The position numbers were made by a program, and so were the translations under genes. Below the pieces are notes generated by a model that saw only the letters and a list, made by a program, of their open reading frames with translations, was not told the DNA's origin and ran no database searches. From Takakia lepidozioides (taxonomy: Eukaryota > Plantae > Bryophyta), in contig CM060732.1 in the NCBI GenBank assembly GCA_030704615.1, positions 35,464,001 through 35,528,000 on the forward strand: 64,000 nucleotides of DNA, written 5' to 3'. Numbering within the stretch: position 1 is the first letter of the stretch; every line of letters starts with the position of its first letter. Shown here piece by piece: positions 1-64,000 of this stretch.

Positions 1-492
1 GATCCTTCTTCAGTCCTTGCTCCTAGCTTTATCTTCCTACCCATTGTTCTAACCGTTTCCCTCACTAACCGTCGTCCGTGAACTAACATGTTCCAATCGC
101 AGGTGTTGTTCCCCACAGTCGTTCCCTGTCCTGCTATCCGTTCCCTATGGTCGTGACAGCTGTGTCAAGTGACTGGCTGTGTGAAACTGTGACCGGCTGT
201 GACCGGCTGTGTCGGGCTGTGACTGGCTGTGCGACTGTGTTTGGCTGTGTCGGGCTGTGACTGGCTGTGTGGCTGTGTCGGCTGTGATGGGCTGTGTCGG
301 GCTGTGACGAGCTGTCTTGACTGTGTCTGGCTGTGTCGGCTGTGTCGGACTGTGACGGGCTGTGTTGGCTGTGACGGGCTGTGTAACCCTCCTAAAGTGC
401 GCTGCTGTCACCCCTAAGGCTCTTGTTGGTCTCAGTCTGTGCAAAAATTAAGGGTACCCCACAGATCCCGTATAAGTGTCTAAGTCCTAACA
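1..492 (-). repeat. 3' LTR (partial, runs off window start) of gypsy element C
   Basis: Minus strand begins TGTTAGGACTTAGACAC at 492, directly after a polypurine tract. The sequence matches the LTR at 50815-51829, including the subtype-specific gatccttcttcagtccttgctcctagc. Confidence 0.92.
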
Positions 493-495
493 TTT

Positions 496-510
496 ACCCC
501 TTCCCCTCTC
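496..510 (-). other. Polypurine tract (PPT) of element C
   Basis: GAGAGGGGAAGGGGT on the minus strand immediately before the LTR TG. The same tract occurs at 31767 and 34211. Confidence 0.9.
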
Positions 511-531
511 AAAAAGCCGTGTCCTCACGGT

Positions 532-2202
532 TTACTGATTGGGATTAGCAAACCTTTGTGAGTGAGCACCTTTCTGACGTTGAGAGTTTCGTGGCGGACT
601 GTGTGTACGAGCCCGAGGTCTGTCACTGGTTGACGGAGTTGATTGAACACTACCCGGATAAGTGAGGCCCTCTGGAAACTGATATCGAGGTAACCTTTCA
701 GGCATAGGAGACCCCCATCGCTTCTTCTCTGCCATCTGAATTGCATAGTCTTCTCCCATGTCAAAAGAATCCGCTGAAAAAACAGTTGTATCAGAATCCT
801 CATCGCCTCTCAGGTGTTTTAATTGTCGAACTTTTTGTGGAATCCTCTGGGGCATACAATGTTGTCCTACCATGTCTGGAAGTTTATATTTTAAAACTTG
901 CTGTAAACGCTGAATGGCAAAATTGGTGAAGACCCTGAGCTCCTTGTCTGTCCAGGTGAGTGGGGTACCAATGACCTGGGAATTGTGCAAGTATTTCCAT
1001 GCTAGATGTCCCTTATAGAAAATATCATCAATGCCGAATTTCTGTGTTGACAAATTGTTCCACGCCGCATGAAACCATGAACGAATTTGAGAATCCTTTT
1101 GCATCATAACTTTTGCCTCATATAGGTACATATGAGGTGGCACTGAAGGTAAGACCCAATGATCCCCACTAGATACTCAGAAAGCGCGATTGCATCTTGT
1201 GCTGCTCAATGTGATAACGTACCAGAAAACAAGCAGCGTAGTATAACCCGCATCCCATGACAATACTCGCTACCTCCTTGGTCTTGGTAATAATGAATCC
1301 ATGTACAACTTGGAAGGCAATTAATTCCTTCAACATTGTACCTGCCTCATGCCAGTATTGTGCAAAGTAATGATCCTCAATTGGTCGATTGTTCGGAAGA
1401 ACTTTAGTCCTAGTTGCCACTGGCAGCCAAATGCGCATGATTTGGTAGTAATGTGCTAATGACTGCGGTGGACTAAATTCTTTCCAAGCCAATCCAACAT
1501 GATGGGAATTTGGTTGAAGGACATAATCATAGCCCTACTGTACTCCCTTGCAGCTGGAGTTTTAGGTGGGTTAAAAGCAGCATTGCCCCATACCTCAGGC
1601 TGTGGTGGCTGTGTTGTGGTTGTAGTAACAACAGGGTCAACTACTGGCATAGTGACTTGTTGTGGTGTTGGTGGCACTGGCTCTTGTATCATTGGCATCT
1701 CCTGCACCTCCTGTGAAGAAGACTGAAAAGCCAAAGTTCTGGCATGTAAATAAGAAGCCATTAGCTGTTCCTCAGGTATATAGACTCTTTTGTCGATATT
1801 TGAAGTGAGGTCCTCCACTTGAGTCTGCAGTCCGTCTACATCCTCCTGTAACTCCGCTATCCTACTATAGACATTGTCTATAGTAGTTGTGGCAATGTTA
1901 AGCACTTGCAGTCTGAGCTCATTCATCTCGCTTTGGGTGAGCTTTCGTGGTGCTTTGCCCCCCACTGGCCCTTGTGCTAACCAGACCTGCATAAGGTGGT
2001 TATCCACCAAGTTGCTTGTGGTTCCTCTGAGAGTGTGCACCTCTCTTAGTTTGTACACATCTAATTGCTGTTGTAAAGCCTCCATGCGCTTCGCATGAGG
2101 TTCAACCAAATTCGCATAGGCAACAAGTAGATTATTGGCTTCCTTCCAAGCCTTGTTAGTGACCGAGATTTCATTTCTATTGGCCATGATCGTTTGTTGC
2201 AA
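532..2202 (-). pseudogene. C-terminal part of the post-integrase accessory ORF of element C (coiled coil + unknown domain), frameshifted
   Basis: ORFs 1456-2202, 1169-1492 and 532-1143 are near-identical to 30100-31746 and 32706-34189. Similarity stops at 2202. Confidence 0.88.
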
Positions 2203-3330
2203 ATTGCAATAAGAGGCTCCAATCTGTTGGCAAGAAGTACTCGTTGCTCCACGATTACTCCCTGTGGTACACATTGACTGGCCTTCCATGCCCTCTCGGA
2301 TGAGCACGATGTCATGGTGATCATGAATCGAGGTGAGCGAGGATATACATAGTGTCATTGACATACACCGCAATGTAGATTCATGCACTGTAGCTTCCCG
2401 CAATCGTCTCATGCATGACGTTTTTGCTTCAGTTTTCAGCGTTGGTACTTGTGACGGTGTGATGGTTTGGGGGTGAAGCAGTAGCAATGCAGAGACTATC
2501 CACATTTCAGCCTGCGTACATTATCCTTTTGGGTTTTGCCTCAAGTTTATGTACTTAACTGGCCTCTCCTGTCAAAAACTGAGTGTCCCCTGTACGACGT
2601 TCAGCTTGCCTCTTGTTATCTACTTCTCAGACCTTTCAACCATACTGCTTATGAATCTGTAATACTTTTGTTTCGTGTGTGGTGCAACAACTTGGTAATG
2701 GGCGGTAAAATTACAAGTGCACATGTGGTGATGTCCACATTCAGAACAAATAACAGCACATCTGGATGGTTGAAGGCATAGCCGCCCATGAGCTTCCAGC
2801 TCTAGCAAGAAAGAGTTTTATTTTCGGAAGGACCAAATAATGTGGGGGGTTGCAAATCCATGCAAAGTACACACCCATAATGTGGACTGGTAATTGGTGT
2901 CTGTAACACATAATGGTCTTTGGATTGCTCACCTCAAGCCCCCCATACAAAATATGTATGTTTTTCAAAGAAAGGTCATCTCTACAATTCCAACTCGCAA
3001 TCATGACAAAGCGGGGTGGTACATGCAGAGGGATGAAGCACCGAATCTCACAAACATGAGAAACAGAGAGAAATCACAAAGCAAAAGATCAACTTTGGCT
3101 ATATATGAATCTGGAATCTCCATGATTCTGAATTCATGGGTTCCGAGGTGCCACATACCTTCTTGTGATTCATGAACATTCTCCTCCACCATCACATCGC
3201 CTCTAAATTAAGCAATGATAGAAGCCTCATCCCTGTCACAGTGAGGGTTTTTAAACAAGCCAAAAAATAGAGTAACCGTGGAACGAGCCCTCTCTATGAG
3301 TAAGTCAAAGCCATCATAAATAGGGCCACA
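2203..3330 (-). pseudogene. Unidentified degraded multi-exon coding remnant downstream of the CACTA transposase
   Basis: Protein-like frames at ~3330-3050, at 2808-2620 (Cys/His-rich CSECGHHHMCTC) and at 2513-2203 after a candidate acceptor (gtacgcag|gct). No family recognised. Confidence 0.35.
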
Positions 3331-4042
3331 TACTGTCATGTGCGGAGGAATTGAACCTGTAGCCAACTGAATGGCTTTGCCCCATGCATGGCTCTGCCCA
3401 TGTGACCTGCAAGCACACAGTCAAAAAGTGGGGGTTTACGAACTTGCCAAATCCCAAGCATGAACAGAGGGGTCCCATTAGTGGGGAAGACATGTGAATC
3501 AGCATCCACAGTTGCAATGCCCATCAGATCCAACATGTGACTTGTGTGCAGATTATCCCCCGACTGCACCAAACCGGAACAAACATTATAAAGAAGTACA
3601 TCCCCAACACATTGCACCCAACCCCCACAATCTGAACACAGGGAAAATAGAGAGGGGGAGGGAGGAGCAGAGGCATCAGAATTCAGTTCGTAGCTAGAGA
3701 GTAAGTAAGGCATGGATGTGGGTAGGGGGGGAGATAGTAGAGAGGTGGAGTAACAACTGAAGCAACCCAAAATACCAACATGACGCTATTGCCCTTTTAC
3801 CAGGAATCATCTTCCTCGCTGCTACATTCACAGGGAAAATAACCGCAACAAGTGGATGCTGCAGCACAGGATGTCCGCTGATTTGGGACTCAAAATGCGC
3901 CTCAGTGTGCCACTCAAAATGTCATATAATGCATATGTCATTTTACCAGGCCAGTGGCTGAAGCACAGGGTGTCCAGTGATTTGGAACTGAAAATGTCAC
4001 TCAGTGTGTCAGTTAAAATGTCAACATGATGCTATTGTCCTT

Positions 4043-7000
4043 TTACCAGATGTAGTCATCTTCATCGCTACTACTTTCACTACACTCATGGTCAGTGTTG
4101 CAATCCTCACTATCTCGGTGCCATGGTTCGTCCCTTCGTGGGGGCCTCATCATAGCAATAGTAGCCATCTCAGCTTCGGTAAGGGTCGTTGAAGGTCCAA
4201 ATTCTGTGTTGGGATTCACATCCTCCAATGCCTCCGCCACTTGCATCCTTACGCATGACTCATTCTCACCCAAGCTGACACCAGTGACATCATGTACCAC
4301 GCGCCGTGAGCGCGGCTCCTTCTGAAGTACTACTTTCCAGTTACCAGCATTGGAGGGCTCATCTGCAAAAAAAACTTGCTCGACTTGCCATGGAAATGTG
4401 AATGGTTCATCTCCCGGTGGCAACATGCAATCAAAGTCCACGAGTAGGAAACCATACTCATCCTTCTTCATGGTGCGGTTGCGACCTGTCAAGCTTGCTC
4501 TGACCCATTCACATATGAATACTATAGGAGTGACGGCACCATACTGAAGCTGTAAAATTTCACGAACAACACCAACATATTGCAGCTGGTTCATGACAGG
4601 GTTACCATCCACACCCCTTCCCGTTAACTCTTCGGCAAAAATCTGTGCAACCCCAGAGTCGAATGTGACATGGTAATCAACCACACCTGTTTCCACCACT
4701 CTGTAGTGATTTCCGTATGCCCACATAGACCGAAATGAACGAGCAACAAACCCTGGTGGCTTACACAGATGACGAATATTTGCATCATACGCTGCTCCTC
4801 TTGAAACAACATTTTGTACTGCCGACTGTATCCACATATGAAAAGCAGGCAAAGGCAACATGTTTTTGGGGTATGGAACGGTGCGTTGGTGTGCATTTCT
4901 CCCTTGGGTGGTGTATGTGGCTCGAAATTTGGCTCTGGCTGATTCTATGGTGGCCTTCTCAATATCATAAAGTCTGGTCATACTCAATTCACACTTAGTC
5001 AGGACCATAGTATGTACAAAGAGGCTGAGTGAAAATTGAGAATGCGCCAATTTTGTGTCCGGAAATGGCCCCCAGAATTAGCATGTGAAGCCAAATAAAT
5101 GATGTATACTTACCTCAGAAACGGTCTCATGCACGCCGTGTTGTGAAGCACATAGTTGTGTGCACTAGCCCGAAGCTCAGCCGACAGTTTCCTTGGAGTT
5201 CCAAAGCCCTCTAATACTTCTCCCGCAACACTTTCTTCTTCGTTGCAATCCCAGACCCTTCTACGAGTTCCTGGAAATGCAGCCATGTACTCTGTGAGGA
5301 GTGTTAGAGGACTGTAGGGGACTTAGACACTTATACGGGATCTGTAGGGTACCCTTAATTTTTGCACAGCCAGAGACCAACAGGAACCTTAGGGGTGACA
5401 GCAGCGCACTGTAGAGGGGGGTTACATAGCCCACACAGCCGACACAGCAGTCACAGCCCACACAGCCAACACAGCCCGTCACAGTCGTCACAGCCCACAC
5501 AGCCCACACAGCCCGTCACAGTCGTCACAGCCCACACAGCCGTCACAGCCCACACAGCCCACACAGCCGTCACAGCCCACACAGCCGATCACAGCCCACA
5601 CAGCCAACACAGCCCGTCACAGTCGTCTTCACAACATCATCACTCACAGCCACACAGCCCGTCACAACAGCCCACACAGCCCACACAGCCAGTCACAGTC
5701 GACAATTCGACACAGCCCACACAGCCCACACAGCCGTCACATCACAGTCGTCACAGCCACACAGCCCACACAGCCAGTCATCACATAGCCAAACACAGCC
5801 AGTCACCGCTTGACACAGCTGTCACGATAATAGGGAACGAAGAGTAGGACAGGGAACGACTCAACACCTGTGAACATGTTAATTCACATACGACGGTTAG
5901 AGAGGGAACGGTTAGAACCGCGGATAGGAGGATAAAGGGAGAAACGGGGAATGAAGAGGGGATCATTATTCGGGGAGGACTTCGGAGTCAGGCGGGAGCG
6001 GAGATCGGAGAGCACGATGAAGGAGAAAAGAGGATTAGTAGATGCTTGTTATATGCAAAGCTATAGTGATATAGGAAAGAAGAATAGAGACATAATGGCT
6101 TCGGCCTGATACCTGATAAATCATAATCTGATACTTATACGATACAATCACACTGTGTAGAGAGATCTGAGTGAAGCTGTGGATTGAATGGAGGAGTGAA
6201 GGAAACCGATAAATTGATGAAGCAAACTGAGATAACTGGCCGGAAAGGAAACAAATAGGAAACACCCCATGATACACTAGCTGTAGGTCATGACTGATTG
6301 TTCTGCGCGGGCTGAGTACTTAGAGATTTCCAACTCTTCTATCTTGGAGTTTCCGCCTCGGATAGCGAAGGGATGGGTGAGTAAAAGCCGCGCGACAAGG
6401 AGGCCAAGAGCCTCATCAAGAGAATACCTCCTGGCCATGCAACCTTCTGGCCGGGCATAGCTCTTCACATATCCCTTCAAATTTTTCATGTACCTCTCGA
6501 TGGGGTACATCCAACGCGAACTAACAGGACCACAAACCTCCAATTCATTCACAAGGTGTAGCACAAGGTGGGTCATGAGATCGAAGAATGAGGGGGAAAC
6601 TCTTTCTCCAACAAACAAAGCGTTACACCCACATCCTCCTTCAGGGCTGGTAGTTCCTCGGGATCCACTGTTTTCATGCACAATGCGCGAAATACACGAG
6701 ATAGCTTCATGATTGCGAGCCTTGGACCTTTGCCCAGCAAACCTCGAATGCACAAAGGTAGAACTTGTTGCATCAGTAGATGGTAGTCATGACTCTTCAT
6801 GTGTGAAAGCTTTTTTAGCAATATGCTTCTTAAATGAAGCACCATACCCTGTCGGTGTCTTTAGAGCACCCAAAGTTGCATAGAAGGTAGTAGTTTCCTG
6901 TCGATTCAACATGTAAGGAGCCTGCGGCTTCACCAACTTCCTGCCATCTCCGGGGTGGGGTTTCAACCATAAGTGAGGTCGTATGCCCTCATTCTCCATG

Positions 7001-9320
7001 TCCTTCCTGCTCTTTACTGTGTCTTTTCCCCCCAATATGGTGCGCAATATGTTTTCAGAAATGTTTTTTTCACAGTGCATAACATCAAGGGTATACCGTA
7101 TCAACAAATCCTGCAATCATGGAACCACCATCAATATGGTATACTTTGATGGTAAAGCCAAGAGATGACATCTTAATAATGGGAAAAGGAAGAAACCAGC
7201 CTTGCATGCTGCAGACAGTATCCAGAGAGACAAAAGCCAGACATTTTCATGGAAACAACCATATTGCTGCTACATGTGCCATACATAGGCGACTCCAAAC
7301 TTGCTTCATGCAATTTGCATTAGGCTGAAATCTAAGTCGTGTGTGATGATCCTTACAACTGTATCCATGCAACTATGAAATCAGCCCTGCCGACAAACAA
7401 ACAATGAAGACATACCCACCTTCCAATATGGCAGGTTCCAAAGGATCGACCTTCGCTTCATGCCATGGGATTTGGCAGGGCACACATTCCGGCGACGGCT
7501 GCCAAATGTTTCCATGAACCTCTCGTTTTCCTCCGCATTTTGGAGCTGATCCACAGTGGATACTTGGGGGGGGGGGGGGGGGTGGGGTCTGTGATCGGAG
7601 GCTCCATTGAAGTGGTTGCGATTGCATCTATATGGATGGCCTGCTGGTAAGAATTTCCTGTGCCCCTGGTACACCATTTTGCTCAGTGCACTGGAGTGTC
7701 TGGCATCAAGATTGGGCCCGCACACGGGACAAGCCTTGTAGCCCCCAACTGCACACCCTGCTAGCATGGCATATGCAGGATAGTCATGTACTGACCACAT
7801 CAGAATGGCTCTCATGACAAAGGTCCTTGATCCTTCATTGCCAGATGCATCATTAGCCCTAACACCTTCCCACAACACGGTCAGCTCATCCACCAGAGGC
7901 TGCAAGAACACATCCGCATTGGTCTTCTTCACGGATGTCGGCCCTGGAATTAAGAGTGTCAACATCATAAAAAAAAGGCTTTGTGCTCAGCCAAGGAGGA
8001 AGGTTGTAGTTCATGAGCAAGACTTGCCACGTAGACCATTTTGTTGATTTATCACCAAAGGGATTGATACCATCCCAACCAGACCTAGTCGCAAGTTGCG
8101 AGGTTCAGCTGCAAAAGCATGCCATGTATCGTCAATGTATTTCCATGCAAGGCTGTCAGGCGGGTGTCTCATCTTCCCATCTTGACTTTGGTTCTCCATG
8201 TGCCACACCATAAGCTTAGATATCTCCTTGCACTTGTACATGCGCTGCAGCCGGGGAATCAAGGGGAAATGCCGCAAGACCTTCTGTGGAACCAACGTCT
8301 TCATGCCAGGATGTACCGAGGCGCCCCACATTTAGGGCAAGATGGTGCATCCTGTAGATCTCCCCTGTATAGCACACATCCCTTCTCACAAGCCTGGATG
8401 CTATCGTAATTAAGCCCAGCTTTTGTTATAAGTTTCTTCGCTCCGTAATGAGATTTGGGCAAAAAGTTCCCTTTACAATAGATGTCCGTGAAAAAGTTTC
8501 AGAAGCTCATCCATCGCTGCGTTTGTGACACCATGAGTAGCACTAACATTGAGCAAAGCAACGTCGCACTCAAGCAGCTGGTGGGGCAGCCAACATACAG
8601 AGGTGTGGTTGCTTGATGCTGAAATTGGAAAGCAGCACCGTCATCCCCATCCCCATGACTTTGTCCATCATGATGGCGCTCGTCTTCTCCAAGCCCTTCA
8701 TCCTCATTAATGGTGCTTTGCACATTATCTGCAACTGCAAATGTTTCCTGCAACATGCGAATGATGTCGACGTCGGGGTCTAGATTCTCTCCACCACGAA
8801 CAGGAACAGGGCTAATCTATCTTTCCACATCATCCTCAGGGGGGCTACGTTCTTCCACAAAGTCTTCGTCTTCGGAGTCGACACTCTCCACCTGCATGTT
8901 CACCTGCAAACTATAAGAGTATAGTCTTGTCCAAAATGTAACGTGTTGCATAAAACAGGGAATCTCCAAATTGACCGTGCTAGTTTCCATACAGTAGTCC
9001 ACCGTACATGTACAGTGGAGGGCCGTTCAACATTACCATTCTAAGGGCTTCATCCTAAGTTATGTCTGTGAGAAGTGAGGCGAGAGATGCACGTCACTCA
9101 CCATGGGATAACCCAACAGTGGATCCCGGTCGTTGGCAAGCAAATGCAATTTGGCAGTTTCCACAAATTGGAGTCGACCCCCATGGCAGTCGTTGCAGGG
9201 ACACATTATCTTTGAAATACCCAGTCTAGTTGCACGTCGTTCCTCGATTTGCCAAAGTCTTGCGTCAGTGTGGGGCACCGCAGTGCGGCGCCGGGTGTTT
9301 CTAGTTCTGGCCTCTCTCAT
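4043..9320 (-). pseudogene. CACTA Tnp2/TnpD transposase pseudogene (transposase-associated, Transposase_21, DUF4218, DUF4216 regions), interrupted by a solo LTR
   Basis: Motifs CPCNDC, LRHFPLIPRLQRMY, MRHPPDSLAW, EPRNLRLGL, LLIPGP, HDYPAY/GYKACPVC, LDVMHCEKN, KSHDYH, GPVSSRWMYPIERYM, ARPEG, DEPFTFPWQVEQVFF. GT-AG introns at about 7111-7419 and 4974-5112. Confidence 0.92.
5302..6397 (+). mobile_element. Solo LTR of the gypsy family, 5-bp TSD AGGAG
   Basis: TGTTAGAGG...GCCGCGCGACA flanked by AGGAG at 5297-5301 and 6398-6402. No adjacent PBS or PPT. Removing it restores the DUF4218 frame EALGLL|TEYM. Confidence 0.95.
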
Positions 9321-9393
9321 CCCCCACGAAACGCTTATGGGTTTGGCTAGTTTTTGAAGTGGGAAGTCAGCGAGTGCTCGGATGTGGGGAACC

Positions 9394-10260
9394 TACAGCA
9401 GCGCACTTTAGAGGGGGGTTACACAGCCCGTCACAGTCGTCACAGCCGACACAACCCATCACAGCCAACACAGCCCAACATAGCCAACACAGCCCGTCAC
9501 AGCCGACACAGCCACACAGCCAGTCACAGCCAAACACAGTCGCACAGCCAGTCACAGCCCGTCACAGTTTCACACAGCCAGTCACAGCTTGACACAACTG
9601 TCACGACCATAGGGAACAGATAACAGGACAGGGAACGACTGCGGGGAACAACACCTGCGAATGGAACATGTTAGTTCACGGACGACGGTTAGTGAGGGAA
9701 ACGGTTAGAACAACGGGTAGGAAGATAAAGCGGGAAGCAAGGACTGGGAAAAGGGGGAGATTCTTGAACACTTCTTGGGGGAAGGAAACTTCGGACATCA
9801 GGGAGGGGAAATGAGGCAGAGAGGTATCTCTGGCAGAAAGAGGGAGAGCACGGAGTAGGAGGAGGATGATTTGAGATGCTTAATGGAAGCAAGCTATAGA
9901 ATTGTAATGTAGAGTAGATTAGAGACACCATGACTTTAGCCTGATACTTGATAGATATTAATCTGATACACACTTCATACTCACACTGTGTAGAGAGATC
10001 TGAGTGAAGCTGTGGAATGAATGGATGAGTTGATGGAATCCGATACATTGATGAAGCAAACTGATACTTAATTATCAATAGTAAGGTAGCTAACATGAAT
10101 CCGGGAAGGAAAACAAATAAGAAACACCCCCATGATACACTAGCTGTAGGTCATGACTGATTGTTCTGAGCGGGCTGAGTACTTAGAGATTTCCAACTCT
10201 TCTATCTTGGAGTTTCCGCCTCGGATAGCGAAGGAATGGGTGAGTAAAAGTCGCGCGACA
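9394..10260 (+). repeat. 5' LTR of element B, first ~100 bp missing
   Basis: Aligns with 34323-35196, ends ...CGCGCGACA and is followed by the PBS. Confidence 0.9.
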
Positions 10261-10848
10261 TTTGGCGACCATACTGGGGAACTGAGTCATGAACAACCAA
10301 ATGTGACAGGCATCTGGTGGGATCATGGTGGTTGGAGGATTAAAGAATTTGAAGTGAATCAAATCCCCTGTGGAACGAAGGAAGAAAGATTGTCCAAACA
10401 ATTCTTTCAAAGGTTCTTGGAATTGCCAGACGGTTGTAAAGAAAATATTCTTAAGCGAGTGCATGATGCTGATCCGAAATGGGGTCTGGAGAAGGGAGTG
10501 ATAAAGATATATCAGGTGGCCTGTAGAGGAAGAGCACTTTGGTTACCAACATTGGTATATGTGATAGCATTGCTATCCATTAAGCGAGTAGAGTTTGAAG
10601 GCTGGGAGGAAAGAAAAGTGAATGTTTATACTCATATGCATGACGAGCTTGTACTCGTAAAGAATTGGATTCCAAAGGATATTTTGTGGATCAAACTCAC
10701 ACCAATAACAGCTTTCCAGACTTGTTTGCCATATGGTTATATGGGAACAGAGACTTCAAGTATAGCCAAGGGTGCATTGAAGCTTGAAAGAAACCCAGGC
10801 ATATACGAGAGATATTACAGAAGAGAGTTTTGGTTATTGCCACATTAA
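10153..10848 (+). CDS. Extra ORF upstream of gag (ORF1, 231 aa, unknown function), ATG inside the LTR
   Basis: Open in copy B. Homologous frameshifted copies at ~20493-21187 and ~50230-50920. Differences between copies are mostly synonymous in the segment inspected. Confidence 0.7.
   Translation: MTDCSERAEYLEISNSSILEFPPRIAKEWVSKSRATFGDHTGELSHEQPNVTGIWWDHGGWRIKEFEVNQIPCGTKEERLSKQFFQRFLELPDGCKENILKRVHDADPKWGLEKGVIKIYQVACRGRALWLPTLVYVIALLSIKRVEFEGWEERKVNVYTHMHDELVLVKNWIPKDILWIKLTPITAFQTCLPYGYMGTETSSIAKGALKLERNPGIYERYYRREFWLLPH
10263..10280 (+). promoter_or_regulatory. Primer binding site, tRNA-Arg-like
   Basis: TGGCGACCATACTGGGGA 2 nt after the LTR; identical at 20603 and at 50794 (minus). Resembles the plant tRNA-Arg PBS TGGCGACTCCACTGGGGA (tRNA identity inferred). 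Confidence 0.8.
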
Positions 10849-10870
10849 AAAGAAATGAAAGACATGGGAC

Positions 10871-13310
10871 ATGAGTGATGAAAGAGAAGCTAGACGCCAG
10901 AGATATTCAGCAAAAAGAGAAAGCTATCTGAAAGCTAATTATCCATATCTTTGGGAGAGAGGAATAGACATAGGGGAATCATCTGGACCTCTCACACCAT
11001 TAAGATCAAAGAGTACATCACCCATACCGGAAGAACTAGAGTTGGATGTCACTCCTTCTGTTTCTTTGCAAGAAAGATTAAGGGAATTGGTACGGGAAGA
11101 AGATCAATCACGAGGTGAAAGATCTGAGGTACATCCCTGGATAAAAGATTTGACAGAAATCTTTGATAAGAGTTGGCATGGAAACCAAAAGCAGGAACTC
11201 CAGTTTCTGAAGCGGAAGGTGAAGAAGGAGGAGGATGTGGCAGAGCCAACGGAGAGTTCAGACTCTCCAACACCATTGCAGTTGAGTTACATGAGTGAAG
11301 AAGAAACCCAAGGGCAGAACTTGGAGGATGAAAACAGAGAGAAGAAATTGGAAGAGGAAGAATATGAAGAAGTAGACCCAACAGCTGAGGTTGAGACTAC
11401 AACCAGGACATCCCAACCCGTTGGACCTAGATCAAGTGGAGCACTTGGATCACAGGCCAACGAAGGTGTCGGTTCAGGGGGATCTGGCTCTGGGGGGACA
11501 GGGAGTGTGGGAAGTAGTGCAACTGAAGCTGGGAATACTGTGAATATCGTGGGGCGAGAAGCAGGGAGTGCTCAAGGGCCACCACTTGGTGGAAGATCCA
11601 CCACAAAAACAACAGGTCCAAAAGGACCAGCACCAGCAAGGGTGCCAGCACCTGTCAGTGGGCAGAAGGTAGGGCCACAGATGGCATTACAACCAACACG
11701 GGCAAAACCACCTTTTCCAATATATTCAAGAAAAGGGGATCCCGATGTACACATTAGCCAATTTGAGCATATGTGTATAGTGAACAATGAGAATGGCGAT
11801 GATGCCAAGAGATGAGATTGTTTCCCTGTTCACTTATAAAGAAAGCAAGTGAATGGTATGCAAGATTCCCTGATAATCATTTCCTAACCTGGAATGGCTT
11901 GAATACAACATTCCGAAATAGGTTTAGGACAAGTAAAACTGAGGATGAAGTGTATGGAAGTTTACAACAGTTAAAGCAAAAGAAGCATGAAACTGTTGAG
12001 GAGTATATGGAAAAGATGGAATTGATGATGAAAAAGCTGGCTGCAGTACCAGCACCAGGTTTACAGAAGACTTGGTTTGTGAGTGGATTAAGACCAGAGT
12101 TGCAAAAGAAAGTGGATATGTTACCCCATAATACAGGGGAGGAGGCAATTGAAACTGCAAACAGAATTGAGCAATTGGGAATGCTCAGGAGAGAGAAAAG
12201 GGATGATGAAGACTCTGAGGATGAGTTAGATGAAGAAGAAGAGCAAGAACTAAAAAGGAAGAGTAAGAGAAAGGAGAAGTTGAAGAGGGATAACTATGAG
12301 AAAAGATTGCAAGAAATCTTGAAGAAGTATGCCACAGAGGCTGTAACACATTGGAGGAAGGGTGTATGGTGTGCAAAGTGCCAGAATGAAGGCCATACCA
12401 CCACAGAATGCCACATGAAGGAGAAACACTGTACTATCTGTAAAATGGATAACCATTCTACTGAGAATTGTTACTACAACAGAAGGACAGCTGCAAGAGA
12501 ACCTAGGCAAGTAAGGGTGCATCAAGTGCAGCCCCAGCCAAGAAGAAACAATGATCAGGACCACTATGGTAGGTCTGGTGGTTATAACAATGGCATGGAA
12601 GGGAGAGGTAATTCAAGAGGGAATTACCAAGGAAATTCCAGAGGCAACTATCAGGGTAATCCAAGAGGGAATTACCAGCCCGGGAATCAGGATTACAGAA
12701 ATAATCCAAGAACAGACCAAGGGCGAGGACCCAATGGTGAAGAACTATGTTACTATTGCAATCAGTTAGGACATCGCAAGGCAGCGTGTTCATTCTGGAT
12801 AAGACACCAAAATGAGATGAGAGCTCCTGTGAATGAGGGCCCAGTGGTGGCAGCTCACATGGTTAGGCCATGTGTTGTACCAGAAGTAAGTACAATGATA
12901 GTAACCAGAAGCAAAGCTAAATTAATACCTCCGGTAGTTGAGGAAGATGATGATAATGAAGGTGACAGTGATATACCTGAAGATGATGAGGCTTGGAGAG
13001 AGAAGAAGGAACTGCACAAGGAAGTGGCAGATACCATAAGGGAAATGCAGAAGAGTACTGATATTCCTGTAGCTGATTCCTCTGATTCTGATAGAGAAGA
13101 AGAAGTGAGTGAGGAGGAAAGGAAGAAAGAAGATGTAGACATGCAAAGTAAAGAAGAGACTTTGGCTGAAATAATATGCCAGACCAAAGCAGAGATTACC
13201 ATTGGACAGCTATTGGCTGTGGCACTATCACAGGCTGTATCAATCGAATTGCCCAGGAGACAGGAAACACAGACCTGAACAGCAAGGTGACCAGTTATAC
13301 TGTGAAGCCG
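10871..13310 (+). pseudogene. gag: gag of element B (retrotransposon capsid region + three CCHC zinc knuckles), frameshifted
   Basis: GDPDVHISQFEHMC...LFPCSLIKKASEWY...LKQKKHETVEEY; knuckles CAKCQNEGHTTTEC, CTICKMDNHSTENC, CYYCNQLGHRKAAC. Confidence 0.92.
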
Positions 13311-16300
13311 CACGGCCTTGGTACAAGCGTAACCTTGAGTTTTAAAGAAACTCCCTTCTTGGAATAAGTCCCCTATTTGCAGTCTTGCCCTGTGCCCCTC
13401 CACATGCACTTGACCTGCTGGCAATCGAAACAATTGTTGTAGGTATAGGGGAGTAAATTACTAATTCACTCCCTTCACCGTTGTTGCTCCTGTCTTAGAC
13501 TCGAAGTTCTGCAAGAATTGTAACATGTACTGTCGATGGTGCAATGTCCAATCTTTGTTTTGCAATCCTTGCAATCTCAGTTCCTTCAGTAACTGTACTG
13601 CCTGTGGAGTAGCAATCATTTGATCCTGCAGGATTGTGGTGCTCTTCACCCTGATTTCCTCCATTCCTCTCAAACCCACAGAAATGTTTTGGCTGTAACA
13701 ACTGAAGAAATGCCTGTAGTGCACAAAGCATAAACGTATGGTTGCCACAAAAAACTATGGGTAATTTCTTGTAAGCCTTCGGGGCTTGCAAGCATCGATC
13801 AAGAGAAAAGCTCCGCTCTGTTCTTTCGTGTCTATGCCACTGCGTAAGTAATATTGCGAGCGTATAGTCTGTTAGTTCCTCCATAGCTTCACAGCTATAG
13901 CATTGATGGTCTGTCCTGTCGAGACGCCCGTTACTTAGAACGACGCCGACTCTTGCACTTATTCCCTCTAATTTCTTGATCCCTTTTATGGCTTTCGATT
14001 GGCTGTAACCGCTGTGACTGGATTTTAAATTTAATTTTCTTTAGTGGACTTTCCATGCTGGATTGTCCACTAGGATCACACATGTGACAAGCTTTTTTCT
14101 TTTCTGTACTTGCTGTTTGTTCCGTTCCCCTTTTTTCCATATTCATTAATGGGCCCGCCTTCATCCGAATGACGCTAAGTAGGTACTTTGACGGCCATTC
14201 TTGTCCTCTTTCTTGATGACACCTGTTCTTGCACTTCCTTCTTAGCTGTGTGTCGCGCCCTGACTTCCACGTGTCTATTTTTAAACTGTTTTCCGTCCTT
14301 TCTTCCGTCGGCCATTTTCCTGAAGTTATTGTGCGTCCATCTGTCACTGATTCTATGGATCGTGTAACCCTAAGCTGTGACTGGCTGTGTCATACTGTGG
14401 TACGCTGTGATAGGCTGTGATGCACTGTGGTAAGCTGTGATAGGCTGTGACACGCTGTGGTAGGTTGTGATAGGCTGTGTTGCGCCGTGTTGGGCTGTGA
14501 TAGGCTGTGTTTCGCTTTGATGGCTGTGATAGGCTCGTGATGGGCTGTGATAGGCTGTGTTTCGCCTTGATAGGCTGTGATAGGCTGTGTCACGCTTGTT
14601 CTGCCCGCCCTTGTCATATATGCTCGGCCTAGCGACAAGTGCTCCATACTCCGTTGGTAACACTGGTGCAGCCCGTGACTGCTCTTGCGTTTCAACATGC
14701 AAATCATGCTGCAATGGTTTGTCATGGATACCACTGTACCCCCTTCAACTTATTGGCATTGACTCTTCCCAGCATTTCTTTGTTAATGGTTTGTAACATG
14801 GCGGTGTTGTTATCATAATCTTTTGTATGACATAAGGTCCTTTCCATGGTGATTTAAGCTTAGAAGCTTTAATCTTTCTCTTTTTCTGCAACCATAGAAC
14901 CAAATCTCCCGTCTTAAAAGTTTTTAACTTGCCTTCATCAAACTGTTCCTTCCTCTTCATCTGAATTATGGTCATATTATCAGCTGCATCAGCACGTACT
15001 TCTTCCACATGGTATAATTCATGTTTCCTGACCTTAATGGAATCTTGCAATTCCATTCTCTTTCCCCACTCCGTTCTCATGGTAGGTAACAGGAATTCCA
15101 CTGGAAGTAAGGCTTCCATACCATAAACTAATTGGAATGGTGTATACTTAGTGGTGACTTTATATGAAGTCCTGTATGACCACAAAGCTGTCAGCAGCTT
15201 TGTATCCCAATCCGTTCTGTTTGCATTGACTATCTTAGCCAAGATAGTACATAGTATTTTGTTGGTAGCCTCTGCCTGTCCATTACCCTGTGGGTAATAT
15301 GTTGTACTTTTCCTATGCACAATCATTAATTCTTTAGTCAATAATTCAATGGTCTCATTAATGAAGTGACTTCCCTGATCACTGATAAATTCCAAGGGAC
15401 AGCCAAATCGTGTAAGTATGTTCTCATACAGAAACCTTGCTGTGGACTTGGCTGTGTTGTCCCTCAAAACTTTAGCTTCCACCCACTTTCGTAGTATAAT
15501 CAGTGGCTGTAATTATGTACCTGTTCCGTGTATTCTTGGCTGGTGGTTAATTGGTCCAACAAAGTCTAGTCCCCATTTCTGAAATGGTTCCGTAGGCATT
15601 GTAGGATGCAAGGCCATCCTTCCAGATCTGCAAAGGTCCTAGCCTCTGACATTCATCACAACTCTGACAATACTCGTGTACATCTTTGAACAAAGTAGGC
15701 CACCAGTAACCTGCGAGTAGTAGCTTCCTACTGGTAGTCTCTTCTCCAAAATGACCTCCAGCCACTCCTTTATGAACTTCCTCCAAAACTTTATTTACTT
15801 CATGGTGGTACAAGCATCGTTTTAGTACTCCATCAGGTCCTAGCTTATACATTCTGCTTCCTACCATAGTATAAGGTAAAGCTTTGATAGCGATTCTCTT
15901 CCTCTGCTCCTTACCATAACTAGGTGGGCATTGACCATGAGTAAGGTAGTATCTGATTGGCCACTGCCAATCTAACCATTCATCTGCACTTCCTTGCACC
16001 TCCATTACAAATAAACTCGCATCAGGTAATTGATCGTCCACTCCTGTGGCAGCCTCTCCTGTTGTTAGTCGTGACAAATGATCTGCCACAAGATGCAACG
16101 GCCAGGCTTGTAAATAACTTCGAACTCAAACTCATGCAAGATTATCAACCACCTCGCTATCCTTCCACTTATCAAAGGTTTGTTCACCAGATATATCAGA
16201 GCCTGGTGATCCACATAGAACATAAACTTTCTTCCCAATAGGTAATGCCTGAATTTCTTACTGCATAATCATTGCCAGTGCTTCTCTTTCAGTTGTGCTA

Positions 16301-18243
16301 TAGTTCCTTTCAGCACTGTTCATCAACCTGCTAGCATAGTACACAGTGAATCTATATTTCCTGTAACATTCTGGGCTAACACCGCTCCCAACGCTTCTCC
16401 TGATGCATCGCAGTGAACTGAAATACTACATGCCAGTGAGGGTTAATCAACACAGGTGTAGTTGTTACTGACAGTGTAAGTTCCTCAAACGCCTGTTGAC
16501 ATTCAGCTGTCCAGGCAAACACTGCATCTTTCTTCAGAAGCTTGCTCAATGGTGCTGCTATTTGTGCATACCTTTTGACAAATCTTCTGTAATAACTGGT
16601 TTGCCCAAGGAATCTCCTTAGACTCTTAACATTCACTGGTGGTGGAGAGGCTTTCATGGCCTCTGTCTTCCTGGGATCCACAAGAAGTCCCTTCTTACAC
16701 ACAATGTGTCCCAGAAGCACCCCTGAGTTCACACAGAAAGTACACTTCTCTGGATTCAGGCCCAGACCTCTCATCCTGCATCTGGCCAGACATAACTCCA
16801 ATTTATGCAAGTGCTCATTCTTAGAGCTGTACACACTGAAATCATCCAAGAACACCTGCATGAAATCATCCAGATACTCATGAAAAGATTCACTTATTAC
16901 TCTCTGAAAGGTTGCTGGTGCATTACAAAGTCCAAAGGGCATGACTTTGTATGCATAAGCACCCCCAGTCTGTGATGAAAGCTGTCTTTCCTTGATCTTC
17001 TTCTGCCACTTGCACTTGATTATAACCACTGACCCATCCATGAATGAGTACATCTCATGGCCTGCCCAGTGTCCAATACTGCTTTGTGAATGGCAAGAAA
17101 ATGATCTTTCTTCGTACAAGCATTCAGCTTCTTGTAGTTCACACATACTCTTAGTTTACCATTCTTCTTGGGAACTATAACAATGGGTGACAACCAAGTT
17201 GTATACTCTATTGGGTATATAAACTTAGCCTCAGCCAACTTCTTGATCTCTTCTCCAACCTTCTGTGTGTAGTTGGGATTCATTCTGTACCTCGCCTGCT
17301 TGATTGGTGCTGACCCTGGTTCCAGTTCAATCTTATGCTGACAGATTTCAGGTGGTATCCCTTTTAGATCCTCATAGCTCCAAGCAAATAATACATCTCT
17401 GTATTTGATGAACAAACTCTTAGCTTCTTCAAAGAATTCTGGCTCCAAATCAGCTCCTACCTTCACCATCCTCGGTTCCTCTTTAGTTCCCACATTCACT
17501 TCCCTCACTTGCTCATCAGCAGTGATTGTCCAACCAGTCACCACTTCATCCTGTAAACTCACAGTGGCTGGTTCCTCTAGGATTTCCATTTCTCCTTCTT
17601 TTTCTTCATAGAAATGTGATGGGTAACTGCTGGTTTCCTCTCAGTTGGTGTTGCTGTCACTACACCACAGCAGATACCTCTTAAACAACTTAGGCTTTCC
17701 AGCCGCATCTCTGCAACCTGCTCCCCACTCTGGGTGTGCAGCAAATAGGGTAGCTTCATGCTCTCCTCATCCAGTCCTCCTTTCCAGTCATACTCTCTGA
17801 CTCCTCGAGGTCTTCTTGTAGCAGGTAATCTACTAGATTTCTTTGTGGTAATTTGTATCTCGTGTATCCCATTATGCACGGTTAGTAACTGAGAATTCCA
17901 GTCATGGAATACCCTGGCCTGCAGCCACGGACGTCCCAATAATAAGGAGTAAGCCTCCATGACTTCATCCATCTTCAACACAGTTACTGTGATCATAAAG
18001 ATCATTTTCTGTATCTGTATCTTAACTCCTCTTATTAATCCCAATGGCTGTACACTTCTTTGATCTGCCATTGTTACTGTAAATGGGGCTGTTCATGTTA
18101 CTTAGACCAAGCTTCTTTCTCAATTGGTCTGTCATGATATTTACTCCAGAACCTCCATCTATCAGTACATCAGTTAGTTCTGTGCTTCCAATTCTCAATT
18201 GGATTACTGGCATAGAATCATCAAAGTCCATGACTGTTTCTCG
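13311..18243 (-). pseudogene. pol: Inverted segment of element B: protease-RT-RNase H-integrase plus start of accessory ORF
   Basis: LIDGGSGVN, MPFGLCNAPATFQR, FLDD, GGHFG...[17 protein letters not shown] and GNGQAE all read on the minus strand between plus-strand flanks. Confidence 0.93.
14372..14593 (-). repeat. 10-bp CACAG-based / 30-bp higher-order tandem repeat after integrase (element B)
   Basis: (taggctgtga)-type 10-mers; same array as 27301-27525. Confidence 0.88.
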
Positions 18244-19709
18244 GGCTAAAGGAGGTAGATTGAACGTTCTGTTGCCATGAACAGAACCAACAGTACTTGA
18301 GCAGATCCTCATACTCAAAGCCCTGAGAGGAGAAGAGATAGAATGGGCGGACATAATGTACACGCCCTGGTAGAGGAAAAGATTTCAAAGTACTGCCGCA
18401 AAGTCTCCTATCATAGTGTCTGGCCCAATCATTGTTCTTGATTCTGGCATCCTTGATGCTCGAGAAAGAAAGGAGATGGGAGTGTTTGAGCCAGAAACCA
18501 CTGCAATGAAGAGCAAGGCTCTTCAGAGGGGGACTGGCAGGGCAACCCCAAACTAAGAGACTGGGGAAAGACTGTAGTGGCGGATCCACTGGCTGAATCC
18601 GCATGATACTGTTTCCCAAGCTCTTGTGCAGGAAGGGCACAACAACACAGAGAACTTCTATTATTGGAAGCGGACCTTCAGAGAGGGAAGAGGAAGTTAC
18701 TTCAGTATCACAGCCATCAAGCCAGATGATCGGCTTGTCACAAGTTACCACAAGTTGTTCATGCAGTTCCACTAGAAATAATTGATTTGGAAAGAAGGGT
18801 AAGATATTCCCTACAGAGGTGGTGGCAGAAATTGCCTTCTCTATGATATCTGGTCTGGTCAAGGAGACAGAGATTCCAGAGGTGCAACAGTTGCCCAAGG
18901 GAAATCTTGAGGTGTATATAATAGTCGGAGGTAGAATGTCAAGACACTGCAGCACCGGTGATGGATCAGAAGAAATCTGGTGGACAATGGCCTGATAGAC
19001 ATCACCTATTGTCAGGGAGAAGGAGAACATCACCATGATGACCCTCAACAGGCAATGCTTATGAATTCCATAGGCAGAACACTTAATTTGTTGGGACTTA
19101 TGTCAAATCCCATTTCCAACTACCCAATTGACAGCCTTGAGAGAGGAACTCAGGAAGGAGTTTGAGGCTCGACTCCACTGTGTGCAAACAAGTCGATGAA
19201 GAGGTCACTCTCAGATGCAGCAAGACTTGGAGAATACAGAAGCGGCTTTGCAATTGGCCACAATTGATTGAGGCAGGCCTCGCGCAAGACCAATTGGCAC
19301 AGCTATTGCAGTGAAGCATGAAAGGTTGCAAGAAGTGAATTCACTACATATTGCAGACAGCATGACATGATGGCCATACAATGTGCTACACTCACAACTG
19401 TTTTGACCAATCTACAAAAGAAAACAGTCAAGCGGAAAATGTATGAAGATAGAGGAGAGAATGTTGAGCAAATGAAACTCATTGTCGATATGAAATACAA
19501 TCTGTCGTAATGAGGATACTTTCAAGCAATACAGAAGATTGAAGCTGATCAAGAGAGGCACTCCTGGAGTTTTAGAAATGAAATTTCGTCGCTAACAAGG
19601 CTTGGAAGGAAGCCAATAACCTACTGGCTGCCTATGCGAATTTGGTTGACCTCATTGAGGCTTTACAACAGCAATTATGTACAAACTAAGCACACTCTCA
19701 GAGAACCAC
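18244..19709 (+). pseudogene. Heavily deleted middle of the accessory ORF of element B
   Basis: Colinear with 28588-30264 but has many small deletions. Confidence 0.82.
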
Positions 19710-20600
19710 TATTAGAGGACTGTCGGGACTTAGACACTTATACGGGATCTGTAGGGTACCCTTAATTTTTGCACAGACTGAGACCAACAGGAGCCTTAGG
19801 GGTGACAGCAGCGCACTGTAGGGGGTTACACAAACAGTCGTCACAACACAGCCAACACAGCCGTCACAGTCGTCACAGACAGCCAACACAGCCCGTCACA
19901 GTCGTCACAGCCGACAGCCCACAACAGTCGTCACAGTACAGCCGCCACAGGCACACAGCCAGTCACACAGCCACGGCTTGACACAGCTGTCACGATCATA
20001 GGGAACGAAGAGTAGGACAGGGAACGACTGTGGGGAACAACACCTGCGAAGGGAACATGTTAGTTCACAGACGACGGTTAGTGAGGGAAACGGTTAGAAC
20101 CGCGGATAGGAAGATAAAGGGAGAAACGGGGAATTGAGGGACATCATTCGGAGGAGGACTTCTTGGTGATGAGGAGAGGGGATCGGGCAGAGATGAAGAA
20201 CGGAAGTGAAGATAGAGAGATGATGAGTAGACATATGCAAGCTGTAATGATATTGTAGAGAGATTAGAGACACATGGCTTCGGCCTGATACCTGATAAAT
20301 CATAATCGGATACTTTACGATACAATCACACTGTGTAGAGAGATCTGAGTGAAGCTGTGGAATGAATGGATGAGTTGATGGAATCCAATAGATTGATAAA
20401 GCAAACTGATACTTAATTATCAATGGTAAGATAGCTAACATGAATAAAGGGAAACAAATAGGAAACACCCCCATGATACACTAGCTGTAGGTCATGACTG
20501 ATTGTTCTGCGCGGGCTGAGTACTTAGAGATTTCCAACTCTTCTATCTTGGAGTTTCCGCCTCGATAGCGAAGGGATGGGTGAGTAAAAGCCGCGCGACA
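19710..20600 (+). repeat. 5' LTR of element A (TG start mutated to TA)
   Basis: TATTAGAGGACTG...CCGCGCGACA; matches 31783-32700. Confidence 0.93.
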
Positions 20601-21187
20601 TTTGGCGACCATACTGGGGACTGGACATGAACAACCAGATGTGACAGGCATCTGGTGGGATCATGGTGGTTGGACCATTAAAGAATTTGAAGTGAATCAA
20701 ATTCCCTGTGGAACGAAGGAAGAAAGATTGTCCAAACAATTCTTTCAAAGGTTCTTGGAATTGCCAGACGGTTGTAAAGAAATATTCTTAAGCGAGTGCA
20801 TGATGCTGATCCAGAATGGGGTCTGGAGAAAGGAGTGATAAAGATTTATCAGGTAGCCTGTAGAGGAAGAGCACGTTGGTTACCAACATTGGTTTATGTG
20901 ATAGCATTGCTATCCATTAAACGAGTAGAGTTTGAAGGCTGGGAAGAAAGAAAAAGGTGAATGTTTATACTCATATGCATGAAGAGCTTGTACTGGTAAA
21001 GAATTGGATTCCAAAGGATATTTTTGTGGATCAAACTCACACCAAGAACAGCTTTTCAGACTGTTTGCCATATGGTTATATGGTAACGGAGACTTCAAGT
21101 ATAGCCAAGGGTGCATTGAAGCTTGAAAGAAACCCAGGCATATACGAGAGATATTACAGAAGAGAGTTTTGGTTATTGCCACATTAA
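20493..21187 (+). pseudogene. ORF1 of element A, frameshifted
   Basis: ORFs 20602-20838 and 20957-21187 match 10153-10848. Confidence 0.75.
20603..20620 (+). promoter_or_regulatory. Primer binding site of element A
   Basis: TGGCGACCATACTGGGGA after the 5' LTR. Confidence 0.85.
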
Positions 21188-21208
21188 AAGAAATGAAAGA
21201 CATGGGAC

Positions 21209-24200
21209 ATGAGTGATGAAAGAGAAGAGACGACAGAGATATTCAGCAAAAAGAGAAAGCTATCTGAAAGCTAATTATCCATATCTTTGGGAGAGAGGAA
21301 ATAGACATAGGGGAATCATCTGGACCTCTCACACCATTAAGATCAAAGAGTACATCACCTATACCGGAAGAACTAGAGTTGGATGCCACTCCTTCTGTTT
21401 CTTTGCAAGAAAGATTAAGGGAATTGGTACAGGAAGAAGATCAATCACGAGGTGAAAGATCTGAGGTACATCCTTGATAAAAGATTTGACAGAAATCTTT
21501 GATAAGAGTTGGCATGGAACACCAAAAGCAGGAACTCCAGTTTCTGAAGCAGAAGGTGAAGAAGGAGAAGAGGATGTGGCAGAGCCAACGGAGAGTTCAG
21601 ACTCTCCAACACCATTACAGTTGAGTTACATGAGTGAAGAAGAAACCCAAGGGCAGAACTTGGAGGATGAAAACAGAGAGAAGAAATTAGAAGAGGAAGA
21701 ATATGAAGAAGTAGACCCAACAGCTGAGGTTGAGACTACAACCAGGACATCCCAACCCGTTGGACCTGGATCAAGTGGAGCACTTGGATCACAGGCCAAC
21801 GAAGGTGTCGGCTCAGGGGGATCAGGCGGGCTGCCTGGATCTGGCTCTGGGGGGACAGGGAGTGTGGGAAGTAGTGCAACTGAAGCTGGGAATACTGTGA
21901 ATATCGTGGGGCCAGAAGCAAGGAGTGCTCAAGGGCCACCACTTGGTGGAAGATCCACCACAAAAACAACAGGTCCAGGAAACCAGCAAGGGTGCCAGCA
22001 CCTGTCAGTGGGCAGAAGGTAGGGCCACAGATGGCGTTACAACCAACACGGGCAAAACCACCCTTTCCAATATATTCAGGAAAAGGGGATCCCGATGTAC
22101 ACATTAGCCAATTTGAGCACATGTGTATAGTGAACAATGAGAATGGCGATGATGCCAAGATGAGATTGTTTCCTTGTTCACTTATCAAGAAAGCAAGTGA
22201 ATGGTATGCAAGATTCCCTGATAATCATTTCCTAACCTGGAATGGCTTGAATACAGCATTTCGAAATAGGTTCAGGACAAGTAAAACTGAGGATGAAGTG
22301 TATGGAAGTTTACAACAGCTGAAGCAAGAAGAAGCATGAAACTGTTGAAGAGTATATGGAGAAGATGGAATTGATGATGAAAAAGCTGGCTGCAGTACCA
22401 GCACCCGGGTTTACAGAAGACTTGGTTGTGAGTGGACTAAGACCAGAGTTGCAAAAGAAAGTGGATATGTTACCCCATAATACAGTGGAGGAGGCATTTG
22501 AAACTGCGAACAGAATTGAGCAATTGGGAATGCTCAGGAGAGAGAAAAAGAAGATGAGGACTCTGAGGATGAGTCAGATGAGAAGAAGAGCAAGGAACTA
22601 AAAAGAAAGAGTAAGAGAAAGGAGAAGTTGAAGAGGGATAACTATGAAAAAAATTGGAAGAAATCTTGAAGAAGTATGCCACAGAGGCTGCAACACATTG
22701 GAGGAAGGTGTATGGTGTGCAAAGTGCCAGAATGAAGGCCATACCACCACAGAATGCCACATGAAGGAGAAACACTGTACTATCTGTAAAATGGATAACC
22801 ATTCTACTGAGAATTTTACTACAACAGAAGGACAGCTGCAAGAGAACCTAGGCAAGTAAGGGTGCATCAGGTGCAGCCCCAGCCAAGAAGAAACAATGAT
22901 CAGGACCACTATGGTAGGTCTGGTGGTTATAACAATGGCATGGAAGGAGAGGTAATTCAAGAGGGAATTACCAAGGAAATTCCAGAGGCAACTATCAGGG
23001 TAATCCAAGGGGGAATTACCAGCCCGGGAATCAGGATTATAGAAATAATCCAAGAACAGACCAAGGGCGAGGACCCAATGGTGAAGAGCTATGTTACTAT
23101 TGTAATCAGCCAGGACATCGCAAGGCCTGTTCATTCTGGATAAGACACCAGAATGAGATGAGAGCTCCTGTGAATGAGGGCCCAGTGGTGGCAGCTCACA
23201 TGGTTAGGCCATGTGTTGTACCAGAAGTAAGTACAATGATAGTAACAAGAAGTAAAGCCAAACTAATACCTCCAGTAGAAGAGGAAGAAGATGAGATGGA
23301 AGTGGCAATGATATGCCTGAAGATGAAGAGACTTGGAAAGATGAGAAGGAACTGCACAAGGAAGTGGCAGATACTATAAGGGAAATGCAAAGAGTACTGA
23401 TATTCCTGTGGCAGATTCCTCTGATTCGGATGGAGAAAAGAAGGGAGTGAGGAAGAAAGGAAAAAAAGAAGATGCAGACATGCAAAGTAATGAAGAGACT
23501 TTGGCTGAAGTAATATGTCAGACCAAAGCAAATTACCATTGGACAGCTATTAGCTGTGGCACCTTATTGTAGGCACAGGCTGTATCAAGCAATCAATCGA
23601 ATTGCCCAGAGACAGGAAACACAGACCTGAACAGCAAGGTGACCAGTTATAATGTGAAGCCGGAAGGGCGAGAACAGTCATGGACTTTGATGATTCTATG
23701 CCAGTAATCCAATTGAGAATTGGAAGCACAGAACTAACTGATGTACTGATAGATGGTGGTTCTGGAGTAAATATCATGACAGACCAATTAAGGAAGAAGC
23801 TTGGTCTAAGTAACATGAAACCAGCCCCATTTACAGTAACAATGGCAGATCAAAGAAGTGTACAGCCATTGGGATTAATAGAGGAGTTAAGATACAGATA
23901 CAGAAAATGATCTTTATGATCACAGTAACTGTTAAAATGGATGAAGTCATGGAGGCTTACTCCTTATTATTGGGACGTCCGTGGCTGAAACAGGCCAGGG
24001 TATTCCATGACTGGAATTCTCAGTTACTAACCGTGCATAATGGGATACACGAGATACAAATTACCACAAAGAAATCTAGTAGATTACCTGCTACAGAAGA
24101 CCTCGAGGAGTCAGAGAGTATGACTGGAGAGGAGGACTGGATGAGGAGCAGGAAGCTACCCTATTTGCTGCACACCCAGAGTGGGAGCAGGTTGCAGAGA

Positions 24201-27160
24201 TGCGGCTGGAAAGCCTAAGTTGTTTGAGAGGTATCTGCTGTGGTGTAGTGACAGCAACACCAACTGAAGAGGAAACCAGCATTTACCCATCACATTTCTA
24301 TGAAAAGAAGAAGGAGAAATAGAAATCCTAGAAGAACCAGCCACTGTGAGCTTACAGGATGAAGTGGTGACTGGTTGGACAATCACAGCTGATGAGCAGG
24401 TGAGAGAAGTAAATGTGGGAACTAAAGAGGAACCGAGGATGGTGAAAGTAGGAGCTGATTTGGAGCCGGAATTCTTCGAAGAAGCTAAAAGCTTGTTCAT
24501 CAAATACAGAGATGTATTTGCTTGGAGCTATGAGGATCTAAAAGGGATACCACCTGAAGTCTGTCAGCATAAGATTGAACTGGAACCAGGGTCAGTACCA
24601 ATCAAGCAGGCGAGGTATAGAATGAATCCCAACTACGCACAGAAGGTTGGAGAAGAGATAAAGAAGTTGGCTGAGGCTAAGTTTATATACCCAATAGAGT
24701 ATACAACTTGGTTGTCACCCATTGTTATAGTTCCCAAGAAGAATGGCAAACTAAGAGTATGTGTGAACTATAAGAAGCTGAATGCTTGTACGAAGAAAGA
24801 TCCTTTCCCTTTGCCATTCACAGAAGCAGTATTAGACACTGTGGCAGGCCATGAGATGTACTCATTCATGGATGGCTTCAGTGGTTATAATCAAGTGCAA
24901 GTGGCAGAAGAAGACCAAGGGAAAACAGCTTTCATCACAGACTGGGGGGCTTATGCATACAAAGTCATGCCCTTTGGACTTTGTAATGCACCAGCGACCT
25001 TTCAGAGAGTGATAAGTGAATCTTTTCATGAGTATCTGGATGATTTCATGCAGGTTCTTGGATGATTTCAGTGTGTACAGCTCTAAGAATGAGCACTTGC
25101 ATAAATTGGAGTTATGTTTGGCCAGATGCAGGATGAGAGGTCTGGGCCTGAATCCAGAGAAGTGTACTTTCTGTGTGAACTCAGGGGTGCTTCTGGGACA
25201 CATTGTGTGTAAGAAGGGACTCCTTGTGGATCCCAGAAAGACAGAGTCCATTAAAGCCTCTCCACCACCAGTGAATGTTAAAAGTCTAAGGAGATTCCTT
25301 GGGCAAACCAGTTATTACAGAAGATTTGTCAAAAGGTATGCACAAATAGCAGCACCATTGAGCAAACTGAAGAAAGATGCAGTGTTTGCCTGGACAGCTG
25401 AATGTCAACAGGCGTTTGAGGAACTTACACTGTCAGTAACAACTACACCTGTGCTGATTAACCCTCACTGGCATGTAGTATTCATGTTCACTGCGATGCA
25501 TCAGGAGAAGCGTTGGGAGCGGTGTTAGCCCAGAATGTTACAGGAATATAGATTCACCTGTGTACTATGCTAGCCGGTTGATGAACAGTGCTGAAAGGAA
25601 CTAGCACAACGGAAAGAGAAGCATTGGCAATGATCTATGCAGTGAAGAAATTCAGGCATTACCTGTTGGGCAAGAAGTTTATGTTCTATGTGGATCACCA
25701 GGCTCTGATATACCTGGTAAACAAACCTCTGATAAGCGGAAGAATAGCAAGATGGTTGATAATCTTGCACGAGTTTGAGTTCGAGGTTGTTTACAAGCCT
25801 GGAGACTGCATCTTGTGGCGGATCATTTGTCACGACAACAGGAGAACCAGCCACAGGATAGATGATCAATTACCAGATGCGAGTCTTTGCAGTGGAGGTG
25901 CAGGGAAGTGCAGATGACTGGTTAGATTGGCAGTGGCCAATCAGATACTACCTTGCTCATGGTCAGTGCCCACCTAGTTATGGTAAGGAGCAGAGGAAGA
26001 GAATCGCTATCAAAGCTTTACCTTATACTATGGTAGGAAGCAGAATGTATAAGTTAGGACCTGATGGAGTACTAAAACGATGCTTGTACCACCATGAAGT
26101 AAATAAAGTTTTGGAGGAAGTTCAAAAGGAGTGGCTGGAGGTCATTTTGGAGAAGAGACTACCAGTAGAAAGATACTACTCGCAGGATACTGGTGGCCTA
26201 CTTTGTTCAAAGATGTACACGAGTATTGTCAGAAGTGTGATGAATGTCAGAGGCTAGGACCTTTGCAGAGATCTGGAAGGATGGCCTTGCATCCTACAAT
26301 GCCTACGGAACCATTTCAGAAATGGGGACTAGACTTTGTTGGACCAATTAACCACCATCCAAGAATACACGAAACAGGTACATAATTACAGCCACTGATT
26401 ATACTACAAAGTGGGTGGAAGCTAAAGCTTTGAGGGACAACACAGCCAAGTCCACAGCAAGGTTCCTGTACGAGAACATACTTACACGATTTGGCTGTCC
26501 CTTAGAATTTATCAGTGATCAAGGAAGTCACTTCATGAATGAGACCATTGAGTTGTTGACTAAAGAGTTATGATTGTGCATAGAAAGAGTACAACATATT
26601 ACCCACAGGGTAATGGGCAGGCAGAGGCTACCAACAAAATACTATGTACTATCTTGGCTAAGATAGTCAATGCAAACAGAACGGATTGGGATACAAAGCT
26701 GCTGACAGCTTTGTGGTCATACAGGACTTCATATAAAGTCACCACTAAGTATACACCATTCCAATTAGTTTATGGTATGGAAGCCTTACTTCCAGTGGAA
26801 TTCCTGTTACCTACCATGAGAACGGAGTGGGGAAAAGAATGGAATTGCAAGACTCCATCAAGGTCAGGAAACATGAATTATACCATGTGGAAGAAGTACG
26901 TGCTGATGCAGCTGATAATATGACCAGAATTCAGATGAAGCGAAAGGAACAGTTTGATGAAGGCAAGTTAAAGACTTTTAAGACGGGGGATTTGGTTCTA
27001 TGGTTGCAGAAGAAAGGAAAGATTCAAGCTTCTAAGCTTAAATCACCATGGAAAGGACCTTATGTCATACAAAAGATGTATGATAACAACACCGCCATGT
27101 TACAAACCATTAACAAAGAAATGCTGGGAAGAGTCAATGCAATAAGTTGAAGGGGTACAG
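21209..27160 (+). pseudogene. gag-pol: gag-pol of element A, frameshifted (PR ~23680-23990, RT ~24700-25250, RH ~25480-25800, IN ~26060-27160)
   Basis: Same motifs as copy B. RNase H motifs CDASG...TTEREALAMIYAVKKFRHYLLG...VDHQAL. No chromodomain and no second (archaeal-type) RNase H seen. Confidence 0.93.
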
Positions 27161-30100
27161 TGGTATCCATGACAAACCCTGCAGCATGATTTGCATGTTG
27201 AACCGCAAGAGCAGTCACGGGCTGCACCAGTGTTACGAACGGAGTATGGAGCACTTGTCGCTAGGCCCAGCATATATGACCAGGGTGGGCAAAACAAACG
27301 TGACACAGCCTATCACAGTAGCCTATCACAGCCATCACGACGTGACACAGCCTATCACAGCCCATCACAACGTGACACAGCCTATCACAGCCCAGCACGG
27401 CGCAACACAGCCTATCACAACCTACCACAGCGTGTCACAGCCTATCACAGCTTACCACAGTGCATCACAGCCTATCACAGCGTAACACAGTATGACACAG
27501 CCTGTCACAGCTCAACACAGCCTACTAAAGTTACACGATCCATAGAATCAGTGACAAGTGGACGCATAATAACTTCAGGAAAATGGCTGACGGAAGAGGA
27601 AACGGAAATTACTTTAAAAATAGACACGTGGAGGTCAGGGCGCGACACACAGCGAGAGGAAGTGCAAGAACAGGTGTCAAAAAGAAAGAGGACAAGAACG
27701 GCCGTCAAAAGGGATGAAAGGCGGGCCCATTAATGAATACGGAAAAAGGGAAACGGAACGAACGGGCAAGTACAGAAAAGCGAATTCTTGTCACATGTGT
27801 GATCCTAGTGGACTATCCAACAGGGAAAGTCCACTAAAGAAATAAAAATCTAAAATCCAGTCACAGCGGATACAGCCAATAGAAAACCAGAGAAAGGATC
27901 AAGAAAATGGAGGGAAATTGAGCGCAAGAGGCGGCGTCGTTCTGAGTAACGGGCGTCTCGACAGGACAGACCATCAATGCTATACTTGGAAACTATGGAG
28001 GAACTAACAGACTATACGCTCGCAATATTACTTACGCAGTGGCATAGACACGAAAGGACAGAGCGGAGCTTTTCTCTTGAGCGATGCTTGCAAGCCCCGC
28101 AGGCTTACAAGAAATTACCCATAGCTTTCTGCGGCAACCATACGTTTATGCTTTGTGCACTACAGGCATTCCTGCAGTTGTTACAGCCAAAACAGTTCTG
28201 TGAGTCTAAAATGAAGAGAGTGAGAGGAATGGAGGAAATCAGGGTGAAGAGCACCACAATTCTGCAGAAACAAACGATTGCTACCCCACAGGCGATACAG
28301 ATACTGGAGGAGCTGAGATTGCAAGGATTGCAAAGCCTAGATTGGACATTACACCATAGACAGTACATGTTACAATTTTTGCAGAACTTTGAGCCAAGGA
28401 CAGGAACAACAACGGTGAAGGGAGTTGAATTAATGATTACCCTATACCTCCAGCAATTGTTTCGATTGCCAGCAGGTCAGGTGCATGTGGAGGAAACACA
28501 GGGCAAGACTGCAAATAGGGGACTTATTCCAAGAAGGGAGTTTCTTTAAAACTCAGGGTTATGCTTGTACCAAGGCTGTGTACCCAGGGCTAAAAGAGGT
28601 AGGCCAGGTATTGAACGTTCTGATTGCCATGAAACAGAACCAACAGTATTTGAGCAGATCCTTCACGGAGGAAATACTCAAAGGCCTGAAGGGACAAGAG
28701 GTACAATGGGCGGACATAATGTACAACGCACTGGTAGAGGAGATGAAAAGATTACAAGGTACTACCGCAAAGTCTCCTATCATAGTGTCTGGCCCAATCA
28801 TTGCTCAAATAATCCTTGATTCTGGCATACTTGATGCGCAAGAAAGAAAGGAAATGGGAGTGTTTGAGCCAGAAACAACTGCAATGGAAGAGCAAGGCTC
28901 TTCACACAGTGAGGGTGGACTAGCAGGGCAACCCGAGACTAAGAGGCAGAGACGGGGAAAGACTGTAGTGGCGGATCCACTGGCTTCACGGATTCCGCAT
29001 GATAATGTTTCCCAAGCTCATGGCCAGGAAGGGGCACAGCAGCACAGAGAAATGCTATTACTGGAAGCAGGACCTTCAGAGAGGGAGGAGGAAGTTACTT
29101 CTGTATCACAACCATCACAGCCACTGACGACTTGTCACAAGGTCACAAGTTATCCATGCAGCTCAACCAGAAAAATAATTGATTTGGAAAGAGAAGGGTT
29201 AGATATTCCAACTACAGAACAGATAGTGGCAGAAAGAGAAGGGGGACCTTCTCTATGAATATTCTGGTCTGGTCAAGGAGACAGAAATCCCAGAGGTGCA
29301 ACAGTTGCCCAAGGGAAATCCTGAGGTGCATATAATACACACCTGTGTCGGAGGTACCACAGGCGGAAGGTCATGACACTGTAGCACCGGTGATAGATGA
29401 AGTAGTTCAGGAAGAAAATCCGGTGGGACAATGGCCTGAATGGTTCGTGAGACATCACACTGTTGAAGATCAGGAGGAACAGCAGCAACCTCACCATGAT
29501 GACCCTCAACAGGCAATGCTGATGAGTTCCATAGGCAGGACACTTAATTTGTTGGGGACTTATGTCAAATCCCATGTTCCAATTACCCAATTGACAGCCT
29601 TGAGAGAGGAACTCAGGAAGGAGTTTGAGGCTCGACTAGCCACTGAGTGTGCAAACAAGGTCGATGAAGAGGTCACTCTCAAGATGCAGCAGGACTTGGG
29701 AAATACAGAAATGGCTTTGCAATTGGCCAAGGAACAATTGATTGAGGCAGGCCTCGCGCAAGACCAGTTGCACGAAGCACATAAGCAACAGCTATACCAA
29801 ATGCAGGTGCAGCATGAAAGCAAGTTGCAAGAACTGAATGCACTACATACGGAGTTGCAGACAGTGCATAACAGGATGGCGATACAATGTGCTACATTCA
29901 CAACTATGCTTGACCAATCTACAAAAGAAATAAACAGTCAAGCGGAAAAATGTACGAAGGCAGAAGAAGAGAATGTTGAGCAAATGAAGCTCATTGTCGA
30001 TATGAAGAATACAATCTGTCGCAATGAAGATACTTTCAAGCAATACAGGCAGATTGAAGCTGATCAAGAGCACATCGTGGAGTTGCAACAAAATCATGGC

Positions 30101-31746
30101 CAATAGAAATGAAATCGCGGTCAATAACAAGGCTTGGAAGGAAGCCAATAATCTACTTGCTGCTATGCGCAATTGGTTGAACCTCAGGCGAAGCGCATGG
30201 AGGCTTTACAACAGCAGTTGGAATTGTACAAGCTAAGAGAGGAGCAAACTCTCAGGGGAACCACAAGCAACTTGGTGGATAACAGCCTTATGCAGGTCTG
30301 GTTAGCACAAGGGCCAGTAGAGGGCAAAGCACCACGGAAGCTCACCCAAAGCGAGATGAATGAGCTCAGGCTGCAGGTGCAGAACATTGCCACAACTACT
30401 ATAGACAATGTCTATAGTAGGATAGCAGAGTTACAAGAGGATGTAGACGGACTGCAGACTCAAGTGGAAGACCTCACTTCAAACATCGACCAAAGAGTCT
30501 ATATCCCTCAGGAACAGCTAATGGCTTCTTATTTACAAGCCAGAACTTTGGCTTTTCAGTCTTCACAGGAGGTGCAGGAGATGCCAATGATACAAGAGCC
30601 AGTACCACCACCACCACAACAAGTCACTGTACCAGTAGCTGAACCTGTGGTTACTACAACCACACCACAGCCACCACAGCCGGAGGTATGGGGCAATGCG
30701 CTTTTAACCCACCTAAAACTCCAGCTGCAAGGGAGTACAGTAGGGCTATGATTATGCCCTTCAACCAAATTCCCATCATGTTGGATTTGGCTTGGAAAGA
30801 ATTTAGTCCTCCGCAGTCATTCGCACACATTACTACCAAATCATGCGTATTTGGCTGCCAGTGGCAACTAGGACTAAAGTTCTTCCGAACAATCGACATA
30901 TTGAAGATCATCACTTTGCACAATACTGGCACGGCAGGTACCATGTTGAGGGAATTGATTGCTTTCCAGGTTGTACATGGACTCATTTATACCAAGACCA
31001 AGGAGTAGCAAGTATTGTCATGGGGTGCGGGTTATACTACGCTGCTTGTTTTCTGGTACGTTACCACATTGAGCAACAAAAGATGCAAACACGCTTTCTG
31101 AGTTATTCCAGTGGAGATCATTGGGTATTACCTTCGGTGCCACCTCATATGTACCTATATGACCCAAAAGTTATGATGCAAAAGGATTCTCAAATTCGTT
31201 CATGGTTTCAAGCGGCCTGGAACCATTTGTCAACACAGAAATTCGGCATTGATGACATTTTCTATAAGGGACATGTGGCATGGAAATACTTGCACGCTGC
31301 ACCAGTAATTGGTACCCCACTCACCTGGACAGACAAGGGAGCTCAGTGTCTACACCAATTTTGCTGTTCAGCGGTTACACCAAGTTGTAAAATACAAACT
31401 TCCAGACATGGTAGGACAGCATTGTATGCCCCAGATGATTCCACAAAAAGTTCGAAAATTAAAACACCTGAGAGGCGATGAGGATTCTGATACAACTGTT
31501 TCTTCACCGAATTCTTTTGACATGGGAGAAGACTATGCATTCAGATGGCAGAGAAGAAGCGACGGGGGTCTCCTATGCCGGAAAGGTTACCTCGATATCA
31601 GCCTCCAGAGGGCCTCACTTATCCAGGTAGTGATCAACCATCTCCGTCAACCAGAGACAGACCTCGGGCTCGTACACACAGTCCGCCACGAAACTCTCAA
31701 CGTCAAAAGGTGCTCACTCACAAAGGTTTGCTATCGAAATCAGTAA
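27161..31746 (+). pseudogene. Post-integrase accessory coding region of element A (~1,500 codons): TAYHS repeats, plant-transposon-protein-like domain, acidic linker, coiled coil, unknown C-terminal domain
   Basis: Overlapping ORFs from 27191 to 31746 that can be tiled with the other copies into one frame, ending ~20 nt before the PPT. Confidence 0.85.
27301..27525 (+). repeat. 10-bp/30-bp tandem repeat encoding TAYHSxxxxx (element A)
   Basis: cgtgacacag cctatcacag cccagcacgg ... regular 10-nt period, with cctatcacag as every third unit. Confidence 0.92.
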
Positions 31747-31766
31747 ACGTGAGGACACGGCTTTTT

Positions 31767-31779
31767 GAGGGGGAAGGGG
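31767..31779 (+). other. PPT of element A
   Basis: GAGGGGGAAGGGG then TAA|TGTTAG. Confidence 0.9.
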
Positions 31780-31782
31780 TAA

Positions 31783-32700
31783 TGTTAGAGGACTGTCGGG
31801 GACTTAGACACTTATACGGGATCTGTAGGGTACCTTAATTTTTGCACAGACTGAGACCAACAGGAGCCCTTAGGGGTGACAGCAGCGCACTGTAGAGGGG
31901 GTTACACAGCCGTCACAGTACACAGCCAACACAGCCCGTCACAGTCGTCACAGCCACAGCCAACACACACAGTCACAGCCCGTCACAGTCACAGCCACAC
32001 AGCCAGTCACAGCCCGACACAGCCAAACACACACAGCCAGTCACAGCCCGTCATTCACACAGCCAGTCACAGCTTGACACAGCTGTCACGATCATAGGGA
32101 ACGAAGAGTAGGACAGGGAACGACTGGCGGAACAACACCTGCGAAGGGAACATTTATGTCACAACACGTTAGTGAGGGAAACGGTTAGAACCGCGATAGA
32201 AGACAAAGGGAGAACGGGAATTAGGGACATCATTCGGAGGAGGACTTCTTGGTGATAGAGGAGAGGGATCGGGCAGAGATGAAGACGGAAGTGAAGATGA
32301 GAGATGATGAGTAGATGCTTGATATATGCAAGGCTGTAATGATATTGTAGAGTAGCTTAGAGACACAATGGCTTCGGCCTGATACCTGATAAATCATAAT
32401 CGGATACTTTTACGATACAATCACACTGTGTAGAGAGATCTGAGTGAAGCTGTGAATGAATGGATGATTTGATGGAATCCAATAGATTGATAAAGCAAAC
32501 TGATACTTAATTATCAATGGTAAGATAGTTAACATGAATACCAAAGGGAAACAAATAGGAAACACCCCCTGATATACTAGCTGTAGGTCATGACTGATTG
32601 TTCTGCGCGGGCGGGCTGAGTACTTAGAGATTTCCAACTCTTCATCTTGGAGTTTCCGCCTCAAATAGCGAAGGGATGGGTGAGTAAAAGCCGCGCGACA
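31783..32700 (+). repeat. 3' LTR of element A
   Basis: TG...CA, preceded by the PPT and followed by the TSD. Confidence 0.95.
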
Positions 32701-34189
32701 ACCACAAGCAACTTGGTGGATAACCAACTTATGCAGGTCTGGTTAGCACAAGGGCCAGTGGAGGGCAAAGCACCACGAAAGCTCACCCAAAGCGAGATGA
32801 ATGAGCTCAGACTGCAAGTGCAGAACATTGCCACAACTACTATAGACATTGTCTATAGTAGGATAGCGGAGTTACAGGAGGATGTAGACTTGCAGACTCA
32901 AGTGGAGGACCTCACTTCAAATATCGACAAAAGAGTCTATATACCTGTGGAACACTAATGGCTTTCGTATTACACATGCCAGAACTTTGGCTTTTCAGTC
33001 TTCTTCACAAGAGGTGCAGGAGATGCCAATGATACAGGAGCCAGTGCCACCAACACCACAACAAGTCACTGTGCAAGTAGCTGACCATGTTGTTACTACA
33101 ATCACACCACAGCCACCACAGTCTGAGGTATGGGGCAATGCTGCTTTTAACCCACCTAAAACTCCAGCTGCAAGGGAGTACAGTAGGGCTATGATTATGC
33201 CCTTCAACCAAATTCCCATCATGTTGGATTGGGCTTGGAAAGAATTTAGTCCTCCGCAGTCATTGGCACATTACTACCAAATCATGCGCATTTGGATACT
33301 AGTGGCAACAAGGACTAAAGTTTCTTCCCAAAATCGACCAATTGAGGCATCATCACTTTGCACAATACTGGCATGAGGCAGGTACAATGTTGAAGGAATT
33401 AATTGCCTTCCAAGTTGTACATGGATTCATTTATACCAAGACAAAGAGGTAGCAAGTATTTCATGGATGTGGGTTATACTACGCTGCTTGTGTTTCTAAT
33501 ACGTTCACATGGAGCAGCAAAAGATCAATCGCGCTTTCTGAGTTATTCCAGTGGGGATCATTGGTCTTACCTTCAGTGCCACCTCATATGTACCTATATG
33601 AGGCAAAAGTATGATGCAAAAGGATTCTCAAATTCGTTCATGGTTTCATGCGGCCTGGAACAATTTGTCAACACAGAAATTCGGCATATTGATGATATTT
33701 TCTATAAGGGACATGTGGCATGGAAATACTTGCAACAATTCACAAGTCATTGGTACCCCACTCACCTGGACAGACAAGGAACTCAGTGTCTTCACCAATT
33801 TTGCCGTTCAGCGTTTACAGCAAGTTTTAAAATATAAACTTCCAGACATGGTAGGACAACATTGTATGCCCCAGAGGATTCCACAAAAAGTTCGACAATT
33901 AAAACACCTGAGAGGCGATGAGGATTCTGATACAACTGTTTCTTCAGCGGATTCTTTTGACATGGGCGAAGACTATGCAATTCAGATGGCAGAGAAGAAG
34001 CGACGGGGGTCTCCTATGCCTGAAAGGTTACCTCGATATCAGCCTCCAGAGGGAATCACTTATCCGGGTAGTGTTCAATCATCTCCGTCAACCAGTGACA
34101 GACCTCGGGCTCGTACACACAGTCCGCCACGAAACTCTCAACGTCAGAAAGGTGCTCACTCACAAAGGTTTGCTAATCGCAATCAGTAA
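32701..34189 (+). pseudogene. 3' part of the accessory ORF of element B
   Basis: Resumes exactly at TTSNLVDN, where 19709 stopped. Confidence 0.9.
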
Positions 34190-34226
34190 ACCGTGAGGAC
34201 ACGGCTTTTTGAGAGGGAAGGGGTAA

Positions 34227-35196
34227 TGTTAGAGGACTGTCTGGGACTTAGACACTTATTACGGGATCTGTGGGGTACCCTTAATTTTTGCACAGATTGA
34301 GACCAACAGGAGCCTGAGGGGGTACAGCAGCGCACTTTAGAGGGGGGTTACACAGCCCGTCACAGCCAACACAGCCCGTCACAGTCGTCACAGCCGACAC
34401 AGCCCATCACAGCCAACACAGCCGTCACAGCCGACACAGCCCAGCACAGCCAACACAGCCCGTCACAGCCGACACAGCCACACAGCCAGTCACAGTCCGT
34501 CACAGTTTTACACAGCCAGTCACAGCTTGACACAGCTGTCACGACCATAGGGAACAGATAGCAGGACAGGGAACGATTGTGGGGAACAACACCTGCGAAT
34601 GGAACATGTTAGTTCACGGACGACGGTTAGTGAGGGAAACGGTTAGAACAACGGGTAGGAAGATAAAGCGGGAAGCAAGGACTGGGAAAAGGGGGAGATT
34701 CTTGAACACTTCTTGGGGGAAGGAAACTTCGGACATCAGGGAGGAAATGAGGCAGAGAGGTATCTCTGGCAGAAAGAGGGAGAGCATGGAGTAGGAGGAG
34801 GATGATCTGAGATGCTTAATGGAAGCAAGCTATAGAATTGTAATATAGAGTAGATTAGAGACACCATGACTTTAGCCTGATACTTGATAGATATTAATCT
34901 GATACACACTTCATACTCACACTGTGTAGAGAGATCTGAGTGAAGCTGTGGAATGAATGGATGAGTTGATGGAATCCGATACATTGATGAAGCAAACTGA
35001 TACTTAATTATCAATAGTAAGGTAGCTAAAATGAATCCGGGAAGGAAAACAAATAAGAAACACCCCCATGATACACTAGCTGTAGGTCATGACTGATTGT
35101 TCTGAGCGGGCTGAGTACTTAGAGATTTCCAACTCTTCTATCTTGGAGTTTCCGCCTCGGATAGCGAAGGGATGGATGAGTAAAAGCCGCGCGACA
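34227..35196 (+). repeat. 3' LTR of element B (PPT at 34211-34223)
   Basis: TGTTAGAGG...CGCGACA; same subtype as 9394-10260. Confidence 0.94.
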
Positions 35197-38100
35197 AACC
35201 ACTTCATCCATCACCGGTGCTGCAATGTCTTGACATTCTACCTGTGGTACCTCCGACACAGGTGTGTGTATTATATGCACCTCAGGATTTCCCTTGGGCA
35301 ACTGTTGCACCTCTGGAATCTCTGTCTCCTTGACCAAACCAGAATATTCATAGAGAAGGTCTCCCTTCTCAATTTCTGCCACTATCTGTTCTGTAGTTGG
35401 AATGTCTAACCCTTCTTTTTCCAAATCAATTATTTCTGGTTGAGCTGCATGGACAACTTGTGATAACCTTGTGACAAGCCGATCATCTGGCTGTGATGGC
35501 TGTGATACTGAAGTAACTTCCTCTTCCCTCTCTGAAGGTCCTGCTTCTAGTAATAGCAGTTCTCTGTGCTGCTGTGCCCCTTCCTGCACAAAAACTTGGG
35601 AAACATTATCATGCGGATTTCGTGAAGCTAGTGGATCCGCCACTACAGTCTTTCCCCGCCTCTGTCTCTTATTCTCGGGTTGCCCTGCTAGTCCACCCTC
35701 ACTGTGTGAAGAGCCTTGCTCTTCCATTGCAGTGGTTTCTGGCTCAAACACTCCCATCTCCTTTCTTTCTCGAGCATCAAGGATGCCAGAATCAAGAATT
35801 ATTTGAGCAATGATTGGGCCAGACACTATGATAGGAGACTTTGCGGCAGTACCCTGTAATCTTTTCATTTCCTCTACCAGTGCGTTGTACATTATGTCCG
35901 CCCATTCTACCTCTTCTCCTCTCAGGGCTTTGAGTATTTCCTCTGTGAAGGATCGGCTCAAATACTGTTGGTTCTATTTCATGGCAAACAGAACGTTCAA
36001 TACCTGGCCTACCTCCTTTAGCCCTGGGTACACGGCCTTGGTACAAGCATAACCTTGAGTTTTAAAGAAACTCCCTTCTTGGAATAAGTCCCCTATTTGC
36101 AGTCTTGCCCTGTGCTCCTCCACATGCACCTGACCTGCTGGCAATTGAAACAATTGCTGTAGGTATAGGGGAGTAATTACTAATTCAACTCCCTTCACCG
36201 TTGTTGCTCCTGTTCTTGGCTCAAAATTCTGCAAGAATTGTAACATGTACTGTCTATGGTGTAATGTCTAATCTTTGCTTTGCAATCCTTGTAATCTCAG
36301 CTCCTTCAGTAACTGTATCGCCTGTGGAGTAGCAATCGTTTGTTTCTGCAGGATTGTGGTGCTCTTCACCCTGATTTCCTCCATTCCTCTTACTCTCTTC
36401 ATTCTAGACCCACATAAATGTTTTGGCTGTAACAATTGAAGAAATGCCTGTAGTGCACAAAGCACAAACGTATGGTTGCCACAAAAAGCTATGGGTAATT
36501 TCTTGTAAGCCTGCGGGGCTTGCAAGCATCGCTCAAGAGAAAAGATCCGTTCTGTTCTTTTGTCCCTATGCCACTGCGTAAGTAGTATTGCGAGTGTATA
36601 GTCTGTTAGTTCCTCCATAGCTTCAAAGCTATCGCATTGATGGTTTGTCCCGTCGAGACGCCCGTTACTTAGAACGACGCCGACTCTTGCGCTTAATTTC
36701 CCTCCAATTTCTTGATCCCTTCTCTGGCTTTCTATTGGCTGTAACCGCTGTGACTGGATTTTAGATTTAATTTTCTTTAGTGGACTTTCCCTGCTGGACT
36801 GTCCACTAGGATCACACATGTGACAAGAATTTTGCTTTTCTGTACTTGCCGTTTGTTCCGTTGCCCTTTTTCCGTATTCATTAATGGGCCCGCCATTCAT
36901 CCGAATTGACGCGCTAAGTAGGTACTTTGACGGCCATTCTTGTCCTCTTTCTTGATGACACCTGTTCTTGCACTTCGTTCTCAGCTGTGCGTCGTGCCCT
37001 GATTTCCACGTGTCTATTTTTAAACTAGCTTCCGTCCTTTCTTCCGCCGGCCATTTCCCTGAAGTTATCCTGCGTCCACCTGTCACTGATTCTATGGATT
37101 GTGTAACCCTAGTAGGCTGTGTTGAGCTGTGACAGGCTGTGTCATATTGTGGTACGCTGTGATAGGCTGTGATGCACTGTGGTAAACTGTGATAGGCTGT
37201 GACACGCTGTGGTAGGTTGTGATAGGCTGTGTTGCGCCGTGCTGGGCTGTGATATGCTGTGTCGCGCCGTGCTGGGCTGTGATAGGTTGTGTTTCGCCTT
37301 GATAGGCTGTGATAGGCTGTGTCACGCTTGTTCTGCCCGCCCTGGTCATATATGCTCGGCCTAGCGACAAGTGCTCCATACTCCGTTGGTAACACTGGCG
37401 CAGCCCGTGACTGCTTCTGCGTTTCAACATGCAAATCATGCTGCAATGGTTTGTCATGGATACCACTGTATCCCTTCAACTTATTGGCATTGACTCTTCC
37501 CAGCATTTCTTTGTTAATGGTTTGTAACATGGCGGTGTTGTTATCATACATCTTTTGTATGACATAAGGTCCTTTCCATGGTGATTTAAGCTTAGAAACT
37601 TTAATCTTTCCCTTCTTCTGCAACCATAGAACCAAATCTCCCGTCTTAAAAGTTTTTAACTTGTCTTCATCAAACTGTTCTTTCCTCTTCATCTGAATTC
37701 TGGTCATATTATCAGCTGCATCAGCACGTACTTCTTCCACATGGTATAATTCATGTTTCCTGACCTTAATGGAATCTTGCAATTCCATTCTCTTTCCCCA
37801 TTCCGTTCTCATGGTAGGTAACAGGAATTCCACTGGAAGTAAGGCTTCCATACCATAAACTAATTGGAATGGTGTATACTTAGTGGTGACTTTATATGAA
37901 GTCCTGTATGACCACAAAGCTGTCAACAGCTTTGTATCCCAATCCGTTCTGTTTGCATTGACTATCTTAGCCAAGATAGTACATAGTATTTTGTTGGTAG
38001 CCTCTGCCTGTCCATTACCCTGTGGGTAATATGTTGTACTCTTCCTATGCACAATCATGAATTCTTTAGTCAATAATCAATGGTCTCATTAATGAAGTGA

Positions 38101-41100
38101 CTTCCCTGATCACTGATAAATTCTAAGGGACAGCCAAATCGTGTAAGTATGTTCTCATACAGGAACCTTGCTGTGGACTTGGCTGTGTTGTCCCTCAAAG
38201 CTTTAGCTTCCACCCACTTCGTAGTATAATCAGTGGCTGTAATTATGTACCTGTTCGTGTATTCTTGGCTGGTGGGTTAATTGGTCCAACAAAGTCTAGT
38301 CCCCATTTCTGAAATGGTTCCGTAGGCATTGTAGGATGCAAGGCCATCCTTCCAGATCTCTGCAAAGGTCCTAGCCTCTGACATTCATCACAACTTTGAC
38401 AATACTGTGTACATCTTTGAACAAAGTAGGCCACCAGTAACCTGCGAGTAGTATCTTTCTACTGGTAGTCTCTTCTCCAAAATGACCTCCAGCCACTCCT
38501 TTATGAACTTCCTCCAAAACTTTATTTACTTCATGGTGGTACAAGCATCGTTTTAGTACTCCATCAGGTCCTAGCTTATACATTCTGCTTCCTACCATAG
38601 TATAAGGTAAAGCTTTGATAGCGATTCTCTTCCTCTGCTCCTTACCATAACTAGGTGGGCATTGACCATGAGTAAGGTAGTATCTGATTGGCCACTGCCA
38701 ATCTAACCATTCATCTGCACTTCCTTGCACCTCCATTACAAATAAACTCGCATCAGGTAAGTGATCGTCCACTCCTGTGGCGGCCTCTCCTGTTGTTAGT
38801 CGTGACAAATGATCTGCCACAAGATGCAAACGGCCAGGCTTGTAAATAACTTCGAACTCAAACTCATGCAAGATTATTAACCACCTCGCTATCCTTCCAC
38901 TTATCAAAGGTTTGTTCACCAGATATATCAGAGCCTGGTGATCCACATAGAACATAAACTTTCTTCCCAATAGGTAATGCCTGAATTTCTTGACTGCATA
39001 AATCATTGCAAGTGCTTCTCTTTCAGTTGTGCTATAGTTCCTTTCAGCACTGTTCATCAACCTGCTAGCATAGTACACAGTGAATCTATATTTCCTGTAA
39101 ACATTCTGGCTAACACCGCTCCCAACGCTTCTCCTGATGCATCGCAGTGAACATGAAATACTACATGCCAGTGAGGGTTAATCAGCACAGGTGTAGTTGT
39201 TACTGACAGTGTAAGTTCCTCAAACGTCTGTTGACATTCAGCTGTCCAGGCAAACACTGCATCTTTCTTCAGAAGCTTGCTCAATGGTGTGTGTTATTTG
39301 TGCATACCTTTTGACAAATCTTCTGTAATAACTGGTTTGCCCAGGAATCTCCTTAAACTCTTAACATTCACTGGTGGTGGAGAGGCTTTAATGGACTCTA
39401 TCTTCCTGGGATCCACAAGAAGTCCCTTCTTACACACAATGTGTCCCAGAAGCACCCTGAGTTCACATAGAAAGTACACTTCTCTGGATTCAGGCCCAGA
39501 CCTCTCATCCTGCATCTGGCCAGACATAACTCCAATTTATGCAAGTGCTCATCCTTAGAGCTGTACACACTGAAATCATCCAAGAACACCTGCATGAAAT
39601 CATCCAGATACTCATGAAAAGATTCACTTATTACTCTCTGAAAGGTTGCTGGTGCATTACAAAGTCCAAAGGGCATGACTTTGTATGCATAAGCACCCCA
39701 GTCTGTGATGAAAGCTGTCTTTCCTTGATCTTCTTCTGCCACTTGCACTTGATTATAACCACTGAAACCATCCATGAATGAGTACATCTCATGGCCTGCC
39801 ACAGTGTCCAATACTGCTTCTGTGAATGGCAAAGGGAAAGGATCTTTCTTCGTACAAGCATTCAGCTTCTTGTAGTTCACACATACTCTTAGTTTACCAT
39901 TCTTCTTGGGAACTATAACAATGGGTGACAACCAAGTTGTATACTCTATTGGGTATATAACTTAGCCTCAGCCAACTTCTTGATCTCTTCTCCAACCTTC
40001 TGTGCGTAGTTGGGATTCATTCTGTACCTCGCCTGCTTGATTGGTACTGACCCTGGTTCCAGTTCAATCTTATGCTGACAGACTTCAGGTGGTATCCCTT
40101 TTAGATCCTCATAGCTCCAAGCAAATACATCTTTGTATTTGATGAACAAGCTCTTAGCTTCTTCAAAGAATTCTGGCTCCAAATCAGCTCCTACTTTCAC
40201 TATCCTTGGTTCCTCTTTAGTTCCCACATTCACTTCCCTTTCCTGCTCATCAGCTGTGATTGTCCAACCAGTCACCACTTCATCCTGTAAGCTCACAGTG
40301 GCTGGTTCTTCTAGGATTTCCATTTCTCCTTCTTTTTCTTCATAGAATGTGATTGGGTAACTGCTGGTTTCCTCTTCAATCGGTGTTGTTGACACTACAC
40401 CATAGCAGATACCCCTTAAACAACTTAGGCCTTCCAGCCGCATCTCTGCAACCTGCTCCCACTCTGGGTGTGCAGCAAATAGGGTAGCTTCATGCTCCTC
40501 ATCCAGTCCTCCTTTCCAGTCATACTCTCTGACTCCTCGAGGTCTTCTCGTAGCAGTAATCTACTAGATTTCTTGTGTAATTTGTATCTCGTGTATCCCA
40601 TTATGCACGGTTAGTAACTGAGAATTCCAGTCATGGAATACCCTGGCCTGTTTTCAGCCACGGACGTCCCAATAATAAGGAGTAAGCCTCCATGACTTCA
40701 TCCATCTTCAACACAGTTACTGTGATCATAAAGATCATCTTCTGTATCTGTATCTTAACTCCTCTTATTAATCCCAATGGCTGTACACTTCTTTGATCTG
40801 CCATTGTTACTGTAAATGGGGCTCGTTTCATGTTACTTAAGACCAAGCTTCTTTCTCAATTGGTCTGTCATGATATTTACTCCAGAACCTCCATCTATCA
40901 GTACATCAGTTAGTTCAGTGCTTCCAATTCTCAATTGGATTACTGGCATAGAATCATCAAAGTCCATGACTGTTTCTCGCCCTTCCGGCTTCACATTTAA
41001 TAGTAGTCACCTTGCTGTTCAGGTCTGTGTTTCCTGTCTCCTGGGCAATTCGATTGATTGCTTGATACAGCCTGTGCCTACAATAAGGTGCCACAGCCAA

Positions 41101-41590
41101 TAGCTGTCCATGGTAATCTCTGCTTTGGTCTGGCATATTACTTCAGCCAAAGTCTCTTCATTACTTTGCATGTCTGCATCTTCTTTCTTTCTTTCATCCT
41201 CACTCACTTCTTCTTCTCCATCAGAATCAGAGGAATCTGCCACAGGAATATCAATACTCTTCTGCATTTCCCTTATGGTATCTGCCACTTCATTGTGCAG
41301 TTCCTTCTCATCTTTCCAAGTCTCTTCATCTTCAGGCATATCACTGCCACCTTCATTATCATCATCTTCCTCAGCTACTGGAGGTATTAGTTTGGCTTTG
41401 CTTCTGGTTACTATCATTGTACTTACTTCTGGTACAACACATGGCCTAACCATGTGAGCTGCCACCACTGGGGCCCTCATTCACAGAAGCTCTCATCTCA
41501 TTCTGGTGTCTTATCCAGAATGAACAGGCTGCCCTGCGATGTCCTGGCTGATTACAATAGTAACATAGTTCTTCACCATTGGGTCCTGGC
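35197..41590 (-). pseudogene. pol: Element C: 3' gag, pol and N-terminal half of the accessory region
   Basis: PR 40631-40970, RT 39398-39931, RH-IN 38371-39078, and a 601-aa IN-linker-accessory ORF at 36268-38073. Confidence 0.93.
37113..37325 (-). repeat. 30-bp TAYHS coding repeat (element C)
   Basis: Seven 10-aa units, in frame within ORF 36268-38073. Confidence 0.9.
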
Positions 41591-41805
41591 GGGGGCTGCT
41601 ATTTCATGAGCAGCATGAGTATGAGCGGAAAAAAAAAAAGCATGAGCAGACCAGTGAGTCCACGGAAATAGGGTTAGGAGGCACGGAAATAGGGTCATGT
41701 GAAGTTGGAATGTGGCACCAGTGGACTTGAAATGCAACATTTTATTGCAAATTTTGTGGCAAGCCACGTCTATACAAGTGTGTTCTAACTGTCATAGCCG
41801 GAATG
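41591..41805 (+). repeat. Left terminal region of MULE (CATGAGC subterminal motifs)
   Basis: Near-identical to 58250-58466. Confidence 0.85.
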
Positions 41806-42007
41806 GGCACTACTCTCCTACACCCTCCGAGGAACTTGCCCCACCTCTTCCCTCATCCCTCTCATCCTCCTCATCCCCCTCATCCCCCTCATCCTCCGAG
41901 CTTTGTGATGCATCAGTTCCACTATGCCTCTCAAAAATCTCGTCCTCTTGGGGGACTGTCCACCTCACCTCCTGGGAATCTTCTGCATCTTCTCCCCCAT
42001 CTCTCCC

Positions 42008-45000
42008 CAAATTTTGCGCGCCGACCTACCTGGTGGATGGAAATCCGGCGCCGGATTTCCATACATCCGCTCTTCGAATTACCTGCATGACTGGAAAAAT
42101 GGCGCCAAATTTCCGATTTTGGTGCCAGCAACCCTAGGGACTTAGCCATTTTCGGCCCCGAAAATGGCTAAGTCCCAGATCTGATAGGGCGCGGAACTGG
42201 AAAAATGGTGTCGAATTTCCAGTTGCGGTTCCAGCCATCGTAGGGACTTAGCCATTTTCGGGGCCGAAAATGGCTAAGTCCCAGATCTGACAGGGCCCCA
42301 AAATAGAAAAATGGCGTTTTTTTTTTTTTTTTTTTTTTCGGCGTCATTTTTCTAGTTCGGGGCCGAAAATGGCTAAGTCCCAGATCTGACTGGGCCCAGA
42401 ACTGGAAAAATGGCGCCGAATTTCCGATTTTGGGTGCTAGTCAGATCTGGGACTTAGCCGTTTTCGGCCCCGAACTGGAAAAATGGCGTTTTATTTTTAT
42501 TTTATTTTTTTTCGGCGCCATTTTTCCAGTTCGGGGCCGAAAATGGCCAAGTCCCAGATCTGACTGGCACCAAAATCGGAAATTCGGCGCCATTTTTCCA
42601 GTCATGAAGGTAATTCGAAGAGCGGATGGATTTCCATCCGTGAGGTAGATCGGCGCGCAAAATTTCCATCATGCAGGTAATTCGGAGCGCGAATGGATGG
42701 AAATCCGGCGCCGGATTTCCATCCATCGCTCTTCGAATACCTCCATGACTGGAAAAATGGCGCCAAATTTCGATTTTGGTGCCAGTCAGATCTAGGACTT
42801 AGCAGTTTCGGCCCGAACTGGAGAAATGGCGTTTGTTTTTTTTTTTTTTTTTTTTTTTTTTTGGCGCCATTTTTCGGTTCGGGGCCGAAAATGGCTAAGT
42901 CCCAGATCTGACTGGCACCAAAATCGGAAATTCGGAGCCATTTTTCCAGTCATGCAGGTAATTCGAAGAGCGGATGGATGGAAATCCGACGCCGGATTTC
43001 CATCCGCCAGGTAGGTCGGCGCGCAAAATTTCCATCATGCAGGTAATTCGGAGTGCGGATGATGGAAATCCGGCGCCGGATTTCCATCCGCGAGGTAGAT
43101 CGGCGCGCAAAATTTCCATCATGCAGGTAATTCGGAGCGCGGATGGATGGAAATCCGGCGCCGGATTTCCATCCATCGCTCTTCGAATTACCTGCATGAC
43201 TGGAAAAAATGGCGCCGAATTTCCGATTTTGGTGCCAGTCACATCTGGGACTTAGCCGTTTTCGGCCCCGAACTGGAAAAATGGCGTTTTCTTTTTAAAT
43301 TTTTTTTTTTCGGCGCCATTTTTCCAATTCGGGGCCGAAAATGGCTAAGTCTTCAGATCTGACTGGCACCAAAATCGGAAATTCGGCGCCATTTTTCCAG
43401 TCATGGAGGTAATTCGAAGAGCGGATGGATGGAAATCCGGCGCCGGATTTCCATCCGCCAGGTAGGTCGGCGCGCAAAATTTCCATCATGCAAGTAATTC
43501 GGAGCGCGGATGGATGGAAATCCGGCGCCGGATTTCCATCCATCCATCCGCTCTTCGAATTACCTCCATGACTGGAAAAATGGCGCCGAATTTCCGATTT
43601 TTGTGCCAGTCAGATCTGGGACTTAGCCATTTTCGGCCACGAACAAGAAAAATGGCGTTTTTTTTTTTTTTTTTTTTTTCGGCGCCATTTTTCCAGTTCA
43701 GGGCCGAAAATGGCTAAGTCCCAGATCTGACTGGCACCAAAATCGGAAATTCGGCGCCATTTTTCCAGTCATGCAGGTAATTCGAAGAGCGGATGGATGG
43801 AAATCCGGCGCCGGATTTCCATCCGCCAGGTAGGTCGGCGCGCAAAATTTCCATCATGCAGGTAATTCGGACCGCGGATGGATGGGAATCCGAAGCCGGA
43901 TTTCCATCCATCCGCTCTTCGAATTACTTCCATGACTGGAAAAATGGCGCCGAATTTCCGATTTTGGTGCCAGTCAGATCTAGGACTTAGCCGTTTTCGG
44001 CCCCGAACTGGAAAAATGGCGTTTTTTTTTTTTTTTTTTTTTTTTCGGTGCCATTTTCCAGTTCGGGGCCGAAAATGGCTAAGTCCCAGATCTGACTGGC
44101 ACCAAAATCGGAAATTCGGCGCTATTTTTCCAGTCATGCAGGTAATACAAAGAGCGGATGGATGGAAATCCGGCGCCGGATTTCTATCCTAGGTAGTAAG
44201 TCGGCGCGCAAAATTTCCGTCATGCAGGTAATTCGAAGAGCGGATGGATGGAAATACGGCGCCGGATTTCCATCCGCCAGGTAGGTTGGCGCGCAAAATT
44301 TCCATCATGCAGGTAATTCGGAGTGCGGATGGATGGAAATCCGGCGCCGGATTTCCATCCTCCAGGTAAGTCGGCGCTGCAAATTCGGTAGGGCGGCGCG
44401 CCAAATTTCCCTCACGCAGGTAATTCGGAAGCGGATGGATGGAAATCCGGCGCCGGATTTCCATCCGCGCAGGTAGGGCGGTGCGCCGAATTTCCATCCA
44501 GCAGGTAAGTGGAATCCGGGATGGATGGAAATCCGGCGCGCATTTCCATCCAGCAGGTAAGTGGAATCCCGGATGGATGGAAATCCGGCGCCGCATTTCC
44601 ATCCTGCAGGTAATTGGAATCCCGGATGGATGGAAATTCGTCGCCCGAATTTCCATCCAGCAGATAAGTCGAATCCCGGATGGATGGAAATCCGGCGCGC
44701 CAAATTTCCATCCAGCAGGTAAGTCGGATCGCTGGCGTATGGATATTCGGCGCCGAATTTCCATCCAGCAAGGTAAGTCAGATCGCTGGCGTATGGATAT
44801 TCGGCGCGCCGATTTCCATTCACCAGGTATTTCATTCGCACATCAGTATTTCTCGCGCATAGTTAACCTTCTGCAGGTAATTTCTGATCGATGGATTACC
44901 TTCGTGCAGATAATTCTGAGCGAGGAACTACCTTCCTACCTTCATCGATCAGAATTACTTGCAGGAAGGTAATTCTCAGATCAGAATTACCTGCAGGAAG

Positions 45001-46140
45001 GTAACTCTGAGCGATGAAATACCTGGTGAATGGAAATTCGGCGCCGAATTCCATACGCAAGCTATCCGACCTTACCTGCTGGATGGAAATTCGGCGCGGA
45101 TTTCCAATCCATCGGGGTTTCGAATTACCTGCAGGATGGAAATTCGGCGCCGGATTTCCATCCATCCGGGATTCCACTTACCTGCTGGATGGAAATTCGG
45201 CGCCGAATTTCCATCCATCCGGGATTCGAAATTACCTGCTGGATGGAAATTCGGCGCCGATTTCCATCCATCCGGGATTCGAATTACCTGCAGGATGGAA
45301 ATTCGGCGCCGGATTCTCATCCATCCGGGATTGCACTTACCTGCTGGATGGAAATTCGGCGCCGAATTTCCATCCATCCGGGATTCGAATTACCTGCAGG
45401 ATGGAAATTCGGCGCCGGATTTCCATCCATCCGGGATTGCACTTACCTGCTGAATGGAAATTCGCGCCGAATTTCCATCCGCCGGGGATGGTCTCTGTCG
45501 AGAGTGCCGGCCTTTCCGCCGCTCTTTTGGATATTCGGTGCCGAATTTCCTTCCGTCCGGGGTTGAAATATGACGGCCAGGTGCCGACCTCTCCCCCCTC
45601 CCCGACTGCATTGGAACGGCCCCGGATTGAAATTCGGCGCCGTTTTCCCATCTGGGGAGGTTTTTATGTCGGCCAGTTTTCGGTCTGACCCCCCCGACAA
45701 CGACACGACTTCCTTTGGGAGGGGCCGGATGGAAATTCGGCGCCGATCTCCATCCAGGGGATGCTCTCTGTCGAACACATGCCGACCTCTACGCGCCGAG
45801 GCGACTTCATCCGGGCGTCCCCTGTTCGATATTCGGTGCCGAATTTCCGTCCGGGGTTGTTTGAAATGTGGACGGCCAAGTGCCGCCTCTCCCCCCTCCC
45901 CGAGTGCATCCGAACCGCCTCGGATGAAATTCGGCGCCGTTTTTCCATGCTTTTATTTTTTATGCCGGTCAGTTTTCGGCCTGACCCCCCGACACGACTT
46001 CCTTTGGGGGGGCCCGATGGAAATTCGGCGCCGAATCTCCATCAAGGGGATGTTCTCTGTCGCACACGCGCTGGCCTCTGCGCCCGAGGCAACTTCATCC
46101 GGGCTTCCCCTATTGGATATTGGGTGCCGAATTTCCATTT
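42008..46140. repeat. Nested-palindrome tandem array (core GGATGGAAATCCGGCGCCGGATTTCCATCC; ~360-bp higher-order unit with poly-T loops)
   Basis: Perfect 30-bp palindrome repeated many times. Poly-T centres near 42325, 42500, 42850, 43300, 43670 and 44030. Degenerates after 45480. Confidence 0.93.
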
Positions 46141-46446
46141 GGGGGTAGTAATGTGACGGCACGGTGCCGGCTTCTCCCCTTCAGCCGTCATCTCCGGACG
46201 GCCCCCCACTTTCTGACTGGCATACCGTTGGCAGTTATTGCGCAAAGACCAGGGGCCCGCATTCCGGAGACAAGGTTCATTAATACCTGGACTCTGACTC
46301 TGATTTTTTGAGATAGTTGGCTCCCTGGATTTGGATCAGGCTTTGTCGCTGGACAAATCGGCACCGCATTCCTTCCCATCGCTGCATCCCCCTTCTACAG
46401 GGAGCTTCCCCCCACGCCATCCTGGCAGTCTTGTGTGCCATCTCCC

Positions 46447-48277
46447 ATGGCGGAGAACCCGAGCGCTACAGTGTACTGCCCTCCTCACGAGCATAGAGCT
46501 TCATTTCCGTGTGGAGGGGACATCTGCCGGGTGATGGAGAACATCTGTGCGTTCGATACCACCTGAAACCGGGGTCGGTTTTTTGGAGGAGGAAAGGAAG
46601 GACTCAAACGGCCTTGTTGTCGAGATTATTGTTGTGCTCACCCGATGATTTCGGCGATGGCAGAGAATGGCGAGTTCCACCTCGGACAGCGTCATATACA
46701 GGGCTGTTGGGGACTTCATTGCCCGCCAAATGCACCTTCTATCCTGGCGCCTTCCACGAAACAATCCCCGAATCAGAGAGTGGCTACCTTCAAAGAGAGA
46801 AGTCCACAACGAAGTAAATCCAGAGCCGAACCCATCCATGAAGACGAGCGAGAACCCGGTTGTTCACAACCTGTCCGACTCAGACGAGTCATGGAAGTTC
46901 CGAGGTCGTCCTGGAGATCAGGCAAGTCCTCAATGGACGTAGTGGAGGAGGGAGTCCATATTCCCAGCACGAGCACCGCAGTTCGATCTATTCTTGAAAT
47001 TCGCGAGGGCTTCACCTGGAGGGACATCGGTCGGAGCTGGCCGGGCTGGACTACAGCAAGTTTGCAATTAAATGGTTACATGCCTTCCCGCCGACGTCGA
47101 CGGTAATATCTTCTTTGAGTTCCCTCCTCGGGCGGACTACTCGAGGGGTCCGGAATGTTGACAGATATGGATAGAAAAACATGACGGTCATCCTTGTGTG
47201 CGTTACCAAAACCACCAGCATGAAGTGCTCGATGGTGTGCGGGTGCGCTACGTTCTTTGTGCGGGCGCGTTGCGGTGTTTCTTTTCTCCCCACTTGCTTC
47301 CACTTTAAATCCAGAGGTCACAGGAGAGACCGATTGGACAGGCACAGCTCATCAACCATTTCGAGCTCATGAGAAGGTCTCGAACTCCACATTTAAGTGT
47401 GCGCATTGCAAAGAACCCCCCAACTGCATGTCTGTTTGTAAATGCAAGCAGTTCTATTGTTTGCACCGTTTCCTGGACCTCACCCGAGCTTGCATACACG
47501 TTGGTTCCCATTGTCACAAATTGGCGAGGGGGAACTCGCGGGAGGCTGCCGACCACGAAGCAGAGCAGCTCGTTCAGGAGGAGGTTAAGTTGAGACCCGG
47601 GTGCCAAACCCAAACAGATACAGCTCCAAGCCGCCCATAAATATGGCATTGGCCAAAATTATGTCGGAAGACCTCCCGATAGAGTTCCTCTTGACGAGAA
47701 GGAAATGGAGGCATTGCTGGAGTCGTTCCCACATATGTTCACCGAATGTCCGAAACCACATTGTCTCATGCAAACAGAAAATTGGGCGTGGCTCGGATAT
47801 GCACTCCATTCTGGAGGTGAAGCGATGATGTGGATATGACTACATTCATGGAAGTAGGTTTCCAGGACAAGGGACTGAGGCAGATCGTTTTTCGTATTCA
47901 AAATGTCGTCGTTGTGGACCTGGCAGCGGCGTCGAACTGGTCGACAGGATGAAGAGTGGGAACTTGTCAAACAGTTGGGTCATGTTCGACCATATCAAGC
48001 GAATTACAAATCACCAGTGGGTGACAATGGGTGCACATGTCTACGACACCCACTGCAAGGATGCTAATGACAATGCTATTTGTGAGATGAAAGGAGAGGA
48101 CACACAATCGGAGATGCTTCTTTGGCAGGGAATAACCGAACAGATGGCTAAGGCGGGATTGCCCCCTCCCAATTTCCGTGGTTTCATGGCGGACAACGCA
48201 CAAGCAAATTGGGCTGCCATCCGAAGGGTGTACGGGCAAGACCCCAATGTTCCCATGGAAGGCAAGGAGAGATATTG
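46447..48277 (+). pseudogene. Mutator-like DDE transposase with GCM/WRKY-like Zn-binding N-terminal domain, frameshifted and 3'-truncated
   Basis: HDGHP...CAGALRC...C..C..C..C...IHVGSHCH, then WVMFDH (D1), FMADNAQANW (D2), and ERYC cut inside the CxxH motif. Confidence 0.72.
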
Positions 48278-50206
48278 TGGGTCCTCGCCATTGGGTCCTC
48301 GCCCTTGGTCTGTTCTTGGATTATTTCTGTAATCCTGATTCCCGGGCTGGTAATTCCCCCTTGGATACCCTGATAGTGCCTCTAGAATTTCCTTTCCTTG
48401 GTAATTTCCTCTTGAATTACCTCTCCCTTCCATGCCATTGTTATAACCACCAGACCTAACCATAGTGGTCCTGATCATTGTTTCTTCTTGGCTGGGGCTG
48501 CACCTGATGCACCCTTACTTGCCTAGGTTCTCTTGCAGTTGTCCTTCTATTGTAGTAACAATTCTCAGTAGAATGGTTATCCATTTTACATATATTACAG
48601 TGTTTCTCCTTCATGTGGCATTCTGTGGTGGTATGGCCTTCATTCTGGCACTTTGCACACCATACACCCACCTTCCTCCAATGTGTTGCAGCCGCCTCTG
48701 TGGCATACTTCTTCAAGATTTCTTCCAATCTTTTTTTCATAGTTATCCCTCTTCAACTTCTCCTTTCTCTTACTCTTCCTTTTTAGTTCTTGCTCTTCTT
48801 CTTCATCTGTTTCATCCTCAGAGTCCTCATCATCCTTTTTCTCTCTCCTGAGCATTCCCAATTGCTCAATTCTGTTTGCAGTTTTTAAATGCCTCCTCCA
48901 CTGTATTATGGGGTAACATATCCACTTTCTTTTGCAACTCTGGTCTTAGTCCACTCACAAACCAAGTCTTCTGTAAACCGATGTTGGTACTGCAGCCAGC
49001 TTTTTTCATCATCAATTCCATCTTTTCCATATACTCCTCAACAGTTTCATGCTTCTTTTGCTTTAACTGTTGTAAACTTCCATACACTTCATCCTCAGTT
49101 TTACTTGTCTTGAACCTATTTCGGAATGCTGTATTCAAGCCATTCTAGGTTAGGAAATGATTATCAGGGAACCTTGCATACCATTCACTTGCTTTCTTGA
49201 TAAGTGAACAAGGAAACAATCTCATCTTGGCATCATCGCCATTCTCATTGTTCACTATACACATGTGCTCAAATTGGCTAATGTGTACATCAGGATCCCC
49301 TTTTCCTGAATTATTGGAAAATGGTTTTTGGTTTTGCCCGTGTTGGTTTTGTAACGCCATCTGTGGCCCTACCTTCTGCCCACTGACAGGTGCTGGCACC
49401 CTTGCTGGTGCTGTCCTTCTGGACTTGTTGTTTTTTGTGGTGGATCTTCCACCAAGTGGTGGCCCTTGAGCACTCCCTGCTACTGGCCCCACGATATTCA
49501 CAGTATTCCCAGCTTCAGTTGCACACTACTTCCCACACTCCCCTTGTCCCCCCAGACCAGATCCAGGCCCGCCGCCTGATCCCCCTGAGCTGACACCTTC
49601 GTTGGCCTGTGATCCAAGTGCTCCACTTGATCCAGGTCCAACGGGTTGGGATGTCCTGGTTGTAGTCTCAACCTCAGCTGTTGGGTCTACTTCTTCATAC
49701 TACTCTTCCTCTTCCAATTTCTTCCCTGTTTTCATCATCCTCCAAGTTCTGTCCTTGGGTTTCTTCTTCACTCATGTAACTCAACTGCAATGGTGTTGGA
49801 GAGTCTGAACTCTCCGTTGGCTCTGCCACAATCCTCTCCTCTCCTCCTCCCCTTCACTTTCTGCTTCAGAAACTGGAGTTCCTGCTTTGGGTGTTCCATG
49901 CCAACTCTTATCAAAGATTTCTGTCAAATCTTTTATCCAGGGATGTACCTCAGATCTTTCACCTCGTGATTGATCTTCTTCCCGTACCAATTCCCTTACT
50001 CTTTCTTGCAAAGAAACAGAAGGAGTGGCATCCAACTCTAGTTCTTCTGGTATGGGTGATGTACTCTCTGATTTTAATGGTGTGAGAGGTCCAGATGATT
50101 CTCCTATGTCTATTCCTCTCTCCCAAAGATATGGATAATTAGCTTTCAAATAGCTTTCTCTTTTTGCTGAATATCTCTGGCGTCTAGCTTCTCTTTCATC
50201 ACTCAT
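48278..50206 (-). pseudogene. gag: 5' part of gag of element C
   Basis: MSDEREARRQ start at 50206; matches 10871-12735. Confidence 0.92.
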
Positions 50207-50229
50207 GTCCCATGTCTTTCATTTCTTTT

Positions 50230-50920
50230 TAATGTGACAATAACCAAAACTCTCTTCTGTAATATCTCTCGTATATGCCTGGGTTTCTTTCAAGCTTCAA
50301 TGGGCACCCTTGGCTATACTTGAAGTCTCCGTTACCATATAACCATATGGCAAACAAGTCTGGAAAGCTGTTTCTGTGTGAGTTTGATCCACAAAATATC
50401 CTTTGGAATCCAATTCTTTACCAGTACAAGCTCTTCATGCATTTGAGTATAAACATTCACTTTTCTTTCCTCCCAGCCTTCAAACTCTACTCGCTTAATG
50501 GATAGCAATGCTATCACATATACAATGTTGTAACCACGTGCTCTTCCTCTACAGGCCACCTGATAAATCTTTATCACTCCTTTCTCCAGACCCCACTCAG
50601 GGTCAGCATCATGCACTCTCTTAAGAATGTTTTCTTTACAGCCGTCTGGCAATTCCAAAAACCTTTGAAAGAATCGTTTGGACAATCTTTCCTTCTCAGT
50701 TTCACAAGGAATTTTGATTCACATCAAATTCTTTAATTTTCCAACCACCATGATCCACCAGATGCCTGTCACATCTGGTTGTTCATGACCCATTCCCCAG
50801 TATGGTCGCCAAAATGTCGCGCGGCTTTACTCACCCATCCCTTCGCTATCCGAGGCAGAAACTCCAAGATAGAAGAGTTGGAAATCTCTAAGTACTCAGC
50901 CCCGCTCAGAACAATCAGTC
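50230..50920 (-). pseudogene. ORF1 of element C, frameshifted
   Basis: ORF 50332-50685 matches 10153-10848. Confidence 0.75.
50794..50811 (-). promoter_or_regulatory. Primer binding site of element C
   Basis: Reverse complement of TGGCGACCATACTGGGGA next to the LTR end. Confidence 0.85.
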
Positions 50921-51829
50921 ATGACCTACAGCTAGTGTATCATGGGGTGTTTCCTATTTGTTTTCCTTCCCGCATTCATGTTAGCTAGCTACCTTACTAT
51001 TGATAATTAAGTATCAGTTTGCTTCATCAATCTATCGGATTCCATCAACTCATCCATTCATTCCACAGCTCACTCAGATCTCTCTACAGAGTGTGAGTAT
51101 AAAGTGTGTATCAGATTAATATCTATCCAGTATCAGGCTAAAGCCCTGGAGTCTCTAATCTGCTCTACATTATAATTCTACTGCTTGCTTCCATTAAGCA
51201 TCACAGATCATCCTCCTCCTACTCCATGCTCTCCCTCTTTCTGCTCAGGGATATGCTCTCTGCCTCATTTCCCCTCAGTGATGTCCGAAGTCCCCCCCCC
51301 CCAAGAAGTGATCTCAAAAATCGATCCTTCTTCAGTCCTTGCTCCTAGCTTTATCTTCCTACCCGTTGTTCTAACCGTTTCCCTCACTAACCGTCGTCCG
51401 TGAACTAACATGTTCCATTCGCAGGTGTTGTCCCCACAGTCGTTCCCTGTCCTGCTATACTTTCCCTATGTCGTGATAGCTGTGTCAAGCTGTGACTGGC
51501 TGTGTGAAACTGTGACCGGCTGTGACCGGCTGTGTCGGGCTGTGACTGGCTGTGTGACTGTGTTTGGCTGTGTCGGGCTGTGACTGGCTGTGTGGCTGTG
51601 TCGGCTGTGACGGGCTGTGTTGGATGTGATGGGCTGTGTCGGGTTGTGACGAGCTGTGTTGACTGTGTCTGGCTGTGTCAGCTGTGTCGGACTATGACGG
51701 GCTGTGTAACCCCCCTCTAAAGTGCGCTGCTGTCACCCCTAAGGCTCCTGTTGGTCTCAGTCTGTGCAAAAATTAAGGGTACCCCCCAGATCCCGTATAA
51801 ATGTCTAAGTCCCAGACAGTCCTCTAACA
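50815..51829 (-). repeat. 5' LTR of element C
   Basis: TGTTAGAGG at 51829, ...GCGACA at 50815. Same subtype as 1-492. Right flank GATCC is the predicted TSD. Confidence 0.93.
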
Positions 51830-54800
51830 GATCCCGATGTACACATTAGCCAATTTGAGCACATGTGTAAGTGAACAATGAGAATGGCGATGATGCCAAG
51901 ATGAGATTGTTTCCTTGTTCATTATCAAGAAAGCAAGTGAATGGTATGCAAGATTCCCTGATAATCATTTCCTAACCTGGAATGGCTTGAATACAGCATT
52001 CCAAAATAGGTTCAGGACAAGTAAAATTGAGGATGAAGTGTATGGAAGTTTACAACAGTTAAAGCAAAAGAAGCATGAAACTGTTGAGGTATATGGAAAA
52101 GATGGAATTGATGATGAAAAAGCTGGCTGCAATACCAGCACCAGGTTTACAGAAGACTTGGTTTGTGAGTGGACTAAGACCAGAGTTGCAAAAGAAAGTG
52201 GATATGTTACCTCATAATACAGTGGAGGAGGCATTTGAAACTGCAAACAGAATTGAGCAATTGGGAATGCTCAGGAGAGAGAAAAGGGAGGATGAGGAGC
52301 TTGTTGAGGTGAGGATATGAATCAGATGAAGAAGAAGAGCAGAACTAAAAAGAAAGAGTAAGAGAAAGGAGAGTTGAAGAGGGATAACTATGAAAAAAGA
52401 TGGGAAGAAATCTTGAAGAAGTATGCCACAGAGGCTGTAACACATTGGAGGAAGGGTGTATGGTGTGCAAAGTGCCAGAATGAAGGCCATACCACCACAG
52501 AATGCACATGAAGGAGAAACACTGACTATCTGTAAAATGGATAACCATTCTACTGAGAATTGTTACTACCATAGAAGGACAGTTGCAAGAAGAACCTAGG
52601 CAGTAAGGGTGCATTCAGGTGCAGCCCCAGCCAAGAAGAAACAATGATCAGGACCACTATGGTAGGTCTGGTGGTTATAACAATGGCATGGAAGGGAGAG
52701 GTAATTCAAGAGGGAATTACCAAGGAAATTCCAGAGGCAACTATCAGGGTAATCCAAGGGGGAATTCCAACCGGGAATCAGGATTACAGAAATAATCCAA
52801 GAGCAGACCAAGGGCGAGGACCCAATGGTGAAGAACTATGTTACTATTGTAATCAGCCGGGACATCGCAAGGCAGCTTGTTCATTCTGGATAAGACACCA
52901 AAATGAGATGAGAGCTCCTGTGAATGAGGGCCCAGTGGTGGCAACTCACATGTTTAGGCCATGTGTTGTACCAGAAGTAAGTACAATGATAGTAACCAGA
53001 AGCAAAGCCAAACTAATACCTCCAGTAGTTTGAGGAAGATGATGATAATGAAGGTGGCAGTGATATGCCTGAAGATGATGAGGCTTGAGAGATGAGAAGG
53101 AACTGCACAAGGAAGTGGCAGATACCATAAGGGAAATGCAAAAGAGTACTGATATTCCTGTGGCAGATTCCTCTGATTCTGATGGAGAAGAAGAAGTGAG
53201 TGAGGATGAAAGAAAGAAAGAAGATGCAGACATGCAAAGTAATGAAGAGACTTTGGCTGAAGTAATATGCCAGACCAAAGCAGAGATTACCATTGGACAG
53301 CTATTGGCTATGGCACCTTATTGTAGGCACAGGCTGTATCAAGCAATCAATTGAATTGTCCAGGAGACAGGAAACACAGCACTGAACAGCAAGGTGACCA
53401 GTTTATATGTGAAGCCGGAAGGGCGAGAAACAGTCATGGACTTTGATGATTCTATGCCAGTAACCAATTGAGAATTGGGAAGCACAGAACTAACTGATGT
53501 ACTGATGATGAGGTTCTGGAGTAAATATCATGACAAACCAATTAAGAAAGAAGCTTGGTCTAAGTAACATGAAACCAGCCCCATTTACAGTAACAATGCA
53601 GATCAAAGAAGTGTACAGCCATTGGGATTAATAAGAGGAGTTAAGATACAGATACAGAAGAGATCTTTATGATCACACAGTAACTGTGTTAAGATGGATG
53701 AAGTCATGGAGGCTTACTCCTTTATTATTGGGGACGTCCGTGGCTGAAACAGGCAAGGTATTCCATGACTGGAATTCTCAGTTACTAAACCGTGCATAAT
53801 GGGATACACGAAAATACAAATTACCACAAGAAATCTAGTAGATTACCTGCTACAAGAAGACCTCGAGGAGTCAGAGAGTATGACTGGAGTGGAGGAACTG
53901 GATGAGGAGCAGAAGCTACCATGTTTGCTGCACACCCAGAGTGGGAGCAGGTTGCAGAGATGCGGCTGGAAAGCCTAAGTTGTTTAAGAGGTATCTGTTT
54001 GGTGTAGTGTCAGCAACACCAACTGAAGAAGAAACCAGCAGTTACCCATCACATTTCTATGAAGAAAGAGAAGGAGAAATGGAAATCCTAGAGGAACCAG
54101 CCACTGTGAGTTTACAGGATGAAGTGGTGGACTGGTTGGACAATCACAGCTGATGAGCAGGTGAGGAAATGAATGTGGGAACTAAAGAGGAACCGAGGAT
54201 GGTGAAGGTAGGAGCTGATTTGGAGCGAGAATTCTTTGAAGAAGCTAAGAGTTTGTTCATCAAATACAGAGATGTATTTGCTTGGAGCTATGAGGATCTA
54301 AAAGGGATACCACCTGAAATCTGTCAGCATAAGATTGAACTGGAACCAGGGTCAGTACCAATCAAGCAGGCAAGGTACAGAATGAATCCCAACTACGCAC
54401 AGAAGGTTGGAGAAGATATCAGAAGTTGGCTGAGGCTAAGTTTATATACCCAATAGAGTATACAACTTGGTTGTCACCCATTGTAATAGTTCCCAAGAAG
54501 AATGGTAAACTAAGAGTTTGTGTGAACTACAAGAAGCTGAATGCTTGTTACGAAGAAAGATCCTTTCCCTTTGCCATTCACAGAAGCAGTATTGGACACT
54601 GTGGCAGGCCATGAGATGTACGCATTCATGGATGGCTTCAGTGGTTATAATCAAGTGCAAGTGGCAGAAGAAGATCAAGGAAAGACAGCTTTTCATCACA
54701 GACTGGGGTGCTTATGCATACAAAGTCATGCCCTTTGGACTTTGTAATGCACCAGCAACCTTTCAGAGAGTGATAAGTGAATCTTTTCATGAGTATCTGG

Positions 54801-56750
54801 ATGATTTCATGTAGGTGTTCTTGGATGATTTCAGTGTGTACAGCTCTAAGAATGAGCACTTGCATAAATTGGAGTTATGTTCTGGCCAGATGCAGGATGA
54901 GAGGTCTGGGCCTGAATCCAGAGAAATGTACTTTCTGTGTGAACTCAGGCGTGCTTCTGGGACACATTGTGTGTAAGAAGGGACTTCTTGTGGATCCCAG
55001 GAAGACAGAGGCCATTAAAGCCTCTCCACCACCAGTGAATGTTAAGAGTCTAAGGAGATTCCCTTGGGCAAACCAGTTATTACAGAAGCTTTGTCAAAAG
55101 GTATGCTCAAATAGCAGCCCCATTGAGCAAGCTTCTGAAGAAAGATGCAGTGTTTGCATGGACAGCTGAATGTCAACAGGCTTTTGAGGAACTTACACTG
55201 TCAGTAACAACTACACCTGTGCTGATTAACCCTCACTGGCATGTAGTATTTCATGTTCACTGTGATGCCTCAGGAGAAGCGTTGGAGCGGTGTTAGCCCA
55301 GAATGTTACAGGAAATATAGATTCACCTGTGTACTATGCTAGCAGGTCTGAAGCAGTATTGAAAGGAACTATAGCACAACTGAAAGAGAAGCACTGGCAA
55401 TGATTTATGCAGTCAAGAAATTCAGGCATTACCTATTGGGAAGAAAGTTTTATGTTTTATTGGATCACCAGGCTCTGATATATCTGGTGAACAAACCTTT
55501 GATAAGTGGAAGGATAGCGAGGTGGTTAATAATCTTTGCATGAGTTTGAGTGAAGTTGTTTACAAGCCTGGCCGTTTGCATCTTGTAGCAGATCATTTGT
55601 CACGACTAACAACAGGAGAGGCCGCCACAGGAGTAGACGATCAGTTACCTGATGCGAGTTTTATTTGTAATGGAGGTGCAAGGAAGTGGCAGATGATGGT
55701 TAATTTGAGTGGCCAATCAGATACTACCTTACTCATGGTCAATGCCCACCTAGTTATGGTAAGGAGCAGAGGAAGAGAATCGCTATCAAAGCTTTACCTT
55801 ATACTATGGTAGAAGCCAGAATGTATAAGCTAGGACCTGATGGAGTACTAAAACGATGCTTGTACCACATGAAGTAAATAAAGTTTTGGAGGAAGTTCAT
55901 AAAGGAGTGGCTGGAGGTCATTTTGGAGAAGAGACTACCAGTCGTACTACTCGCACGTTACTGGTGGCCTACTTTGTTCAAAGATGTACACAAGTATTGT
56001 CAGAGTTGTGATGAATGTCAGAGGCTAGGACCTTTGCAGAGATCTGGAAGGATGGCCTTGCATCCTACAATGCCTACGGAACCATTTCAGAAATGGGGAC
56101 TAGACTTTGTTGGACCGATTAACCCACCAGCCAAGAATACACGGAACAGGTACATAATTACAGCCACTGATTATACTACGAAGTGGTGGAAGCTAAAGCT
56201 TTGAGGGACAACACAGCCAAGTCCACAGCAAGGTTCCTGTATGAGAACATACTTACACAATTTGGCTGTCCCTTGGAATTTATCAGTGATCAGGGAAGTC
56301 ACTTCATTAATGAGACCATTGAATTATTGACTAAAGAGTTCATGATTGTGCATAGAAGAGTACAACGTATTACCCACAGGGTAATGGGCAGGCAGAGGCT
56401 ACCAACAAAATACTATGTACTATCTTGGCTAAGATAGTCAATGCAAACAGAACGGATTGGGATACAAAGCTGCTGACAGCTTTGTGGTCATACAGGACTT
56501 CATATAAAGTCACCACTAAGTATACACCATTCCAATTAGTTTATGGTATGGAAGCCTTACTTCCAGTGGAATTCCTGTTACCTACCATGAGAACGGAATG
56601 GGGAAAGAGAATGGAATTGCAAGATTCCATTAAGGTCAGGAAACATGAATTATACCATGTGGAAGAAGTACGTGCTGATGCAGCTGATAATATGACCAGA
56701 ATTCAGATGAAGAGAAAGGAACAGTTTGTTGAAGGCAAGTTAAAGACTTT
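51830..56750 (+). pseudogene. gag-pol: gag-pol of element D (host of C), many frameshifts
   Basis: Begins mid-gag (DPDVHISQ) and runs through PR, RT, RH and IN to GKLKTF. Confidence 0.92.
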
Positions 56751-57232
56751 TATGGATTGTGTAACCCTAGTAGGCTGTGTTGAGCTATGACAGGCTGTGT
56801 CATACTGTGGTACGCCGTGATACGCTGTGTTGCACTGCGGTAAGCTGTGATAGGCTGTGACACGCTGTAGTAAGCTGTGATAGGCTGTATTGCTCTGTGC
56901 TGGGCTGTGATAGGCTGTGTCGCTCTGGTCATATATGCTCGGCTTAGCGACAAGTGCTCCATACTCCGTTGGTATCACTGGTGCAGCCCGTGACTGCTTT
57001 TGCGTTTCAACATGCAATTCATGCTGCAATGGTTTGTCATGGATACCACTGTACTCTTTCAACTTATTGGCATTGACTCTTCCCAGCATCTCTTTGTTAA
57101 TGGTTTGTAACATGACGGTGTTGTTATCATATATCTTTCGTATGACATAAGGTCCTTTCCATGGTGATTTAAGCTTAGAAGCTTTAATCTTTCCTTTCTT
57201 CTGCAACCATAGAACCAAATCTCCCGTCTTAA
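56751..57232 (-). pseudogene. Inverted integrase C-terminus + TAYHS repeat of element D
   Basis: KTGDLVLW...WKGPY...NKLKEYSGIHDK...TAYHS reads on the minus strand and continues the plus-strand IN. Confidence 0.9.
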
Positions 57233-58249
57233 GAAGGGTACTTCTCCCGCAGGTCCAGAATTTTGAATACGGCCCATGCTTCACCTGCATCCCCAGAGAT
57301 CTCCCTTCCATCGTACATGATCTGTGCCAGGTCTTGTAAGATAGCTGCTCGCAATACTGGGTCTTTCACCTTTGCAACTGTATTCTTTTGCCAGGTTCGG
57401 CGAACATGCCACAAGCACAAGAAAACAGCACAATCCCCCCAAACAGATCTGTTCTCTTATCAGGTAGGTAAACTGAAATTCATGTGTAACCAAGAGATCA
57501 TGGTAGGCATATTGCCTGAGTTCATGGACGTACCTAATGGCAGCAATTTCAGCATCTGCATCATCCACAATAAATGCATTGGGACGCCAATCTACTTGCC
57601 AACTTGTCATTTGTTTGTTTAGTGCCTCCATCCAAGGCGTCAGATCGATGGTTTTGCACCTTGCAGTGATAATGTAAGCCACTGGAATACCATTCAGCCA
57701 GTCGTCGAATACCATCATGGTATATAACGGGTATTGCAACAACAATCATGTGTAACTGAAGTGACTTGAAAGGAAATGGTAGCAAAACAGAGGACTTCAC
57801 ATGAAGAATGTAATTTGTCATGCTTTCAGGAAATTCGGGTTAACAATCTAACGAACCTTCTTTTCATTCGTTCCAAAGGTTGCATCACAAGCAACTATGC
57901 GACGATGGCCGTGTTTGAACATCTGTTTTCTCTGCCAATCAGTTTGTATGCCAAGCACAAATGGAAGGTTGAGTTTTCTGTCATTCAACGTCCAAGCAGG
58001 GTGATTAGATTCCTGGTAGTAGAAAACTCTTCCTAGGTTTTCATGCACCCACATTCGGACACTTTGTGCATCATTGGAGTGTTTTTTGAATGTTTCTTCA
58101 TCGCACTTGTTGGCAATATGTCGGATGTCATTTGAAAGAAGGAAGGTGTCACCAGTAACCTCGAACCCCCCATCCATGATTTCCCTCACCCTCTACGTGT
58201 GCTTGGCCATTATTTTGTTGATGCTGAGTCCAAGACGGAGGTTGTGTAA
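57233..58249 (-). pseudogene. MULE-type transposase catalytic region (plant SWIM/At4g13970-like family), three exons, truncated
   Basis: PFVLGIQTDWQ, VACDATFGTN, YPLYTMMVFD...GIPVAYII, FIVDDADAE, LCLWHVRR. Introns at ~57735-57856 (acceptor appears mutated) and ~57449-57533. Confidence 0.85.
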
Positions 58250-59252
58250 GGGGGCTGCTATTTCATGAGCGGCATGAGCATGAGCGGAAAAAAAAAAAGC
58301 ATGAGCAGACCATTGTGAGTCCACGGAAATAGGGTTAGGAGGCACGGAAATAGGGTCATGTGAAGTTGGAATGTGGCACCAGTGGACTTGAAATGCAACA
58401 TTTTATTGCAAATTTTGTGGCAAGCCACGTCTATACAAGTGTGTTCTAACTGTCATAGCCGGAATGAAGAAAACATTGCATCCCATCTTGTTTTGCTGCT
58501 TCGAAACCAAGTTCAAATGCCCAGTGTAGGTGCTTTTAACCATCATGTACTGCAGTGGCGTTTCCAATGGCATGGCAAGCCTCCTGGCCAAAACGCTGCC
58601 GAAGTCGCCTACATTCCCTGGAATCGAGTTGCTGATTTCATTACAGGGGAGTCTTCCCGTTCAGATGGCCCATGCACTTTCAGCAGGCATCAGCAAAGAT
58701 GCCATCAGGAGGGGTCTCTCTTAGCTCCTCACAACAACAGTGCCAGGACTACAACAAGGTACATTGGGCTGCAGGTCATGTGTTGCAAGGGCTACTGAAT
58801 GATTTCCATGAATGTCCGAGTGCCTGAATCCCCTTGGTGTCATAGTAACAGATTGTTTTTTTGTTATTGTAGGTATCACTGCTCATATGGTCCACATGAC
58901 AAAACTAGTTCTCTCTTGGAGGTTACCCCTGCAATGGCACACAAGAAACGCCGAGTGAAGCCTGCAAAGAAGAGGGGGAGGAAGCCAAGAGCCACAGCCG
59001 CTTCCACTGAAGCAAGCCAAAACAAATGAGGACCACACAAACAAAATCGGGGGAAGGCATCAAGAGGGGATGCATGTGCAGGTTTGTAGTGAAGCAATGC
59101 TATGTGGACCCTGATATTGCAGAGCTGGTCTATTATGAAAATAGACATGTGAATGGGGCTGGACACGTCTGCCATGGACATGCGCATCAAGTAGGTCGCG
59201 TTTCATTAGCTCCCCACCTGAGCGATGAGATGAAATCATGGGTGTTACACAA
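58250..59252 (+). mobile_element. Inverted left arm of the same MULE: terminus plus N-terminal exons (58517-59252)
   Basis: Left terminus at 58250. AYIPWNRVADFITGES, YHCSYGP, KRGCMCRFVVK...RHVN...CHG, APHLSDEMKSWVLH. Intron ~58759-58872. Confidence 0.85.
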
Positions 59253-59482
59253 GAGGTTAGCTATTTCATGAGCATGAGCGGCATGAGCGGCATGAGCGGA
59301 GTAGTAAGACAATCGGTTTTCATGAGCAGAAGTACAAATTTTGAAAATAAAAAACAATAAAAAACAATAAAAACATTAATTTAATGCAATGTGTCAGGAA
59401 AAACAAATATATTATTCGGCCCCTTGAAGGAAAAATTGTAGTTTTGACAGTTGTGCTCATGATATTTCGTCTTCCGCTCATG
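59253..59482 (-). repeat. Second (putative right) MULE terminus
   Basis: GAGGTTAGCTATTTCATGAGC aligns ungapped with GGGGGCTGCTATTTCATGAGC; followed by CATGAGCGG repeats and an A-rich tract. Confidence 0.72.
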
Positions 59483-59566
59483 CCAATTCCCAGCGACATG
59501 TGCAAATATGGCGCCGAATTTCGCGGCTATAGGTCCCCTCATGACAGGTAATTCGGCGCCATTTTT

Positions 59567-60658
59567 GTTCCCCCTCGCCAATTTGTGACAATGGGAACCA
59601 ACGTGTATGCAAGCTCGGGTGAGGTCAGGGAAACGGTGCAACACATAGAACTGCTTGGCATTACAAACAGACATGCAGTGTGGTGGTTCTTTGCAATGCG
59701 CACACTTAAATGTGGAGTTCGGAACCTTCTCCTGAGCTCGAAATGGTTGATGAGCTGTGCCTGTCCAATCGGTCTCGTTCCTGTGACCTCTGGATTTAAA
59801 GTGGAAGCAAGTTGGGGAGAAACACCGCAACGCGCCCGCACAAAGAACGTAGCGCACCCGCACACCATCGAGCATCTTCATGCTGGTGGTTTTGGTAACG
59901 CACCAAGGATGACCATCATGTTTTCTATCCATATCTGTCAACATTCCGGACGCCCTCGAGTAGTCCGCCCGAGGAGGGAACTCAAAGAAGATATTACCGT
60001 CGACGTCGGCGGGAAGGCATGTAACCGATTTAATTGCGAACTTGCTGTAGTCCAGCCCGGCCAGCTCCGACCGGTGTCCCTCCAGGTGAAGCCCTCGCAA
60101 AATTTCAAGAATAGATCGAACTGCGGTGCTCGTGCTGGGAATATGACTCCCTTCTCCACTGACGTCCATTGAGGACTTGCCTGATCTCCAGGACGACCTC
60201 GGAACTTCCATGACCTCGTCTGAGTCGGACAGGTTGTGAACAACCCAGTTCTCGCTCGTCTTCATGGATGGGTTCAGCTCTGGATTTACTTCGTTGCGGA
60301 CTTCTCTCTTTGAGGTAGCCACTCTCTGATTCGCGGATTATTTCGTGGAAGGCGCCAGGATAGAAGGTGCATTTGGCGGGCAAATGAAGTCTCCAACAGC
60401 CCTGTATATGACGCTGTCCGATGGTGGAACTCGCCATTCCCTGCCATCGCCGAAATCATCGTGGAGCACAACAATACTCTCGACAACAAGGCCGTTTGAG
60501 TCCTTCCTTTCCTCCTCCAAAAAAACCGACCCCGGTTTCAGGTGGTATCGAACGCACAGATATTTCTCCATCACCCGGCAGATGTCCCCTCTGCACGGAA
60601 ATGAAGCTCTATGCTCGTGAGGAGGGCAGTACACTGTAGTGCTCGGGTTTTCCGCCAT
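59567..60658 (-). pseudogene. Second copy of the GCM-like MULE transposase, N-terminal half only
   Basis: ORF 59381-60322 holds the intact Cys/His domain. Inverted homologue of 46447-47535. Deleted after KLARGN. Confidence 0.75.
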
Positions 60659-60954
60659 GGGAGATGTGCACACAAGACTGCCAGGATGGCGTGCGGGGAA
60701 GCTCCCTGGTAGAAGGGGGATGCAGCGATGGGAAGGAATGCGGTGCCGATTTGTCCGAGCGACGAAGCCTGATCCAAATCCAGGGAGCCAACTATCTCAA
60801 AAATCCACAGTCAGAGTATTAATGAACCTTGTCTCCGGAATGCGGCCCCTGGTCTTTGCGCAATAACTGCCAACGGTATGCAGTCAGAAAGTGGGGGGCC
60901 GTCCGGATGATGCCGGCTGAAGGGGAGAAGCCGGCACCGTGCCGTCACATTACT

Positions 60955-62473
60955 ACCCCCGAATGGAAATTCGGCACCCAATATCCAACAGGGGCCGCAC
61001 GGATGAAGTCGTCTGGGGCAGAGATGCCGGCACCTGTCCGACAAAAAACATCCCCCGGATGGAAATTCAGCGCCGAATTTCCATTCGGATCCACCCAAAA
61101 GAAGTCCTGTCGGGGGGTCAGGCCGAAAACTGGCCGACATAAAAACCTCCGCGGATGGAAAAACGGCGCCGAATTTCCATCCGAGGCCTTTCGGATGCAG
61201 TCGGCTCGGGGGAAAGGCTGCCATCTGGCCCTCACATTACAACCCCCGGACGGAAATTCGGCACCGAATATACAACAGGGGAAGCCCGGATGAAGTCGCC
61301 TCGGGTGCAGAGGCCGGCGCGTGTGCGACAGAGAATATCCCCTGGATGGAGATTCGGCGCCGAATTCCCATCCGGGGCCGTTCCAATGCAGTCGGGGAGG
61401 GGGGAGAGGCCGGTACCTGGCCGTCATATTTCAACCCCCGGACGGAAATTCGGCACCGAATATCCAACAGAGCGGCGAAGAGGCCGACACCTCTCCGACA
61501 GAGACCATCCCCCGGATGGAAATTCGGCGCCGAATTTCCATCGGGGCCCCCTCAAAGGAAGTCGTAAAAACCTCCCAGAATGGAAAAACGGCGCCGAATT
61601 TCCGTCCGAGGCTGTTCCGATTTGCCTCTAGCAGTCAAGGATTCCAAGAAAAACGTGTCTACAAGTGCACTTCAGCCACAAAACAAACAGTTAGGTTTGT
61701 TTTTCTCCGAAAAATCAATCGGACATGCTCAGAATTACCTGCAGGAAGGTAATTCAGTGCTTCGAAATACCTGGCGAATGGAAATTCGGCGCCGAATATC
61801 CATACGCTAGCGATCCGACTTACCTGCTGGATGGAAATTCGGCGCCGGATCTCCATCCATCCGCTCTCCGACCAACCTTGCGGATGGAAATCCGCCGTCG
61901 GATTTCCATCCATCCGCCTCCGAATTACCTGCTTGAGGGAAATTTCGCGTGCCGTCCTACCTGCGCGGATGGAAATCCGGCGCCGGATTTCCATCCATCC
62001 GCTTCGGAATTACCTGCGTGAGGGAAATTTCGCGCGCCGCCCTACCTGTGCGGATGGAAATCCGGCGCCGGATTTCCATCCATCCGCTTCCGAATTACCT
62101 GCGTGAGGGAAAATTTCGCGCGCCGCCCTACCGAATTTGCAGCGCCGACTTACCTGGAGGATGGAAATCCGGCGCCGGATTTCCATCCATCCGCGCTCCG
62201 AATTATCTGCATGATGGAAATTTTGCGCGCCGATCTACCTGGCGGATGGAAATCCGGCGCCGGATTTCCATCCATCCGCACTCCGAATTACCTGCATGAT
62301 GGAAATTTTGCGCGCCGACCTACCTGACGGATGGAAATCCGGCGCCGGATTTCCATCCATCCGCTCTTCAAATTACCTGCATGACTGGAAAAATGGCGCC
62401 GAATTTCCGATTTTGGTGCCAGTCGGATCTGGGACTTAGCCGTTTTCGGCCCCGAACAAGAAAAATGGCGCCG

Positions 62474-62520
<47 letters not shown>

Positions 62521-62694
62521 GCCATTTTTCTAGTTCGGGGCCGAAAACGGCTAAGTCCCAGATCTGACTGGCACCAAAATCGGAAATTCGGCGCCATTTT
62601 TCCATTCATGCAGGTAATTCGAAGAGCGGATGGATGGAAATCCGGCGCCGGATTTCCATCCATCCGCGCTCCGAATTACCTGCATGATGGAAAT
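60955..62694. repeat. Second copy of the nested-palindrome array (opposite orientation)
   Basis: Same 30-bp palindrome and hairpin modules; poly-A loop at 62474-62519. Confidence 0.9.
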
Positions 62695-63817
62695 TAACAG
62701 TCAAGCGGAAAGATGTACGAAGGCAGAGGCAGAAAATGTTGAGCAAGTGAAACTCATTGTCGATATGAAGAATACAATCTGTCGCAATGAGGATACTTTC
62801 AAGCAATATAGGCAGGTTGAAGCTGACCAAGAGAGGCACATCCTGGAGTTACAACAAACGGTCATGGCCAATAGAAATGAAATCTCTGTCGCTAACAAGG
62901 CTCGGAAGGAAGCCAATAATCTGCTTGTTGCCTATGCGAATTTGGTTGAACCTCATGCGAAACGCATGGAGGGTTTACAACAGTAGTTGGATATGTACAA
63001 ACTCAGAGAGGAGCAGACTCTCAGAAGTACCACAAGCAACTTGGTGGATAACCACCTTATGCAGGTCTGGTTAGCACAAGGGCCAGTGGAGGGCAAAGCA
63101 CCACGAAAGCTCACCCAAAGCGAGATGAATGAGCTCAGACTGCAAGTGCAGAACATTGCATTTGGTATAGCTGTTGCTTATGTGCTTCGTGCAACTGGTC
63201 TTGCGCGAGGCCTGCCTCAATCAATTGTTCCTTGGCCAATTGCAAAGCCGTTTCTGTACTCTCCAAGTCTTGCTGCATCTTGAGAGTTACCTCTTCATCG
63301 ACCTTGTTTGCACACTCAGTGGCTAGTCGAGCCTCAAACTCCTTCCTGAGTTCTTCTCTCAAAGCTGTCAATTGGATAGTTGGAACATGTGATTTGACAT
63401 AAGTCCCCAACAAATTAAGTGTCCTGCTTATGGAACTCATAAGCATGGCCTGTTGAGGGTCATCATGGTGAGCTTGCTGCTGTTCTCCCTGATCCTCAAT
63501 AGTGTGATGCCTCACGAACCACTCAGGCCATTGTCCCACCAGATTTTCTTCCTGAATCACTTCATCTGTCACCGGTGCTGCAGTGTCTTGACATTCTACC
63601 TGTGGTACCTCCGGCACAGGTGTGTGTATTATATGCACCGCATGGTTTCCCTTGGACAACTGTTGCACCTCTGGAATCACTGTCTCCTTGACCAGACCAG
63701 AATATTCATAGAGAAGGTCCCCCTTCTCAATTTCTGCCACCACCTGTTCTGTAGTGGGAATATCTAACCCTTCTTTCTCCAAATCAATTATTTCTGGTGG
63801 AACTGCATGGACAAGTT
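62695..63817. pseudogene. Two opposed fragments of the gypsy accessory ORF (62695-63159 plus, 63160-63817 minus)
   Basis: Match ~29930-30390 and ~29145-29805 respectively. Confidence 0.87.
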
Positions 63818-64000
63818 TGAGAGGACCATGAAAGGAAGGTGACGATTGGAGGTTGCCTCTCATTACACATACTTCCTGGTCTCATCCATCCGTACCTACA
63901 TACATCCATCCTAAATCCTAGAAGTAGACCCAATCCATAAAATAATACTAAATTTCAAATTTGAATTTTGAAATTTGAACATGTACAACCTTGTGTATAC

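What the first reader, a model, noticed from the sequence alone, without database searches (positions are those of the whole stretch)
35197..38073. Integrase has no stop codon: gypsy Gag-Pol fused to a ~1,500-aa accessory extension (predicted ~3,500-aa polyprotein)
Seen: in copy C one 601-aa ORF runs from the IN core through the GPY motif, the TAYHS repeats and a ~170-aa linker into MEELTDY. The same frame continues to 35197 with only two point stops (TGG>TAG, CAG>TAG) that are sense codons in other copies. Copy D (56751-57232) independently reads IN into the repeats in frame, and copy B agrees with C across the linker-MEELTD junction. Overlapping ORFs from copies A-D and the 62695-63817 fragments tile to a stop ~20 nt before the PPT. 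Gag also tiles into PR without a frameshift (A spans 21209-31746). Known: Athila/Tat extra 3' ORFs are normally separate from pol. Inference: the accessory protein is made as part of the polyprotein, either protease-released or tethered to IN as a targeting or packaging module.
Basis: partly seen in the sequence, partly recalled or inferred. Interest (0 to 1): 0.85.

Follow-up and report, generated by a model that had tools for sequence, protein, structure and literature searches.

The report
Integrase fused to PMD-like accessory protein
A very abundant giant gypsy-type jumping gene in this bryophyte genome has no stop codon after its integrase, so about 1,500 further codons, which seed-plant relatives keep as a separate "extra" gene, are read as part of the same polyprotein.

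Summary
In copy C the 601-aa ORF (36268-38073, minus) is exact. The same frame runs 985 codons with two internal stops, against 54 and 61 in the other frames.

Comparing copies A, B, C, the inverted D fragment, T (32700-34189), Z (532-2202) and the 62690-63817 fragments, every stop and frameshift between the integrase and the terminal stop is private to one copy. That stop (A 31744-31746) lies 20 nt before the polypurine tract. Z reads 554 codons with no stop.

Substitutions between copies show purifying selection in the integrase frame throughout (dN/dS 0.05-0.5). The exception is a 150-codon basic linker (0.5-0.9), which is still open.

Ordinary Tat-type relatives end pol 2-4 residues after the GPY/F module. 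Two other divergent families read on as this one does. The closest integrase relatives (L003/L004) carry the homologous domain as a separate downstream ORF (BLASTP E=1e-8).

The extension is: repeat and basic linker, a probably PMD-like domain, an acidic stretch, a long helical region, and an unknown C-terminal domain. It resembles the known "PMD-coiled-coil" extra ORFs of seed-plant Tat/Ogre elements, here fused to integrase.

This is a new variant of a known kind. Translation, processing and splicing remain untested.

The parts
37462..38073 (-). Copy C: C-terminal part of the integrase core plus the GPY/F module (SPWKGPYVIQK ... NANKLKGY). Relatives end pol 2-4 residues after the equivalent of about 37455.
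   Evidence: dN/dS 0.05 between A and C in this frame
37330..37461 (-). Copy C: read-on segment directly after the canonical pol end. It has no stop in C, B or the D fragment. A has two private 1-nt deletions here.
   Evidence: other genomic copies carry the base that A lacks at 27139/27140; dN/dS 0.13-0.28
37113..37328 (-). Copy C: 30-nt tandem repeats encoding about 8 (R/Q)xxTAYHS decapeptides. Repeat number varies between copies.
   Evidence: the D fragment differs by 75 nt and stays in frame; dN/dS 0.17-0.37
36640..37099 (-). Copy C: basic, probably disordered linker of 153 codons. It is open in C and rich in indels in A and B.
   Evidence: dN/dS 0.49-0.90; 0 stops in this frame against about 11-12 in each other frame; all indels are private
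36271..36639 (-). Copy C: 'MEELTDY...' region, the start of the structured part of the extension.
   Evidence: dN/dS 0.26-0.48
36268..36270 (-). Private TAG stop of copy C (TGG, Trp, in A and B).
35760..36267 (-). Copy C: core of the post-integrase globular domain (probably PMD-like), broken by a private TAG at 35974-35976 (CAG in A).
   Evidence: dN/dS 0.12-0.38; BLASTP E=1e-8 to the separate ORF of L003; protein-language-model feature hits to Transposase_32 (0.91) and ATHILA ORF-1 (0.89); hhalign to the P0008 domain family E=0.0025
35197..35759 (-). Copy C: acidic, low-complexity stretch. The copy is truncated at 35197, which equals A 29407.
   Evidence: dN/dS 0.24-0.44
26570..27160 (+). Copy A: integrase C-terminal part, with private frameshifts.
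27161..29520 (+). Copy A: repeats, linker, MEELTD region, PMD-like domain (27995-28895) and acidic stretch. It is homologous to C 37461-35197 and carries many private 1-2-nt indels.
29520..30560 (+). Copy A: long E/Q/L-rich helical, coiled-coil-like region of about 340 codons in the integrase-linked frame.
   Evidence: dN/dS 0.12-0.37 in most pairs (0.62 for A-Z over 55 codons; about 1 for the close T-Z pair), off frames about 1 or more; P+G 1.7%, weak heptad signal z 1.2-2.0
30560..31743 (+). Copy A: Pro-rich spacer and an unknown C-terminal domain (dom3) with a hydrophobic segment (VASIVMGCGLYYAACFLV) and a basic tail.
   Evidence: no Pfam or sequence homologue found
31744..31746 (+). Terminal TAA of the long frame in copy A (equals T 34187-34189 and Z 532-534).
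31767..31779 (+). Polypurine tract GAGGGGGAAGGGG, 20 nt after the stop. The 3' LTR starts with TG at 31783.
31783..32700 (+). 3' LTR of copy A (about 920 bp). The 5' LTR remnant is 19709-20600, followed by a candidate PBS TGGCGACCATACTGGGG at 20603-20619.
32700..34189 (+). Copy T: tandem partial copy of the last about 1.5 kb of the extension, followed by its LTR (34227-35196).
532..2202 (-). Copy Z: 3' part of the extension. It reads 554 codons in the integrase-linked frame with no stop once its 2 private indels are read as X.
56775..57232 (-). Inverted fragment at the end of copy D: an independent, more diverged copy of the IN-to-repeats junction, in frame with no stop.
13311..15400 (-). Copy B (inverted part): IN end, linker, MEELTD region and the first half of the domain. 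All its frameshifts are private.
18243..19709 (+). Copy B2: diverged copy (80-88% identical) of the second half of the domain, the acidic stretch and the helical region.
62690..63817 (.). Two fragments joined head to head at about 63158 (F1 on the minus strand, F2 on the plus strand), covering A 29147-29805 and 29927-30390.

Best explanation
The window is a nest of decayed copies of one very abundant, roughly 13-kb Ty3/gypsy LTR retrotransposon. It belongs to the Tat/Athila side of the family, has no chromodomain and shows no extra RNase H. The host is a bryophyte according to earlier notes of this scan.

Shown: in the functional ancestor of these copies, pol had no stop after the integrase GPY/F module. 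The Gag-Pol frame ran on for about 1,530 codons to a TAA 20 nt before the polypurine tract.

The extension is modular:
- a decapeptide-repeat and basic linker;
- a globular domain that is probably of the PMD / Transposase_32 / ATHILA-ORF1 fold;
- an acidic stretch;
- a helical (coiled-coil-like) region of about 340 residues;
- a Pro-rich spacer;
- an unknown C-terminal domain.

Inferred: every ribosome that completes Pol also makes the extension, so the accessory module is produced in step with integrase. It then either stays tethered to integrase through the flexible linker or is cut off by the element's protease.

Inferred: the module is the counterpart of the 'PMD-coiled-coil' extra-ORF proteins of seed-plant Tat/Ogre elements. 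It most likely acts on chromatin or DNA, either in choosing integration sites or in countering host silencing.
For: 1. Open frame. C has 985 codons with 2 internal stops, against 54 and 61 in the other frames. Shuffles give a mean of 43 and never fewer than 24.

2. Private lesions only. All indels between IN and C 36031 are private to A or B. C's two stops are sense codons in the other copies.

3. The 3' half. The IN-linked frame runs to the terminal stop with at most one stop per copy, none of them shared. Z has none in 554 codons.

4. Selection in the IN frame. A-C dN/dS values are: IN 0.05, post-IN 0.13, repeats 0.17, MEELTD 0.26, domain 0.14-0.21 and acidic 0.24. The other two frames give about 0.8-5. 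Outside the linker, 65 of 115 substitutions fall on third codon positions. In most pairs the helical region gives 0.12-0.37 (0.62 for A-Z over 55 codons) and dom3 0.23-0.52. The closely related T-Z pair gives about 1 in the helical region, the Pro-rich spacer and the tail.

5. Other genomic copies restore A's lesions. In independent runs, copies carry the bases that A lacks, for example at 27139/27140, giving GCC AAT AAG (N-A-N-K). The family laid 56,228 contigs in one run.

6. Ordinary relatives stop. Pinus, Victoria and Arabidopsis Tat-type proteins end 2-4 residues after the motif where this family reads on.

7. The same layout occurs elsewhere. P0008/L001, L002 and L005 read IN, basic linker, domain, acidic stretch and then about 600 aa of helix, ending about 100 nt before the 3' LTR and in pol's frame in L002. 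In L127, IN reads on through the linker with one in-frame stop, and the domain follows in another frame.

8. Fold of the relatives' domain. It models at pLDDT 86 and matches PMD, Transposase_32, ATHILA ORF-1 and DUF1985 clusters at TM 0.61-0.72.

9. Identity of the window's domain. It hits Transposase_32 and ATHILA clusters by language-model features. It is homologous to the separate 3' ORF of L003 (E=1e-8).

10. Literature. PMD and PMD-CC extra ORFs are described in Tat elements (PMC4408406, PMC6317226).
Against: - No copy in the window is intact. Continuity is inferred by parsimony from 3-4 decayed copies per region.
- At A ~30932/30997 the ancestral state rests on three copies.
- The 153-codon linker evolves almost neutrally (dN/dS 0.5-0.9).
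- There is no RNA or protein evidence. The one possible RNA run gave only short, partly matching contigs.
- The PMD-like assignment of the window's own domain is weak at sequence level. Pfam finds nothing. hhalign gives E=0.0025 over 27 columns. The single-sequence model has pLDDT 56.
- The coiled coil is judged from composition and a weak heptad signal only.
Confidence: 0.72

Rival explanations
1. The extension is an accessory gene expressed mainly from a spliced subgenomic RNA, as the env-like ORFs of Athila/Bagy-2 elements are. Its being in frame with pol would then be tolerated rather than used.
For: Extra 3' ORFs of this clade are normally separate genes (PMC4408406). The closest IN relatives (L003/L004) have the homologous domain as a separate ORF with its own ATG, 1.7 kb after the pol stop. 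The linker before the domain is almost unconstrained.
Against: With no stop after IN, unspliced genomic RNA must still yield the fusion. The post-IN segment and the repeats, which lie upstream of any plausible acceptor, are under purifying selection in the IN frame (dN/dS 0.13-0.17). The linker keeps an open frame of 153 codons while the other frames have about 11-12 stops each. No RNA joint was seen, but the data could not show one.
Confidence: 0.15
2. The missing stop is a defect carried by a non-autonomous subfamily that is copied in trans. The downstream sequence would then be a relic with no role as part of the polyprotein.
For: All copies seen are broken. Huge families often descend from defective masters. 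The linker's dN/dS is near 1.
Against: Purifying selection in the IN frame extends over about 1,300 codons, including between subfamilies 80-93% identical. The same IN-read-on layout occurs in at least two other families that share only about 40% IN identity and come from other samples.
Confidence: 0.07
3. The extension is an envelope-like protein (helical heptad region plus a membrane anchor), as proposed for Athila-type 'plant retroviruses'.
For: There is a long helical region followed by one hydrophobic 19-mer with Kyte-Doolittle mean 1.69 (EVASIVMGCGLYYAACFLV). The ATHILA family appears among the fold and feature hits.
Against: A fusion has no place for a signal peptide. There is only one marginal hydrophobic segment, and it sits inside a region that looks globular. 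The first domain resembles PMD-like nuclear or TE proteins, not a surface subunit. The heptad signal is weak.
Confidence: 0.04
4. The ORF is a chance product or an assembly artefact.
For: The window is full of inverted junctions between copies.
Against: The frame statistics, agreement among 4-7 copies, independent sequencing runs from 5 studies that hold the sequence, and the codon-position bias of substitutions.
Confidence: 0.01

Closest known systems
Extra-ORF (eORF) proteins of Tat-lineage Ty3/gypsy elements: PMD, PMD-coiled-coil (Ogre ORF1; Retand-type antisense ORF) and Tr28-coiled-coil (Ustyantsev et al. 2015, PMC4408406; Steinbauerova et al. 2011 as cited there; Neumann et al. 2019, PMC6317226)
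   Same: An accessory module on a Tat/Athila-side gypsy element, built as a PMD-type domain followed by a long helical or coiled-coil region. Its function is unknown. The relatives' domain matches PMD, Transposase_32 and ATHILA ORF-1 folds.
   Different: There, the module is a separate ORF, either 5' of gag in sense or 3' in antisense. Here it is in sense, 3' of pol, and in the same frame as integrase with no stop. The 2015 survey reported no eORF in moss Tat-like elements or in lineages I and II, and dated the capture to gymnosperms. No Pfam PMD match is seen at sequence level. An extra unknown C-terminal domain is also present.
The P0005 family (loci L003/L004, ENA assemblies), the closest integrase relatives found (41-42% identity)
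   Same: The same IN type. Pol also reads about 150 residues past the GPY/F module. The family carries a homologue of the window's post-IN domain (BLASTP E=1e-8).
   Different: Pol stops at L003 6609. About 1.7 kb with stops in all frames follows, and the domain sits in a separate ORF with its own ATG (L003 8328-9518). No long helical region follows it.
The P0008 family (L001, L002, L005; ENA ERZ26858887) and the P0071 family (L127, Logan SRR7121612)
   Same: In L001 and L005, IN reads on without a stop into a basic linker, a globular domain and an acidic stretch. In the P0008 family a helical region of about 600 aa follows and ends about 100 nt before the 3' LTR. The order of modules is the same as in the window.
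   Different: Outside IN, sequence similarity to the window's extension is only marginal (hhalign E=0.0025). These families have no TAYHS repeats and no dom3. In L127, IN reads on only into the linker (with one in-frame stop) and the domain lies in another frame. The L001/L002/L005 contigs are low-coverage assemblies with frameshifts.
'Post-integrase' extra RNase H (aRNH) structure of moss and lycophyte Tat elements (PMC13468544)
   Same: An added domain lies downstream of integrase in a non-seed-plant Tat element. Whether it is part of pol or a separate ORF is debated in the literature.
   Different: That domain is an RNase H. None is detectable here. The same paper describes liverwort Tat ('Z2') as lacking aRNH.
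Chromovirus integrase-chromodomain fusion
   Same: A chromatin-reading module is fused to the C-terminus of a gypsy integrase and is thought to guide integration.
   Different: The chromodomain is about 50 residues and follows directly after the GPY/F module. Here the extension is about 1,530 residues with several modules, and there is no Chromo match.
Athila env-like 3' ORF and the Pfam ATHILA ORF-1 family (PF03078)
   Same: A large extra coding region lies 3' of pol in the sister lineage. ATHILA ORF-1 clusters are among the fold and feature matches.
   Different: Those are separate ORFs. There is no Pfam-level match, and no clear transmembrane or signal features.

Membership tests
Ty3/gypsy (Metaviridae) LTR retrotransposon | Domain order gag(CA, CCHC) - PR - RT - RNase H - IN in one orientation | tested here: met
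   Pfam finds Retrotrans_gag, Ty3_capsid and zf-CCHC, and RVT_1, RT_RNaseH and Integrase_H2C2. The IN core matches rve-bearing proteins. Gag capsid to IN lies in one frame.
Ty3/gypsy (Metaviridae) LTR retrotransposon | Flanking LTRs (TG...CA) with a PBS after the 5' LTR and a PPT before the 3' LTR | tested here: met
   Self-comparison gives LTR boundaries at 19709-20600 and 31783-32700. The LTR ends in ...CA at 20600 and is followed by TGGCGACC.... The PPT is at 31767-31779, then TG at 31783. Target-site duplications were not examined because the copies are nested or truncated.
Tat lineage (sensu Ustyantsev 2015; aRNH-bearing) | An additional archaeal-type RNase H (Pfam RVT_3 / RNase_H) in or beside pol | tested here: not met
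   No RVT_3 or RNase_H hit in any scanned piece of the element, including the extension and the two ORFs upstream of the capsid. This fits the aRNH-less 'Tat Z' / Tat-like elements of bryophytes (PMC13468544, PMC4408406).
Tat/Athila (OTA) clade | RT/IN phylogenetic placement with Tat/Athila, and no chromodomain | tested here: inconclusive
   The best named IN hits are Pinus, Victoria and Arabidopsis proteins, many of which carry RVT_3, at 33-37% identity. There is no Chromo hit. No tree against a labelled reference set (REXdb) could be built here.
Plant mobile domain superfamily (Pfam PMD PF10536; Transposase_32 PF20167; ATHILA ORF-1 PF03078; DUF1985) | Sequence match to one of the Pfam models above its threshold | tested here: not met
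   hmmscan finds nothing for the window pieces, the P0008 family or L003.
Plant mobile domain superfamily (fold level) | The same fold as PMD-type domains | tested here: inconclusive
   Met for the relatives' domain: P0008 residues 361-560 model at pLDDT 86 and match PMD, Transposase_32, ATHILA and DUF1985 clusters at TM 0.61-0.72. For the window's own domain the evidence is indirect only. Language-model features score 0.91 for Transposase_32 and 0.89 for ATHILA. hhalign gives E=0.0025. A pLDDT-56 model has the same order of helices and strands. No intact copy was available to fold.
PMD-coiled-coil eORF of Tat elements | A PMD-type domain followed by a coiled coil in one protein | tested here: inconclusive
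   The order of modules fits. The relative P0073 is a 499-aa domain-plus-helix protein. The coiled coil was judged only from composition and weak 3.5-residue periodicity (z 1.2-2.4). No dedicated predictor was available.
PMD-coiled-coil eORF of Tat elements | Encoded as a separate ORF (5' sense or 3' antisense) | tested here: not met
   Here it is in sense, 3' of pol, in the same frame, with no intervening stop in the inferred ancestor.
Env-like ORF of Athila-type elements | Signal peptide and transmembrane anchor; separate, spliced ORF | tested here: not met
   There is one marginal hydrophobic 19-mer (Kyte-Doolittle 1.69) in dom3 and one inside the globular domain. There is no N-terminal signal because the region is fused. 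Splicing is not testable with these data.
Programmed -1 ribosomal frameshift site | A shared frame change with a slippery heptamer in the overlap | tested here: not met
   The apparent frame change at A 30935-31005 disappears when Z's base at ~30997 is kept. A and T have different 1-nt deletions there, and there is no X XXY YYZ heptamer.

The most novel reading that the evidence does not exclude
The enigmatic PMD-coiled-coil accessory proteins of plant Tat/Ogre/Athila retrotransposons began as, or repeatedly pass through, a C-terminal extension of integrase. On this reading they may also be the ultimate source of the host PMD silencing factors of the MAIN/MAIL1 type. In bryophyte lineages the module would still be translated as part of Gag-Pol and delivered into the particle tethered to integrase. 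There it would steer integration or shield new copies from silencing. The separate 5' or antisense extra ORFs of seed plants would be later break-away versions.
Probability: 0.3. Interest if true: 0.75.

Novelty: new variant of a known kind. Interest (0 to 1): 0.55.

Why it matters
Extra ORFs of plant gypsy elements (PMD, PMD-CC, Tr28-CC) are widespread, conserved and functionally unexplained. The published survey dated their capture to gymnosperms and found none in moss Tat-like elements (PMC4408406).

This family and two others from non-overlapping samples carry a probably homologous module fused to integrase. A sister family has it split off as a separate ORF. Together they push the origin back to non-seed plants.

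They also give a direct physical hint about function, because the module travels with integrase. That makes the question testable: is the module in particles, is it cleaved, and does it bind DNA or chromatin?

The case is also a caution for annotation. Pipelines that expect pol to end at the GPY/F module will truncate such elements or call the extension a host gene.

Tried and rejected
1. Pfam scans of all extension pieces, of the relatives and of the A2 alignment found no family.

2. Word-indexed protein searches with the 601-aa ORF found IN matches only. Searches with dom3 and with the domain piece found nothing.

3. Pairwise BLASTP of P0008's extension against window pieces was not significant. 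An HMM of the P0008 domain family against the six-frame window gave only E of about 1-2, though at the same motif in three copies.

4. A tiled alignment of broken pieces (A1) was mis-aligned by MAFFT and was abandoned.

5. I first read the last 250 codons as lying in a -1 frame and looked for a slippery site or an intron. I rejected this: it was an artefact of the majority rule at a site where A and T have different deletions.

6. A 17-mer scan of metagenome contigs, meant to collect more copies across that site, returned only chance matches. A single blastn of A 30500-31800 against the fetched loci found nothing. Some of those loci are labelled as gut metagenomes. I took none of them for human and did nothing further with them.

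7. RNA evidence: no listed holder is on record as RNA. The one guessed RNA run gave 10 short, partly matching contigs, which says nothing either way.

8. The single-sequence AlphaFold model of the window's domain piece had pLDDT 56 and is usable only for the order of secondary structure.

9. Foldseek against the PDB with the P0008 model found no match.

10. No family consensus was built. The question was answered copy by copy, with X at each break.
Full report
WHAT IS IN THE WINDOW

Self-comparison shows a nest of decayed copies of one LTR retrotransposon family.

- Copy A (+ strand) has a truncated 5' LTR at 19709-20600, an internal region 20601-31782 and a 3' LTR at 31783-32700.
- A tandem partial copy T (32700-34226) follows A, with its own LTR at 34227-35196.
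- Copy C (- strand, 41590 down to 35197) corresponds to A 23067-29407 and is truncated at 35197.
- Copy B is split by an inversion (9395-13310 on +, 13311-18243 inverted). A more diverged piece, B2 (18243-19709), follows it.
- Copy D is 51830-56752, with an inverted, more diverged fragment at 56775-57232.
- Z (1-2202, - strand) and F (62690-63817) cover the 3' part.

Pfam finds gag (Retrotrans_gag, Ty3_capsid, CCHC), RT, RNase H and the integrase zinc domain in the usual gypsy order. The LTR ends in ...CA at 20600 and is followed by TGGCGACC.... The polypurine tract GAGGGGGAAGGGG lies at 31767-31779, just before TG at 31783. Earlier notes of this scan describe the genome as a bryophyte. I did not test that.

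CHECKING THE OBSERVATION

The 601-aa ORF at 36268..38073 (-) is exact. It contains the integrase core end, SPWKGPYVIQK, the TAYHS decapeptide repeats (a 30-nt tandem array at 37113-37328), a basic linker and MEELTDY.

The same frame runs on to 35119, giving 985 codons with 3 stops against 54 and 61 in the other frames. Shuffles of the post-integrase part give 43 stops on average and never fewer than 24. Two of the stops are the TAG codons at 36268-36270 and 35974-35976. They read Trp and Gln in copies A, B and B2. The third lies beyond the truncation point.

ARE THE BREAKS PRIVATE?

I aligned the copies and listed every indel. Between the integrase and C 36031, each of about 25 indels is present in A only or in B only, and none is shared against C. 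C's own ORF start at 38073 is due to a private 1-nt deletion at 38078.

The inverted D fragment is an independent copy, only 84-86% identical. On its minus strand it reads from KTGDLVLW through GPY and NANKLKEY into the repeats without a stop.

Contigs of independent sequencing runs laid on copy A show that many other genomic copies carry the bases A lacks. At 27139/27140, for example, they restore ...GCC AAT AAG TTG AAG GGA TAC. They also show that the family is enormous, with 56,228 contigs laid in one run.

THE 3' HALF

I defined columns by the majority gap pattern and read each copy on its own, with X at its breaks.

The integrase-linked frame continues from A 29100 through an E/Q/L-rich helical region, a Pro-rich spacer and a last domain. 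At first the final ~250 codons appeared to lie in the -1 frame, and I looked for a slippery site. Direct reading of Z and T showed this was an artefact. At A ~30997, Z has AAGGAGGTAG, A has AAGGAG-TAG and T has AAG-AGGTAG. So A and T carry different single-G deletions, and Z's state is the most parsimonious ancestor.

With that column kept, the frame is unbroken to the TAA at A 31744-31746 (T 34187-34189, Z 532-534). Stops in that frame number A 1, T 1, B2 1, F2 1, and F1, C and Z 0, and none is shared. Z reads 554 codons with no stop.

SELECTION

Pairwise Nei-Gojobori counts in the integrase frame (A against C) are:

| Region | dN/dS |
|---|---|
| Integrase | 0.05 |
| Read-on segment | 0.13 |
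| Repeats | 0.17 |
| MEELTD region | 0.26 |
| Globular domain | 0.14-0.21 |
| Acidic stretch | 0.24 |

The other two frames give about 0.8-5. Outside the linker, 65 of 115 substitutions fall on third codon positions. The 153-codon basic linker is the exception (0.49-0.90) and is rich in private indels. It is nevertheless open in C, while the other frames have about 11-12 stops each.

In the 3' half, most copy pairs give 0.12-0.37 for the helical region (0.62 for A-Z over 55 codons) and 0.23-0.52 for the last domain, always in the integrase-linked frame. The closely related T-Z pair gives about 1 in the helical region, the Pro-rich spacer and the tail.

It is half met: the linker is nearly neutral. 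No frame-breaking indel is fixed, however.

UPSTREAM

From about A 21843, the capsid, protease, RT, RNase H and integrase lie in one frame, with 6 private stops over about 1,780 codons times roughly four copies. This holds if seven 1-nt tie columns are read as base present.

The acidic ORF at A 21209-22020 (B 10871-11815) ends at a stop shared by A, B and E. It lies in another frame than gag in A and E, and only B joins them, through a private +1. The polyprotein is therefore about 3,240 aa from the first Gag Met. It reaches about 3,500 aa only if that ORF is joined. The extension itself is about 1,530 codons.

RELATIVES

The 601-aa ORF finds only integrase matches of about 40% identity or less. 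Pinus taeda, Victoria cruziana and Arabidopsis Tat-type proteins end 2-4 residues after the position aligned to NANKLKGY. That is where pol normally stops.

Three kinds of closer relatives differ from this.

(i) The P0008 family (L001, L002, L005, one ENA assembly). In L001 and L005 the integrase reads straight on into a basic linker, a globular domain and an acidic stretch. In L001 and L002 about 600 residues of helix follow, ending about 100 nt before the 3' LTR. In L002 the helix ORF is in the same frame as pol.

(ii) The P0071 family (L127, a Logan contig). Integrase reads on into the linker with one in-frame stop, and the domain follows in another frame.

(iii) The P0005 family (L003/L004), the closest integrase relatives. 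Pol continues about 150 residues and then stops. About 1.7 kb with stops in all frames follows, then a separate ORF with its own ATG (L003 8328-9518). The second half of that ORF matches the window's post-integrase domain (BLASTP E=1e-8, 29% identity over 96 residues).

Both fused and separate arrangements therefore exist among near relatives. P0073, in a chromosome-level NCBI assembly (L126), is a stand-alone domain-plus-helix protein of 499 aa.

WHAT THE EXTENSION IS

Pfam and sequence searches leave it unnamed.

An exhaustive search with the P0008 domain found 76 relatives. With their alignment, AlphaFold gives a confident model (pLDDT 86, pTM 0.85). Its best fold matches in the ESM Atlas (TM 0.61-0.72) are clusters carrying PMD, Transposase_32, ATHILA ORF-1, DUF1985 and Peptidase_C48-linked proteins. 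There is no PDB match.

For the window's own domain the evidence is indirect:
- Language-model features place it with Transposase_32 (0.91, 11 hits) and ATHILA (0.89) clusters.
- hhalign of the L003-plus-window alignment against the P0008 family gives E=0.0025 over 27 columns, at the conserved G-x-x-[IV]-x-W helix.
- A low-confidence single-sequence model has helices and strands in the same order as the C-terminal half of the P0008 model.

I put the PMD-like reading at about 65%. The helical region has 1.7% Pro+Gly and only a weak heptad signal. The last domain is unknown and has one marginal hydrophobic segment.

COMPARISON WITH THE LITERATURE

Ustyantsev et al. 2015 (PMC4408406) describe the extra ORFs of Tat elements as PMD, PMD-coiled-coil or Tr28-coiled-coil proteins. 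These are encoded separately, either 5' in sense or 3' in antisense. The authors found none in moss Tat-like elements or in lineages I and II, and inferred a later capture.

Neumann et al. [quoted passage not shown]

A 2026 survey (PMC13468544) describes liverwort Tat elements without the extra RNase H. It also describes a 'post-integrase' RNase H in mosses, whose status as part of pol or a separate ORF is debated.

Ikeda et al. 2017 (PMC5418596) link gypsy-borne PMDs to the host silencing factors MAIN and MAIL1.

Against this background the module's kind is known, and its in-frame fusion to integrase in non-seed-plant elements is the new part.

HOW IT MOST LIKELY WORKS

Shown: no terminator after integrase, one frame to the end, and purifying selection in that frame.

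Inferred:
- The module is made with Pol on genomic RNA and so enters particles in step with integrase.
- The weakly constrained basic and repeat linker is a flexible tether or holds a protease site.
- The PMD-like domain and the helical region act on DNA or chromatin, either to place new copies or to counter silencing.

A spliced RNA that also expresses the module alone is not excluded.

LIMITS

- No intact copy was seen.
- Ancestral continuity rests on 3-7 decayed copies per region.
- There are no RNA or protein data.
- Lineage placement is by best hits only.

Noticed in passing
window 10871-11815 (copy B), A 21209-22020, E about 50200-49400 (-): An acidic ORF of about 270-314 codons lies between the PBS and the capsid domain. 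It ends at a stop shared by A, B and E. In A and E it lies in another frame than gag (gag is -1 relative to it, with about 125 nt of overlap). Only copy B joins them, through a private +1. It has no Pfam match. It could be an upstream extra ORF of the Ogre-ORF1 kind or an N-terminal Gag part reached by frameshifting.
   Followed up: partly
window 13310/13311, 18243, 35197, 51830, 56752, about 63158: Copies of the same family are repeatedly joined head to head or tail to tail at sharp inverted junctions. At 51830, for example, a minus-strand copy equal to A 19709-23087 abuts a plus-strand copy that starts at A 22088. I did not examine whether these are real rearrangements or long-read assembly artefacts.
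   Followed up: no
window 42400-45500 and 61700-62700; 45629-47535 against 61464-59567: Blocks of tandem or satellite-like repeats, and a GC-rich (53%) segment, are present twice in inverted orientation. They flank the region between copies C and D and the region near 60-62 kb.
   Followed up: no
L003 2208-5280; proteins P0002, P0009: In the P0005 family the integrase is preceded by four to five tandem copies of an H2C2 zinc-binding-like module (repeated '...YWWPT...C..C...' units of about 130 aa; DNA repeats spaced about 1,240 nt apart). This is an unusual multiplication of the integrase N-terminal domain.
   Followed up: partly
L126 8001-9500 (NCBI GCA_014529385.2, CM043965.1): P0073 is a 499-aa protein with the P0008-type PMD-like domain followed by a helical region. 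It is annotated as a gene, and no pol is recognisable within 3.5 kb upstream. It could be a solo extra ORF or a domesticated copy.
   Followed up: partly
L002 4532-4990; L001 283-692: A 51-nt tandem repeat array (6-7 copies) lies upstream of the protease region in the P0008 family. It parallels the 30-nt coding repeats of the window family but sits at a different place in the element.
   Followed up: no
window A 30932 and 30997: Copy A has a -2 and a -1 deletion 65 nt apart. Together they keep the frame but misread 22 codons. This compensated pair makes A look 'fused' in a different way from Z.
   Followed up: yes
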